From: an uncultured delta proteobacterium
Lineage (GTDB): Bacteria; Desulfobacterota; Syntrophobacteria; Syntrophobacterales; Syntrophobacteraceae
Assembly (NCBI GenBank): GCA_963808625.1
Contig: CAWEHK010000051.1
Span: forward strand, 64,001-128,000
Direction: 5' to 3'
DNA: 64,000 bases
The notes below the pieces were generated by a model that saw only the letters and a program-made list of their open reading frames with translations, ran no database searches and was not told where the DNA came from. Of the stretch, positions 1-64,000 are shown piece by piece (positions within the stretch are counted from its first letter, which is position 1; every line of letters begins with the position of its first letter). Both the position numbers and the translations under genes were made by a program.

Positions 1-1904
1 ATCCTGGACCAGCTCGGCTCCCATATAAAAGCCGGTAAAGAACAGGGTGAATTTTTTATTGAAGTCCAACTCAATCCCTCCGGTCAGGTCCCACTGGGGT
101 ACATAAGGAACGGTGTCGGTGCCGAGGATCTCTTCGTAGGCTGGATCCCGCAGTTCCCTTTGGGTGTAATAAACAAGATTCGTGTAAGGCCTTAAGTGCA
201 TGGGCAGGTCACAAACCGTGAAAGGCTGTCGGTAACTCAAAGTGCCTTCAAAGGCAGAGTAGATGGCTCCCTCCACATTTTGGAAGGTTGTCCAGGTGCA
301 GTCCCCCTTGACACAAGCGGGAAAACCGGATGAGATGGCATCCTTGTAGTTCGTATAGAACCACCCCAATCCACCATGGAAGCCAGCGTATTCAACATCG
401 GCTCCGATGTCGTAGGTGGTGCTTGTTTCGGGGCTGAGGGAGGGGTTTCCAACGACCTTCATCCACGACCCGCTCTGATAGCTCCCTGAGAGCTCGTCTG
501 CGGTGGGGGCGCGAAAGCCGGTGCCCACCGCGGCGCGGCCGGTCAGCCAGTCGAGGAAAGAGTAGGTGAGACCGGTGCGCCAACTGGTGTGATTAAAACT
601 CTCGCTTTGGGAGACCACATCGAGCCCCTCTGTCGGCTTAATTTCCTCGTTAAAAAGATCGTAGCGGGCCCCCAGGAACAGCGTCAGCTTGTTCCACACG
701 ATTTTTTGTTCTGCCAGCAGCGCATAATTGTCATAGTGGCTGTCCGGGCTGTAGCTGAAACCGGAGGGCTGGGTGGAGTTGTTGACGCCGATGCCATCCC
801 ACTGGAAACCCAGCAGCAACCTGCCCGAAGGAGAAGGTGGGAAGACTGAACGGCTTCGTACCCCCTGGGTGTCCGTTTCGGTGGTTGTGGAGGTGTAACC
901 GTAGGTCGCCAGGGGATAGTCCCACGTCGGTTTATCAAGCACGTTGTAGTAGCTCAGGTGCCAGTTGAGGTCACAGTCGGGGAAAACCCCGTCGTAGGCC
1001 ACTGACCCGTATCCCCGGTAAGGATGCCTTTGTTGTCGGTGTCGTCGGTGGGAAGATAGGTGGGATCGGGGGTCCCGATGTCAAACCCACGATAATAGTT
1101 CCCTACCGCAGAAAAGGTGTGGTCCGGATGAGGAGTTGCCAGAAGGCTCAACGAATAGGCTTCATCGTTGTAGCCGGTATTCGGGACCTTGGTTCCGCCT
1201 CCCATGTCGTAGCTGTCTTGACGAATGGTTCTGCCGGTGAACGAGAATCCCACCTTGTCGTTGAACAGACCTCCGGAAGCACCTCCATAGCCTTTGATAT
1301 AATTCCAACTGCCGCCCTCGACACCGCCATTGACGGAGGGGGTGCCTTTCCCCTTACGGGTGATCAGGTTCACCACGCCGCCCATGGCTGCCGATCCATA
1401 GATGACCGACCCGGGACCGCGCACGATTTCAATTCTTTCGACATTTTCCAGGGGAAGGACCGCGACATTCCCGGTCCCCGCGCGGTGGCCGTCAATGAGC
1501 ACCAGGACGTGGCCTTTGATGTCCGAGCCGGTGGTATTGGTTCGGAAGCCCCGGATGCTGACGGATGAGAGGGCGCCCGGGTATTTCTGCATGGGTTCCG
1601 GAAGGTATTCGGTCAGGAGTTCCGACAAATCATTGGCGCGGGATTCTTCGATTTCCTTTCTCGAAATGACTTGAACAGGAACGGGAACCTCTTTCGTTGG
1701 TGTGGGCAGGAGCGTTGCCGTGACCACCATCTCTTCCAGGTTGGCCTGGGCTGAGCCGCCATGGCTCTTGGCGGCCGACGGAGCGGCGGACCCGGATGCG
1801 ACGGTCGGTGACGGTGGGGAAGAAACCTCTTGAGCTGAGCACATCGAGCACATGCCAAAGAGCAACGCAACGCCAAGTGACAGAGAGACAACCGTTTTAA
1901 ACAT
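1..1904 (-). CDS. TonB-dependent receptor (BtuB-like, cobalamin/cobalt uptake); frameshifted, runs off window start
   Basis: Signal peptide, TonB box (EEMVVTA) and plug motifs (SIRG, VLVLIDG, ERIEIVRGPGSVIYGSAAMGGVVNLIT). ATG at 1904 follows GAGGAGG. Barrel-like sequence continues in shifted frames to position 1. Lies downstream of a B12 riboswitch. Confidence 0.85.
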
Positions 1905-1949
1905 GAAACCTCCTCTTCCCCCCTCGGGGATACGGTTAAGGTCTGACAT

Positions 1950-2115
1950 CGCTCAGGTCTTCTGGCTCTCGTTCATCCTACTCACCGCGCCTTCCCATTA
2001 CGCCTTGAGCGTCACAGTGGCATTCTGCGGTTTTCGTCCCGATTACAGTCGCGGGGCGGCGGAAGCTTCCCACTTCCTTCCCTTGAATCGATGCAGTGTT
2101 TCCAATGCCTATGGT
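1950..2115 (-). ncRNA. Cobalamin riboswitch (internal, upstream of TonB receptor)
   Basis: Minus strand has GGGAA...GCCCCGCGACTGTA...GCCACTG...GGGAAGGC...AGCCAGAAGACCTG (B12 box). Confidence 0.88.
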
Positions 2116-2137
2116 TCGTGCTTCGTGTATCTACAAT

Positions 2138-3019
2138 CTAAAGATGAGAATATGCCTCCCGTAGATGATCCAACCATACGTCCACGATCTCAGGATATTC
2201 GCCTGTTCCCTTGATGGTAATCTCACACTGATAGCCATTTTTTGTGAGAATCGATTTCCAGCTGTCCGGCCTATCCCCGGCCATATCGTTCATTGCATGG
2301 TCTCCGGCTACCAGCATGAAAGGCATGAGGTAGGTCTTCTTGCTCTTCTTCTCCTGCAGCTTGGGCAAGAGATCATTGAGGGAGGGATATCCATCGACGG
2401 TCGCTATCCAGACATTGGGATCGAGCTCGGATAGAATCTGGTTCATCGCAACGTAGAGAGCGTCAGACGGATGTTTTTCGCTGCCATGCCCCATGAGCAG
2501 GACAACATCCTCCGGCTTCCTGCCGGCCGGAATGTTCTTGAGCATGGCTTTGGCCACTCGCACCATATCGTCGTGCGAAGAGAGCAAAGGCCGCGCGACA
2601 ACGATTTTCTCGAAACCGCCCGCCATCTGGGCAAAGAGGTGAGCATTCTGATAAAGGTTATGAAATTCCTCGCCCGGAATGGTCTGCAAAGAAAGTATGG
2701 CCACATGGGTGTAGCCTTCATCCATGAGCTTTGCCAAGGCGGTTTCGGGAGAATCCAGGACTTTGCCTTCTTTGGCCAGCTTGGTCCTGACAATGGTTGA
2801 GGTGTAGGCCCACCGAATTTCGACTCCGGGAAAAGCCTGCTTTGCCTTGGTATCGATTTGGTCAAAAACCTTTTGGGCTTCGGGAACCGTTGTTCCGAAC
2901 GCTGCCATCAGAATGGCTTTTTTCGGAGCGCGCTTTTCACCGTGCGCCGCAAAACAGGTGGCTGCTGCCAGCGCCATCCAGGCGATCCATAACACTGTGA
3001 ACAGACATCTCTTACACAT
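2138..3019 (-). CDS. cbiK: Sirohydrochlorin cobaltochelatase CbiK, periplasmic type with signal peptide
   Basis: AILMAAFGTT, IPGEEF, LMGHGSEKH and PFMLVAGDHAMNDMAG motifs; N-terminal signal peptide. Confidence 0.92.
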   Translation of the reverse strand: MCKRCLFTVLWIAWMALAAATCFAAHGEKRAPKKAILMAAFGTTVPEAQKVFDQIDTKAKQAFPGVEIRWAYTSTIVRTKLAKEGKVLDSPETALAKLMDEGYTHVAILSLQTIPGEEFHNLYQNAHLFAQMAGGFEKIVVARPLLSSHDDMVRVAKAMLKNIPAGRKPEDVVLLMGHGSEKHPSDALYVAMNQILSELDPNVWIATVDGYPSLNDLLPKLQEKKSKKTYLMPFMLVAGDHAMNDMAGDRPDSWKSILTKNGYQCEITIKGTGEYPEIVDVWLDHLREAYSHL

Positions 3020-3087
3020 TGCTTCATCTCCCCTTCAGAAAAGGTTTTCTCTTCACTCCACCATGGACACTTTCGAGGTCGGTTCGG

Positions 3088-3345
3088 TCATCCGCAGAGC
3101 CGCAAAGCCGTTCCGTAGGGTTCGAGCTTGCCGCAGGCACCATTATAAGCGGCTTTCATGCACGAAATGTGATGCATCCCCCGAGTGATCATGTGCCACC
3201 AACTGTAGGCAATTTCATCTTCCGATGTCGCCACACAGATGGCGGAGGCTCCCAATGAGTTAAGCTGCTCCCTGAAATCCGGCCAGTCCTCCTTGTGGAT
3301 CTCCTCTTTCCCTTCAGTAACATAAAGAATTAGCCCTTTCTTCAT
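3088..3345 (-). CDS. Small hypothetical protein (85 aa), first gene of the B12-regulated operon
   Basis: ATG at 3345 with GAAAGGAGGTGG RBS; MKKGLILYVTEG...; lies between riboswitch and cbiK. Confidence 0.7.
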   Translation of the reverse strand: MKKGLILYVTEGKEEIHKEDWPDFREQLNSLGASAICVATSEDEIAYSWWHMITRGMHHISCMKAAYNGACGKLEPYGTALRLCG

Positions 3346-3561
3346 GAACCACCTCCTTTCATGAGGTTTGGCACCCGGCAGCAAGGTTGCTCTCGGGCGG
3401 TCACAGAGTTGGTGAAACCGATGCGGGCAAGATGTACCCATGAGGGTTCCTTCACTCCCCCAAAAAAAAATCCCTAGAGCTAGAAGCCCTAAGGATTGCA
3501 CCCTGGTTCACTTGATCCTTCAGCGGTTCATCGGATATCGCTCGTACCGATTCCCCAAAAC

Positions 3562-3735
3562 CACCTCAGGCAGGTTTTCTGGCTCACGGATCATCCTACT
3601 CTCCGCGCCTTCCCATCTCGCACTCGCGAAACAGTGGCTCTCACCGGATTTCGTCCCCGTTCACAGCGGCGGGACCGCTCCCGAATCTCACGGGATTCCC
3701 TATTAAACTCAAGTACCTGATGGTTCGTCAGTAAT
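3562..3735 (-). ncRNA. Cobalamin riboswitch (operon leader)
   Basis: Minus strand has AATAGGGAATCCCGTGAGATTCGGGAGCGGTCCCGCCGCTGT...GCCACTG...GGGAAGGC...GAGCCAGAAAACCTGCC. Confidence 0.92.
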
Positions 3736-3744
3736 GTGTCGCCC

Positions 3745-3773
3745 TTCATATATGGCGTTAAAGACGGTGTCAA
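3745..3773 (-). promoter_or_regulatory. Putative sigma70 promoter for the B12 operon
   Basis: TTGACA-17 nt-TATGAA on minus strand immediately upstream of the riboswitch. Confidence 0.55.
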
Positions 3774-4134
3774 GCATTAAAAGCGGCATTTTGCTTGGCA
3801 GAATAAGAACGCTGGTCGGTCTTCACTCTCCTGGGCCATAATGGGTATCGACATTCGCAGGTCCCGGAGGCGTAGGTTTCGAAGAACTTGCAGACGGGAG
3901 ACATGGTCTGGAGAAGCACCAAATCGCATGGAACGGGAAAGTTGCCACGGAAATTATCGAGCACCTGGAAAGACGCCGGACGGAGGTAAGGTTAAAGTGG
4001 CTTTTTTGGACGCGCTCTCAGCTGTTGCGAACGATGGGGGACGTTGGTGAGATTGCTTCCGCCCGCAAAACTGCTTATCTTCGCGAAGAAGAGGAAACTG
4101 AAGTAGATGGGGCCTATGAAAATTTTATTCCTTT

Positions 4135-4255
4135 GAGGCTCTTGCAGAACTCTCCAATTCCGTCACCGCGGCGAAAGCCGGGGTCCAGAAATTCACGAAA
4201 AACCTGGATTCCGGCGTTCGCCGGAATGACGCCCAGGGATTTTTGCAAGGGGCTC
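4135..4255. repeat. REP/MITE-like palindromic element, copy 1
   Basis: Core GTCACCGCGGCGAAAGCCGGGGTCCAG...CTGGATTCCGGCGTTCGCCGGAATGAC inside an outer inverted repeat (GAGGCTCTTGCAGAA / TTTTGCAAGGGGCTC). Related copy at 41080. Confidence 0.7.
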
Positions 4256-4275
4256 CTTTATAAAGGAGGATTGCC

Positions 4276-5122
4276 ATGACCAAGCATTACAACACAGCCC
4301 TGGTGCTTCTTGCCGTAATCGTAAGTCTAAGCGCCCTTGTTCTCTCGCGGGCCGAGACCGTTCCCATTCCGCCCGGCGAGGCTGGGGCCAAAGCCGCACT
4401 GGACACCTCGGTACGCCACCACGAATGGGTCAAGATCGGCGTCCCCGGCACCGAGGTGAAATTGAACACTTTCATCGCCTACCCGGAGCGTAAGGACAAG
4501 GCACCCGTGGTGGTTGTGATCCACGAGGTGTACGGACTTACCGACTGGATCCGAGCCGTGGCCGACCAGTTGGCCGGAGATGGGTTCATTGCCATCGCTC
4601 CCGATCTGCTCTCAGGCCGGGGACCCGGCGGCGGCGGGACCGAAGCGTTCGCCAGTCGCGATGATGTCGTTAAAGCTGTAAGAGACCTTTCGGCGCCGGA
4701 CGTGGTGACCATGCTGAATGCGGTAAGCAGTTACGGAACCAACCTGCCGGCCGCAACCCAGAAGTTCGCGACGGTCGGTTTCTGCTGGGGCGGCGCCCAG
4801 AGTTTTTACTACACAACGGCGCAGCCCAAGCCTCAGCGCAGCGGTAGTCTATTACGGCACGTCCCCGTCTGCGGAGGCTCTGGCGGAGGTCCGTGCACCG
4901 ATAATCGGCTTTTACGGTGAGGACGATGCTCGCGTCACCACCACGGTAGGTCCTGCGGCAGAGAAGATGAAAGCGCTCGAAAAGGAATACGTCACCCACA
5001 TCTACAAGGGTGCGGGACATGGTTTTCTGCGGGCACAGGAAGAACGCAGTGGGGCGAACCTGGAGGCTTCACGACAAGCGTGGCCCGCTACCATTGAATT
5101 TCTGAGGAAGCATCTGGAGTAG
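4276..5122 (+). CDS. Dienelactone hydrolase family protein (secreted); frameshift near 4830
   Basis: VVVIHEVYGL and GFCWGG nucleophile motif; YKGAGHGF in the shifted frame ending at TAG 5120-5122. Confidence 0.85.
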
Positions 5123-5167
5123 ACACGAGCTTGTTTCAGCTTGGTTGAAAAGATAGCGGAGCAAGAT

Positions 5168-5485
5168 TCAGGCGACCTCAATGCCATGCTCCCTGATTTC
5201 ATGAATCAGAGGAACCCAGGTGTCGTGAAGGTAGGAATCGGTTGACACCGGCACCGGATGCAACCGGGGATCAATCCGCCAGGCAAGCTGCATGAGCATC
5301 TTGCCTTCATTGAATCGATCTCGCCCGAAGTCGGTGGAGACTACAGCAATATCAAAGTCGCTATCCTCTGACTGCATACCTGAGGCAAAGGAACCGTAAA
5401 GCAACGCCTTGTCAACATGCACGCCGCGCGACGCAAGTGCAGCAACTAACCGTTTCACTATGTCACGGATTTCTTGCGTAACCAT
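5168..5485 (-). CDS. Minimal nucleotidyltransferase (MNT-type antitoxin)
   Basis: LYGSFASG...SDFDIAVVS motif; ~105 aa. Confidence 0.82.
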   Translation of the reverse strand: MVTQEIRDIVKRLVAALASRGVHVDKALLYGSFASGMQSEDSDFDIAVVSTDFGRDRFNEGKMLMQLAWRIDPRLHPVPVSTDSYLHDTWVPLIHEIREHGIEVA

Positions 5486-5560
5486 TAATAAACCTTCTTG
5501 ATTTGGGCGAACTTCTCTTTCGCGAATTCCCGTGTGCATTTCTGGCAGAATTCCGTCTTC
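5459..5560 (-). pseudogene. Remnant 3' end of a HEPN-domain toxin gene
   Basis: Minus frame reads KTEFCQKCTREFAKEKFAQIKKVY*WLRKKSVT*, resembling HEPN C-termini and overlapping the MNT start. It has an internal stop and no recognisable 5' part. Confidence 0.5.
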
Positions 5561-5906
5561 TATGTCCGCAGTCATCGGTCATACCACGCATGCCGCCGTG
5601 GCACCAGAAAACAGCCAACGTAGCTCTTCGAATGGTTCATAAGACAAGTGCCAAAGCCCGTTGTGACAAGAGGGGGAAAGACCTGACGTTCGCATCTCGA
5701 TCCTCATTGTTAGTTACTCGCGTGTGGACATGATTTTCACGACACAGAGGAACGTGGAAAAGTGCCCCGGCGCTATCATTGCATATCCGGGAAAACTACC
5801 CTATTTCCCAAAAGCTGATGCTACAAATTCAGACACTTATCTCTGCCCACGTAGCTAAAAAAGGCGGAGCCTGTATGCTGAGTTGGGAAATCGCTACGGC
5901 CAACGG

Positions 5907-6269
5907 TCACGCGCTTTGTCTCTGCCTTGGATGTTTTTTGAGCCATTCGCGCAAAACCTGGTTCAAACGAGTCTGCCATCCGTGCCCAGTGGCCTTAAAG
6001 GCTGCCAGAACGTCGGCGTCCAGGCGGATTGTTGTGGAGATTTTGGTGGTGGTAGCCTTGGGGCGGCCTGGCCGAAGTGCCTTGCGAAAGGCTGCCTTGC
6101 TTTCCTCCGTCGGGACTTCCACCCCGGCGACGAACCATCGCCCACGCTCGGCTGGTTCATCGGTCAGCTCAGGGATCTCCTCATATTCATCGGGTTGGAT
6201 CTCATGGGCATCTACCCTTTCAAGATCACTACCCAAGGAGCGAATGGAATCGTTTGCTTTCTCGTTCAT
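5907..6269 (-). CDS. brnA: BrnA family antitoxin
   Basis: EIPELTD...GRP...TIRLDADVLAAFKATGHGWQTRLNQVLREW. Confidence 0.88.
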   Translation of the reverse strand: MNEKANDSIRSLGSDLERVDAHEIQPDEYEEIPELTDEPAERGRWFVAGVEVPTEESKAAFRKALRPGRPKATTTKISTTIRLDADVLAAFKATGHGWQTRLNQVLREWLKKHPRQRQSA

Positions 6270-6501
6270 TGGCTTTCCTCATGGAGAAAACGTGGCGGGC
6301 ATCGCCGCGTTCGACATAACCAATCACCACCAGGCGTCCTTCAAGCAAGCCGTAACAGATGATGCGCCGCTCTCCATAGTCTCTCCGGGTGTCTACGAAC
6401 TCGAAGGTCGGCCCGGAGAACACGCAGCGAGCATCTTCAAAATCGAGACCTCGATCCCGAAAAACTTTCTCACGCTTGGCCGGATCGTACGTTATTTTCA
6501 T
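6229..6501 (-). CDS. brnT: BrnT family toxin (ribonuclease)
   Basis: YDPAK...RGLDFEDA...DYGERR...HVFSMRKANERE; overlaps brnA. Confidence 0.9.
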   Translation of the reverse strand: MKITYDPAKREKVFRDRGLDFEDARCVFSGPTFEFVDTRRDYGERRIICYGLLEGRLVVIGYVERGDARHVFSMRKANERESKRFHSLLG

Positions 6502-6853
6502 GACGATTTATTGTAATAACAATAATTCACGGATGCAAGGTCGATTTATGGCTGTTATCAAGGCACCGAAGAAGCTCGCCAGTTTGCAGGGGAACAAAAT
6601 GCCAATTTATAGTGCAACAGACGATATCGCCATGGATATCCTATTAAATTCACACGCTCTTCTTTCAGGTACTGCAGAAGATCAGTTTGAGAAGCCTTTC
6701 GATTGCCAGATGACCAAAGAACCGTGCACAAAGGTAATTCTTCGGGCGCAAAGGGGGTTCACGAGGGTAACAGAAGCCTCCTGATAGCCCATTCTTAACC
6801 TCTAACATCGCATTCTCACAGGAGAGATCATCGGCAAGCAGTGAAAAAATCTT

Positions 6854-6930
6854 TGGTCGGGACGACTGGATTTGAACCAGCGACCTCTGCGTCCCGAACG
6901 CAGCGCTCTACCAAGCTGAGCCACGTCCCG
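6854..6930 (-). tRNA. tRNA-Pro(CGG)
   Basis: CGGGACGTGGCTCAGCTTGGTAGAGCGCTGCGTTCGGGACGCAGAGGTCGCTGGTTCAAATCCAGTCGTCCCGACCA; cloverleaf, anticodon CGG, CCA end. Confidence 0.97.
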
Positions 6931-7086
6931 ACCGATTAATGTGGTCATTTAGCAGAAATGGACTTGGGTGTCTAGGTTTTTCGCAGGTTTTTCACTCTCA
7001 GGCCCCTTGCAATTCGATTCAGAGCACGGTTAGATTCCCCAAACAGGGTTAGAAGGACTGCGAAGTTTCAGCAGAGGACCGTGATT

Positions 7087-7140
7087 TGCTGGGCAGGGGC
7101 TTCCGGCGTTGGTATGGCAGGCTGGAAAGCCTGCCCCACA
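7087..7140. repeat. Degenerate REP-type palindrome
   Basis: GGCAGGCTGGAAAGCCTGCCCCAC hairpin; same style as the doublet at 19349. Confidence 0.5.
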
Positions 7141-7203
7141 CAGCTTGGTGCTTTGTTGAAGAACCGCTACCGTAATCATTGCTGTTTTGGCCTTCGGGAG
7201 GAA

Positions 7204-9192
7204 ATGATCGAAAAGATGGAAGAGGCGGTATCCTCAGAGCTGGTTTCTGAGTCTTCGGAGCGGCTTTCGGAGTCTTCCGAGCAGGTTTCGGGGTATTCAG
7301 AGCAGGCTTCGGAAGTCTCGGCGGCAGATGGCGAAGAGGCTCAATCGGCAGTAAGGAGGCCCATCCCTTGGCCTCCAGGATCGCTGCCATGCCCCATCTG
7401 CCGGGGGTGTATTTTTTTAAGGATGCGGAAGGTTCTATTCTTTATGTGGGGAAGGCCAAGGACCTGAGGAAGCGGACGACGAGTTATTTGCGAGGCTCCG
7501 TTTCGGGGGATATCAAGACCCGGGTATTTCTTGCAAAGGCCACTGATCTTGAATACATCGTGACCTCCGGCGAAAAGGAGGCGCTGCTCCTCGAGGCCAG
7601 CCTCATCAAGAAGCACCGTCCCCGCTACAATGTGATCCTGCGTGACGACAAGAATTATCCGGCGCTGCGCATCGATCCGCGCGAGCCCTTCCCGCGTCTG
7701 GACGTGGTGCGGCGGTTTCAAAAGGATAAAGCGCTCTACTTTGGCCCCTACCCTTCTGCGTACGCCGTTCGGGAAACCCTGAAGGTCCTGAACCAGCTCT
7801 TTCCCTTGCGCCATTGTAAGGGCAAGAAGTTGATGCCACGCGAAAGGCCTTGCCTCAATTATTCGCTTGGTCGGTGCCTCGGCGCCTGTGCCGGCAAGGT
7901 CACTCAGGAGGAATACCGGAAGGCGGTGGATGAAGTGGTGCTCTTTCTCCAGGGAAAGACCGACGCGCTGCAGCAGCAATTGCAGCAGCGCATGACCGAA
8001 GCCGCCGGCACCCTGGATTTTGAGCAGGCTGCCTGGTACCGGGACCGGCTGCAAGGGGTGGCGGCAGTACTGGAAAAACAGCGGATTGTCTCCGATCGTT
8101 TTCGCAACCAGGACGTTCTCGGGCTCCACCAGGAGGCTGGCCGCACCATCCTCTTTGCTCTCTTCATCCGGCAGGGAGTGTTGAACGGGAAGCGGGACTT
8201 CGACCTGAAGGAGGCCCAGGGCGAAAAGGATGAAATTCTACGATCCTTCATTCAGCAGTACTACAGTGAAGGTCGCTTTATCCCTGACGAAATCATCGTC
8301 CCGGTGCCTCTCGAAGACTCGCGAATGGTGGAAGAATGGCTGTCCGAAGCGAAGGCCAGGCGCGTTCGGATATTCCCACCCCGACGGGGCAATCGCCGCC
8401 ACTCTTCTCGATCTCGCCGAAAGCAACGCCCGGGAACGGTTCAACACCCTCCAAAAGCATCAAAAACGGGATGCGAGCATCATCGAGGGCCTTCAGCGCG
8501 TGCTGAAACTTCCGCAGCCCCCGAAGCGCATGGCCTGTGTCGATATTTCCAACATCCAGGGACTGCATGCCGTCGGCGCCATTGTCGTCTTTGCCGATGG
8601 CCGGCCGGATAAGGATTCGTACCGCCATTTCCGCATCGAGGGAAAAGATGAACCGGACGACCCGGCCATGATGGCTGAGGTGGTCGAACGATTTTTCCGC
8701 GATGATTCGGGGATCGCCTCAACCCTCGACCTCCTGGTGCTGGATGGAGGCAAAGGCCAGTTGAACCGGGTGATCCACCTGTTCAAAGAAATGGACCTGA
8801 CCACCCACCCACCAGTCGTCGCCCTTGCCAAAGAACAGGAGGCGGATCGCGGCCCCAAAGGGCGGGGGCTCTATGAAAAAGTCTACCTCCCCGGGCGCAA
8901 GAACCCGGTGTTTCTCTCCCGTTTCCCCGATGTCCTGCACCTCCTCCAGAGGCTGCGCGACGAAGCGCACCGCTTTGCCATCTCCCATTACAAAAACATT
9001 CATGGCCGGGAACTCCTCTCCTCGGCCCTGGACGCCATTCCGGGAGTGGCACGAAAACGCAAACAGGTGCTCCTCCAACATTTCGAAAGCATCGAAACAC
9101 TGAGGCAGGCCAGCCTGGAAGAGCTGCAGAAGATTCCCGGGATTTCGGAGAGGGTGGCGAAAGCGGTTGTGGGAGTGATGAGTGATGAGTGA
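7204..9192 (+). CDS. uvrC: Excinuclease ABC subunit C; frameshift near 8400 and probably near 7365 (start 7204 or 7368)
   Basis: GIY-YIG domain (PGVYFFKD...LYVGKAKDL, PRYNVILRDDKNYP), RNase H-like domain (DISN, DGGKGQL) and HhH C-terminus (LDAIPGV). Confidence 0.93.
7231..7314 (+). repeat. 21-bp tandem repeat x4 encoding an acidic Ser/Glu heptad (probable UvrC N-terminal extension)
   Basis: TCCTCAGAGCTGGTTTCTGAG / TCTTCGGAGCGGCTTTCGGAG / TCTTCCGAGCAGGTTTCGGGG / TATTCAGAGCAGGCTTCGGAA. Confidence 0.65.
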
Positions 9193-9290
9193 CGAGTGAT
9201 GAGTGATGAGTGACGAGTGATGAGTGATGAGTGACGAGTAATGAGTAGGGGGAGTTGGGAGTTAGGAGCAGGCAGTGGGCAGTAGGGAGC
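9173..9290 (+). repeat. Heptamer tandem array (GAGTGAY)n at the 3' end of uvrC
   Basis: About 10 clean units with GAT,GAT,GAC higher-order periodicity, then degenerate G-rich heptamers. Confidence 0.9.
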
Positions 9291-9396
9291 AAAGAGGCGG
9301 TGCGGGATGTGGGGAGCAGGAGATGATGTAGCAGGCATGAGGCGGAGAATATTTGTGGTGGACAGCGCGCATACGCAAGGTTTCACCTGGACCTGT

Positions 9397-9542
9397 TTCA
9401 CTCCTCACTGCACATCACACCTCGCTGGCCACTCTCACTCCTCATTCCCCACTCATCACTCATCACTCGTCCTCATCACTCTCACTCGTCACTCATCACT
9501 CGTCACTCATCACTCATCACTCGTTACTCATTACTCATCACT
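9397..9542 (-). repeat. Heptamer tandem array, reverse-complement orientation, at the 3' end of the DUF721 gene
   Basis: (ACTCATC/ACTCGTC/ACTCATT)n on the + strand. Confidence 0.88.
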
Positions 9543-10079
9543 TCCCAACGGCATTCGTTTAAGCAGGCGGGCCCCGATTTCCCTCAGGTCCGGGTCCTCA
9601 AGGGTCTTCAGCAGCGCTTTTTCCTCAGGTGTCAAGGGACGGCTGGGGGTTTTCTTTCTTTTCTTCTGGCGGGTCTTGCCCGTTCCGGCTTTCTCCGAAC
9701 CCGAATAATTCGGATTCAATTGTGGAGCGGCTTCCGATAGCTCGCCCACGCGCACGACGATCTTTTCTACCAGAGGATCGGTGCGCCCCAGGTTGATCTT
9801 TTCCATCAGGTGGCCTTTGTGCAGCTCCAGGTGATGCTTCCATACCGCGTCGTAGGCTGCAACCACCAGGACTTTTTGTTTAAGCGAACGGGGTTGGCAG
9901 TAGCGAGCCACCTGGTCTCCGACGAGTTCCTCCCAATCTCCCAGGGGATTGCTGGAAAAGGACGGATGCCGCGCAAGCACCAATCCCACCAGAGGACCCA
10001 ACAGCGAGCCACGCTCCTTGCCTTTTTGGTTCCCGGCTCGCGGCCGGTGGTTTTTGCGCTCAAAACGGTCCACGATCAT
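9531..10079 (-). CDS. DUF721/DciA family protein
   Basis: WEELVGDQVARYCQPRSLKQKVLVVAAYDAVWKHHL...LMEKIN...VEKIVVRVG pattern; basic C-terminal tail. Confidence 0.75.
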   Translation of the reverse strand: MIVDRFERKNHRPRAGNQKGKERGSLLGPLVGLVLARHPSFSSNPLGDWEELVGDQVARYCQPRSLKQKVLVVAAYDAVWKHHLELHKGHLMEKINLGRTDPLVEKIVVRVGELSEAAPQLNPNYSGSEKAGTGKTRQKKRKKTPSRPLTPEEKALLKTLEDPDLREIGARLLKRMPLGSDE

Positions 10080-10096
10080 TCCCCGCTCATTGGTCT

Positions 10097-11075
10097 CTAC
10101 TGATTCTTATCCTCGGGACCCTTCCCTGCGGAAAGAAAGCGCTCCAGGCGCTGCAACGTCGCGTGAAGCTCCTGAAAATTCTTCTGCAATAGTTCCAGCA
10201 GGATTGGGGTATCGCTGCTCTGGAAAGGCAGCTTGGTCAGGAACCGGTCATAGAACAGGGCGTCCACTCCTGACAGGTAAAAGGTATCAAGGCGTTTCAG
10301 CAATCCCGACGCGATGCTGAACACAATCACAAGGGAAATGACCTGAATGAGCGGTAGCAAAGCCTTGAAAACCATCCCAAAGAGCTCTTGCAGATCCTTT
10401 TGCCCGGAGAGGGCGGGCTGGAGATAGAGGTGAAGGAGCCAGATCGTCTGCACTACTCCCGCCAGGAGCAGCAAGCGCAGGAGCCAACGAAAGGGCGTCC
10501 AGGAACTCCAGATGATTTCCCAGTCCATCTCCGCCAGGCGCCGCTCCTTTTCACCCAAGGTTTCAGAGGAGAGGCTCCGTTGCGGATTGGTGAGCAGCAC
10601 TCTGAGACGCCGCAAGGGATGGAACATGACCCGCAGAGGAATGCTGTCCGTTTTCTTCAGGAGGAGCTGAACCGGCAGGGAGACCTCAGACCTCGTGGCA
10701 ATGAGGGGGTAGACTTGAGGGTTTGGGCTTCTCTTCCGAAGATCCGATGCCTGCAGCCAGCAGGCTCCTGACATAGTATTTACCCCCATATTGGACGATT
10801 AAACCCAGGAGGCGTCCGCCCAAAAAGATAAATGCGACCCACACAAGATAAACCATCATCCTCCCAAGCGGTTCCACGCGAAGCCACCGCAGGTCAAACC
10901 AGAAGTCGAGGGATTTCAACATATCCGGCTGAAAGGAACGAAAGGCAGTCGAGGCTTCAGGAGGAGCCTGCGACGCGATCGGTGCTGCCACATACGCGAG
11001 GCCAAGGCAACCGAGAAAAAAGAGAAACCAGAGCAGTCTCTGGGTAGCTTCATAACGTCTCAGCCCGTATTCCAT
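10097..11075 (-). CDS. Hypothetical multi-TM membrane protein; frameshift near 10730
   Basis: ORFs 10686..11144 and 10097..10789 overlap on the same strand and have hydrophobic segments; ATG 11075 has a GAGGAG RBS. Confidence 0.55.
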
Positions 11076-11216
11076 GGATTGGTATCGCTCCTCTTCCAGT
11101 GAAGTTCGTGAACGGCAATGCCCGGCCAGATTTTGGGACCGCATTGGATGACGATCTGCACCTTCTCCGATGCGTCGTCAAAGGGTTCCGGACTGTTCAA
11201 AAAGAACAGCTCTTTT

Positions 11217-11287
11217 TACCACGAAGAGCACGAAGAACACGAAGAAATTACATCGTGTTGTTCGGGTTCTTCGTGTCCTTCGTGGTT
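11217..11287. repeat. Nonamer-periodic palindromic intergenic repeat
   Basis: ACCACGAAGAGCACGAAGAACACGAAG ... CTTCGTGTCCTTCGTGGT. Confidence 0.7.
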
Positions 11288-11339
11288 GGAAACAAGGTCA
11301 CCATGAGAGCAAGTTATTCTTCCACAAATCCTCGCCAAT

Positions 11340-12425
11340 TCAAACGCCGGCATTCATCCGCTCTCTCACGGCACAATCCAGCATGGCGGGCAATCCGCCG
11401 CGCTCGTCAGGAGAAAACCCAAAGGCTTCACGCCAGATATCTCTTCCTTCCATGCAAAGATAGACGCAAAGTCCGGGATCGTATTCTCGAATACGGTCAA
11501 CCATGAACCGGTAGAGTTCCACCCGGATATCGCGGAAATAGCGCATCTTGCCGTCGAGGCCGCGGATGAATTCGCCCCCCAGGATGCGGCTGGCGGGATG
11601 CCGCGACGCAATGATCGGCTTGAGCTCGGGCATGAAGCGCAAGGCGCCGAGGCTCACCCAGACCACCTTCTCTGGCTCGACCGCCGCAAACAGCCGGTCG
11701 ATTACCCGTCCATAGCCTTCACGCCAGTTCTCATGCTCGATCATCGGATCAAAATGAAAGGCCAGCCGGTACCCCCACTCAGCACATTGACGGGCAGCGT
11801 CGAGGCGTTCCTGGAGCGAAGCAGCATGGGACTCTTCGCCGCGCACAATCGCCTCGGCATTGAGGGACCAGGCGACAATGGTGCGGCCCCCATGGTCGAG
11901 GTCCGCCAGATTCTCGATAAAGTGCGTTTTGGTCTTGAGCTCGAGGACGGCATTGGGCTGACGGGCAAAAAAGGGAACCAGGTGCCCCGATAAGCCCGTC
12001 CATGGATCGAGCAGCAGGGAGTCGGTGAACTCCCCGGTACCGATGCGATAAAGTCTGTCGGGCCGGCAGTGGAGCTCCTCGGACAGCGTCTGCAGGATCT
12101 CGTCGATGTTTCCAAAAAGCCTCAGGTTGGGCTGATTGAGATAGGCCTGTAAAATGCAATAGGTACACCCCAGCGAACACTGCATGCCAACGTGAAGAAT
12201 GCGGTAGCCGCAGCAGCAGTAGTGCCGGGTTCCCGGGCAGGATTTCAGGAGACGGCCACGGAAGGCGACCACTTCCAGCACATCCGGGTCATAATCCCGG
12301 CGTTCCGCGATGCGTTCGACGACTTGAAGCGCAGAGGATGGCAACCGGCGTTTCAAGGCGCCAACGATGGGACTGGCCGCAACCTCGACTTCGACGATGA
12401 TTTTTCCCGGGGGTTCTACGCGCAT
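11340..12425 (-). CDS. Spore photoproduct lyase-like radical SAM protein
   Basis: CSLGCTYCILQAY (CxxxCxxC), RIGTGEFTDSL, LELKTK and AFHFDPMI motifs typical of the SPL family. Confidence 0.85.
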   Translation of the reverse strand: MRVEPPGKIIVEVEVAASPIVGALKRRLPSSALQVVERIAERRDYDPDVLEVVAFRGRLLKSCPGTRHYCCCGYRILHVGMQCSLGCTYCILQAYLNQPNLRLFGNIDEILQTLSEELHCRPDRLYRIGTGEFTDSLLLDPWTGLSGHLVPFFARQPNAVLELKTKTHFIENLADLDHGGRTIVAWSLNAEAIVRGEESHAASLQERLDAARQCAEWGYRLAFHFDPMIEHENWREGYGRVIDRLFAAVEPEKVVWVSLGALRFMPELKPIIASRHPASRILGGEFIRGLDGKMRYFRDIRVELYRFMVDRIREYDPGLCVYLCMEGRDIWREAFGFSPDERGGLPAMLDCAVRERMNAGV

Positions 12426-12530
12426 CGGGTCAGGGCGCTTCAGGTTTGGGCGGCATCTTGCCGTAGAGAGTATCCAAGTATTCCCCACTCTTCTTGATAA
12501 TACTCATTAGCGATGAACTGTTTGTTCTTT

Positions 12531-12751
12531 TCACCGCGGAGAGCGCAGAGTACGCAGAGAGATCTTGCTCTTAAATCGTTCGAATTCCCTGCGATCTCAG
12601 CGTACTTTGCGCTATTAACGTTCATTTTCTCGAAATGTATCAAATTTCTTCTTCAGCACTTTGCTTCTCTGCGTTCTCTGCGCTCTCTGCGGTTCATGCG
12701 TTTGGTTGCAGCCCTCCGCTGCCTTCTGCCCTCAGCACGCTCTGCGGTGAA
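12531..12751. repeat. Nonamer-periodic palindromic intergenic repeat
   Basis: TCACCGCGGAGAGCGCAGAGTACGCAGAG ... CTCTGCGTTCTCTGCGCTCTCTGCGGT ... CGCTCTGCGGTGA. Confidence 0.7.
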
Positions 12752-12763
12752 TCCTTACTGCGC

Positions 12764-13735
12764 TCATGGCTCGTCCGACGGCTTCATCGCCCTTCCCAGC
12801 AGCGCAAAATCGGTGCGGGTTAAAACTTTTTCCAAGAGGCCCTGGAGCTCTTCGGGTTGGCCAAAAGTAACCAGCAGCCGCCATTCATCCCCTTCAAACG
12901 CGGGCGGATGGAGCAGTTGGCTTCCCTGTGGGAGGGCAAGCAAGGCAAGGTCTCGGGCCAGCCGAGTTTCCCTCTCCTGTAGTCGCGGCAAGCGCCATCG
13001 GGTCAGTAACTCCCGGACGGCCTGCGTCTTCTGCCGATGGTTCCACTCGAGATGACTCAAAATGGCCTGAAGCTCGGGGCGACGCAGGACCGCGTGGCGA
13101 TTTTCGTGCCAACGAAGGGCAATTTCCCTCACCCGCTCGACCATTTCCATTTGAACACTCGCGCTGCACCGCAGTTCGATGAGGAGAGCGAGGACCTCTG
13201 CCCGCTCCTCTTCACTCCAAGCAACCAGTTCCAGGGCAATGCGCTCGGCTATTGCTCCCGAGGCAGTGTTTTTGAGAAGGCTTTCCCCCGCCCTTGAAAG
13301 GCCGCACCATTTGGCGATGACCTCGGCGCGAGGCGGGATTTGCAGGGCAGGCAGGAGATGATCGTGAAGGTATGGTCGCGTTGCCTCATGGTTCAATTTC
13401 GAGATGAGCTGGGCCTTTTCTGCGGCATTCAGGGGAGGACCGAAGAGTTTAGCCTCCGCCCGGAGGAGAAATAGCTCTTCATACGAGGATGAGGACGGGA
13501 AAACCATGGCCTGGATTCGCTCCAAACCCTTTTCTCTTGCCCATGTGATGCGCTTGAAGCCGTCTACCAGGGAGTACCCGCCGTCCCCTCTCGCCCACAG
13601 CCAGAGCGGGAGAAACATGCCATGCCGGGCGAGAGAGAGCGCCAGCCGCTCATTTGGCAAATAGCTCCAAATTGCGAAACGGTCATCTTGCAGGTCCAGT
13701 TCATCTCGCTGGACGACAACGTAAGAAGCCTGCAT
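12764..13735 (-). CDS. ParB N-terminal-like domain protein
   Basis: LALSLARHGMFLPL...YSLVDGFKRI...LNAAEKA pattern; directly downstream of purC. Confidence 0.7.
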   Translation of the reverse strand: MQASYVVVQRDELDLQDDRFAIWSYLPNERLALSLARHGMFLPLWLWARGDGGYSLVDGFKRITWAREKGLERIQAMVFPSSSSYEELFLLRAEAKLFGPPLNAAEKAQLISKLNHEATRPYLHDHLLPALQIPPRAEVIAKWCGLSRAGESLLKNTASGAIAERIALELVAWSEEERAEVLALLIELRCSASVQMEMVERVREIALRWHENRHAVLRRPELQAILSHLEWNHRQKTQAVRELLTRWRLPRLQERETRLARDLALLALPQGSQLLHPPAFEGDEWRLLVTFGQPEELQGLLEKVLTRTDFALLGRAMKPSDEP

Positions 13736-13736
13736 T

Positions 13737-14636
13737 TCAGGCTGCCAGGGCCCGACCGGTCAGGCGCTCGAGGGCCTCCGCATAGCGCCCCCGGGTATTG
13801 GCCACCACCTGCGGGGGAAGTTCGGGTGCCGGCTCGGAAACCTTCCATCCCGACTGCAACAGGTAATCGCGTAGATATTGTTTATCGAAGCTTTCGGGGT
13901 TGGTCCCCGGCTGATAGCGATCTGCCAGCCAAAAGCGGCTCGAATCCGGAGTCAGGACCTCATCGACAAGGGTCAGACGGCCATCGATCAAGCCAAATTC
14001 GAACTTGGTGTCGGCAAGCAGGATGCCGCGCTCACGTGCATACCCGGCAGCCTTTTCGTAAATCTTCAGGCTCATTTCGCGAACCCGCCGGGCAGTTTCC
14101 TCCCCTACCCTCTCGCCCATCTCGGCAAAGGAGATGTTCTCGTCGTGCTCCCCGAGAACCGCTTTGGTGGATGGCGTAAAAATGGGTTCGGGCAATTTCG
14201 CGGCATTTTGAAGATCAGGCGGCAGCTGAACGCCGCATACCCGACCCGTCTTCTGGTAGTCCTGCCACCCGGAGCCGGACAAATACCCCCTGACGATGCA
14301 CTCCACGGGCAGCACCCCGGCCTTTTTCACCCGCATGCTCCGCCCGCTCAATTCGCCGGCATAGGGTTGACAGGGAGCAGGGTAGGTCGCCGGGTCGCTG
14401 CTGATGAGGTGATGTTCCACGAAATCGCTCAAGAAGTTCAGCCAAAATACGGAGATCTGAGTAAGAATTATTCCTTTGTCCGGTATGGGAGTGGGCATGA
14501 CCACGTCAAAAGCCGAAATGCGGTCGGTTGCCACAATCAGCAGCGAATCTCCCAAGTCGTAAATATCTCGAACCTTGCCGCGGGAATGAAGTCTCAAACT
14601 GGGATAATGCGTTTCATAAACTGGATTCCCTATCAT
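13737..14636 (-). CDS. purC: SAICAR synthetase
   Basis: RGKVRDIY, TDRISAFD, ECIVRGY, ADTKFEFG, DEVLTPDSSRFW, FDKQ. Confidence 0.97.
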   Translation of the reverse strand: MIGNPVYETHYPSLRLHSRGKVRDIYDLGDSLLIVATDRISAFDVVMPTPIPDKGIILTQISVFWLNFLSDFVEHHLISSDPATYPAPCQPYAGELSGRSMRVKKAGVLPVECIVRGYLSGSGWQDYQKTGRVCGVQLPPDLQNAAKLPEPIFTPSTKAVLGEHDENISFAEMGERVGEETARRVREMSLKIYEKAAGYARERGILLADTKFEFGLIDGRLTLVDEVLTPDSSRFWLADRYQPGTNPESFDKQYLRDYLLQSGWKVSEPAPELPPQVVANTRGRYAEALERLTGRALAA

Positions 14637-14755
14637 GCCGTTCCTCCTCGTTTCCTTCTTATGGTACTTCGCGGGATCCTCGAAAATCCGTGTTGACCCC
14701 CTCTCTTCCCATCTGTTATCCTTGACCTCACTGGATATCCAGTATTTCTAGGGAG

Positions 14756-15622
14756 ATGTCAAAACAAAATCAAGGAGATTGCAGGATCGCCGGGATGAAG
14801 CATGCAAACGAAACCGCGAGGACATCGCTGCAGGGTATCGCTTCGCTTTATAATGATTTCGAGCGCAAGGAACTCTTCAAAAAATATCTCTTCTTCCTCG
14901 GCTGGCTTGAAGTACTGATCTTCGGCGCCTGTTGGGTTTACCAGCTCGGCAGCGGCAGTCACGATCAGTACGGTCCCATAGACCTTCCGTTTCCCTGGAA
15001 AACCTATTTCCTGGTTGCTTTTCTGGCGCCCGTCGCGATTACCTTCCTGATTGGAGTCGTCATCGTTGGCTTTAACAAGTATTTTGCCGAAATGGAGCAA
15101 CCGGGTGAGGTCTCCGGGGCAGAGCACCCGGGAAGCCCCCAGGCAGAAGGCACCGGACGCCTTGCCACCCTCAACCGTGTCGTAAGCTGGGTGCAAAAAC
15201 TCCCGTTCCTCGCCCTGTTATTACTTCTGGCGGTAGCGGTAGTGTTTTTCTACAAACTGGACGTCATCCTGGCTTTCGTCGGCAGTGTCGGCGAAAAAAC
15301 CGTCAAAATCATTCTCTTCTCCGTCATCGGACTCGTGGCAATTATTTCCGTTTTCCTGCTCATCCTGATTGTCCTGAACTTTCAGCTCAGGAAGAAGTCC
15401 ATGGACTATCAATACCGCAGTGAAGTGGCCGAGCGTTTTGGCCTGATCATTCTCGACGACATGACCGTTCTCAACAGCCAGGGCAAACTGCTCGTCGACG
15501 GCAAGAAGGGGAAGCGAACACCCCCGATGCTGCCTGCCAAAACTACCGACACCGGTCAAACCGATCCGGAGCACTCCCCGCCCAGGGTGATACCCCGTCC
15601 TGCCGATGCTGAAACCACATGA
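14756..15622 (+). CDS. Hypothetical membrane protein (~4 TM), overlapping tilS start
   Basis: 288 aa ORF with hydrophobic helices; ATGA overlap with tilS. Confidence 0.7.
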   Translation: MSKQNQGDCRIAGMKHANETARTSLQGIASLYNDFERKELFKKYLFFLGWLEVLIFGACWVYQLGSGSHDQYGPIDLPFPWKTYFLVAFLAPVAITFLIGVVIVGFNKYFAEMEQPGEVSGAEHPGSPQAEGTGRLATLNRVVSWVQKLPFLALLLLLAVAVVFFYKLDVILAFVGSVGEKTVKIILFSVIGLVAIISVFLLILIVLNFQLRKKSMDYQYRSEVAERFGLIILDDMTVLNSQGKLLVDGKKGKRTPPMLPAKTTDTGQTDPEHSPPRVIPRPADAETT

Positions 15623-17061
15623 CGCCGGTTCACCCCTTCGCGAGGCGCGTGCTCCGTTACGTTCATCAGGAGCAGCTCATCGCCGGGGGAGACTCGATCC
15701 TCGTCGCCGTCTCGGGCGGTCCGGATTCGGTGGCGCTGCTCCACATTCTCGTTTCCCTCCGGGAGCTTTGCGGCATCACCCGGATCGCGGTGCTGCATTT
15801 TGATCATCGGCTCCGCGGACACGCATCGGCAAGGGACAGGAATTTCGTGGAGGCGCTCGCCACAACGCTTGGACTCCCGTTTCATATGGCATCCGAAGAT
15901 GTCCTTTCCTACCGTCACCGCCATCGCCTTTCGCTGGAGATGGCAGCCCGCGCCTGTCGCCACCGGTTTTTCAAGGATGCTCTAAGCCGACTCGAAGCCG
16001 ATGCCCTCGCCTTAGGCCACACCGCCAATGATCAGGCCGAGGAAATCCTGCTCCGGCTGTTTCGCGGGGCGGGCCCCCCAGGGATGGCGGGGATGCGCTC
16101 CAGAACGGCAGGCGGGCTCATTCGCCCCCTTTTGTTCGCCACTCGCAGGGAGATTCTTGCCTACCTGCACAACCAAAAACTCAGCTTTCATGAAGACGAC
16201 TCCAATCGCGACCCCGCCCACCAGAGGAATGCCGTCCGCCTCGCCATCCTGCCGGTTGTTGGGAAACACTTTCATCCGCGCGTGGTCGAGGTTCTTTGTC
16301 GCCATGCGCGTCTCGCCGCCGATGAAGAATCCTGCTGGCAGGACCTCCTGGCAGCTCACTGGCCGGCCGTCTGCATGGCGGAAGCTCCTTCCCGGATTAC
16401 CCTGAGCGGTCGCGCGCTCCTCGATCGGCATCCGGCTCTTCAAAAGCGGCTCCTGCGCACGGCCATTGAACGCTTGCAGACCAACCTCCAGGGAATCTAT
16501 GCGGGACACATTGAAGCGCTCTGCAAGCTGCTCGCGCGCCGGGCGACCGGCAGTTCACTCCCGTTGCCGGGTGGCCTCTGGGCCATGCTCGAAGGGGAAT
16601 GCCTCGTCCTTTCACGGGAGCCCAGGGCGGCTTTACCCTCGATAGAGCCCGATTTCTCCCAGAACATGAACGGCCCGGGCCAATACGACTTTTCGATTTT
16701 CGAGCTCGGTCTCAGCCTCAAAGACGTTCCGGCAGCGACTCATGCCAGCCCCTTTCACGAAGCTCCAGACACGATCTGGCTCGATGCCAGCGCCATAAAG
16801 TGGCCGCTCTTCCTGCGCTTCTGGAAACATGGCGATCGCTTTCATCCTCTGGGACTTGCCGGGAGTAAAAAACTGCAGGATTTTTTTGTGGATTCCAGGG
16901 TTCCTCGGGGAGAGCGAGGCCGCGTGCCTCTCCTCTGCGACCGGGAAAAGATTATCTGGATTGTGGGCTATCGCCTCGACGACCGGGTGAAAGTCACGCC
17001 CCGGACCGAGCGGATGCTAATCATCGAGAAGCGCGATAGAGCCTTGAAGGGCGGCTCTTAG
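15619..17061 (+). CDS. tilS: tRNA(Ile)-lysidine synthetase
   Basis: VAVSGGPDS, HFDHRLR, GHTANDQAE, IRPLL and C-terminal KKLQDFF...GYR. Confidence 0.96.
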   Translation: MTPVHPFARRVLRYVHQEQLIAGGDSILVAVSGGPDSVALLHILVSLRELCGITRIAVLHFDHRLRGHASARDRNFVEALATTLGLPFHMASEDVLSYRHRHRLSLEMAARACRHRFFKDALSRLEADALALGHTANDQAEEILLRLFRGAGPPGMAGMRSRTAGGLIRPLLFATRREILAYLHNQKLSFHEDDSNRDPAHQRNAVRLAILPVVGKHFHPRVVEVLCRHARLAADEESCWQDLLAAHWPAVCMAEAPSRITLSGRALLDRHPALQKRLLRTAIERLQTNLQGIYAGHIEALCKLLARRATGSSLPLPGGLWAMLEGECLVLSREPRAALPSIEPDFSQNMNGPGQYDFSIFELGLSLKDVPAATHASPFHEAPDTIWLDASAIKWPLFLRFWKHGDRFHPLGLAGSKKLQDFFVDSRVPRGERGRVPLLCDREKIIWIVGYRLDDRVKVTPRTERMLIIEKRDRALKGGS

Positions 17062-17198
17062 CTCTTAGCTCTTAGAACTTGACTGTTAGCTCTTCGCACC
17101 AGAAACTCAACACCCTTCACTCGTCACTCGTCACTCGTCACTCATTACTCGTTACTCGTTACTCGTTACTCATTACTCGTTACTCATTACTCATCACT
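17055..17198 (-). repeat. Heptamer tandem arrays between convergent tilS and proS
   Basis: (CTCTTAG)x3, then about 11 units of ACTCGTC/ACTCGTT/ACTCATT on + (GAGTRAY on the proS sense strand). Confidence 0.88.
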
Positions 17199-18939
17199 CT
17201 TCCATATAAGGCCGCCCTTCCAAGGTCGGTTGAAGCGTCGCAACAATCTGTTCCAGGGTCGCATCGAGAGCTTCTCGATCTACGATGAGCACTTCGCCTG
17301 TTTTTCTTACCTTAATTTCCACGTTGTTTCCCTTGAGCAGCTTCTGACTGATCACCACCCGAACGGGGAAACCCAAGAGGTCGGCATCCTTCAGTTTCAC
17401 CCCGGCTGATTCCTCGCGGTCGTCATAGAGGACTTCGTAGCGGCCGCTCAACTGCTGGTGGAGCTTCTCAGCAGCGTCGACCACCTCGGGGGTCTTGCCG
17501 ATGGCCACTATTACGACTTGAAACGGCGCGATAGTGATCGGGAAGATTATCCCGGAGTCGTCGTGCCAGCGCTCCACGACAGAAGCCAGGAGACGCTCGA
17601 CCCCGATGCCGTAGCAGCCCATGATCACCCGTTTCTGTTCCCCGGCGGGATCAAGGTAGGTTACGTCCATGGTGTCAGGCGCCGTATACTTGGTCCCCAG
17701 TTTGAACGTGTGACCCAGTTCGATGCCACGCCCGATGCGCAGGGAACCCTGCCGACATTTCGCACAGACATCTCCCTCCCGGACTTCGGCGATATCAGCC
17801 CTTTCAGCTATTTCAAAATCGCGCCCAAACCGGACGTTCTTGTAATGCATGTCGATTTCGTTTGCTCCGGCAACAAAAAGACCGCGTTCTTCGACGGAAG
17901 TGTCCATAACCATCCGCATGCCCTTGATGCCAACCGGGGATAGAAACCCTGCGTGAAGCCCCCGCGCTGCCAGGAGCTCTTCGGATGCCAGGTCCACATG
18001 CACCGCTTTCAGATGGTTGGCAAGCTTGGCATTCGAAATCGCATATTCTCCGCGAATCACCGCCAGCACCAGCTCCCCGTCGGCTTCGTAGGCCACGGTT
18101 TTCAGGAAATCGGTTTCGCCGACCCCGAAGAATCGCACCAGATCGGCAATGGTCCTTACCCCGGGCGTAGCAACTTTTTCCTTTGGCGGGGGTGCCGCAA
18201 CGAATCCTTCCGCCTCCGGCTTCACGCCCTCTGCCTTCTCGGTGTTCGCCCGGTAGTCGCAGTGCGTGCATACGACAAAGCGGTCCTCGCCATTGGGGGA
18301 TTCGAGCATGAATTCATGCGATCCGGTCCCCCCCATGATGCCGCTGTCGGCTTCGATGGGGATGCTATCCAGCCCGCACCTGGCAAAGATCCGCACATAA
18401 GCGTTAAAAATCTTCGGGTAATACGCATCCAGATCATCAAAGTCCCGGTGGAAACTGTAGGCATCCTTCATGAAAAACTCGCGGATGCGCAGGAGACCGC
18501 CCCGGGGACGGGCTTCATCGCGGATTTTCGTCTGAATGTGATAGAGCATCACCGGCAGGTCCCGATAGGAGCGCAGGAAATGCTTGGCGAGGTCGGTAAC
18601 GGTTTCCTCATTGGTCATTGCCAGCACAAAATCCCGGTCCTTGCGGTCTTTGAAGCGGATCAGCTCCTGGCCAATGTCGAAATAACGTTTGGTTCTTTTC
18701 CACAGTTCCGCCGGATTCAAGACCGGCATCGTGATCTCGATGCCGTCGATGGCGTTCAATTCTTCTCGAATGATGTTCTTGACCTTTTCGGCAGCACGGT
18801 GTCCAAGCGGCAGCAGCGAATAAACCCCCGCCGCTACCGGATAGATAAAGGAGCCTCGAAGGAGGAGAATATGCGACGGGGTTTCAGCCTCTTTGGGCGT
18901 CTCAAAAAGGGTGTGGATAAAATAGGAAGAATAACGCAT
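17194..18939 (-). CDS. proS: Proline--tRNA ligase
   Basis: [28 protein letters not shown], editing insert, [24 protein letters not shown]. Confidence 0.97.
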
Positions 18940-19348
18940 CTTTTCCGACCTCCTCGGCTTGCGTGCCGATCATCCTTACAGGGTTCAGGGAAACGGGGAC
19001 TCATCACACACAAATACTACCATGCCTCACGCAGAATTCTCAACCTGTTATCAGGGCCCATTCAGGGGAGCCACTACCGTCGCATCGGCGAGTTTCGGCC
19101 TTCCCTCAGGCGCACCTCCTGGAAGAGCGCGAAACCGTCCGGTCCCGCACATGGCTCGAAGGTCCGCCGCTGTGGCTGCCTTGACAGCTCCCTGCTGGCT
19201 CTTTAATTTGTTTTCGGAAACGAATTCAGGCCTTATAATGCAAACTGCAATTGGTCGGCTCGCAATCCCAAACGGCGGAGGTATTGTGATGACGCTGAGG
19301 AAGAATCGTATCGTTTCCAACAACCCTTTTGTCGACCGACGGGACCAT

Positions 19349-19408
19349 GTAGGAACTGCTTTCCAGCCGTGATTGAAGCATCACTCGCGGATGGAAAGCC
19401 GCTCCTGC
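19349..19408. repeat. GTAG-type REP doublet (REPIN-like)
   Basis: GTAGGAACTGCTTTCCAGCCGTGA ... TCGCGGATGGAAAGCCGCTCCTGC inverted pair. Confidence 0.65.
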
Positions 19409-19456
19409 AGAAATACAACCTTATATCCTGAACGGGAATAGCTGATGGAGGGATGA

Positions 19457-19927
19457 TTGGTCCAGACACCAGAGAACACCCTTATCGAACAGCTCCATAC
19501 CATGAAGCAGCGTATGGAGGTACTTTTTTCGGAAAGCTTCAAAGTGGAAAGAGTTGATGCGGACGTGCGCAATGCGGACGCGCAGGCCGTATCATGGGAA
19601 CCATTGATGGACATCTGGGAAACAGCCGATGAATGGTTCCTGGCTGCCGACCTGCCTGGCGTTCCTGACGAGGACCTTCATGTAGAACTTGCCGAAAAGT
19701 ACTTGACTGTCCGCGGGAAGCGCACAACTTCGGGGGGACCTGAAGCGATGAAGGCTGTCAGGCGTGAGCGTCCTGCGGGAACGTTTTCCCGAACTTTTGC
19801 CCTGCCTGAGGATGCTCAGGAGGACTCCGTAAAAGCGGAGCTCCGGCATGGCGTCCTCACGGTGATCGTTTCCAAACCTTCCGGACCTCAGCCCACCTCG
19901 CAGAAGGTTCCGGTAATTACTGGCTAA
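19457..19927 (+). CDS. Hsp20/alpha-crystallin family small heat shock protein
   Basis: [37 protein letters not shown]. Confidence 0.92.
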
Positions 19928-19970
19928 AGAAAGACTTTTTTTGTACCGTCCAAAAAGGAGGACCCCGGGC

Positions 19971-20831
19971 ATGAGCAGCAGAGTAAGAACAACCGTTTTG
20001 TTGGCGTTGCTGACCGTCTTGATCGTCTGGATAGGAGGCTATTTCGGTGGTCAGAGCGGGATGATCGTGGCGTTCGTGTTTGCTGCCATCATGAATTTCG
20101 GGAGCTATTGGTTCTCGGACAAGATGGTCCTGGCGATGTACCATGCGCAACCGATCGATGAACAGCAGGCTCCGGGTCTTTACCGTATCGTGCGGGAACT
20201 CGCTGCCGAGGCCCAGATTCCCATGCCGCGCCTCTACCTGATCCCCGAGGAAACCCCGAATGCCTTTGCCACCGGGCGTAATCCTCAAAATGCCGCAGTA
20301 GCCGTTACTGAAGGACTGACACGCCTGCTTACCGCCGAAGAGATCAGTGGGGTGCTGGCCCACGAGATTTCCCACGTCAAGAATCGTGACATTCTGGTCA
20401 GCACCATCGCCGCAACCCTTGCAGGGGTGGTCATGATGCTCGCGAACATAGCCAGGTGGGGCGCCATATTCGGAGGGGTCGGGAGCAGAAATGACCAGGA
20501 AGGTGGAGGCGGAAGCGCTCTGGCCCTCGTGGTCACGGCTTTTTTGGCTCCCATTGCAGCCATGCTGATCCAGTTGGCAATCTCAAGGTCCCGGGAGTAT
20601 CTTGCCGATGAATCCGGAGCGGAGATCTCCCACCGTCCGGAAGCTCTCGCTCGCGCCCTGGAGAAGCTCCAAATGGCTTCCCAGCGCATCCCCATGGAAA
20701 ATGCTCAACCCGCAACCGCTCATATGTTCATCGTCAACCCTTTGACGGGAAGAAGTCTGGCCAACCTTTTCAGTACCCATCCTCCGATGGAGGAGCGCAT
20801 CCGGCGTTTGCGCGCCATGCATCCCCGCTGA
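19971..20831 (+). CDS. htpX: Zinc metalloprotease HtpX
   Basis: [30 protein letters not shown]. Confidence 0.95.
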
Positions 20832-21147
20832 GGCCCGGCGGCGTCACTTTAGTGCGATTTTCCAGCCATCTTGCCCGCCGGTGGCGCCGCCGTCCTCGGC
20901 GGCGCTGCCGGGAGTGCAGGCATGTCCCCTTCATCGCCATGCTTCTTAATGGACCACGCCGCTCCTTCCGGCCTTTCTGCCGCTGATGCCCATGGAGGAA
21001 AGCACTTCCTGTTGCCAATTTATCTTTGACACAAGCATCTTTTTTCATTACAGGTACCAGCGTATAAGTGCGCGGTCTTTCATAGCCCGATTGGAGATGA
21101 TCCGGATCTTTTGCAGCACTCATTGCCCTGCCTCGTTCAGGGGCTAA

Positions 21148-22465
<1,318 letters not shown>

Positions 22466-22469
22466 GAAG

Positions 22470-22575
22470 TAGTGATGAGTAATGAGTGATGAGTAATGAG
22501 TGACAGGTGCTGGGTGCTGAGTGCTGAGTGCTGAGTGCTGGGTGCCGAGTAATGAGTAACGAGTGAATGAGTGAT
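22470..22575 (+). repeat. Heptamer tandem array after purA
   Basis: GAGTAAT/GAGTGAT units flanking GAGTGCT/GGGTGCT units. Confidence 0.85.
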
Positions 22576-24056
22576 GATGCTTGCCGTAATCGTTTTCATT
22601 TGCGGTGCCGCGGTGATGGTTCTGGAGATCGTAGGATCGCGCATCCTCGCTCCCTATCTGGGGTCATCCATCATCGTCTGGTCGAGCTTGATCGGGATTG
22701 TCCTGGGGTCGCTGAGTCTCGGCTCCTGGTGGGGAGGAAAACTTGCCGACCGGAACCCGAGCTATCGGGCTTTGGCCTTCATCATTTTTCTCGCCGCCGT
22801 CTTTACCGCCGCCATCGCCTTTTCTAAAGCTTCCACCCTGGACACCCTGCAGCACTACGCAGGAAGTATCCATCTGGCATCATCCCTGGCAACGCTCATC
22901 CTTTTTGCTCCGCCGAGCGTCCTGCTTGGTATGGTACCCCCTTACGCCGTCCGGCTGAAGATCAGGGATCTTCAGGAAGCCGGCCGGACCGTCGGAGGAT
23001 TGTATGCGATCTCCAGCGTGGGCAGCATCTTCGGGACCTTCCTGACAGGTTTTGTGCTGATTGCTTCCTTCGGAAGCACAAATATCCTCTTTATCCTGGC
23101 CCTCGTGCTTGCCTTGACCTCACTGTTGGCATCATGGCGAGACCGGCTCATGAAGATTGCCGGGAATGGTCCTGTTGATCGGGTTCTGGGCCGGTGTACA
23201 AGGCTATGAAGCCTATCTTGCCGACCTCGGTTTTCACGATATCGATACCCGGTACAGCCGGATCTTCATTTACCCTTCCGCCAAAGAGCAAACCGGAGAA
23301 CCCATCCGGGTCATGGCCACTCATCCAAAAGCGGTGCAATCGGCCATGTACCTCGCCGACCCGATTGCGCTGGCTGTTGATTATATTAAATATTATCAAA
23401 TGGTTACGCATTTCAAACCCGACATGAAGAACTTGTTGATGCTGGGAGGCGGCGGCTATTCCTTCCCCAAATTTGCTTTGGCTCAATACCCTGAAGTACA
23501 GATGGATGTGGTGGAGCTCGATCCGGAGGTGACGGCACTGGCCAGAAGATTCTTTGCTCTCGCAGACAATCCGAGACTCTCGATCTTCCACGAAGATGCC
23601 AGATGTTTCCTCAATGAACAGAGGAAGAAATATGATGTCATCCTCGGCGATGCTTTCGGTTCGCATTATTCCATTCCGTTCCATCTGAGCACCATCGAAG
23701 CCGTCACCGGGATGTATGATGCACTCGTTGACGACGGCTTGGTTCTGGTAAACATTCTCGGCGCTCTCGAGGGCGATGCGGGACGCTTCTTGAGAGCGGA
23801 ACATGCGACATTTAAATCCGTATTCCCTTGGGTGTACCTTTTTCCTGTTGCCGATCCCGCCGATAGCCGGAGGTGGCAGAACATCATGTTAGTTGCGCTT
23901 AAGGGAAGGTCAGAGCCTTGCCTCAAGAGTGACGATACGGTGCTCGCGCAGCTGCTGTCCCATCTTTGGGCAGGTCCCACCGTCGAAGACCTTCCGCCTC
24001 TGAGGGATGATTACGCTCCGGTGGACTATTACGCTTCACTGCTTAAGTGGTACTAA
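22571..24056 (+). CDS. Fused membrane/spermidine synthase-like methyltransferase; frameshift near 23160
   Basis: N-terminal TM domain (VMVLEIVGSRILAPYLGSS) plus SAM-binding domain (LMLGGGGYS, VVELDPEV, HEDAR, YDVILGDAF). Confidence 0.88.
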
Positions 24057-24066
24057 CTTTTCGTTG

Positions 24067-24082
24067 TGTGAAAAACTTCATA
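24067..24082. promoter_or_regulatory. Possible Rex-like operator upstream of the fdh operon
   Basis: TGTGAA-AAAC-TTCATA imperfect palindrome; related half-site CGAAACATTTCACAAA near 24261. Confidence 0.3.
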
Positions 24083-24385
24083 TTAATACTCGCCAATGCG
24101 CATTGGTTCATCTTCCGATCCCGGCGATTTCTCTCAAACGATCATTGACAATTCCTTGAGAATTAGAGTATTGCTGTATTGTGCAAAGGGAATGGTTTTT
24201 TTATCTCGCCAGGTGATTGCGGAATGAGCCTTTAGAATGACTTACTTTTTGCCGGCCTACCGAAACATTTCACAAAGCAAGGAGGTGTACCCCAGTCGAG
24301 AACTGTATTGCGCTGATTTCTGGAAATCCTTTTCGAATTCAATTGGTTAACACTTACTAGAGCCAACCTTTTGAGGACAAAGAGT

Positions 24386-27300
24386 ATGAAGCTGACACGA
24401 CGAAATTTCCTCAAAATCTCTGGTGCAGCCACTGCGGGTCTTGCCGTGGGGGGATTGGGATTCAATCTCACCCCGGTACAGGCCTACTCGGGGCAGTTGC
24501 GCACCAAGGATGCCAAGGAAACACCGACCATTTGCTGCTACTGTGCGGTAGGGTGCGGGATCATCTGCCACACCGACGCAAAGACCGGCAAGGTTATTTA
24601 CACCGAAGGGGATGCCGATCATCCCATCAACGAGGGCGCCCTGTGCGCAAAGGGGGCTTCCCATTATCAGACTCGCCCAGAACCCCAAACGCATCACCAA
24701 GGTGCTGTACCGGGCACCCAACAGCGACAAGTGGCAGGAAAAGAGCTGGGACTGGGCCCTCAAAGAGATTGCCGAGCGCGTCAAGAAGACCCGCGACGCC
24801 ACTTTCACCGCCAAGAACGACAAGGGACAGGTGGTCAACCGCTGCAACGGGATCGCTTCGGTGGGCAGCGCCGCCATGGACAATGAGGAATGCTGGATCT
24901 ACCAGGCCATGCTGCGTGCTCTCGGACTGGTTTACATCGAACACCAGGCCCGTATCTGACACAGCCCAACTGTAGCGGCTCTGGCAGAGTCGTTTGGACG
25001 CGGCGCAATGACCAATCACTGGATCGACCTTGCAAACAGTGATTGCATCCTGATCATGGGCAGCAATGCTGCCGAAAACCATCCCATTTCCTTCCGCTGG
25101 GTAATGAAGGCCAAGGACAGCGGCGGTATCGTCATCCACGTGGATCCCCGCTTCACCCGAACCTCCACCAAGGCGGATATCTATGCTCCGCTTCGCTCCG
25201 GAACCGACATTGCCTTCCTGGGCGGGATGATCAAGTACATCTTCGAGAATAACAAGTACTTCAAGGATTATGTCGTTAACTACACCAATGCCAGCTACAT
25301 CGTGGGCGAGAAGTACGATTTCAAGGACGGTCTCTTCTCCGGCTTCGACGCTCAAAAGCGCTCCTACGACAATACTCAGTGGGCTTTCGTCATCGAGGAA
25401 AACGGCCTCCCCAAGAAGGACCCGACCCTTCAGGATCCCCGTTGTGTGTTTCAGTTGCTGAAAAAGCACTACTCCCGCTACACTCCGGAAATGGTTTCCG
25501 CCGTCACCGGGACCCCCAAGGCTGACCTGCTCAAGGTCTATGAGGCCTACAGCGCCACCGGCGTTCCCGACAAGGCCGGAACCATCATGTATGCCATGGG
25601 CTTCTGCCAGCATACGGTCGGGGTCCAGAACATTCGGGCCATGGCCATGATTCAGCTGCTCCTTGGTAACATGGGAATCGCCGGAGGCGGGGTGAACGCT
25701 CTCCGCGGCGAGTCCAATGTGCAGGGTTCAACCGATGCCGGCCTTCTCTTCCATATTTGGCCGGGTTATTTGCCGGTGCCAACGGCGTCGGTCACCAGTC
25801 TTGCCGAATACAACAAGAAGTTCACCCCCGTCTCCAAGGACCCCCTCAGTGCCAACTGGTGGCAGAACCGCCCGAAGTACGTGGCGAGCTTTCTCAAAAC
25901 CATGTTTGGCGACGCTGCTCAGCCGGAAAACGAATTCTGCTACAGCTGGATGCCGAAGCCTGAGGATGGCAAGGCCTACAGCTGGCTGGATCTCTTCGAC
26001 GTCATGTACCGCAAAGAGCTCAAGGGGTTTTTCTCCTGGGGACAGAACCCGGCCTGCAGCGGCGGGAATTCCAACAAAACCCGGGAAGCCCTGACCAACC
26101 TCGACTGGATGGTGGTGGTGAATCTCTTCGACAACGAGACCGCATCCTTCTGGAAGGGACCGGGCATGGACCCGAAGAAGATCAAGACCGAGGTCTTCTT
26201 CCTGCCCTGTGCGGCATCCATGGAAAAAGAGGGCTCCATCTCCAACAGCGGCCGGTGGGCTCAGTGGCGTTACAAGGCCCAGAATCCGGTGGGTCAGGCG
26301 AAGCCGGACGGCGATATCATCTTCGAGCTCTTTAATGAAATCCGCAACCTCTACAAAAAACCCGGCGGGGCTTTCCCCGATCCGATCATGAAGTTGAATT
26401 GGAATTATGCCACCAACCACGCCTTCGATCCTCACCTGGTGGCAAAAGCCATCAACGGTTACTTCACCAAGGACGTGACCATTGGCGACAAGACCTACAA
26501 GAAGGGCGACCTGGTCCCCGCCTTTGCCATGCTCAAAGATGATGGGTCTACTTCCTGCGGCACCTGGATCTATTGCCAGAGCTACAACCAGGATGGCAAC
26601 AACATGGCCCGCCGTGACAAGGCCGATGACAGCGGCATCATGCTCTATCCGAAGTGGGCCTGGGCCTGGCCGGTCAATCGAAGGATCATTTACAATCGCG
26701 CTTCGGTTGACCCGACAGGAAAACCATGGAACCCGAAAAAACCCGTCATTGAATTCGTGGGTGAAGTCAAAGACGGCAAGTACACCACCCAGAAATGGAA
26801 AGGCGACATCCCCGATGGTCCCTGGTATCCTTTGAAGAACCCGGACGGCACCCCTCGCGAAGACGGGAAACTTCCGTTTATTATGAAAACCGACGGGATG
26901 GGAGCGCTTTTCGGACCGGGACTCAAGGATGGACCTTTCCCCGAGCACTATGAGCCCCTCGAGTGCCCGGTGGAAAAGAACCCGTTCAGTGCGCAGCTGA
27001 ACAATCCCGTAGCGGTGAGCTTCACCACGTCCAAGGACGCCATCAAGACCTGCGATCCGCGTTTTCCGTTTGTGTGCACCACCTACCGCGTCACCGAACA
27101 CTGGCAGACGGGCGTGCTGACGCGCTGGCTGCCCTGGCTGATCGAGGCCGAACCCCAGATGTTTGTGGAGATGAGTGAAGAACTGGCAAAGAATCGCAAC
27201 ATCCAAAACGGGGAGAAGGTGATTGTGGAGTCACCGCGAGGCTCGCTCGAGGCGGTTGCGATTGTGACCAAGCGCTTCAAGCCTTTCAAGATCGGCGATC

Positions 27301-27458
27301 AGGAAGTCCATGAGATAGGCATTCCATGGCATTTTGGCTGGGTTTGGCCCGCCGAGGGAGGAGAGAGCGCCAACCTGCTGACTCCTGCCGTCGGAGACCC
27401 CAATACCAGGATCCCTGAGAGCAAGGCTTTTATGGCAAATGTGCGGAAGAAAGGTTAA
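24386..27458 (+). CDS. fdnG: Formate dehydrogenase alpha subunit; Tat-exported selenoprotein (Sec UGA at 24957-24959); frameshift near 24660
   Basis: TRRNFLK Tat motif; CCYCAVGC...C [4Fe-4S] motif; IEHQARI-UGA-HSPTVAAL; RGESNVQG; molybdopterin-binding C-terminus. Confidence 0.95.
24960..24994 (+). promoter_or_regulatory. Bacterial SECIS element
   Basis: Hairpin GCGGCTCT-GGC-AGAGTCGT with a G-containing apical loop about 23 nt after the in-frame UGA. Confidence 0.8.
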
Positions 27459-27461
27459 GTC

Positions 27462-28193
27462 ATGGCTGGAAAAAGCTTTTTCATAGACACGACACGTTGC
27501 ACGGCCTGCCGAGGTTGCCAGGTAGCCTGTAAGAACTGGAACCAGAACGGGGCCTCAATGACCAAGAATACAGGAAGCCATCAGAATCCGCCCGATTTGG
27601 ATGGCAACACCTTTAAACTCGTTCGCTTCAGCGAGGTGGAAGCGGAGGGCAAAGTAGATTGGTATTTCTTCGCCGATCAGTGCCGCCACTGTCTGGAACC
27701 CCCCTGCAAGGATGCCATAGGGGGGTATGAAAGTGAAGGTGCGGTGCAGGATGAAGCCACCGGGGCCGTCTATTACACGGCCAAGGCCAAGGAAGCTCCT
27801 TTTGATGAAGTCAGGACTTCATGCCCGTACGACATTCCCAGGCAGGCAGCCGACGGCCGCGTGGTGAAATGCACCATGTGCATCGACCGGATCAGCAATG
27901 GCTTGATCCCCGCCTGTGTCAAGATCTGTCCCACGGGGGCCATGAACTTTGGCGACCGGGATGCGATGCTGGCCATGGCCAATGAACGGCTGGAAAAACT
28001 GAAAGGCAAATACTCGAAGGCCCAGCTTCTCGACGCCGATCAAGTACGGGTAATCTACCTGGTGGTCGACGATCCCAGGAAGTATTGGAAGAACGCTATC
28101 GCCAGCTCGAATCACGGCATCGTGCACAAACTGGCCGCGCGATTTTTGCGCAGGCCGGCCCACGAACAGGCGCGGCCCGCTGTCGTCGGATAG
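27462..28193 (+). CDS. fdnH: Formate dehydrogenase iron-sulfur (beta) subunit
   Basis: CTACRGCQVAC, CRHCLEPPC, CPYDIP, CTMCIDR...CVKICP. Confidence 0.92.
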   Translation: MAGKSFFIDTTRCTACRGCQVACKNWNQNGASMTKNTGSHQNPPDLDGNTFKLVRFSEVEAEGKVDWYFFADQCRHCLEPPCKDAIGGYESEGAVQDEATGAVYYTAKAKEAPFDEVRTSCPYDIPRQAADGRVVKCTMCIDRISNGLIPACVKICPTGAMNFGDRDAMLAMANERLEKLKGKYSKAQLLDADQVRVIYLVVDDPRKYWKNAIASSNHGIVHKLAARFLRRPAHEQARPAVVG

Positions 28194-28252
28194 GGAGGCG
28201 AAGAAGCTGTCTTCATTTTTTGTCGTTAGCCCGTAACACGGCAATCTCCGGG

Positions 28253-28283
28253 AGGGAAGCTGAGCGAGTTCAGCTTCCCTTTT
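28253..28283 (+). terminator. Hairpin/terminator between fdnH and fdhE
   Basis: AGGGAAGCTGA-GCGAGT-TCAGCTTCCCT followed by TTT. Confidence 0.55.
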
Positions 28284-28305
28284 CCGGTATTAGGAAAGGA
28301 CTTAG

Positions 28306-29211
28306 TTGAATACCGATACCAGGGAAATATACGAGAAGATCAAGCAGAGCTTTGCGCTGGCAAGAACTGAGAAATCTGCATATGAGGAATTTTATCCCTT
28401 CCTCGAGGCCCTGTTTTTGATCCAGGCCGCGCTCAAGGGCTCGCTCAAGCTTCTCCCACCGGAGCTTTCATCCGATCTGGTTCAAACCAAATGGGCTGAA
28501 GGGTTCCCGCTGCTCCGACGCTGGGAATTTCCGGTGGATGTCGAAGCCGCCGAGACGATCCTGACGCAGGTGAGGGGTCACATTCCCGAGGCGAACTACG
28601 CCTTCCGGGATGCGCATGCAGCTTTAAGACAGGCCCTCGATCGCCCCGCCGATCAAAAGACGGCAATCTGGCAAAGTTTCCTCGAACATGACTGGGACCC
28701 CTGGGAAGAATGGGTGATGACAGAAGGCATTGACATGTCGTCTTTGCTCTTTCTGGCCAGAAGCTGCCTTCGCCCCTCGCTGGATTGGGTCGCAGAAGAG
28801 ATTGCGCGACGGTTCCCTATTCCTGATACCTGGCTCAAAGGTTATTGTCCCATTTGCGGCTCCCTTCCGGCGCTGCTTTTTCTGCAGGGCGAGGGTGAGC
28901 GGAAGGGATATTGTTCATGGTGCGGAACGATTTGGGGGATGCATCGACTCCAGTGCCCCTCCTGTGATAATCGCCTTCATGAATCCCTCGGATACTTCCA
29001 GGTCGAGGGCGAACCCCAGTATCGGGTTAACTATTGCAGGCTGTGTAAGAGTTATTTTAAAATGATTGACACGAGGGAGCGGTTGGATTTTCCTTACCTG
29101 CCCCTCGAGGAGTGGACTACCCTGCATCTCGACCTGCTCGCCCAGAAGGACGGCTGGCAACAGCCCGCGTCTCCTTCGCCAGCAGTCTATTCGGAGTTAC
29201 GCGCAGAATAG
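28306..29211 (+). CDS. fdhE: Formate dehydrogenase accessory protein FdhE
   Basis: CPICGS, CSWCG, CPSC and CRLCKSYFK motifs; TLHLDLLA. Confidence 0.9.
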   Translation: MNTDTREIYEKIKQSFALARTEKSAYEEFYPFLEALFLIQAALKGSLKLLPPELSSDLVQTKWAEGFPLLRRWEFPVDVEAAETILTQVRGHIPEANYAFRDAHAALRQALDRPADQKTAIWQSFLEHDWDPWEEWVMTEGIDMSSLLFLARSCLRPSLDWVAEEIARRFPIPDTWLKGYCPICGSLPALLFLQGEGERKGYCSWCGTIWGMHRLQCPSCDNRLHESLGYFQVEGEPQYRVNYCRLCKSYFKMIDTRERLDFPYLPLEEWTTLHLDLLAQKDGWQQPASPSPAVYSELRAE

Positions 29212-29298
29212 TCGTCGCCCGTAAAGGACCAGTGATCGCTGTTCATAAAATGAGCTCACCACCTTCAACTTGAGCAAGGTGGGCTCAGGCCCGCGGAG

Positions 29299-30597
29299 TT
29301 GCCAGTGAAAAGACGAGCGCGAGCGATTCTAGGCGCCTTGATATGCTTTTGTTCGGCATGGTCCTGCGGCCAGACCCGCGATGCCACTATTTCCTATGAG
29401 CCCCCCCCCGGCGTGACTGACCACGAAATTGTCCTCGGCTCGTCGCTCCCTCTTACTGGTCATGCCAGCTATCTGGGCATCGAGACTTTCCAAGGTTACA
29501 TGTCCTATCTTCGTCAGGTCAACGATAATGGTGGGATCCACGGACGCAGAATCAGGGTGATCCCCTATGACGACAGCTATGACCCTCCGATGTGCCTGGT
29601 GAACACGCAGCGCTTTATCGTGGAGGATCAGGTTTTTGCTCTCTTCAGTTACGTCGGAACGCCAACAACCCTCAAGGCTCTTCCCCTTGTGTCGGGGGCC
29701 AGGGTCCCACTCCTTGGTGCGTTCACCGGCGCCCATGCGCTGCGTGAACCGCTCAGCCGCTACGTCATTAACATTCGGGCCTCTTACTATCAGGAAACAA
29801 GAGTTGCCATCCGCCATCTCGTAGAAGATCTTGGCATCAGCAAGATTGCCGTATTTTACCAGTATGATGCCTTTGGTTTCGATGGCCTCACCGGGGTGGA
29901 CCTTGCACTCAAAGATTTGGGCATGGTTCCCGTCGCCAGGGCATCTTATGCGCGCGGAACCTCCGATATCGACAAAGGGCTGGACCGGATCAAGGCGTCG
30001 GAGGCCGAGGCCGTCGTCATGATCGCCACCTACGAACCCTGTGCAAACTTCATCACTCTCGCCAATCAGCGGGGATTCAACCCGATTTTTGTCGCCGGTT
30101 CTTACGTGGGAGCGGAAGAATTGGCTCGTCGGCTCGCCCCGGATGCGAACGCGAACGTCATCACATCTCACGTTGTGCCTCCCCTGGAAGGAACCGAATC
30201 TTTGGCTCTGCTCGGCAGCACCTCGGAATACCTGGTGCTGCTCGCCCGCTATTTTCCCGGAGCCAAACCCAACGCTGTCGGATTGGAAGGTTACATCAAC
30301 GCGCGGGTCCTGGTCGAAGGATTGCAGCGCACCGGAAGAGAACTGACACGGGAGGGCTTCATCGACGTCATCGAGTCCATGCAGCATTACCCTCTGGCAA
30401 CAGACCTGATCATTTCTTACAGCCCGACCGATCATCAGGGACTTGACAGCGTTTATTTCACCCACCTTGAAAACGGTCGTTTCGTCCTCATTGAGGACTG
30501 GGAAACGATCAGGGAGGCTCATAAGCGGAGAGGTGCCATCCATGACCCCCCTGCGGGCACATCGGACAATGCTGGAATTCATGAAAAGATTCAGTGA
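29299..30597 (+). CDS. Periplasmic ligand-binding protein (LivJ/branched-chain type), probably a sensor partner
   Basis: PGVTDHEIVLGSSLPLTG, GGIHGRRI, YDDSYDP, YVGTPT; overlaps the kinase gene; no ABC permease genes nearby. Confidence 0.85.
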   Translation: MPVKRRARAILGALICFCSAWSCGQTRDATISYEPPPGVTDHEIVLGSSLPLTGHASYLGIETFQGYMSYLRQVNDNGGIHGRRIRVIPYDDSYDPPMCLVNTQRFIVEDQVFALFSYVGTPTTLKALPLVSGARVPLLGAFTGAHALREPLSRYVINIRASYYQETRVAIRHLVEDLGISKIAVFYQYDAFGFDGLTGVDLALKDLGMVPVARASYARGTSDIDKGLDRIKASEAEAVVMIATYEPCANFITLANQRGFNPIFVAGSYVGAEELARRLAPDANANVITSHVVPPLEGTESLALLGSTSEYLVLLARYFPGAKPNAVGLEGYINARVLVEGLQRTGRELTREGFIDVIESMQHYPLATDLIISYSPTDHQGLDSVYFTHLENGRFVLIEDWETIREAHKRRGAIHDPPAGTSDNAGIHEKIQ

Positions 30598-32581
30598 CAT
30601 CAGTCTGAAGAACAAGATCTTTTTTTCGATCCTGGCGGTGATTCTTATCATCAGTGCCGCCATCGCCTTCCTGGCCAGGTGGATCCTCATCTCCGGCCTC
30701 CTTGCCGAGCTCGAATTGCGGGGCTTTGCGATTGCACGAACCATTGCCGAACAAAGCAGCGAGTATGTTCTTAATAAGAACTACCCGCAGTTGTTGAGTC
30801 TGATCTTCGATGAGGCACAGGTCGAGGAGCGCAGGTATCTCGTCGATTACATCTTCATTGCAGATCAAGAGAACGGAGTGCTCAGCCACACCTTCACGCA
30901 TCCCCTCCCCGACGACTTGCGTCTTGCCAACCAGATCCCTACCACCGCAAAGAAAAGTGTGAAGCTCATCGCGGTTGACAAACAGGCGGTTTACGATATC
31001 GCGCTGCCCATCAACGAGGGTCTTTACCGCATCGGCACGGTACATGTGGGTTTGAACAAGGGAAACATCGACAACCTTGTTTCCAAACTGCGGTTTACGT
31101 TTCTGGGTTTCATCTCGCTGGTGATCGTGATCGTATTCATTGTGAGCCACAGGATAGCCAAGTACATCACGAGACCCATCTCGAGACTGACGGAGATTTC
31201 GGACGAGCTCAGTCGTGGCAATTTCGACATCGAACTGGATCATGGGAGTGCGCCGGTTGGGTGGGAGTCGTCGGATTGCCCGGCCTACGTCAATTCGGAC
31301 ATCCGCTGCTCATACCTCGATGGTTCCCCTGGTTCCGGCAAAGGTCTCCAAAGTACCACGCCGACCGATATGCTGATCTGCCAGCAGTGTGTGTTTTACC
31401 AAAAGCGCGAGGGCGATGAAGTAGCCCAGCTTGCTGATTCTTTCCGCAACATGGTCTGGAGTATCAAGCTCTATCGCCGGCGGTTGTATGAATCCGAAGA
31501 GAAATACCGTTCCTTGTTCGACAACGGTCCGGATGCCGTTTTTTTAGTGGACAGCAACACTCTTGGCATCATCGACGCCAATCCTCGAGCCGTGGAACTT
31601 TATGGCTATGCGAAGAGCGAATTGCTGACCAGGTCGTTCCTCGAATTGGGATCCGCTCCCGGCGAAAGTCTCGGGATAGCTTCCGCCAAGGAGACGGATG
31701 ATCTGGGTTGCGTCTTCTACCAAAAGGTGCTCCAGCACAAGAAAGGTGATACACCCTTTTTCGTTAATCTTCATGCCTGCCACATCAGTCTCAAGGGCAA
31801 ACCGATTATTGTTGTCGCGGTTACGGACATCACGGAAATAGTGGAAAAAGAAACGCAGCTGATCCAGGCGAGTAAGATGAAATCTCTCGGCGAGATGTCT
31901 GCAGGGATCGCTCATGAGCTTAACCAACCGCTTAACGCGATAAAGATGGGGAGTGATTTCCTGATCATGATGACAGAAGGAAACCTGGAAATTCCTAAAA
32001 ACCAGCTCCAGACGGTGGCAACGGAGATGAGTATCCAGGTGGACCGGGCTGCTGAGATTATCAAAACCTTGCGGGCATTCGGCAGAAAGGCCGGCTTGAC
32101 TAAAGAAAAGGTTGATATCAATAAAGCTGTGCGCGGCGTTTTCTCGATTGTGGGCAGGCAGTTGGAGCTTGAGAACATCACCATCCGGCTGGAGCTTGCG
32201 GAAGCGATATCCCCGATTCTTGCCCACGAAAATCGCCTCCAGCAGGTTTTTTTCAATCTGGTGGTTAACGCCCGCGATGCCATCAGGGCACAAAATGAGA
32301 CATCATCGCGGACCACGGGAGGGCTTATCACCATCCGCAGCTATGAGTCGGGCAGGCAGGTTGTGGTGGAAATCCGCGACAGCGGCACGGGAATCCAAGA
32401 GGCAGTCCGGGACAAGATTTTTGAACCCTTCTTCACGACCAAGGAGGCCAGCCAGTGCATGGGGCTGGGCCTGGCCATAACCTACGGAATCGTGAAAGAC
32501 TACGGCGGTGACATTCAGGTCCTGGGGCGCGAGGGAGAGGGTGCCACTTTCGTGGTAAACTTTCCCTCTGTTGCCTGCTAG
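30581..32581 (+). CDS. Sensor histidine kinase (2 TM, HAMP with Cys-rich insert, PAS, HisKA, HATPase)
   Basis: GIAHELNQPL H-box, QVFFNLVVNARDA, DSGTGI, FEPFFTTK, GLGLAI. Confidence 0.92.
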   Translation: MKRFSDISLKNKIFFSILAVILIISAAIAFLARWILISGLLAELELRGFAIARTIAEQSSEYVLNKNYPQLLSLIFDEAQVEERRYLVDYIFIADQENGVLSHTFTHPLPDDLRLANQIPTTAKKSVKLIAVDKQAVYDIALPINEGLYRIGTVHVGLNKGNIDNLVSKLRFTFLGFISLVIVIVFIVSHRIAKYITRPISRLTEISDELSRGNFDIELDHGSAPVGWESSDCPAYVNSDIRCSYLDGSPGSGKGLQSTTPTDMLICQQCVFYQKREGDEVAQLADSFRNMVWSIKLYRRRLYESEEKYRSLFDNGPDAVFLVDSNTLGIIDANPRAVELYGYAKSELLTRSFLELGSAPGESLGIASAKETDDLGCVFYQKVLQHKKGDTPFFVNLHACHISLKGKPIIVVAVTDITEIVEKETQLIQASKMKSLGEMSAGIAHELNQPLNAIKMGSDFLIMMTEGNLEIPKNQLQTVATEMSIQVDRAAEIIKTLRAFGRKAGLTKEKVDINKAVRGVFSIVGRQLELENITIRLELAEAISPILAHENRLQQVFFNLVVNARDAIRAQNETSSRTTGGLITIRSYESGRQVVVEIRDSGTGIQEAVRDKIFEPFFTTKEASQCMGLGLAITYGIVKDYGGDIQVLGREGEGATFVVNFPSVAC

Positions 32582-32599
32582 GAGATGGCACCGCTGTTG

Positions 32600-32704
32600 A
32601 ATTAAGGGATTGAGGGATTTAGGAATTGGGGAATTCTTACGCCGCAAGACAGAGATTATCCTGGTTTGGCAAACTTAATCCCTGAATCCCTCCATTCCTA
32701 AATT
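32600..32704. repeat. Octamer-periodic inverted repeat between kinase and response regulator
   Basis: TTAAGGGATTGAGGGATTTAGGAATTGGGGAATT ... AATCCCTGAATCCCTCCATTCCTAAATT. Confidence 0.65.
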
Positions 32705-32739
32705 GTTAATTCAGCAGTATTGGGGGAGACGGAGCGTGC

Positions 32740-33456
32740 ATGGAAAAGATACTGATCATCGATGATGAAAAACCGACCTTGACGATGTTCGACCTCACTC
32801 TGAGCGCCCTCGGCTATATGGTATTCACAGCTGAAAACGGACAGGAAGGGATCGCGAGTTTCGAACGGGAAAGGCCGCCCCTGGTCATCACTGATATCAA
32901 GATGCCAGGCATGGATGGGATCGAAGTATTGAGGCGCATCAAAGAGATCGATGCCAAGACGGAGGTCATCATCGTTACCGGCCACGGTGACATGGATCTC
33001 GCCATCAGGGCCCTCAACCTCAACGCTACGGACTTCATCAACAAACCGATCCAGCGTCGGTCTCTCGAACAGGCATTAAAAAGGGCCAAGGAGCGCATCG
33101 AGCTTCTCCGGAGCAGGGAAAGCCAGGTTGCATTGGAGCTGCGGGACAGCGTCGCAATTATCCGCATCCAGGGGAACGTCACATCCCATTCAGAACCCTC
33201 CCTGCAAGATGCCTGCAAAAAGGCTTTTGAGTTTAAGAAAGGTAAGATCATCCTGTACTTCGACCCTAATGCTTCGATCAACGGTGCAGGCATAGCCATT
33301 CTCACCCAACTCCTCCTGGAGGGGCAGAAGCAAGGATCCACCTTTGCCGTTGCCGGCTTATCGGATAACTTCAGGAAGGTTTTCAAGATTGTCGGGATTA
33401 CCGGACTGGCCAGAATGTTCGATTCCGAAGAGCAAGCTCTTGCGGAGTGGACATAA
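32740..33456 (+). CDS. Response regulator with C-terminal STAS (anti-anti-sigma-like) domain
   Basis: IIDDE, TDIKMPGMDG, FINKP; C-terminal IIRIQGNV...SINGAGIAIL...VFKIVGI. Confidence 0.88.
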   Translation: MEKILIIDDEKPTLTMFDLTLSALGYMVFTAENGQEGIASFERERPPLVITDIKMPGMDGIEVLRRIKEIDAKTEVIIVTGHGDMDLAIRALNLNATDFINKPIQRRSLEQALKRAKERIELLRSRESQVALELRDSVAIIRIQGNVTSHSEPSLQDACKKAFEFKKGKIILYFDPNASINGAGIAILTQLLLEGQKQGSTFAVAGLSDNFRKVFKIVGITGLARMFDSEEQALAEWT

Positions 33457-33481
33457 GTCCATTAAAGGAGACCTGATCGAT

Positions 33482-34045
33482 ATGAAAGGCAGATTACGAA
33501 CCACTCCCATTGCTTTCACAGTCATTATATTTTCCTTGTTCTTCCTTTTTCCCATGGCAGCTTTCCCGGCCGGCCCTCCCGAGAAAGGGGCAACCCTTCC
33601 TTCTTTTCAGCTTCCCGCTCCAACGCTTGAATCGGATATGAGCTATCTCGGATTGAAAGGAGCAACCTTCCGGCTTCAGGACATCAGTTGCCAGGTCCTT
33701 GTCATTGAAATCATTGGGGTCTATTGCGCACGCTGTTACCAGCAGGCACCCCTCTTCAATAAGCTCTTTACCCGGCTGAACCGGAAAGGTATGGGTGACA
33801 AAGTGAAAATGGTGGCGATCGCCGCGGGCGGGACCGCCAACGAGACCGAACATCTGCGAAAAACGGGCTCCTACGAATTCCCGGTCGTGAGCGATGAAAC
33901 GTATGCGGTACACAAACTCATGGGTGAGCCGCGTACCCCCTTTACCCTCCTGATTGACAGGAAGGGTAAGGTGCTCTTCACCCATCTCGGCGTCATCGAG
34001 GACGTGGACACCTTTTATCAGCAGATTGTGGAGCTGGTTAAATAA
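33482..34045 (+). CDS. TlpA/redoxin family thiol-disulfide protein
   Basis: Signal peptide, VYCARC (CxxC), PRTPFT cis-Pro loop. Confidence 0.8.
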   Translation: MKGRLRTTPIAFTVIIFSLFFLFPMAAFPAGPPEKGATLPSFQLPAPTLESDMSYLGLKGATFRLQDISCQVLVIEIIGVYCARCYQQAPLFNKLFTRLNRKGMGDKVKMVAIAAGGTANETEHLRKTGSYEFPVVSDETYAVHKLMGEPRTPFTLLIDRKGKVLFTHLGVIEDVDTFYQQIVELVK

Positions 34046-34048
34046 AAC

Positions 34049-35212
34049 ATGGAAGAAACGATCGCCAAACTGCATGACGCCCTCAACAGTGCGAAGCAGA
34101 TCCAGGAAGAGCTGGACAGGCGTGTGTTTCATCTTCAAACCCTCTCCGATCTCAACGCCGAATTAAGCGCCAGCATTCGGACCGAGGAACTTCTCGGATC
34201 ATTCCTCCTGGTGACCATGGGTGCCCTGGGAGTCAGACAGGGATTTGCTCTCGTCTATGATCGGCAGACAAAAGGGGTGAGAACTGTCGCTCGAGGACTG
34301 GAACCGGCAGAAGAGCTCTCCGCTGATGTTGTTGAAAGGCTGCTCTATAAGGCCTTCGAGGGGGCGGAAAAGAGAAGCCTTGCCCCGATGAGCGTCAGCC
34401 GCATCACCGTCCCTCCGGCGGCTCTGGCGGAAGCGAGAATCCGCCTTGAGGCCAGCGCCGGGGTGCTCTACGTCATTGACCAGCGATCGCTGGGAATGAT
34501 GCTCATGGGACCGACACTCACCGGTGGGACGCTGCCTCCCGAGGGAGGAGAGCTGCTCTTCGCTCATACGGCCAGTTTTATGCTCTTCCTGAAGAATGCC
34601 CGTTCCTTCGAGACCATCCAGGCCCTCAACGATGACTTGATGCGGCGAAATGAAGAGCTGAAAAAAACCATTGCCGAACTGACGGAAGCAAGATACTCGA
34701 TTGCCATGTTTGAGGTCGCCAGAGCTCGCGTCAGGTCTCTCGTCCAGCGAGAACTGCAGCGCGTTGGGCGGGTGAATCTCCTGGATCTGGGCTTGCTGTT
34801 TCTTTTGGCAACGGTACTGGGGGTACTTTTCAATTTTGCCAGCCCCCAAGGTGTACCCCTCTTTCCCGAAACTCTCTTCCGGCCATCTTCCCCGCAGATC
34901 GATGTGGTGACGGCAAAGGGCCTTTTGGACGCGGGCAAGGCCGTCCTGGTGGACGCAAGACCCCAGGAGCTTTTTGTTCAGAAGCATATTAAGGGCGCGA
35001 TCAATGTGCCCTCGGCCCTCTTTGATATCGTTCACATGATGAAGCTGGGTAACCTGGAAGACGAAGAACTAATCATCGTTTATGGGAGAACCATCAGCAA
35101 GCGGTACGATGAAGAGGTTGCCCACAGACTCAGGCAGCGCGACCATGAAAACGTTAAGGTCCTCGCGGGTGGTCTCGGTGCCTGGGAGTCCTCTAATTAT
35201 CAGGTTGAGTGA
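34049..35212 (+). CDS. GAF-like + coiled coil + TM + rhodanese-like domain protein
   Basis: C-terminal VLVDARP...HIKGAINVP...VLAGGLGAW; N-terminal GAF-like segment; one TM helix. Confidence 0.75.
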   Translation: MEETIAKLHDALNSAKQIQEELDRRVFHLQTLSDLNAELSASIRTEELLGSFLLVTMGALGVRQGFALVYDRQTKGVRTVARGLEPAEELSADVVERLLYKAFEGAEKRSLAPMSVSRITVPPAALAEARIRLEASAGVLYVIDQRSLGMMLMGPTLTGGTLPPEGGELLFAHTASFMLFLKNARSFETIQALNDDLMRRNEELKKTIAELTEARYSIAMFEVARARVRSLVQRELQRVGRVNLLDLGLLFLLATVLGVLFNFASPQGVPLFPETLFRPSSPQIDVVTAKGLLDAGKAVLVDARPQELFVQKHIKGAINVPSALFDIVHMMKLGNLEDEELIIVYGRTISKRYDEEVAHRLRQRDHENVKVLAGGLGAWESSNYQVE

Positions 35213-35691
35213 TGCAGATTTGGGAGTCCACGAAAAGGGTTTTAACTCACAAGTATCTTGCTCTGGCATTTCGACTCTATATTGGCGGGATATTCGTCTA
35301 CGCCAGCATGAACAAAATCAGTTTTACCGCTGAGTTCTCTGAAACCATCGCGAGCTACCAACTGGTCCCTTTCTGGTCGGTCAACCTTCTCGCCATTATC
35401 ATGCCATGGGCCGAACTGATCTGCGGAATCCTGCTCATAACCGGAATCAGATCCAAGTCGGCCACGGTTGCCCTCAGCATCATGCTCACCGTCTTCAGTG
35501 TGGCTATTTCTCTCAGTCTCCTTAGGGACATCCCCATCGGCTGCGGTTGCTTCAGCAGTGTCGAGGAAACGATGAGTTGGACAACGCTGCTGCGGGACCT
35601 CGTTTGGCTGGTCATGTGCGCCCATATCTACTGTTTCGATTCAGCTCTGCAGCTGGATAGGAGATTCCCTACATCGCTAAAGGACCTATGA
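35209..35691 (+). CDS. DoxX/MauE family membrane protein
   Basis: RLYIGGIFVYASMNKI, PWAELICG, IGCGCF, RD motif. Confidence 0.88.
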   Translation: MMQIWESTKRVLTHKYLALAFRLYIGGIFVYASMNKISFTAEFSETIASYQLVPFWSVNLLAIIMPWAELICGILLITGIRSKSATVALSIMLTVFSVAISLSLLRDIPIGCGCFSSVEETMSWTTLLRDLVWLVMCAHIYCFDSALQLDRRFPTSLKDL

Positions 35692-36023
35692 TGATGCGAA
35701 AGTGGTGGATTGGTGCCACGGTTCTGCTTTGTTTTGTGCTCGCCGTCTCATCCTGCCAGAGGAACCAGGATTTTTCCGGAAAATACGAGGTGCTCGATCC
35801 GGCCGGGGACCCTTCTTCGGTGTTGCTGTTGAAGCCCGATGGCAGGGGCTCATGGAATGTTTCCCATGAGAATGTCTCTTTCAGCTGGGAATCCAGAGGA
35901 GATGAAATTCTGCTGCATATGAAAACCGGCGGGGTAATGGTCGGGAAAATCGGAGCCAGGGATTCCATCGTCATCACCTTGCCAGGGGGGGAGGAGTTTC
36001 ACTTCAAGCGAGTGCCGGAATAG
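35688..36023 (+). CDS. Hypothetical lipoprotein
   Basis: Signal peptide ending AVSSC; overlaps the DoxX gene stop. Confidence 0.65.
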   Translation: MMMRKWWIGATVLLCFVLAVSSCQRNQDFSGKYEVLDPAGDPSSVLLLKPDGRGSWNVSHENVSFSWESRGDEILLHMKTGGVMVGKIGARDSIVITLPGGEEFHFKRVPE

Positions 36024-36219
36024 AGACTCAAATGATGAAACACTTCCCTGGTGAGCCACCATCGCTCGATGAGACACCCACATCCACAATCCGAAATCCG
36101 GTGACACACCATTGGTCGAAGAAACTGGTAGTTTTCCGGAAAGTGGGGTATGCTGTCGGCAACTGTCTGGAAAATGGGAGCTATGCTAATTTCTTTCGCT
36201 CTGCCTGGCCGCTTCAAGC

Positions 36220-36863
36220 TTGGGATATGATGGATTAGAATTAGTGGATGTTGGAAAAACTATCGCACCGTCGGATCTGGCATTTGACATTGACGGGGTT
36301 GTGGCTGACACGATGGCCGTCTTCGTGAGACTCGCGCGCGAGCACTACGGCTTAACCTGGTTGACCAAAGACGACTTGCGACGGTATGATCTGGGTGCGT
36401 GTTTGAAGATCGACCGCAAGGTGCTGAACGAGCTGATCTGCATGACCCTGGACGACGAACACACCCAGCAGGTTCCACCGATGCATGGAGCCGCAGAGGT
36501 GCTCACCGAGCTTGCTCGCCACGGACCTTTGCGCTTCGTGACCGCACGCATCTGGCCGGAATCGATCGTGCGGTGGCTCCGTCAGACCTTGCCTGACGTT
36601 GACGCCACCGGATTGAGGTATTCGCAACGGGGCTTCCTGAAGCCAAATGCGATGTCCTGAAAGAGCTGAAGATACGTTATTTTGTGGAAGACCGGTTCGA
36701 GACTTGTGAACTCCTGTCCCAAAACGGCATCCAGCCTTTGCTTTTTGACCAACCATGGAATCGTGTGCCGGAGGCGGTAGCATTCCCAAGAATTGAAAAC
36801 TGGTCTCAGCTTCAGGAGAGGATTTCATTTCCTGACAGACCACAGAGTCCGGCTGGTCTTTAG
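36220..36863 (+). CDS. HAD-superfamily 5'(3')-nucleotidase-like protein; frameshift near 36620-36650
   Basis: AFDIDGVVADT, FVTAR, then FVEDR...FDQPWN in the shifted frame. Confidence 0.8.
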
Positions 36864-36946
36864 AATAAAGAGGGCTCCCGAACGTCATTTCCGCAGGTTT
36901 TTGGCGGGAATCCACGATTTTTTGATTGCGCATTTGATTGGTTGCC

Positions 36947-37609
36947 ATGAAGCCGAATGAATCACCACCAATTCAGATCAAGGCCACTCGCGAGGGATTT
37001 ACCCTGGTTCCCGATCCGGCAGCGCCGTTCGATGCCGTGTTCGCCTATCTGGAGCAGCGTTTGAGCGAATCCAGGGACTTTTTCCGGTACGCTGAGATGA
37101 CCCTCGATCTCCGGGAGAGGCCACTTTCCACTGATGAAATTGCCAAACTGCATGGCTTGCTGGTTGCCAGGGGGCGAGTCCGGTTAGTGGAAGTGAGGTT
37201 GGGAGAGGACTTTGTCCTGGTGTTGGACCGCCCATCCGACCGGCGGGCGCCGCCGCCCAGGGTAGCTCCTCCCCCGGCTTCGGACGCTTCGGCCCTGGTG
37301 ATAAGAAATACCTGTCGCTCGGGAACTCGGATTGTGTCCCAAGCGGACTGCGTGATTCTGGGAGACGTCAATCCCGGGGCGGAAGTGATTGCCGTCGGTG
37401 ACGTCATCATCTTTGGCAATCTTCGGGGCGTCGCCCATGCGGGAGCTGCGGGTGACCGTTCCGCCCGCATCTGGGCACTCAGCATCGAACCCAGTCAGAT
37501 CAGAATTGCCGACATTGTTGCCGTTCCTCCCCGCGGCAACAAACCGACCCCAAAACGTTTTGAGATCGCAGAAATCCAGGAAAACCTCATTGAGGTCATC
37601 ACGGTCTAG
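36947..37609 (+). CDS. minC: Septum site-determining protein MinC
   Basis: RSG...GDVNPGAEVIAVGDVIIFGNLRGVAHAGAAG. Confidence 0.93.
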   Translation: MKPNESPPIQIKATREGFTLVPDPAAPFDAVFAYLEQRLSESRDFFRYAEMTLDLRERPLSTDEIAKLHGLLVARGRVRLVEVRLGEDFVLVLDRPSDRRAPPPRVAPPPASDASALVIRNTCRSGTRIVSQADCVILGDVNPGAEVIAVGDVIIFGNLRGVAHAGAAGDRSARIWALSIEPSQIRIADIVAVPPRGNKPTPKRFEIAEIQENLIEVITV

Positions 37610-37670
37610 AGCAGGAGGGATCCTGATTGAACTATGAACCTTTCACCTTGAGAGATGGATGGGATGAACC

Positions 37671-38462
37671 ATGGCCGGAAAAACCATTGTTGTAACCTCG
37701 GGTAAAGGCGGGGTGGGAAAGACCACTACGGTCGCCAATATCGGAACGGTATTAGCAAAAAAGAAGTACAGTGTGGTTATGATTGATGCGGACATCGGGT
37801 TGCGGAACCTGGATGTGGTGATGGGCCTGGAAAACCGCATCGTCTACAACCTGGTGGACATTATCGAAGGCAAATGCCGCAAGCAGCAGGCGATGATCCG
37901 GGACCGCAAGTTGCACAATCTTTATATCATTCCGGCGGCTCAAACACGCGAGAAGAGTGCCGTGAAGCCTGAGCAGATGAAGGACCTGTGTGCGGAACTG
38001 GCAGAAGAATTCGATTACGTCTTTATCGACTGTCCTGCAGGAATCGAGCAGGGTTTCAAGAATGCCGTAGCCGGAGCGCAAACGGCCATCGTGGTAACCA
38101 CTCCTGAAGTTTCCGCCATTCGCGACGCCGACCGCGTAATCGGATTGCTCGAAGCAGGCTTGTTGAATGATGTTCATCTCATCATCAACCGTCTGAACCA
38201 CCGCATGGTGAAAAAGGGCGACATGATGTCCACTGAGGATATCATCTCGCTTCTTGCAGTGCCCCTCCTGGGAGTCGTGCCGGAAAGTGAGGAAGTCGTA
38301 ATTTCGACAAACCGTGGTACGCCCCTGGTTCACGATCGAGGCAGCAAAGCAGGAGTTGCTTTCCAGCAAATAGCAGCGCGTTTGAATGGGGAAGATATCG
38401 CTCTCGACATGGAACAGAAAGTGACGATTATGGACCGCGTCAAGCGATTCATCTGGAGCTAG
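37671..38462 (+). CDS. minD: Septum site-determining protein MinD
   Basis: TSGKGGVGKTT, DIGLRNLD, DCPAGIEQGF. Confidence 0.97.
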   Translation: MAGKTIVVTSGKGGVGKTTTVANIGTVLAKKKYSVVMIDADIGLRNLDVVMGLENRIVYNLVDIIEGKCRKQQAMIRDRKLHNLYIIPAAQTREKSAVKPEQMKDLCAELAEEFDYVFIDCPAGIEQGFKNAVAGAQTAIVVTTPEVSAIRDADRVIGLLEAGLLNDVHLIINRLNHRMVKKGDMMSTEDIISLLAVPLLGVVPESEEVVISTNRGTPLVHDRGSKAGVAFQQIAARLNGEDIALDMEQKVTIMDRVKRFIWS

Positions 38463-38478
38463 GAAGGAGACTTATCTC

Positions 38479-38751
38479 ATGCTGAAAGCAATGATCCGTC
38501 GATTCTTTGGAGAGAAGGCAAGCTCCCAGGTGGCCCGGCAGCGCATGCAGGTGGTGCTCATGCATGACCGGATGGATATCGCACCGGACATAATGGAAGC
38601 ACTTAAAAATGATATTATAACAGTGTTGTCTCGCTATATGGAAATTGATCGAAAAACCATACATGTCGACCTGGAGCAGGGGAAAAACTACACCGCTCTC
38701 ATCTCCAACGTTCAGATCAAGCGGGTTTACCGGCATAGCATGTCAACCTGA
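38479..38751 (+). CDS. minE: Cell division topological specificity factor MinE
   Basis: SSQVARQRMQVVLMHDR...VLSRYMEID. Confidence 0.93.
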   Translation: MLKAMIRRFFGEKASSQVARQRMQVVLMHDRMDIAPDIMEALKNDIITVLSRYMEIDRKTIHVDLEQGKNYTALISNVQIKRVYRHSMST

Positions 38752-38835
38752 AAGCGGAGTTCGGTCAATGCCCCTGGGGCGGTTACTGATTCTTCCGGCG
38801 AGACGCTCGAAATCCGAAATTTGAGAGGTTAACCA

Positions 38836-39075
38836 ATGGCGTTGACAATCCTTCTGGCGGCAACTCTTAGAAAATATGTTCATGGCTATGATGCCGCAAC
38901 CGGACATGCCATGGCCCTCGATCATGGCACCACCGTGCGGGACGTGGCCCAGCGCTTACTTATTCCCGAAGAGGAAGTGAGACTGGTCATGGTGAACGGC
39001 GTCCACGCAGATTGGGACACCGTCCTCAACGGCGATGAACGCCTTGCCCTTTTCCCGCCGGTAGGTGGCGGCTGA
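38836..39075 (+). CDS. MoaD/ThiS family sulfur carrier
   Basis: VMVNG...LNGDERLALFPPVGGG with C-terminal GG. Confidence 0.88.
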   Translation: MALTILLAATLRKYVHGYDAATGHAMALDHGTTVRDVAQRLLIPEEEVRLVMVNGVHADWDTVLNGDERLALFPPVGGG

Positions 39076-39098
39076 AATCTCGATCCGCTATCCGCAAT

Positions 39099-39326
39099 CT
39101 ATTCGCCCACTAATTGTCGCGCTTTTTCAATCGCCTCCACGAGGTCCGGAAAAAGATCCAGCGAGACGGTTATCCCTTTTTTGGAAGGATGATATTCTCC
39201 GTCATCTCCCTTGTAATAAACCCTGAGATCGATGTACTGTTTCTTCTTGAACACGGTTAGAGAAACTCTAATCTCCTCAAGGGGATTTTTCGGAAACGCG
39301 TGGATAAGTTGAGGGGTATCACTCAT
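39099..39326 (-). CDS. PC4/YdbC family ssDNA-binding protein
   Basis: EEIRVSLTVFKKKQYIDLRVYY...PSKKGITV. Confidence 0.88.
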   Translation of the reverse strand: MSDTPQLIHAFPKNPLEEIRVSLTVFKKKQYIDLRVYYKGDDGEYHPSKKGITVSLDLFPDLVEAIEKARQLVGE

Positions 39327-39746
39327 AATCGGGTCCTTTGTTGATCTCGTCTTCAAATACACCAGGCCGCGCAGGTCCTCGTTCCGAAAGGGGAAATATG
39401 TGGTCCCTCCCCGGGACGTGCGACCCGCGTTGCGCTTCCATCATGGCACGCTCCCCCTGTAGCAAATACCTGCGGCTGCATCAAGCTCTTTTTCCCCAAG
39501 CGCCTCCTAACTCACGGGCGATCTTCCCGGACGGTCCGGCCTTTGCTGCCCACCCATGACACAATCCTCGGAAGCTCTTGATGTTTTAGACATCCTTCTT
39601 GATCCCGATCCTGAAAAATGCTTTACTTTTCTTGAAGATGAGGGATTGGCCAGGCGTTTGGGCCTGCCGCATTATCCCCCAAAGGTCCGGTCGCATGAGC
39701 CTGATTCGGCGACTGATCAGAGACCGTTAACCACCTTGGATAGCCA

Positions 39747-40361
39747 ATGGAAGAGAAGATCAGGACCCTTGGCATTTTGTTCGCGAAGCACTTCAGCGCC
39801 CAGCTCGACACGGTCCGGCTGCGGACCGGGAGAACTACCGAGCGCATCAAAATCAACCACCCGGAAGCGGCAGCCGTGGTCCCTTTTGTGGATGAGCAGC
39901 GCATCCTCATGGTTCGCCAATGGCGCTATGCCATCGACCGGGAGACCCTTGAGATCCCCGCCGGGAAAGCGGACCCGGGTGAAGCGCTCGAGGTGTGCGC
40001 GGTTCGGGAGTTGAAAGAGGAGACGGGCTATGGCGCTGAACGCCTGCTCCACCTTTTCAGCTACTACCCCGCTATCGGATACTCTGACGAAATGATCAGG
40101 ATCTATGCCGCATCCGGTTTGGTGAGCCTGCCCACAGAGCGGGAAGTGGACGAGATTTCCAGAGTGGAAGTGGTGCCCTTGAATCGGGTCCAGGATCTCA
40201 TCCTGGAGGGTGCGATCGCAGATGGGAAGACGGTGATCGGCATCTCGCTTTTTTTGGCCAAGCAACAGCGAGGAGAAATTCCCACGGACTTTTTCAAACA
40301 GTCTCCATCCGGATCACCTCCTCTCTCCTCTTCCCGCCTGGAAAGGACTGGCGGAGAATAA
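39747..40361 (+). CDS. NUDIX hydrolase (ADP-ribose pyrophosphatase-like)
   Basis: EIPAGKADPGE...AVRELKEETG Nudix box; VRQWRY; IADGKT. Confidence 0.9.
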   Translation: MEEKIRTLGILFAKHFSAQLDTVRLRTGRTTERIKINHPEAAAVVPFVDEQRILMVRQWRYAIDRETLEIPAGKADPGEALEVCAVRELKEETGYGAERLLHLFSYYPAIGYSDEMIRIYAASGLVSLPTEREVDEISRVEVVPLNRVQDLILEGAIADGKTVIGISLFLAKQQRGEIPTDFFKQSPSGSPPLSSSRLERTGGE

Positions 40362-40425
40362 ATATTGATCGGAAAAGATTGTACTCGCTCCCCTGCCCAG
40401 TCCCGTCAGGCGGGAGGGGCAAGGA

Positions 40426-40941
40426 ATGCCCTCAACACCTCCGGATGGGCAGTGGTCAAAGGCGTCGCTCATGAGGAAGGTCCCCATCACCCGCTGCGGG
40501 CATCATCGACTGATTAAGGAATTGGCTTACCTGCGACGCGTGGTGCGACCCGAAGTCCTTGAAGAATTGCGCGAAGCCAGGGCCTTCGGCGTCAAAGTTG
40601 AGAATCAACAGTACCTGCTCGCTCGCGAACGGCATGTGGTCCTTGAGAAAAAGATTCGCGACCTGGAGGAAATGCTGGCTCAGTGCGAAATATTCGCAGG
40701 GCGGAAATTCATCTTCAAGCAGGTTGGTTTTGGGACCACGACGCTGATCCAAAATGCCGAGACGGGGGAAAAATGCCAATTCCAATTGGTGGGTCCCTAT
40801 GAATCGGATATCAGTAGCGGAAGGCTCTCTATCGAATCACCGTTGGGACGCTGCCTGATAGGGCGTTGCGAGGGGGAGGAAGTAACTGTCTACACGCCGG
40901 CAGGCATTCGCTTCTACCGCATTCTGGCAATCGTGTTCTAG
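40426..40941 (+). CDS. GreA/GreB family elongation factor, atypical tip
   Basis: PITRCG...LRRVVRP...EARAFG...EN, VGFGT, SIESPLGRCLIG. Confidence 0.82.
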   Translation: MPSTPPDGQWSKASLMRKVPITRCGHHRLIKELAYLRRVVRPEVLEELREARAFGVKVENQQYLLARERHVVLEKKIRDLEEMLAQCEIFAGRKFIFKQVGFGTTTLIQNAETGEKCQFQLVGPYESDISSGRLSIESPLGRCLIGRCEGEEVTVYTPAGIRFYRILAIVF

Positions 40942-41079
40942 CGCGAGGAAACCCACCATAATTTGTCACCCGCAGAAGTCCCAAGACTGAGCCGTACGCT
41001 GATCACAAGAAGAGCTTCGACCTCCATGAGGTTATCTGAAAAATGCGTAAACACGACTCCGAATGAGAACAATATTCCG

Positions 41080-41213
41080 GAAACTATCTCAAAACTAACT
41101 CATATCGTCACCCCGGCGGAAACCGGGGTCCAGAACCCCACGGAAAACCTGGATTCCGGCTTTCGCTGGAGGAATGACGATTGAGAGCGTCCTGACGATT
41201 TTGAGATAGTTTC
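41080..41213. repeat. REP/MITE-like palindromic element, copy 2
   Basis: GTCACCCCGGCGGAAACCGGGGTCCAG...CTGGATTCCGGCTTTCGCTGGAGGAATGAC inside a perfect 15-bp outer IR GAAACTATCTCAAAA/TTTTGAGATAGTTTC. Confidence 0.72.
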
Positions 41214-41387
41214 TTGGTCATCCTGCGGCACCGTAATCGTCCTTTATTGTGACCTTCGGCACTGTGGGGGTTATATGGGATGCGGCGAGCGATGTCTGTC
41301 CTGAAAGCAAAAGCCCGCTTGTAACGGGCCTTTGTTGTGCTATCCCGCGAGACTGGGTAAGCCGCCGGGACAAACTGGGTTTTGCCA

Positions 41388-41463
41388 TGGTGGCGGGGCC
41401 CAGAATTGAACTGGGGACACGAGGATTTTCAGTCCACTGCTCTACCGACTGAGCTACCCCGCC
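41388..41463 (-). tRNA. tRNA-Phe(GAA)
   Basis: GGCGGGGTAGCTCAGTCGGTAGAGCAGTGGACTGAAAATCCTCGTGTCCCCAGTTCAATTCTGGGCCCCGCCACCA. Confidence 0.97.
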
Positions 41464-41634
41464 ACAATCAGCGGGTTTCTTACTAATGGATTGGCAGGGG
41501 AAGTGTCAAGAACTTTTTTTGGCCCAGATGTTGCCAACCCATGAGAAGTTCTTTAGACTGGCAGGAGACTTTCGGTGGCCAGGTAGGAATTGAAGACGGT
41601 TTATTCCCCGAAGCAACAGAGGAGAAAGCAGCAG

Positions 41635-44451
41635 ATGTCCCATGTGATTTTTCGCTTCGTCCTGCTGGCGCTGATCTCATTGAGCGGCTTGATCCAGACC
41701 GGCATCGCAAACGCCTCTAACGCTGCAGCCCAAGAGTCGCGTGTTCCTTCAGGAGATGAAGTTCCTCCCACGGTAACCAGGTTGTCTCCCCTTGCCATCG
41801 CTGCCATACCACCGGCAGGTCAGCATCTGGTGCGGCCCCGCGAAGGGGTCATCGAGCGCGGACTGCGCAAACAAGGGAAAATCGTCCCCGGTATGACTCC
41901 CGACCAAATCCGCTCCGCGGTGAAGGATTATTATGATCGTTTTTCCAAGGAGTCGAGCACCTGGGTCTCGCCGGAAATTCAGGAACGGGCTCTGCAACGG
42001 CAGGCGGAATTAGGGCATGCCCAACGGTCAGGAATGAGTCGCGAGGCCCTTCCTGCGTCCTTGGCGGTCCAGCCTGTTACTGCAGCCATCCTGGCACTCG
42101 CCGTGGATTTTGGCGGGACCGATAAGTTCAACTATTGGGCAACGTCAGGAAAAGTGTGCGCCAAGACGTCGGTGACTACCTCCGGTCCCTCACGGGGCCT
42201 GATTCCTCATCCCGGGCCACGCGATAACAACACCATCTGGTATGCTCCTGCGACTACTGCTAACGCCAAATTCTACGAAAAGCTCATCTTCGGTTATGAG
42301 GGTGTCGGCCGGGTGCGCCGCGATCTCCGCGACCCCGTCGATGGCAAACGCGGGATCAACCTCTCCGGCTATACCGTCCAGGACTATTACGACCATATGG
42401 CCGGCAAGGGGAATGTCCTTTTGACCGGAAGGGTGGAAGGCTGGGTCACCGTCGACCACAGCGAAGGCTACTATGGCGCGCCCTATTGCGAGCAAAAACA
42501 TGATGGCGGAGGGCTCGACCCCACCGGGCAGCTCGTCCCCACCGGGCAGCTCGTTGTGGACGCCCTGGACAAGTTCATGGCGGCCCACCTGGACTATTAC
42601 TTTGACACCAGCCCCACTGCTTTCTGGAAACAGTTCGACGCCAATCAGGATGGTGTTGTGGATTCTCTGTGGATCATTCACGCCGGCGTTGGTCAGGAAA
42701 GCGGAGGGGGAGCGCAAGGAGATTTTGCCATCTGGAGTCAGAGCTATGATTTGCGTAAATACACCGCTTATCCTCAGTGGAAGAATGGATACAAGGTCTA
42801 CGAGGGCGATCCCGATACCACCGCCGACGACATCGTTGTCGGTCCCTATACCATGCAGCCGGAAAACACCGATTTGGGAGCGCTGGTTGAAGAATTTGGC
42901 CATAACTTCTTCGGGCTGCCGGATCTTTACACGATCGATGTGGAGAACTCCGTCGGTTTCTGGAGTATCATGGCCGCCGGGACATACGGTGGTTGGCTGG
43001 GAGGCGCTACTCCCGTGGGCATGCCGCTCTGGTTTCGCATGATCGCTCAATGCGGCGACCAACCCTGTAACTGGCAGGAGCCCATGCTCTCGCTCCCATA
43101 CAATAGTTCCGCCAGAAAGGTTTCCATCGGGCAGCTTGAGAGCACTCCCGAAGGCGTCTACAAGGGTATCAAGATCGATCTCCCCGATGATGTGGATCCT
43201 GGGCTGGTGAAGAACCTGGCAGGGACTGGTAAGGGAGCTCACAGTGGCTCAGGCCGGAACAACATCGATATTACCCTCGACCGAAAAATCTGTATCTCCA
43301 AGAAAGCCGGCGCCCGCCTATCCTTTGATGCTTTCTGGGATCTCGAAGAGGATCGTGACTACGGGTATGTGATGGTGCATGACGGCACGGACTGGATATT
43401 CCTCGATGACAATGACACTGTCATGCGAAAGACCAACCCGTACGGGAACAATCTTGCTCAGGGACTAACCGGTTCCGGCAACCAGAAACTGCGCTTCAAC
43501 CTCGCCGCCTACCGAGGCAAGACCATCACGCTCCGTCTGCGATACAAAACCGATGCCTCCAAGACCGGACCCGGATGGTGGGTGGATAACCTCAGATTGG
43601 ATGGCAAATCCCTTGATCAGTTTGAAGAGGCCGTGCCACCTTCCGCCTTTTCCGGGTGGCTTAATTCCACCCCGGGCTGGCGCGTCGTTCCCCAGTACCA
43701 GTCCTATGCCAATTACTATTTGATCGAGTGGCGGACGAACACCCGCTATGATCGTATGGTGAAAACGGCCTATGTCAAGAATATCGACGACGGGTACGAA
43801 TGGCAGGTCGAGCGCATACCCTACAATATTCCCGGGGCGGTCCTCTATTACGCCAATATGCGTTATTGCGTCTCCGATTATCGCGGGACATCCTATCTGG
43901 AGAGCAACCTGTCTGACGCTCCCAGCATCGGCCCCAAGCACCCCTTGCTGGTTGTAGACATGAATTATGGACCTCTTCGACGCGACGACAACGGATCTGT
44001 TTTCGACGCCCGTATCGCCAGCTACGATGCCGCGCTGACGCTTCAGCCCACAAAGGCCTTCACCATTACCCAGATCGACCTGGGAGAAAGTATACTCGAA
44101 GGTCCGTGGCATTTCCCATCGAAGCCCGCGATCAGGAAATTCGACGATGCCAAAGGCTATTATGCCGGTCTTTATGCCGGAACGCCATGCAGCGAGTCTT
44201 ACTGTCTTGCCAATGAAGGCGGCAGTGCCGTGATTCCGGCATTGGGCAAATACACTACCAGGATCACCCACTACGATGGCACTCCTTTTCCCGAGTTGTA
44301 TGGCAAAACCGTCGAGTTGAATGGGACAAAATACCCAGGACTTAAATTGGGCAGCGGTAACCCTGGGGATAGCAAGCTCCAGTGCGGCGTGACGATCAAA
44401 CTTCTCAGTTCCGACGGCCCTACGGCAAAACTCAGCATCAACAGCCAGTAG
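41635..44451 (+). CDS. Secreted M6 family (immune inhibitor A-like) metalloprotease
   Basis: Signal peptide; DNNTIW, IIHAGVGQE.GGG, YTMQPE, EEFGHNFFGLPDLY, WSIMAAG, DYGYV and YYLIEWR motifs. Confidence 0.88.
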   Translation: MSHVIFRFVLLALISLSGLIQTGIANASNAAAQESRVPSGDEVPPTVTRLSPLAIAAIPPAGQHLVRPREGVIERGLRKQGKIVPGMTPDQIRSAVKDYYDRFSKESSTWVSPEIQERALQRQAELGHAQRSGMSREALPASLAVQPVTAAILALAVDFGGTDKFNYWATSGKVCAKTSVTTSGPSRGLIPHPGPRDNNTIWYAPATTANAKFYEKLIFGYEGVGRVRRDLRDPVDGKRGINLSGYTVQDYYDHMAGKGNVLLTGRVEGWVTVDHSEGYYGAPYCEQKHDGGGLDPTGQLVPTGQLVVDALDKFMAAHLDYYFDTSPTAFWKQFDANQDGVVDSLWIIHAGVGQESGGGAQGDFAIWSQSYDLRKYTAYPQWKNGYKVYEGDPDTTADDIVVGPYTMQPENTDLGALVEEFGHNFFGLPDLYTIDVENSVGFWSIMAAGTYGGWLGGATPVGMPLWFRMIAQCGDQPCNWQEPMLSLPYNSSARKVSIGQLESTPEGVYKGIKIDLPDDVDPGLVKNLAGTGKGAHSGSGRNNIDITLDRKICISKKAGARLSFDAFWDLEEDRDYGYVMVHDGTDWIFLDDNDTVMRKTNPYGNNLAQGLTGSGNQKLRFNLAAYRGKTITLRLRYKTDASKTGPGWWVDNLRLDGKSLDQFEEAVPPSAFSGWLNSTPGWRVVPQYQSYANYYLIEWRTNTRYDRMVKTAYVKNIDDGYEWQVERIPYNIPGAVLYYANMRYCVSDYRGTSYLESNLSDAPSIGPKHPLLVVDMNYGPLRRDDNGSVFDARIASYDAALTLQPTKAFTITQIDLGESILEGPWHFPSKPAIRKFDDAKGYYAGLYAGTPCSESYCLANEGGSAVIPALGKYTTRITHYDGTPFPELYGKTVELNGTKYPGLKLGSGNPGDSKLQCGVTIKLLSSDGPTAKLSINSQ

Positions 44452-44516
44452 AGCTCATCGCCACACCTTCGAGAAATGCGAGGCTCTCCACCCTGCTCCC
44501 GTCGAACATGCGCCTT

Positions 44517-44779
44517 AGTGCAGCTCAGCAAAATAAAGTGTCCATTATCCTGGATCGTCTATTCCGGCAATCTCCTAGCCGGAATCCACAAGAGCTTCCT
44601 GGATACCGGCTAAAAACATCCCGGTATGACGAAGGGAAATCCGGACACTCAATTCTGCGACGCAGTACTTAGAGCAGCTCAGCACCAATGAGTGCCCGAA
44701 TTCCAGTCGTCATGGCCACAAAAGCGGGCTTTCCCAGGCTCTCCTGCTAAATGGACGCTTTATTTTGCCGTCAAGTACT
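44517..44779. mobile_element. MITE-like non-autonomous element with terminal inverted repeats
   Basis: Left end AGTGCAGCTCAGCAAAATAAAGTGTCCATT matches the reverse complement of the right end (AGTACTTGACGGCAAAATAAAGCGTCCATT); internal REP-like hairpins; no transposase. Confidence 0.5.
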
Positions 44780-44898
44780 CAGACTAACAAGGCAAAGATC
44801 GTTAGAAGGTAAAATCCGAAATTCGAATAGCGAAATCCAAGCGGGGATGTTCAGCGATCGCTTGTGGGTCCCGACCGACGCAAAGGGTGAAGCCGCAC

Positions 44899-44938
44899 AA
44901 AAAAGGGGGGAGCCGGAATGGCTCCCCCCTCATTTTTT
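44899..44938. terminator. Bidirectional intrinsic terminator
   Basis: AAAAAA-GGGGGGAGCC-GGAAT-GGCTCCCCCC-TCATTTTTT between convergent genes. Confidence 0.8.
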
Positions 44939-44992
44939 GATCATGCTCCTCTCGGAAGGTTGCAGGCCCACCGAGAAAAATTCAGCGCAATC

Positions 44993-46096
44993 TTATCGTT
45001 TACCTCTTTCTTCATTCGGAAACCCGGTATCCCACTTGATGTATACGGGCCCTTTGACGTACTTGCCGGCAGTGCTCGCATGGGTGCCACCCTTATCCTG
45101 GTAAGTTATCCCATCAAGGGTGATCTTCGTATCGAGCAGGCCGAGCAACGGGCTTTCTTTACTGCCCGGGCAGTAGTTGTTGCTCGCCAGACCCTGCACC
45201 CGCATCCGCGCGGCACTGGTATGCAACCGGTTAATGTTGAAAGGTTTGATCTTGCCGGTGTCCTGAGGAATCCTGAAGGAATCCAGGGAAGCTTCGATGA
45301 AGCAGCTAAAGCACTGGTGGAGCCCGGTGAACTTGATTTCATTGTAGTTCCAGATGGTAAACGTCGCCTTGGTTTTCGTGGAACCAGCTCCATCCTGCTT
45401 CAGGTCCTGAATGCAGGGGATAAGGGTCAGATCACTCTGACTAGTGGCGCTCTCTGCCGGAAAGTCGATCACCAGGTAACTGGGGCAGGCGTCATAACCG
45501 ACCGCATCTTGATAGCCGCCATTCAGCAAGAGAGTTCCCCCCGTGCCGACCGGATTGCCGCGCGGCACATTGGCGGCGAAACGATACGCATTGTATTCCC
45601 AGGCGCTGCCGTTGGCAAAGTCAACGATAATGGCCTCACCCTTGAGAGAGTTCCAGGAAATCTGGTTCTGGGCCTCGGCATCGACCGCCCAGCACTTCAG
45701 GATCCCCTCATTACCCTGTTCAAAAGGCGCTATCGGTGGGCTTTTCGCGTAACTCACATCCCACAGGTGCTCTCCCGTACTAGCTTTGAAAACGGCTGGC
45801 TGGCCGCTCGTCAGCCTAAACTGGAAGTCGGTGTTGACGCAGCCATTTCTTGTAGTACCGGTCACAGGATCCGGATTCAGGTCCTTGTATTCCCAGTAGC
45901 ATTTTACATTTACGGCCGAACTATACGAATTGTAGATGGCAATGTAAGTGTCCTGGGTACCCGTCGTGATGATTTTGGGCCAGATCAGCAAGCTTCCCTG
46001 TTTGGTGGTATCCGTAACCGTCTGGGCAAGGCACCATGAACTCAATACCGCAATCGAAAAAGCCATGACCAAAGTCACGAGCGTGCACTTTTTCAT
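44993..46096 (-). CDS. Secreted Cys-rich hypothetical protein, paralog A
   Basis: Signal peptide; DTTKQGSLLIWPKI, VKCYW, LKCWAV, YDACP and DLTLIPCIQDL motifs shared with three other genes in the locus. Confidence 0.85.
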   Translation of the reverse strand: MKKCTLVTLVMAFSIAVLSSWCLAQTVTDTTKQGSLLIWPKIITTGTQDTYIAIYNSYSSAVNVKCYWEYKDLNPDPVTGTTRNGCVNTDFQFRLTSGQPAVFKASTGEHLWDVSYAKSPPIAPFEQGNEGILKCWAVDAEAQNQISWNSLKGEAIIVDFANGSAWEYNAYRFAANVPRGNPVGTGGTLLLNGGYQDAVGYDACPSYLVIDFPAESATSQSDLTLIPCIQDLKQDGAGSTKTKATFTIWNYNEIKFTGLHQCFSCFIEASLDSFRIPQDTGKIKPFNINRLHTSAARMRVQGLASNNYCPGSKESPLLGLLDTKITLDGITYQDKGGTHASTAGKYVKGPVYIKWDTGFPNEERGKR

Positions 46097-46168
46097 ACTC
46101 TTACCTCCTTATCATGTTGTCGCAATGCCAAATGGTAGCGATCACTTCGGCATCAATAGACACCTCGC

Positions 46169-47309
46169 CTAATTCACAGATACCGTAATGGCGGGGACAC
46201 CCTTACAAGCGTTTCCGTTTGTCGTCCACTCACCAATGCCAGTCGGGGTTACCGCTGTTATCGGTCCCAAGAAGCCGTTGAATCTCTTAACGATAACCCC
46301 AACCGCAGGATATGCGATGTAACCTGCCGGCAGGAGGCATTCCGTGCCGCCTGCGTAGGGACAGGTCGATGGCACAAACGGCGTTGCCGTAAACGCCCCG
46401 GCAGAGGTGGATTGGACACTCTTAAAGTAGGGAGCGGCGGCAAGGGAATCTGCGAAGAAGCAGCTCAGACAAAGAGCGCTGCTGCCGCGGCCAACATCTT
46501 GCTCGTTTTCATTTCGACTTGGGGCATCGAACTTGAGAACGGTCGGACCGCCATCCTGCGTGAAGTCCTGTTTGGTGGGAGCGATCGCCACATAATTGTC
46601 CACACTGCCGGTATAGGTCTGGTCTGTAGGGTTCGGCGTCTGCCTGAGATAATCAAAGATGAGAGCGGCCGGGGCTGAATCATAGTTGCCGGCATCGCCG
46701 CTCAACTGGAGCACTCCCGGGGTCGTCCCAACCTGGGTGAGCGCGGGTGCGTTAGCCGCAAAACGCCACGCACTGTAGGTAGCAACGCCGACTCCAAAGG
46801 GTGGCAGGGGCGTTCCTGGCGGTGCGACATAATATTGCCATTGCCGCAACAGGGTCGCCTCACCGGTAAGCTGGTTATATGACATTCTGGGTAGTTGCAC
46901 CACTGTCTTCCTGACTGGTTACCCAACACTTGGCTTCGGCCACATTGCCGAAGTCTATTCCGGAATCCAGAACATTGTCGCCATCCAGATCTGTCCCGTC
47001 ACTGGCCTTGAAGGTTATCGGCTGGTTGGGAGTGAGGATAAAACATTGCTCAACCCGGTCGCATGCATCTTTGAGCACAAAAACACAGCATACATTAACC
47101 GAATAATAATTGTCATTGCCGATGGTGATCAGGGTTTCCCACGATTCCGTCCCAAAGTTAGGGTAAACTGTAGTATCGGTCCTGATCAAGGGAAATATCA
47201 GCAGGCTACCCTTCTTTGACGTATTCGCGACGGTTCCCGCAAGGCAAGGTCCACCGACTGTCACAAGCAGAAAAGCTATGAGCAAACTCACGAGCATGTA
47301 TTTCTTCAT
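46169..47309 (-). CDS. Secreted Cys-rich hypothetical protein, paralog B (divergent); frameshift near 46900
   Basis: Signal peptide; NTSKKGSLLIFPLI, LTPNQP.FKASDG, AKCWV, YSAWRFAAN, KQDF, NENE. Confidence 0.8.
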
Positions 47310-48261
47310 ACTCCTTCCTCCTTTGAACTTGTTCAGTGATAATTGCATCAGAGGTTAACCCCTCTATGAAAAGGTTTCCACATCAGAAAACTTATGCCGC
47401 GAACAACCACCCCCCTTCCGATCTGTCAATTCAACGCCATCCTTGCTGAATTCCCAGGAGCACCCCTCTGAATCCGCCCCATCCTCCCCTGGCCTGGCAA
47501 TGAACCCAACCTGTGCTCAGCTCCAGAAACCACAACAAAGCAACAACTAATGTCCTCGGCATCCCGACAAAAACCCAAAGCCCCCTCTCGGCCTGTCCGG
47601 AGCAGATCCCCGCACAGGACACAAGATTGGCTCGGGATACCGATAGAACTACGACTAACGATTGTCCGTACTTGCCTGAGCTACTTCACTAATTGCGCCA
47701 TCTTTCACAGAAGCTCCCCGTATGTCAAGCAAAATCTGCATGCGACCTTACAGGACCGGGTTGCAGGTTGAACATCGCTCCCCTGACAGCAGCCATGGAA
47801 CGCACCGATAACGGTATGCAAAGGAGAGCGCAACCACGGGGACGGCACCAAACGTTATTCCGACCTGGCGGCCATGACTTCACTCGACCCCATGATCAAC
47901 GCTGAAAAAGGCGATATTTTTATCCTGTGCTGTGACCCTTGAGCCTACAGCATTGTATATAAAGCCAACCCGCTCCCACGTCGCCCACACGCGATGCGGA
48001 GCCCCACAGTCGGTTACAAACTCCGCTGGCGGCGCGATTTGATGGGGGTCATACCACTTCTGACCCGCTGGGAGATTATCATTTAGGGGCTTGCTACAAT
48101 TCTTTGTAAAGTTTCCTTTTATCATGATCAATTGTATAGTACCATTCTCCAGTACGATTAAAGTGCTCAACGGTGATAGCAATCCATCTTCCGATTCGTC
48201 TCCAGCGCGATGTGGATTGCTTTATGAGGCAGGTTGGACAAGAGACAGGGGGAACACCGCA

Positions 48262-51200
48262 ATGCGTTGGAATTTCAGTCGTCTGTTTCTGCTTTTCTCT
48301 TTCGTCACCATGTTCGGATTGGTCGGGCGAGCCCATGCTGTTATCGGTCTCGTGGATACTCCGGGCTATGCGCGTTGGGTCATGGTTTCGGGACCCTACG
48401 CCTATGTGGCGGATGACTACAGCGGTCTGCAGGTCATTGATGTCAGCAATCCGAAGAAACCAACGATCACCGGTTCGGTGGACACCCCGGGCAATGCGAA
48501 AAAGGTTTTTGTTGCCGGCTCTTCCGCTTACGTGGCCGATTACTGGGACGGCTTCCACATCGTGGACATCAGCAACCCTGCATCCCCTGCCCTGGTCGCT
48601 TCTCTCTCCTTGCCGGACGCCGCCGAAGGGGTCTTTGTGTCCGGTTCCTATGCTTACGTCGCCGATGGCACCTACGGCCTCAAGGTTATTGACGTCAGCA
48701 ACTCCCAGCGCCCCCACTGTCGTCGGTAGCGCGAACACTTCCGGCTATGCTCTGGATGTCAAGGTGTCGGGGTCCTATGCCTATGTGGCAGACGGACCCG
48801 GCGGTCTTCAGGTTATCGATATTTCGAAACGCGCTCAGCCCAAGATTGTGGGTGCCGCAGCCACGCCCGGCGATGCTAAGGGAGTAAGCGTAGCCTGGCC
48901 TTACGCCTATATCGCCGACGATGCTCAAGGCATTCAGGTCATCGATATTACGGAAGCCAGCAACCCAAAGATTGTCGGCTCCCTCCTCACCTCAGGCACG
49001 TGTCAGGCGGTATTTCTGGTCTATCCCCTGCTCTTTGTGGCCGCCGATGTGGATGGGCTGAGGGTGGTTGACGTCAGCAATCCAAAAGCCCCGGTCCTGC
49101 TGGGCACGGAATTTACCTCGGGTTACGCCTTAGGCGTTTATGTTACCGAGAGCTTGGCCTACATGGCAGACTACGACATTGGTCTCGAACTTATCGACGT
49201 CAGGAAATACTTTAGCCACATTGTCGCCACCGTCGATACCCCGGGCAATGCTTTGGATGTGAAAGTATCCGGTTCGTACGCTTATGTGGCCGATGACGCC
49301 GGAGGTCTCCAGGTGATCGATGTGGGAAAGCCTGCCGCTCCGACCATTGTTGGCTCCCTCGCGACAACGGGAAATGCGCAGGGAATCCATGTGTCCGGGT
49401 CTTATGCCTATGTCGCTGAGGACCTTGCCGGTCTTCAGGTGATCAACATCGATACCCCCCAAAGCCCGTTCGCCGTGGGTTCGATCACGCTACCCGGACA
49501 GGCCAGGGGGGTCTTCGTCTCGGGCTCCTGCGCCTATGTCGCGGCAGGGTCGGACGGTGGCCTCCAGGTGATCGACGTCGGAGATCCTGAAAATCCCGTT
49601 GTGATCGGGGCCGTCGCCACGCCCGGTTCCGCGGAAAGCGTTCGTGTGGTCGGTTCTCAGGCGTTTGTAGCCGATGGCTCGGCCGGTGGTCTGCAGGTAA
49701 TTGACGTGAATAACCCGCAAAGCCCAACCATCATCGGTTCTCTGAGCACCTGGGGCACTTGTTATGAGCTTGATGTGTCCGGCACTCTGGCTTATGTGGC
49801 TGACGGGCTTAACGGCCTGACCGTTGTCGATCTCGGGGACCTCAACAACCCGATCCCGATCGGCGGCTATGAGACCGACAGCAGCGCCAGTGGAATCCGT
49901 GTCGCGGGCCTCTATGCTTTCCTGGCCACCACCACGGACGGTCTGAGCATTTTCGACATCAGCGAGCCCGCTGAACCTTTCCCAATCGTTACTGTCAACA
50001 CTCCCGGTACGGCCTACAAGGTGGAGCTGTCCGGATCGTACGGCTTCATTGCGGATGGTGTTAAAGGCCTCCAGGTCATCGCGCTGTCGAATTTTCCGTG
50101 TGACCAGCAGCCCCCTGAAATTCCATCGAGCATTTCCTATCCTGCCAGCGATGGCGACGGGATCTTCACAGTAAGCTGGCCGTCCGCACTCCGGGCCGAA
50201 ACCTATAACGTCCAGCGCGCCAATAATTCTCTTTTTACAGGCGCCATCTCCGTCTACGACGGACCCGCCACTCTTTTTCAGCAATCCAACCTATTTACCG
50301 GGACCTTTTACTATCGCGTGAGAGCCCTGAATGATTGCGGCGCGAGCGGCTGGAAAACCGGCGGCGCTATCAGCGTCACGTCCTTTCCACCCAGACCGAA
50401 CAGTATCAGCTACGCAGCCAGCAGTTGCGGAGGGAGTCTGGCGATCACCTGGACATCCTCGGTTGGGGCAACCGCCTATTTAGTGCAGCGGGCCTCCAAC
50501 ATATCGTTTACCGACGCCATCGATCGCTATGCCGGTCCCAGCACCTCCTTCACCGATTCGTCCCTGACTTACGGCACCTACTATTATCGCGTCAGGGCAA
50601 GCAATGGCTACGGCACAAGTCCCTGGAAAACAGGAGGCGCCACGACGGTGCCGCCTCCCCCCGCCGTTCCGGCGAGCATCACCTACCCCGCCAAGACCTG
50701 TAGCGGTAACCTCACGGTAACGTGGGCACTTGCGAGCGGGGCAACCGGTTACACCCTCCAGCGCGCAACCAAGGTCGACTTCAGCGATGCGACCCAAGTC
50801 TACCTCGGAGCGTCCAACTCTTACACGGAGCCCGGTCTTTCTCCCGGCACTTACTATTACCGGGTACAGGCCAACAATAGTTGCGGCAGCAGTACCTGGA
50901 AGAGCGGCTCGGCCAGCGTGGTCCCTCCCGCTCCCCCGGCCCCGGCCAGCATCTCCTACCCGGCATCAAGCTGCGGCGGCAACTTTACGGTCAGTTGGGC
51001 AGCGGTCACCGATGCGGTCTCCTATACCCTGCAGCGCGATACTTCCGCTGCGTTCACAAGCCCCGTTGAGAATACGACGAGCTCACTTTCCTACAGCCAG
51101 GGGGCACTTTCCGCAGGGAGTTATTTTTTCCGGGTGCGTGCGAATACCGCCTGCGGCAGCGGAGCATGGCAAACCGGCCCTGCTAGTGCGGTCCTGGCGG

Positions 51201-54200
51201 CACCCCCGGCCCCGGATGGCATCACCTATCCCGGCAGCAGCTGCAACGGAAACTTTACCGTAACCTGGCCGGGTGTGGCCGAAGCAACTGCTTACGTGCT
51301 GCAGCGGGCAACCAATGCCTCCTTTACCGACGCCGCCCAGATTTACAGCGGCGCCGCGACGTCTTACTCCCAGGGCGCCCTCGATCCGGGCGTCTATTAT
51401 TATCGGGTTCAAGGAAGCAACACCTGCGGCTCCGGCACTTGGAAGGCCGGCGCCGCGGTTACCGTGACCACCACTCCCCCGACTCCGGGAACCCTCACCT
51501 ACCCCGCCAAGACCTGTAGCGGCAACCTCACGGTAGCGTGGACTCTTGCGAGCGGGGCAACCGGTTACACCCTCCAGCGTGCAACCACTGATGCCTTCAG
51601 CGATGCGACCCAAGTTTATCTCGGAGCGTCCAACTCTTACACCGAGCCCAGTCTTGCTCCCGGCACCTACTATTACCGGGTGCAGGCAAACAACGGCTGC
51701 GGCAGCAGTGCCTGGAAAAACGGCGTGGCCACCGTGGTCACTCCTGCCCCCCCGGCCCCGGGCAGCATCTCCTACCCGGCATCAAGCTGCGGCGGCAACT
51801 TTACGGTGAGTTGGGCGGCGGTCACCGATGCGGTCTCCTATACCTTGCAGCGCGATACTTCCGCTGCGTTCTCGAGCCCGGTCGAGAATACGACGACCTC
51901 AACTTCCTTCAACCAGGGGGCTCTTTCTGCGGGTAGTTATTTTTTCCGGGTACGAGCGAATACCGTCTGCGGCAGCGGAGCATGGCAAACCGGCCCTGCC
52001 GTTGCGGTCCTTGCGGCACCTCCTGCCCCGGCCGGCATCACTTATCCCGGCAGCAGCTGCGACGGAAACTTTACCGTAACCTGGCAGTCTGTGGCCGAAG
52101 CAACTTCTTACGTGCTGCAAAGGGCAACCAATGCCGACGTTTACCGACGCCGCCCGGTCTATACCGGCACCGCGACGTCCTACTTATCAGGCCGCCCTCG
52201 ATCCGGCCGTCTATTATTACCGGGTTCGAGGAAGCAACACCTGTGGCACCGGCAGCTGGAAGGCTGGCGCCGCGGTTACCGTGACCACCAACCCTCCGAC
52301 TCCGGGAAGCTCCCACCTACCCTTCGGACAACTGTGGCGGAAGTTACACGGTTAGCTGGTCCTCGGCTTCCGGGGCAACCGGCTACACCCTGCAGCGGGC
52401 AAAGAATGCCTCGTTCACCGATCCCATTACCGTTTATAGTGGTTCCAATCTCTCTTATACGGAATCGAGTGTTGCCACAGGAATTTACTATTACCGGCTT
52501 CAGGCCAGTAATCCGTGCGGCAGCAGCGCTTGGAAAAGCGGCCCGGCCATCACGGTAGTAGCTGCTACTCCCCCGCAGCCCGCCGGCATCGACTATCCGG
52601 CAAGCAATTGTGGTGGGACCTTTACCGTCAGTTGGCCGGCCGCAAGCGGCGCCACCAGTTACAACCTCCAACGGGCCACCAACGCTTCCTTCACTTCTCC
52701 CATTTCGGTATATACCGGCGCGACAAATTCCTTCAATCAGACCGGCCTGGCCAGCGGCACCTATTACTATCGCGTCCAGGCCTCCAATAGTTGCGGCGCC
52801 GGTGACTGGCAAACAGGCTCCGCCATCATCGTTTCCGGTGCGCCTTCCGCTCCGGCCATACCTCTCCTATCCGGTGAGCGTTTGCGGGAGTAGCCTTAGC
52901 GTCAGTTGGGCGGCAGTTGCCGGCGCTTCAAGCTATACCCTGCAGCGGGACACCGACGCCCTCTTCACTCACCCGACTCTGGTTTATGAAGGCTCCTTGA
53001 CTTCCACCACCGACACCCCGGGTGCCGGCACCTTCTATTACCGGGTGAGAGCAAACGGCGCCTGCGGCGCGAGCAATTGGACGGTCGGCGTCGGCACCGC
53101 CGTGACGCCGGTGGTGGGAACCCCGGAGACAATCAGTTATCCTTCCACCAGTTGTACCGGGAATTTCACCGTGAGCTGGTCCGCCGTGAACGGCACCGCC
53201 TATTACGCACTCGAAAGGTCTGCCAACGCATCGTTTTCACCTTCCACACAGCTCGCGACGGGACCCCAAACCTCTTACAATCAGGCAGGCCTAGCCGCCG
53301 GGACCTATTACTATCGGGTGCGGGCTTACAATTGTGGCGCCGGTGGATGGAAGGCAGGTGGCCCCATTACCGTGGGGGCATCCCAGCCTCCTGCCGCTCC
53401 CACCACGATATCCTACCCGGCAAGCAGCGCTACGGGGAGTTTTACCGTGACTTGGTCGGCCGTCAGTGAGGCTGCCGGTTACACGCTCGAGCGGGACACC
53501 AGTGATTTGTTTCCCAAGCCGGTTCAGGTTTATAGCGGAACGGCAACGTTTCCTATGACCAGCCTAAGTTGGCGGCCGGGGAAGTACTACTACCGCGTGC
53601 GGGCCAATAGCGACTGCGGCAGCAGTGATTGGCTCTCCGGCAAAAAGGTGGTGGTCGCCAGCAACCAGCCTCCGGACCTGTCCGGTCCGCCCATCGGGAC
53701 CGCGACGGGAAAAACGGGTATTTCCTATAAATTCACCGGACAGGCAACCGATCCCGAAGGCAATCGCGATCAGATACCGCTTTGATTGGGGAGATGGCAG
53801 CCGTGACCTCCTGGTCGTCATTCGGCTTTCCGCGGTTACAAGTGGCACAAATGGCTTGTACCGGGTGCTTATTGTGTCAAAGTCCAGGCCAAGGACGGCA
53901 ACGGGGCGCTCAGCGATTGGTCTGACTGCGCCACGCTCAAGGTGACGAGCCGCCCGCCCGCTGCAGCCTGCTCCTCCGACCGGTCCGACCACCGGGGTCA
54001 AGAATACCTCCTACACCTTTACCGGTACCAGGCAGACGCGGACCCCGACGGCGACCCGGTCCAGTACCGCTTCTCATGGGGCGACGGGACAACCAACTCA
54101 TCCTGGTCCTCGTCGCCGTCTCGGGCCCACAAGTGGGCCAAGGCGAACTCCTACTGCGTGAAAGTACAGGCACGGGATGATAAGGGCGTGACCTCCAAGT

Positions 54201-54235
54201 GGTCCGCGTGCGCAAACATTGAGATTGGTAATTGA
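48262..54235 (+). CDS. Giant secreted surface protein (~2000 aa): 14 LVIVD repeats, 13 FnIII-like repeats, 2 PKD-like domains; several frameshifts
   Basis: Signal peptide at 48262; repeats of V.VSG.YAYVAD...GLQVID; ~91-aa repeats I.YP...C.G.F.V.W...Y.LQR...GTYYYRV.A.N.CG.S.W; C-terminal DP.G..YRF.WGDG domains. Confidence 0.88.
50679..52308 (+). repeat. Internal ~816-bp tandem duplication (3 FnIII modules x2)
   Basis: ACCTACCCCGCCAAGACCTGTAGCGG at 50681 and 51497, with high DNA similarity continuing along the unit. Confidence 0.85.
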
Positions 54236-54280
54236 CGACGCCCTTGCGGCAAAAACTGTGAGGGCCCTCTGATTTTTTTC

Positions 54281-54309
54281 TTGACAATTGCTTTCGTCTG
54301 CCCTAGTTA
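54281..54309 (+). promoter_or_regulatory. Putative sigma70 promoter for paralog C operon
   Basis: TTGACA-17 nt-TAGTTA. Confidence 0.4.
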
Positions 54310-54672
54310 GTTAACAAACGCCGGTGGGGAATTGCATCGTGTCCTCGTTAATGAAATTAGAGCAAGTTGAGTGGGGTCAAGACTTATACGAAGCTTGTGC
54401 CGGGTTTTTTCCGAGTATACATTAGTGGATCTTTTTGGCTAACAATCTAAATATAAGGGGATATTTCGTAGCGCAGCAACAGGCAGTAACCACGGTTAAG
54501 GTCCAGCAGGCATATTGCTTTTTTTAATTGATGATTGAGATTAGGTAGAGAGGAGGTGAGATCCACTGCGCCCTGAGCAGGTGGAGTTTTGGTTTGACTG
54601 ACAGGTGCTTGAAGACAGCCATTGTTGTTGTGGTAAGTTATCTTGGAATTTTTAGGCAGGAGGAAAGAGAGA

Positions 54673-55825
54673 ATGTTTAAAAAAGCAGTGTTTTTCTCAT
54701 TGGCAGTTGTGTGGTTGCTTGTGGGGGTCACCACCATGGCCTCTGCTGCACAGAACGTTGGGAACACTTCTCAGAAAGGCAGTGTTCTGATTTTCCCGAA
54801 GATTGACGTTACGCCGGGGAGGGACACGATCATTCAGCATCAGCAATGATTACCCCCGTGGTGTCATGATCAAATGCTACTGGGTGAACTATGACCAGGA
54901 AATTCAGGATTTCATGTTCCTCGTTACGATCACTCAGCCGGTGTGGTTCCGGGCGTCCGACGGATTGGGCACGGGCAGCTACAACAACGACCCGACCACT
55001 CAGCCCGTCACCGTTCCGCCCTTTTTCCCTGAGAGCGTTGGCGAATTGAAGTGCTGGGCGGTCAATTTCGAAGGGACCCAGCAAATTAGCTGGAATCATC
55101 TGTCAGGCAACGCCATGGTTCTCGATTACATCAATCAAACAGCGTATGAATACAATTCGGTTAATTTCACGGCTCGCGGAGTTGCCCTGGCCGGCACGGT
55201 TCGTCCCGCAGGCACGATCAATCTGAGCGGCGCGGCCAACCAGTACGATGCGTGCCCGCAGTATCTGGTGTTCAATTTCTTCACTTATGATCCAACGGTG
55301 GGCAGCACCAGGGTCGTGGACATCGACGGTCAAGGCGCTGCGGTGAGGTTTAACAAGACCGACCTTACGCTGGTTCCCTGCAAGCAGGACCTGCGCCAGG
55401 ATCGCGTTCCCACTTGCACGAAGGCCAAGTTTGACATCTGGAACGAAAATGAAACCAAGTACACCGGCGCCTACCAGTGCCTGAAGTGCTGGTTTGAAGG
55501 CTACCTGAACGACATCGGCACGGCCTTGGGGCATCCCGGCGGGTTTGGTGGTGAAAAGTTCACCTATCCGGGTCTGCACACCACCATGGGACGCGCGCGG
55601 GTGACCGGCGTTGCCAGTACGGTGTGTAACGGTAAGTACCCGTGTTCCACCCAGGTCAATTCGCCATTGCTTGGCATTACCTCGACCCAGGTTGAATTCC
55701 TCACTCCGGGCCAAAAGATGGAGCTGATTGCGGCCGAAGCTGTTGGCGCGGGGACGTACACGGCTGACCCCGTCAGTATCCAGTGGGATATTCAGCGGGA
55801 GCCGGAAGAGGTTTCCGGAAGGTAG
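54673..55825 (+). CDS. Secreted Cys-rich hypothetical protein, paralog C; frameshift near 54835
   Basis: Signal peptide; NTSQKGSVLIFPKI, IKCYWVN, QPVWFRASDG, GELKCWAV, YDACPQYL, DLTLVPCKQDLRQD. Confidence 0.85.
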
Positions 55826-55862
55826 AATTCGTTCTTCTTGAGCTCTAATCAATGGTAATGCT

Positions 55863-55899
55863 AGGGGGGCAAGGAGGTGTCCTTGCTCCCCTTTCTCTT
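55863..55899 (+). terminator. Hairpin/terminator after paralog C
   Basis: AGGGGGGCAAGGA...TCCTTGCTCCCCT followed by TTCTCTT. Confidence 0.6.
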
Positions 55900-56228
55900 G
55901 TGGCGACTCTGCCGAGTCCGGAAGAGTGAGACAGCAAGCGGGAAAAGACGAAAGTGTTTCAACCAAACTCTACTCCTGCGCGTGTTGCTTCGTGTCCTTG
56001 ATTACGGCACCAGCCCCTGACCGTTATGCAGGCAGTCGCTGTGCAGTACACAAACGAATTCTTCCATACGAGGTTTTGCTTTATGTTGAGGAAGATTTTT
56101 TCACTGGTTAGCAGCAACCAGCCCGATCAGCAAATCGCTTACCGATCACCGGCCCGGCGGAAGAATCCGGCGCCTGTTCGTGCCCCCGCAGAGGGCCTCG
56201 ACTGCAACTGCATGGTGCCTCGCTGACG

Positions 56229-56986
56229 ATGCTCCTCATTTTGGGCCTGTTCCTTCCTGCATGCTTGCAGGCAGCCCAGGACGAAGTGAAAGTCTTGCGT
56301 GAGCGCGCAACCACCCTCTGGGAAGCCCGCGTGAAGGGTGACTGGGCGACGATTTTTGACTATCTTATCCGCCGAGGAAAAGAAAGGGAGGGACGAAGGA
56401 ACAGTATGTCCAATTCACCAAGGAAAAGGGGCCGTTCCGTTACCTTTCATACAAGCTTGGGGACGTTGATGTCGATGGTGATGTTGGTTGGGTAAAGACA
56501 ACCTATGATATGGAACCGATGCAGTTTCCGGGGCTGCCCCCGCATCATATGGACACGGTACAGTTGTGGGAAAAACGTGACGGCAACTGGTACCCGATTC
56601 CGAAGGACCGACAAGAAGATGTGCCGCGTCTTCCGCCTCGCCTGCGACCGCTCAAGGAAGAGAACGCCGTGATGGCACGCGCGAACGAGTTCTGGCAGGC
56701 CCGTGAGAAAGGCGACTATGGGACGGTCTATCAGTTCTGCGCTCCCGCCTTCCGCGAGAAGGTTGCAAAGGAAGAGTTTCTGAGCAAGAAGGCCCTTAAT
56801 ATTTACGTTGGCCACCAAATCCTCTTTGCAGAGGTGGCGGGCGACCGTGCCAAGGTCAAGGCAACCATTGCATACCGACCGAATGATCCGAGTTTGACCA
56901 AGATCGATCCCGCCGAGGAAACCGTTATGCAGGAATGGATCAAGGTGAAGGACCAGTGGTACCTCGACGTTAAGGAACCGGGGTAA
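56229..56986 (+). CDS. Exported hypothetical protein with two tandem NTF2-like repeats; frameshifts near 56370-56400
   Basis: Two repeats: RA..(L/F)W.AR.KGD(W/Y).T.(F/Y) ... W.K....WY. Confidence 0.7.
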
Positions 56987-57100
56987 TCACAAACGGAGGC
57001 AGCTACATGTCCGGAACCGGCGATGCGTGCAATTTACCTTGAATGGCATGACGTCAGTCTCGGGTTCAAGATTCACTAATTTTCGCAGCGGAGAGATCGC

Positions 57101-58524
57101 ATGGAGCGTTTTGTTAGATTTGTGTTTCACGACCTATTGATCCTTGCAACAGTAGTTTGCCTGGCATCGTGCGCGGGCGTCCAGACCCAACCCTCTAAGC
57201 CCGCCCAGGAACAACCGGCCCCAAAATTTAGACTTTCAGCCTCCGGTTTGGCCGCAACGGGTATGTGGAAATGCACACCGTTGGTCACCGACGTAAATCG
57301 CGACGGACACCTGGATATCATCGCCATTGCGCGCCTCGGTGATGGCGCACACGTCTCGCTTGGAGATGGGAAGGGCAACTGGACGGACTCCTCAGAAGGC
57401 CTCAAGATGAAGGGCGGATCCTGTGGAGGCGGGGTGGCTGTTGGTGACATTAACCGAGACGGTCACCTCGACCTGGTTGTTGCCGACCATTGCAGCGGCG
57501 TATATGTCTATCTGTCCGACGGGGCTGGACACTGGAAGGCAGTCACTGAGGGTCTCTATCCACCTGCTGTGAATGCCAAGGTCCAGGGCACAGGACGAGG
57601 AGCTGAAACAGATTTTCATTGGTTCTGAGGACATCGCTCTTGGCGACATCAATGGGGATGGCTTCCTCGATATCGTGGCTGCGGCTTCGGATCAGGGTGG
57701 TTTTTCGGTCTATCTTGGTAATGGCACGGGTAAGAATTGGAAACTCTGCCAAGGCTAACGGCCTGCCTGATTTGGAAAATCCCGAACCCGAAGACGAGGA
57801 CAATGCCGGGTGGGCCAACCGGGTGATACTCCGTGATGTGAACGGAGACGGCCAGCTTGATGTCGTGGCATCATACTACAAGGGACCCAGGGTGTGGCTT
57901 GGTGACGGTAAAGGCCACTTCAAGAGCGTTTCTCAGGGACTTCCTTCGCCGTAATTGGCGGCCTGTACCGCGGGCTGGAGCTCGCAGACATCAATAAAGA
58001 CGGGCTTTTGGACATCGTTGCGGCCAACGATGTGAATGGTCCGGAAGGTTTTCTACAACAGCCTGGTGGCTCATGGAATCCGACCGGTGACCTCATGCCG
58101 TCCATGCAGAACGGGGCCGTTGGTATTGCTGTGGCTGACTTCGATAACGATGGTAACCTTGATCTTGTGGTCGCGCGGCCGCAAGGTAAAGGAGATGGGG
58201 AACAATTACGGCCTTTACCTCCTCCAAGGAGACGGCAGGGGCGGTTTCAAAGAACTGGTGGCAACGAACCTCCCGGCGAAGGGTCTCTCAGTGACCTGGG
58301 GAGTAGCCGTGGGCGATGTCAATGAAGATGGTCTCATTGACTTTGTCGCCGCCACCGGGGGCGCCGTGGCCGGATCAGCCGGTGCCAAACTTCCTCCCCA
58401 AGCCAAAACACGCCCTGATACAAAAGCCAAGAAACCGGTGGAGAAAGAGAAGCCGGCCAGCGATTCGATCGCGGAACTGCCCCTGCCGCGCATGCAGGCA
58501 TGGGTTAACGAAGGCGTTCATTGA
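57101..58524 (+). CDS. FG-GAP/VCBS repeat beta-propeller lipoprotein; several frameshifts
   Basis: LASC lipobox; about 7 D.N.DG.LD(I/L/V) repeats with GDG.G motifs. Confidence 0.85.
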
Positions 58525-58571
58525 GGTCTGGCTCACGTCGCCACTAACTGGAACTGAGGTATCAAGGAACC

Positions 58572-60205
58572 ATGTTCCAACAACATAATTGGCGAAAACT
58601 CTTAATCATCTCACTCAGCCTGATGGGGGTGCTGGCGGCCACTCTTGCCGGGCTCTCCCATCGGCTGGAGTGGCTCGCCTCCCTGTGCACCGGCTTTGGT
58701 GATGGCTGCCGCGAAACGGTCGACTTTCAATTGTTGGGCATGCCTGTCTGGCTCTGGGGGGTGATCTATTACCTCCTTGTTTCCTTGCTCCTCTTCCGCG
58801 CGTATGCTTTCTCTTCTGGCTCATTGCCGCCGGCTTCGGAGTGGAGCTTGGCCTCATGTGGACGATGTTTTCCATGAAGGCCATTTGCGTTTTCTGCCTG
58901 GCCAATTTTCTCCTGGTCACCGGCGATGATGCTTTGCATCCTTGAAAGAGCGCGCATCTGGCAGAGCCTTACCGTGACCTTTGCGCGCCCTGCTGTTTAC
59001 TGCGGTGATGGTCCCTTATGAGAACAGCAATCTCGTTGCCGCAAGAGAAAGGCAGAATCCCGTTGTTGCGGCAATCGTCGCCGGTCAGGAGATTTCCTAT
59101 GACGAACTCGTGCGCCCCGTGGCCTCGCGGATTTACGACCTGCAGCAACAGATCTATCACCTTGAACGAGACCTTTTGGACCAGTTGGTTGCGAAGATGG
59201 TTCTCGAGAAGGAAGCCGAACGACAAGGAAAACCGCTTCAGGAATTGATCAAAGGCTATATCGGTGCGCAAAATATAGCCTGTGGGAGACCAGGAGGTTG
59301 ACAATTACTATGCGGAAAATCGTGCTCGTTGGAACGAATGGAAAGGTTCCGAGCAAGAACTCTATGACCCAGATCCGAGCTTACCTTCAGCAGCAAAAGA
59401 TTCAACAGAGAGTGCTGGAGTATGCTAAGTCTTTGAATCCGAAGTATGGTGTGGTCATCAATCTTAAGGAGCCCCCGTCGCCAACCATCCAGGTCGCCAT
59501 TGGAAAGGACGATCCCGTGCTTGGTCCTGAAAATGCCCCTCTTACCATTGTCGAGTTCTCAGATTACCAGTGTCCGGCCTGCCGGAAAAACCATGAGGTG
59601 GTGCGCGAACTCAGGGGCCTCTACAAGGAGCGAATCCGATGGATTTTCAAAGACTTCCCCATGCCCGGCCACAAATGGGCCAAGGGTGCGGCCCTGGCTG
59701 CACGTTGCGCTGCTGAACAGGGTAAGTTCTGGCAATACCAGGACATGCTGTTCGCCAGTCAGGATGAACTTTCCCCGGACCGTTTGACTCAGTTCGCCAA
59801 GGAGCTCGGGCTGCCGTTGGAACCCTTCCACTGAATGCCTTGAAGCCAATAGATTTCAGAACAATGTTGAAAGAGAGCGTCGAGGAGGGGAAGAAATTTG
59901 GGCTCAATTCCACTCCGACTTTTGTCATCAACAATCGCCTCGTTTCCGGGGCGCCGCCGCTTGATCGTTTCAAAAAGATTATTGACGAGGAGCTTGAGAA
60001 GGCTCGAGAAAAGCAGCTAGGGAATGGAAGAGCCGAGCCTGCCTCATTGGCAAACCGTCCCGACAAGATCGAACGGCGGAAAAGACATTTTTTCGACTTT
60101 CCCATGGATATAATATTTTTCTTGACAGATGCTTTTCTTTCTTATAATTTTACTCACAGCAATGCTGGACTGGGCCAAAACCGAATGGAATCTTACTGGA
60201 ATTAA
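58572..60205 (+). CDS. VKOR + helical linker + DsbA/thioredoxin fusion; several frameshifts (true stop may be ~60020)
   Basis: VKOR loop cysteines (LCTGFGDGC), LLGMPV and ICVFC; then VEFSDYQCPAC, FKDFP and STPTFVIN. Confidence 0.82.
60122..60148 (+). promoter_or_regulatory. Consensus-box sigma70 promoter for paralog D
   Basis: TTGACA and TATAAT exact; spacer reads 15 nt across T-runs, possibly under-called. Confidence 0.55.
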
Positions 60206-60500
60206 TGAGATAAGATTTCACTTTAACCGTCCTCATCAGAGGGCGTAGCGTAGTGTCAAAAGATGGTTAAGATGTGTGCGGTTCTGAAGTTCGTGCTGCC
60301 GGTTTCTAAAGGGGTGCTGCAAGAGTGTTTGATGCTGGGGAGTTGGCGTCTGCATTGCGGAACTCGGAGAGATCCCCATCGAGAGGAGGTGAGACCCAGG
60401 GCCAAAGCAGATAAAAGCTTGGACTGAACTGTCTTTAAGTGTACTGATGTGAGATAGTTAATCAGTTACAGGACTTTTATGAAGCAGGAGGAAGGAAAGT

Positions 60501-61662
60501 ATGTTTAGGAAAACGATGGTTTTTTCTCTGGCAGTCGCGCTGGTGCTGATGGGGCTCTGCACGTATGGCCTCTGCGGCTCAGAATGTGACCAACACGTCT
60601 CAGAAAGGCAGTCTGCTGATCTTCCCCAAGATCGACACCTCTGCGATTGGACGAAAGCGGCTTTTATCGCGACACGATTGTGATGATCGGCAATGACTAT
60701 TTTACCGAAGTTTGGGTTAAGTGTTACTGGGTGAACGCCGAGCAGGAAATTCAGGATTTCATGTTCCGCCTGACACCCAACCAGCCGGTTTGGTTCAGGG
60801 CCTCCGATGGCGCGGGAACCGGTTATTACGATGATATTCAGGCCCCGTCACCGTGCCTCCGTTCTTTGACGGGTTATGGCGTCGTCGGTGAGCTCAAGTG
60901 CTGGGCGGTCGATGCCGTGGGCGAAAACCGAATTTCCTTCAACCACTGTATGGCAACGCCATCATTCTTGATCCCGTGCATGCCGCTGCCTTCGAGTATA
61001 ACGCATGGGCCTTTACCGCCCGCGGGGTAGCACTGAACGGCACCGTAGGCACGCGCGGGCACCCTCGTCCTTTCCGGCGCCGACCGCGCTTATGATGCCT
61101 GCCCGAGCTATCTTGTTTTCAACTTTTTCTCCAAGGGCGCCAGCCATCAATCTACCGGATAAGGGCGGCTTTGCAACGTTCGTCAATACCGATCTGACCC
61201 TCGTTCCCTGTATCCAGGACCTGCGCCAGGACCGTGTTCCCACCTGCACCAAGGCCAAGTTCGATATCTGGAACGAGAATGAGACCAAGTACACCGGCGC
61301 CTATCAGTGCCTCAAGTGCTGGTTCGAAGGCTACCTTGGCGATATCGGTAGCTACACCATTGGATACGGCGGCGAGAAGTTCTGGTACAAGAATCTTCAC
61401 ACCACCGCGGGCCGCTTCCGGGTCGAAGGCATACCTAGCTACGGTGTGCAAGTTCGGTGTAGCGGGTTACCCGTTCGCCAAATGTCCTGTGGGTGCCGGG
61501 GTTCGCAGTCCTCTGCTTGGTCTGATCAGCACGGAAATCAAGTTTACTTCCGATCCGTATGATGCGCTGGCCGGCACCACCCCGAACACCGCGGGAACGG
61601 GCATCGCCTCGACCATTCTGTGGGATTATCAGGACGGCACCTCCGGAGGCCCCGGCCAATAG
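60501..61662 (+). CDS. Secreted Cys-rich hypothetical protein, paralog D; multiple frameshifts
   Basis: Signal peptide; NTSQKGSLLIFPKI, VKCYWVN, LTPNQPVWFRASDG, GELKCWAV, YDACPSYL, QDLRQDRVPTCTKAKFDIWNENE. Confidence 0.85.
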
Positions 61663-61707
61663 TCAGGTTAGACATACCGGATTTGTCGATCCTGAAAACT
61701 GGATGTC

Positions 61708-61746
61708 AAGGGGAGAAAGGCTCAGGCCTTTCTCCCCTTTCTGTTT
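61708..61746 (+). terminator. Intrinsic terminator after paralog D
   Basis: AAGGGGAGAAAGGC-TCAG-GCCTTTCTCCCCTT followed by TCTGTTT. Confidence 0.8.
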
Positions 61747-61759
61747 CATGCCCGCTTAT

Positions 61760-62313
61760 CTTATCTCGTGCGCTCCTTCGGAGTCAGAAGTCACGATTCA
61801 AATAGTCCTTCCCGGTCGGGTGTTGTCATCCGCATCGAATCTTACATCGACCCGCTATTCCCGCGTTTCCTATGCGACCTGGTTGGTCATGGGGATTATC
61901 GAGAAGTCACTTCATGCCCTTGTCAGCCACCTTGATTTCATCGATCTCGGGCAAATCCTCCAGATCATCTTCCAACAGCTCGATGAACAGTCCATCTTGA
62001 GCTGAATTCTGCGCATCCCTCTCAAAATCCGACAAGGGCGTCACTTGGTCACTGACTTCACCCAGGATGGACAACTCTTGAAAGGTCCAGCCCTAAAGTC
62101 CTCGGCGAAATCGGCATCCTCGGCTTTCACCACCGGCTTCCTTTATTATTTCGCCCAGGCCCCCGTCCTTTAACAACCTTCCAACAGAAATGGGACCTCT
62201 GCCTTGGCCGCCGAGAAACCAAGCTGTTGCCTTATAGCCGTCAGATCCGCCCCACATTTCCGGCATTCAGACAGGTAATCAAAACTAACAAACCCGCATT
62301 TCTGGCACTTCAT
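61760..62313 (-). CDS. Hypothetical protein, N-terminal double zinc-ribbon and acidic tail; frameshifted, 3' end uncertain
   Basis: MKCQKCGFVSFDYLSECRKCGADL... after a GGAAGG RBS; acidic stretch (IELLEDDLEDLPEIDE) downstream; absent from the ORF track. Confidence 0.55.
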
Positions 62314-62397
62314 AGCAGTCCCTTCCTGACCGGAGTGGACAAACCGGCCCTAGCTGGATGACATTCGCTTTACCCTAGAGAGGACACCTCACCTGAT

Positions 62398-63185
62398 TCA
62401 ACTCTGTAAGGGGTCACCGAGGTCTCCCCAGAGCAATTGCACAGCTGCCAGGAGGGCGACGGCAGCGGTTTCCAGGCGCAGGGTCCTGGGCCCAAGGTGC
62501 ACTGGATAAAACTCTGCGGCCCGAACTGGTCCCCTTCATGCTGCGACCATCCTCCTTCCGGACCGATCACCACCAGTATCTCCCGGCACTCAGAGTGTGC
62601 ATGGAAAAGGGAGAGAAGCCCCTGCCTGTTCGGCCTGCTCCTTGGCCAGGATCTTCAGACCTCGCCCACCCTCGGTTACCAACGTGGGAATACTCGCGCA
62701 ATGAGTTCCGTCGTATCGGGAAGAATGAGAATTTCGGGAAGACGCGTTCTTCCACATTGACACAAGGCCTCGCCAGTGATCTTTCGCCACCGTTCTTTCC
62801 GCTTGTCAATCTGAGATCCTGGCAGAGAATAGTCACTGCGTTCGGCCCGAAAGGCGACAAAACGATGGACTCCCATCTCGGTCGCCTGTCGCAGGACTAA
62901 CTCCATCCGGTCGGAACGAGAGAAAGCCAAAGCCAGCGTCAGTCTCAGGGGCGATTCTTTCCGGACCGTTTGCTTACTCCACCAGCGCAACCGCACCTCT
63001 TTCCTTTGCATTTCCCTGATGATGGCATTCCATCCATTGCCCTGCCCATCTCTCAGTTCGATGCTGTCCCCCGGCCTCAAACGAAGCACCTTGCGGACAT
63101 GGTGCGCCACATCGTCCGCAAGCCTGACCACCTCCGCCCCGGGCTCTTGAGGCTCAATGAGGAAACACTTTCGAGTCATTCTCAA
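62398..63185 (-). CDS. rsmE: 16S rRNA m3U1498 methyltransferase RsmE; frameshifted
   Basis: HHVRKVLRLRPGD, ATEMGV, EALCQCGR, VIGPEGGWS, LGP...ETAAV. Confidence 0.9.
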
Positions 63186-63215
63186 TTCTCATATGCTAAA
63201 CATACTATTGTAGCA

Positions 63216-64000
63216 CTAGAGTCCAAGCATCTCCGCCATATACCAGCGATAGAATTCCTCTCCCCAGAAAACATAAAGCAATGCCCCCGAGGCAAGAAAA
63301 GGTCCGAAGGGGAGCATGGTGCCAAGGCCTTGCCGGCTTCTCCACATGACGATCAGTCCCACTGCGGTCCCGATCAGGGAAGCACTGAGGACCGTAAACA
63401 CTACTCCCGGTAGACCGAGAAAAGCTCCGATCATCGCCAGGAGTTTGATATCCCCGCCTCCGAGACCGTCCTTATGTCGCAAATACTGGTACCCAATGGC
63501 CACCAGGAAGAAGAACCCGCCCCCAAGAACGATTCCCAGCGAGGGAGTCCAACCACGAGAGACGCAGGGGAAATGAAAGAAAAGGCAAATCCTACAACCG
63601 TTCCGGTAATCGAAAGAACGTCGGGAATCAGATAGGTATCCAGGTCAATGAAAGTGATAAGGAGGAGCAGGGAGACGAGGACCAACTCGCAAAAGAACTG
63701 AGGAGTAAACCCGTAGTGCAAAAACAGGAGCAAGGTCAGGACCCCGGTCAGCCCCTCCACCAGAGGATACCGCAATGGAATACGTGCTCCGCAGTGGCGG
63801 CATTTTCCTCTCAAGATCAGATAACTCAGCAGCGGAATATTGTCATACCAGGCAATGGGATGATTACAGAGTGGACAATGCGACCCCGGGCTGACGATCG
63901 ATTCTCCACCGGGCAAACGATGAATAACAACGTTATAGAAGCTGCCAAGGCAGCAGCCCGCAAAGAACACGAACACTTCCTGGAGACTGGAAGGAATAGC
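63216..64000 (-). CDS. pilD: Prepilin peptidase; frameshift near 63540-63570; 5' end beyond window
   Basis: GSFYNVVIHRLP, SHCPLC, DNIPLLSY..LRGKCRHC, FIDLD, GGGDIKL, PFGPFL. Confidence 0.93.

Follow-up and report, generated by a model that had tools for sequence, protein, structure and literature searches.

The four secreted paralogs (A-D) encoded between positions 41635 and 61662 of the window (the whole stretch of DNA analysed, 64,000 nucleotides; Table 1) appear, on balance, to be S-layer tiles of the NpdA type, forming a divergent branch which is shorter, richer in Cys and multi-copy. The preliminary description had proposed an S-layer or a polymeric fibre; the S-layer half of this proposal was supported by remote homology to NpdA, a shared top structural match and a shared accessory gene.

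Table 1. Features of the paralog locus (positions in the window).
Feature	Position	Strand	Description
M6-family (InhA-like) secreted protease	41635..44451	+	MAM and VEG domains; Pfam Peptidase_M6 (E 1e-30), NCBIfam TIGR03296
Terminator-like hairpin, 12-bp	44903..44931		Between converging M6 and A genes, serves either strand; pattern match only
Paralog A	44993..46096	-	367 aa, no frameshift; signal peptide, then two predicted beta-sandwich domains, domain 1 of ASRAH fold
Paralog B	46169..47309	-	~380 codons; most divergent of the four; one frameshift near 46890
Giant exported LVIVD-propeller/FnIII protein	48262..54235	+	~1,990 codons, several frameshifts; Pfam LVIVD, fn3
AGAGGAGGTGAGA element	54549..54561	+	~110 nt upstream of C
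Paralog C	54673..55825	+	~384 codons, one frameshift near 54836; cassette slot directly upstream of NTF2-like gene
Terminator-like hairpin, 13-bp	55863..55892	+	Separates C from accessory genes; pattern match only
Tandem NTF2-like exported protein	56229..56986	+	~250 aa, one frameshift; core accessory gene
FG-GAP beta-propeller lipoprotein	57101..58524	+	Frameshifted; lipobox LASC; Pfam FG-GAP_3; core accessory gene
VKOR-like membrane domain, SurA_N-like domain and DsbA fusion	58572..60205	+	Frameshifted; 3' end uncertain (60020-60205)
Paralog D	60501..61662	+	~387 codons, at least 4 frameshifts (blastx frames)
Terminator-like hairpin, 14-bp	61708..61739	+	3' of D; pattern match only

The seven ordered motifs previously described as common to the paralogs were all found, in the same order, in 4/4, with degenerate versions in A (DTTKQGSLLIWP, NYNE) and B (CCVF, YDSAP, PTKQD), and the family HMM matched the pieces of all four with E values from 3e-26 to 1e-138. 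Signal peptides were called by eye from the sequence. Four is the number of paralogs in the window; the family HMM raised the total for the genome to about 11-12 genes, spread over six places. A and B are a pair kept within the genus and recurring on contig C21, and D is the sister group of C in the tree. The codon index of the paralogs was unremarkable, with no codon bias signal. No match was obtained in Pfam for six paralog pieces or in a PDB sequence search, and no meaningful match in NCBIfam for 91 family members. The family comprises 2,871 clusters without annotation; it occurs in Desulfobacterota, Planctomycetota, Acidobacteriota, Nitrospirales and Methylocystis; plasmids gave no family match, and the Methylocystis protein had none in metagenome contigs. 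In the literature searched, mainly open-access, no paper dealt with the family and none joined S-layers with ASRAH, DUF5719 or TM1070.

Paralogs B, C and D could be read from ATG to stop across their frameshifts (blastx frames). Contigs of relatives carried one base fewer at 54836, 60562-60564 and 60649, and one base more at 60945; because of these single-base differences, the breaks of C and D at these positions are most likely assembly errors. This reading covers C and D, the frameshift of B being absent from the relative-contig rows shown.

In the predicted model of the paralogs, domain 1 is an eight-stranded TM1070-type sandwich, with 106 of the 116 TM1070 residues structurally aligned within residues 32-175. 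The Asn that ASRAH proteins conserve where strand 2 ends corresponds to N56, which was present in at least 90% of 150 rows and ends the strand 48-56. Foldseek searches against PDB and BFVD returned arrestins and capsids only (TM 0.1-0.2), which were rejected; no TasA chain was among the 50 fold matches listed, an absence which does not amount to exclusion. Homodimer prediction for A scored 0.00 in both runs and counts neither for nor against any reading.

NpdA is the S-layer protein of Delftia acidovorans and Paracidovorax citrulli (PMC3110197, PMC10765051). Like the paralogs, it has a Sec signal, a two-domain beta-rich model and no Pfam family, and the N-terminal domains of both models had 1nc7 as top match (105-106 of 116 residues), which makes the likeness an indirect one, by way of 1nc7. 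By profile, strands 1-4 alone could be aligned between NpdA and the family (28-87%); a 94% match obtained with signal peptides included was set aside as inflated. Whole-chain homology to NpdA was not found, and domain 2 matched NpdA or the bridge family at control level; for comparison, 99.5% over 338 columns was reached by a genuine ortholog family of the same phylum. The gene context is also shared: NTF2-like and SurA-type genes are adjacent in both systems, an NTF2-like gene adjoins npdA in 59/66 loci, and the tandem NTF2-like protein of the window is homologous to the single-domain lipoprotein encoded upstream of npdA. Adjacency of an NTF2-like gene as a criterion was defined in this analysis and not in the papers; the NTF2-like gene may already be drawn in Fig. 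S5 (gene neighbourhoods) of the supplement of PMC10765051.

The two systems differ in the length of the protein (370-390 aa in the paralogs, ~470-600 in NpdA), the number of Cys (6-10 vs. 2-5) and copy number (up to ~12-20 paralogs, with passenger fusions in homologs, vs. a single npdA gene). The NTF2-like protein is tandem here but single at npdA, the FG-GAP propeller and DsbA/VKOR are additional here, and the SurA_N-DsbA fusion lacks the rotamase domain present in the SurA/PPIase neighbour of npdA. A linked type II secretion cluster is a trait of NpdA, whereas here it is unlinked to the cassette: the only secretin match of genome G000 belonged to a full gsp cluster on contig C24, and none lay beside the cassette. 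NpdA is found in Beta/Gammaproteobacteria, the family in the other groups listed above. The L080-type family was rejected as a sequence relative (33-56% with signals, 0.4% without) and is linked by context. The nearest named cluster by language-model features was Slr4 of Pseudoalteromonas tunicata (PF19526; PMC7821379), also secreted and beta-rich, with a score of 0.77-0.80 that falls under the 0.9 mark of the tool, the family itself having no Pfam match; Slr4 is a three-domain, T2SS-linked protein forming a square lattice (PMC7821379).

Arrays in which divergent paralogs stand in tandem (2+4+6+3 in one genome, five consecutive in another) and the position of C-terminal family modules behind adhesin and enzyme domains, like tip pilins, would also suit subunits polymerising in one dimension or as tubes (fibre, sheath or nanopod-like), with alternating major and minor subunits, passenger fusions as tips and the NTF2-like protein and propeller as base. 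Collagen-like genes within the cassette of three loci, a gene for a prepilin peptidase lying 1.8 kb downstream, both in the window and in relatives of the genus, and the tubes (nanopods) which NpdA also makes (PMC3110197) point the same way. This arrangement is nevertheless unlikely: domain 1 is a complete sandwich, and hence has no missing strand inviting donor-strand exchange; the first strand stays within the chain in fusions and circular permutants; class III signals, sortase motifs and ushers were absent from the nine genes; and the nearest proven relative forms sheets.

ASRAH domains (TM1070 1NC7, ASRT 2II7, DUF5719) are predicted carbohydrate binders, arranged in dyads or tetrads (PMC2739507). 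They carry no S-layer tie in the literature searched. The paralogs might therefore be soluble or loosely cell-bound sugar-binding modules, whose two ASRAH-type domains dimerise into a closed pseudo-tetramer, bind LPS or capsule and tether passengers without a lattice, as two-unit proteins with four sandwiches (at least 14 among the 150 best matches) and the glycosyltransferase and ABC export genes adjoining related loci would allow. This appears quite improbable: the His/Cys pocket signature of ASRT (SHEshChhN) is missing (family consensus DTxIxIxN), domain 2 matched domain 1 by profile at control level, and an accessory gene common with npdA would be needless for a simple lectin. The family lacks a lipobox and an amidase, was not matched by PF07100 or PF18986, and combines a signal peptide with two domains, whereas ASRT-like sugar sensors are cytoplasmic solo domains.

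Pfam matches confirmed the earlier assignments of the M6, LVIVD/FnIII and FG-GAP genes (Table 1). The supposed VKOR-DsbA fusion retained its DsbA part (Thioredoxin_4/DSBA, CPAC) but was three-part, with the SurA_N-like domain in the middle; an intact ortholog has 480 aa, and SurA_N was fused to DsbA in 14 of the 15 cassette loci fetched. The VKOR-like call is based on four Cys (C39, C46, C106 and C109; loop Cys pair and CxxC of a four-helix membrane domain), invariant in 5/5 genus orthologs and missing from an ortholog of another genus, and on a sub-cut-off match to Pfam VKOR PF07884 (18.3 bits vs. 27.5, whole model, one of two orthologs scanned); a PDB search with this domain gave only DsbB (E 2.6). 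The NTF2-like assignment is putative, from a motif and weak matches (SnoaL_2, E 0.008; de novo NTF2 chains, E 0.4-0.6).

Conserved linkage, a check named in the preliminary description, was found for the NTF2-like, FG-GAP and SurA-DsbA genes, but not for the M6 and LVIVD/FnIII genes. Of the 16 genomes having the tandem NTF2-like gene, 14 had a family gene directly upstream of it in the same orientation, and the remaining two had one on the opposite strand within ~1.2 kb (synteny was counted per genome since loci from different tools overlap). The NTF2-like and propeller genes co-occur with the family, one each per genome, whatever the tile number, and the FG-GAP propeller matched planctomycete orthologs with E below 1e-80. 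The M6 gene adjoined the paralogs in 6/7 carrier genomes of the window's genus, and the LVIVD/FnIII giant was found only in 3 genomes of this genus (intact homolog of 1,986 aa in one); both were present in 0/9 cassette loci fetched outside it. Being confined to the genus among the loci seen, these two genes do not encode core components for processing or the tip.

The M6 zinc motif reads EEFGHNFFGLPD (EEFGH) vs. HExxHxxGxxD in active M6 (InhA) proteases; EEFGHNFFGLPD was present in the window and in three of the five homologous loci that were scanned, the other two giving no motif match, and the first zinc His was replaced by Glu in 4/4 sequences read. The TasA/CalY-SipW-InhA1 matrix of the Bacillus cereus group shares an M6 gene near secreted beta-rich paralogs, in the window's genus only, and differs in that SipW is absent here, the host is diderm, the fold assignment is another and the InhA1-like gene has an altered motif and no conserved position; the analogy drawn earlier gained no support, with no signal-peptidase gene among the nine genes of 41635-61662 and the motif EEFGH. 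Although each of the nine genes encodes an exported or membrane protein, a single TasA/InhA-like matrix machine, with M6 for processing and the LVIVD/FnIII giant as tip adhesin, is very improbable, its genes being divided between the two strands in at least four transcription units.

These nine genes do not make up a single operon: A and B are encoded on the minus strand, and it is A, C and D that are followed by the strongest terminator-like stems (pattern matches). The AGAGGAGGTGAGA element recurs upstream of D (60382-60394) and in two other loci; a promoter scan gave chance level and an Rfam scan tRNA only. RNA-library contigs from two studies span all four paralog genes. In three RNA runs, summed contig depth reached high values at the four paralog genes and 0-2 at the remaining genes, and in one run depth was limited to 9/30 bins, those holding the paralogs (30/30 bins in the DNA run). 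Contig depth does not rank genes: these are contigs, the runs were retrieved using 54000-62000, paralogs of relatives also map here at 85%, and a lack of cover is no evidence. No habitat is proposed, since the runs contained just 5-13% of the words. Two RNA contigs of separate studies terminate at 47674-47681, which faintly suggests a 370-nt leader for B.

As NpdA-type tiles, the paralogs would be exported by Sec and their signals cleaved. Judging from domain content and conserved Cys, the SurA_N-DsbA fusion would fold them in the periplasm and set 3-4 conserved disulfides, its VKOR-like domain serving to re-oxidise it. The example of NpdA and Slr4 suggests that the outer membrane may be crossed via the type II secretion system of the genome, present but unlinked. 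The two-sandwich subunits would then self-assemble into a sheet, probably tetragonal, held at its four-fold contact by the ASRAH domain, as in TM1070. Dedicated assembly, pilot or anchoring roles may fall to the NTF2-like protein and the propeller. Because the module tolerates N-terminal, C-terminal and one-loop passengers, as observed in homologs, the sheet could be a mosaic displaying enzymes and adhesins. M6 and LVIVD/FnIII would be local surface cargo.

More tentatively, ASRAH-fold proteins could constitute an unrecognised cross-phylum S-layer superfamily (NpdA, the window's family, the L080 and L161 types and perhaps Slr4) with a universal NTF2-like assembly factor, the window branch being a programmable mosaic coat with a single accessory set and up to 12-20 tiles, many with enzyme, adhesin or collagen-like-stalk passengers; if so, diderm bacteria would have a means of surface display other than sortases, cellulosomes and type IX tags.

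Low sequence similarity makes S-layer genes difficult to find, and the NTF2-like gene offers a handle: it marks npdA loci and points to candidate coat proteins in Desulfobacterota and planctomycetes, whose coat proteins have so far been mostly unknown. NpdA gains a fold assignment and the unannotated family a probable function. Parts of the system are carried by cultured aerobes, the family by Methylocystis sp. ATCC 49242 and the accessory gene by Delftia. The carrier anaerobes probably have a protein coat made up of several interchangeable tiles, some bearing enzymes or adhesins in other species; if these passengers are displayed in the lattice, the coat would be a surface-display platform of natural origin and a concrete candidate mechanism by which syntrophs and Phycisphaerae present adhesins and enzymes.

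Single-base indels were numerous in the source genome (G000; 4.8 Mb, 85% complete; closest named relatives, Syntrophobacteraceae MAGs), and most genes of the window were in pieces for this reason. The four secreted Cys-rich paralogs (A to D) lay where the preliminary description had placed them, with all seven motifs in order; A was uninterrupted, B and C carried one frameshift each and D at least four, several of which were not present in the contigs of relatives. The family HMM detected about 11-12 family genes at six places in G000: four in the window, a near-identical tandem pair in contig C8, two genes in C23 (one partial), a pair in C21, one gene in C41 and a fragment in C22. The C8 genes, each frameshifted at about the same 3'-proximal spot, were either a recent duplication or an assembly artefact. 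The accessory genes were each single-copy. A tree built from 59 sequences and pieces sorted the paralogs of the genus by position, with C preceding the NTF2-like gene, D following DsbA, and A and B as a reverse pair. AGAGGAGGTGAGA, a Shine-Dalgarno-like run with no obvious start, was conserved about 110 nt before the start codons of C and D, and in loci L011 and L058; it could stabilise the mRNA. Elsewhere in the window, a formate dehydrogenase operon had its large subunit interrupted between 24886 and 25008, a place at which a selenocysteine codon or frameshift would be expected; the Fe-S subunit gene and an FdhE-like gene came next.

Coordinates of the features discussed (window positions unless a contig or locus is named)
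Feature	Position	Strand
Formate dehydrogenase operon	24371-29211	
tRNA-Phe	41388-41463	
M6 (InhA-like) protease gene	41635..44451	+
Paralog A	44993-46096	-
Paralog B	46169-47309	-
LVIVD/FnIII giant	48262..54235	+
AGAGGAGGTGAGA before C	54549-54561	
Paralog C	54673-55825	+
AGAGGAGGTGAGA before D	60382-60394	
Paralog D	60501-61662	+
Tandem family pair	G000:C8:193566-196125	
T2SS cluster, gspD to gspE	G000:C24:29822-40258	
gspG	G000:C28:32510-32941	
Competibacterales cassette	L080:1454-5567	
NTF2-like lipoprotein gene, npdA locus	L121:3807-4223	
Desulfobacterota npdA-like locus (G147)	L161:8437-10830	
Collagen-like gene	L164:6799-8646	

The family had no match in Pfam, NCBIfam or PDB sequences, but comprised 2,871 clusters (50% identity, E up to 0.001); a word search gave 99 matches, and 40 of 122 pattern-search loci (79 with taxon names) held true members. 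Named carriers were Syntrophobacteraceae, Phycisphaerae and other Planctomycetota, Acidobacteriota, Nitrospirales, Thermodesulfobacteriota, and Methylocystis sp. ATCC 49242 and WRRC1. Occurrence was scattered, with members in 17 of the 96 genomes from the order, in 3 of 401 from the phylum (one a weak match that turned out to be an NpdA homolog) and in 3 of 101 from a planctomycete class. Genome G171 had arrays of 2, 4, 6 and 3 family genes (L157-L160), and marine Phycisphaerae had six-gene arrays adjoining the FG-GAP gene (L218, L240). Stand-alone members mostly had 6-10 Cys and a median pI of 4.7; of 165, 110 ended in Arg or Lys and 77 had a W/Y/F-D/T motif 13 residues before the end. The best 150 matches included two-unit proteins, units C-terminal to IgGFc-binding, NIDO, HYR, SdrD or DUF7901 domains, circular permutants (profile 77-350, then 27-77) and passenger insertions at profile position 77/78; the family module thus serves both as a carrier and as a protein on its own, and may display passengers. 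Permutants and loop insertions P0187, P0188, P0206, P0231, P0204 and P0234 were all cut at 77/78.

The linkage of paralogs with accessory genes held for the tandem NTF2-like, FG-GAP and SurA-DsbA genes. In the order, 16 of the 96 genomes had the tandem NTF2-like gene (E below 1e-50), all of them among the 17 family carriers; in 14 of the 16 it was immediately preceded by a family gene on the same strand. FG-GAP came next in 15 of 15 fetched loci and SurA-DsbA in 14. Both family and NTF2-like genes occurred in the same 3 of 101 genomes of the class of G096, so that co-occurrence extended to two phyla; NTF2, FG-GAP and family genes were side by side in L164, L166, L233 and L264, and G087 and G171 were exceptions to the pattern. 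Other genera had a collagen-like gene within the cassette and FnIII/Kelch giants alongside. Exported collagen-like proteins, some with CBM5/12, followed the propeller gene in two phyla (L063, L065, L066, L070, L164). RNA-library contigs from two studies were near-identical to each paralog gene, and one to the FG-GAP gene. Among the terminator-like stems in 19 kb, the three longest followed A, C and D, one thus lying between C and the accessory genes, as would be expected if the structural gene were made in excess of its helpers.

A Competibacterales record, found via a distant NTF2 match, had the order NTF2, secreted protein (412 aa), FG-GAP, SurA/PPIase, with glycosylation genes adjoining; L183 held a similar cassette in the window's order. 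The start of NpdA resembles the pattern seen here, and a short motif scan gave 66 loci in taxa matching the published NpdA range; the mature L121 protein differed in mass from published NpdA by no more than 5 Da. The domain 1 fold was established for the family, and the NpdA model had the same top structural match. Without signal peptides, strands 1-4 of the family and NpdA profiles aligned above all controls, domain 2 at control level only. A full-length Desulfobacterota NpdA homolog family (profile from the 45 of 60 matches with the trimming motif) lifted the strands 1-4 match to 69%, and a merged profile to 87%. These homologs (L161, P0305-P0364) had the order SurA-like, NTF2-like, npdA-like, with glycosyltransferases alongside; earlier reports of NpdA are confined to Beta- and Gammaproteobacteria.

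The most telling link was the shared upstream accessory gene: in 59 of the 66 loci, an HMM from family-linked NTF2 halves alone selected the gene immediately preceding npdA. This small lipoprotein gene, between gspD and npdA (59 of 66 loci, L081-L146), had no Pfam match and is a candidate for a pilotin or for a factor in S-layer assembly. The available main text of PMC10765051 names only the gsp cluster as npdA neighbours and leaves the NTF2-like gene unmentioned. A PPIase/SurA gene followed npdA in all four loci read. At other places in the order, 9 of 15 loci with a single-domain NTF2 gene again had it flanking a weakly related secreted protein. The order also had other candidate coat genes, encoding secreted 334-385 aa proteins with a BNR propeller and a single NTF2, beside wzm/wzt (L172, L173, L177, L178, L179, L181), and a 148-aa single-domain version adjoining NTF2 and a subtilase-like gene (L175, L176). 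Available portions of PMC7821379, PMC11094555, PMC12288469, PMC10787695, PMC6367495, PMC13274458 and bioRxiv 10.1101/2025.04.15.648961 do not treat the paralog family.

The paralogs probably form an S-layer. Their system resembles that of NpdA in the common NTF2-like gene, the SurA-type gene and the top structural match of domain 1, but the family lacks full-length homology and the T2SS of G000 is unlinked to the cassette; with both tested and neither found, the paralogs are not NpdA orthologs. The T2SS cluster, complete except that gspG lay apart, held the only secretin match in G000. Sections of PMC10765051 and PMC3110197 document the NpdA S-layer by deletion and cryo-EM, the tetragonal lattice of D. 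acidovorans, and SDS-resistant oligomers and nanopod tubes; that the paralogs build a fibre or tube is unlikely. A glycan-binding tether with no lattice is slightly less probable still. The nine-gene TasA-like machine of the preliminary description is very improbable: of the 7 carrier genomes in the genus, 6 had M6 adjoining the paralogs and 3 had LVIVD/FnIII there, whereas neither was present at any of the 9 cassette loci outside the genus. M6 was only putatively active because its motif read EEFGH (4 of 4 sequences read); the tRNA-Phe immediately before it lay at the edge of the locus part whose gene content differed between genomes.

The paralog system probably works like the NpdA S-layer system. 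The paralogs would be exported through the T2SS, receive disulfides from the SurA-DsbA fusion and assemble a lattice, with the NTF2-like and propeller proteins probably having roles in the system, which may also take part in syntrophic aggregation.
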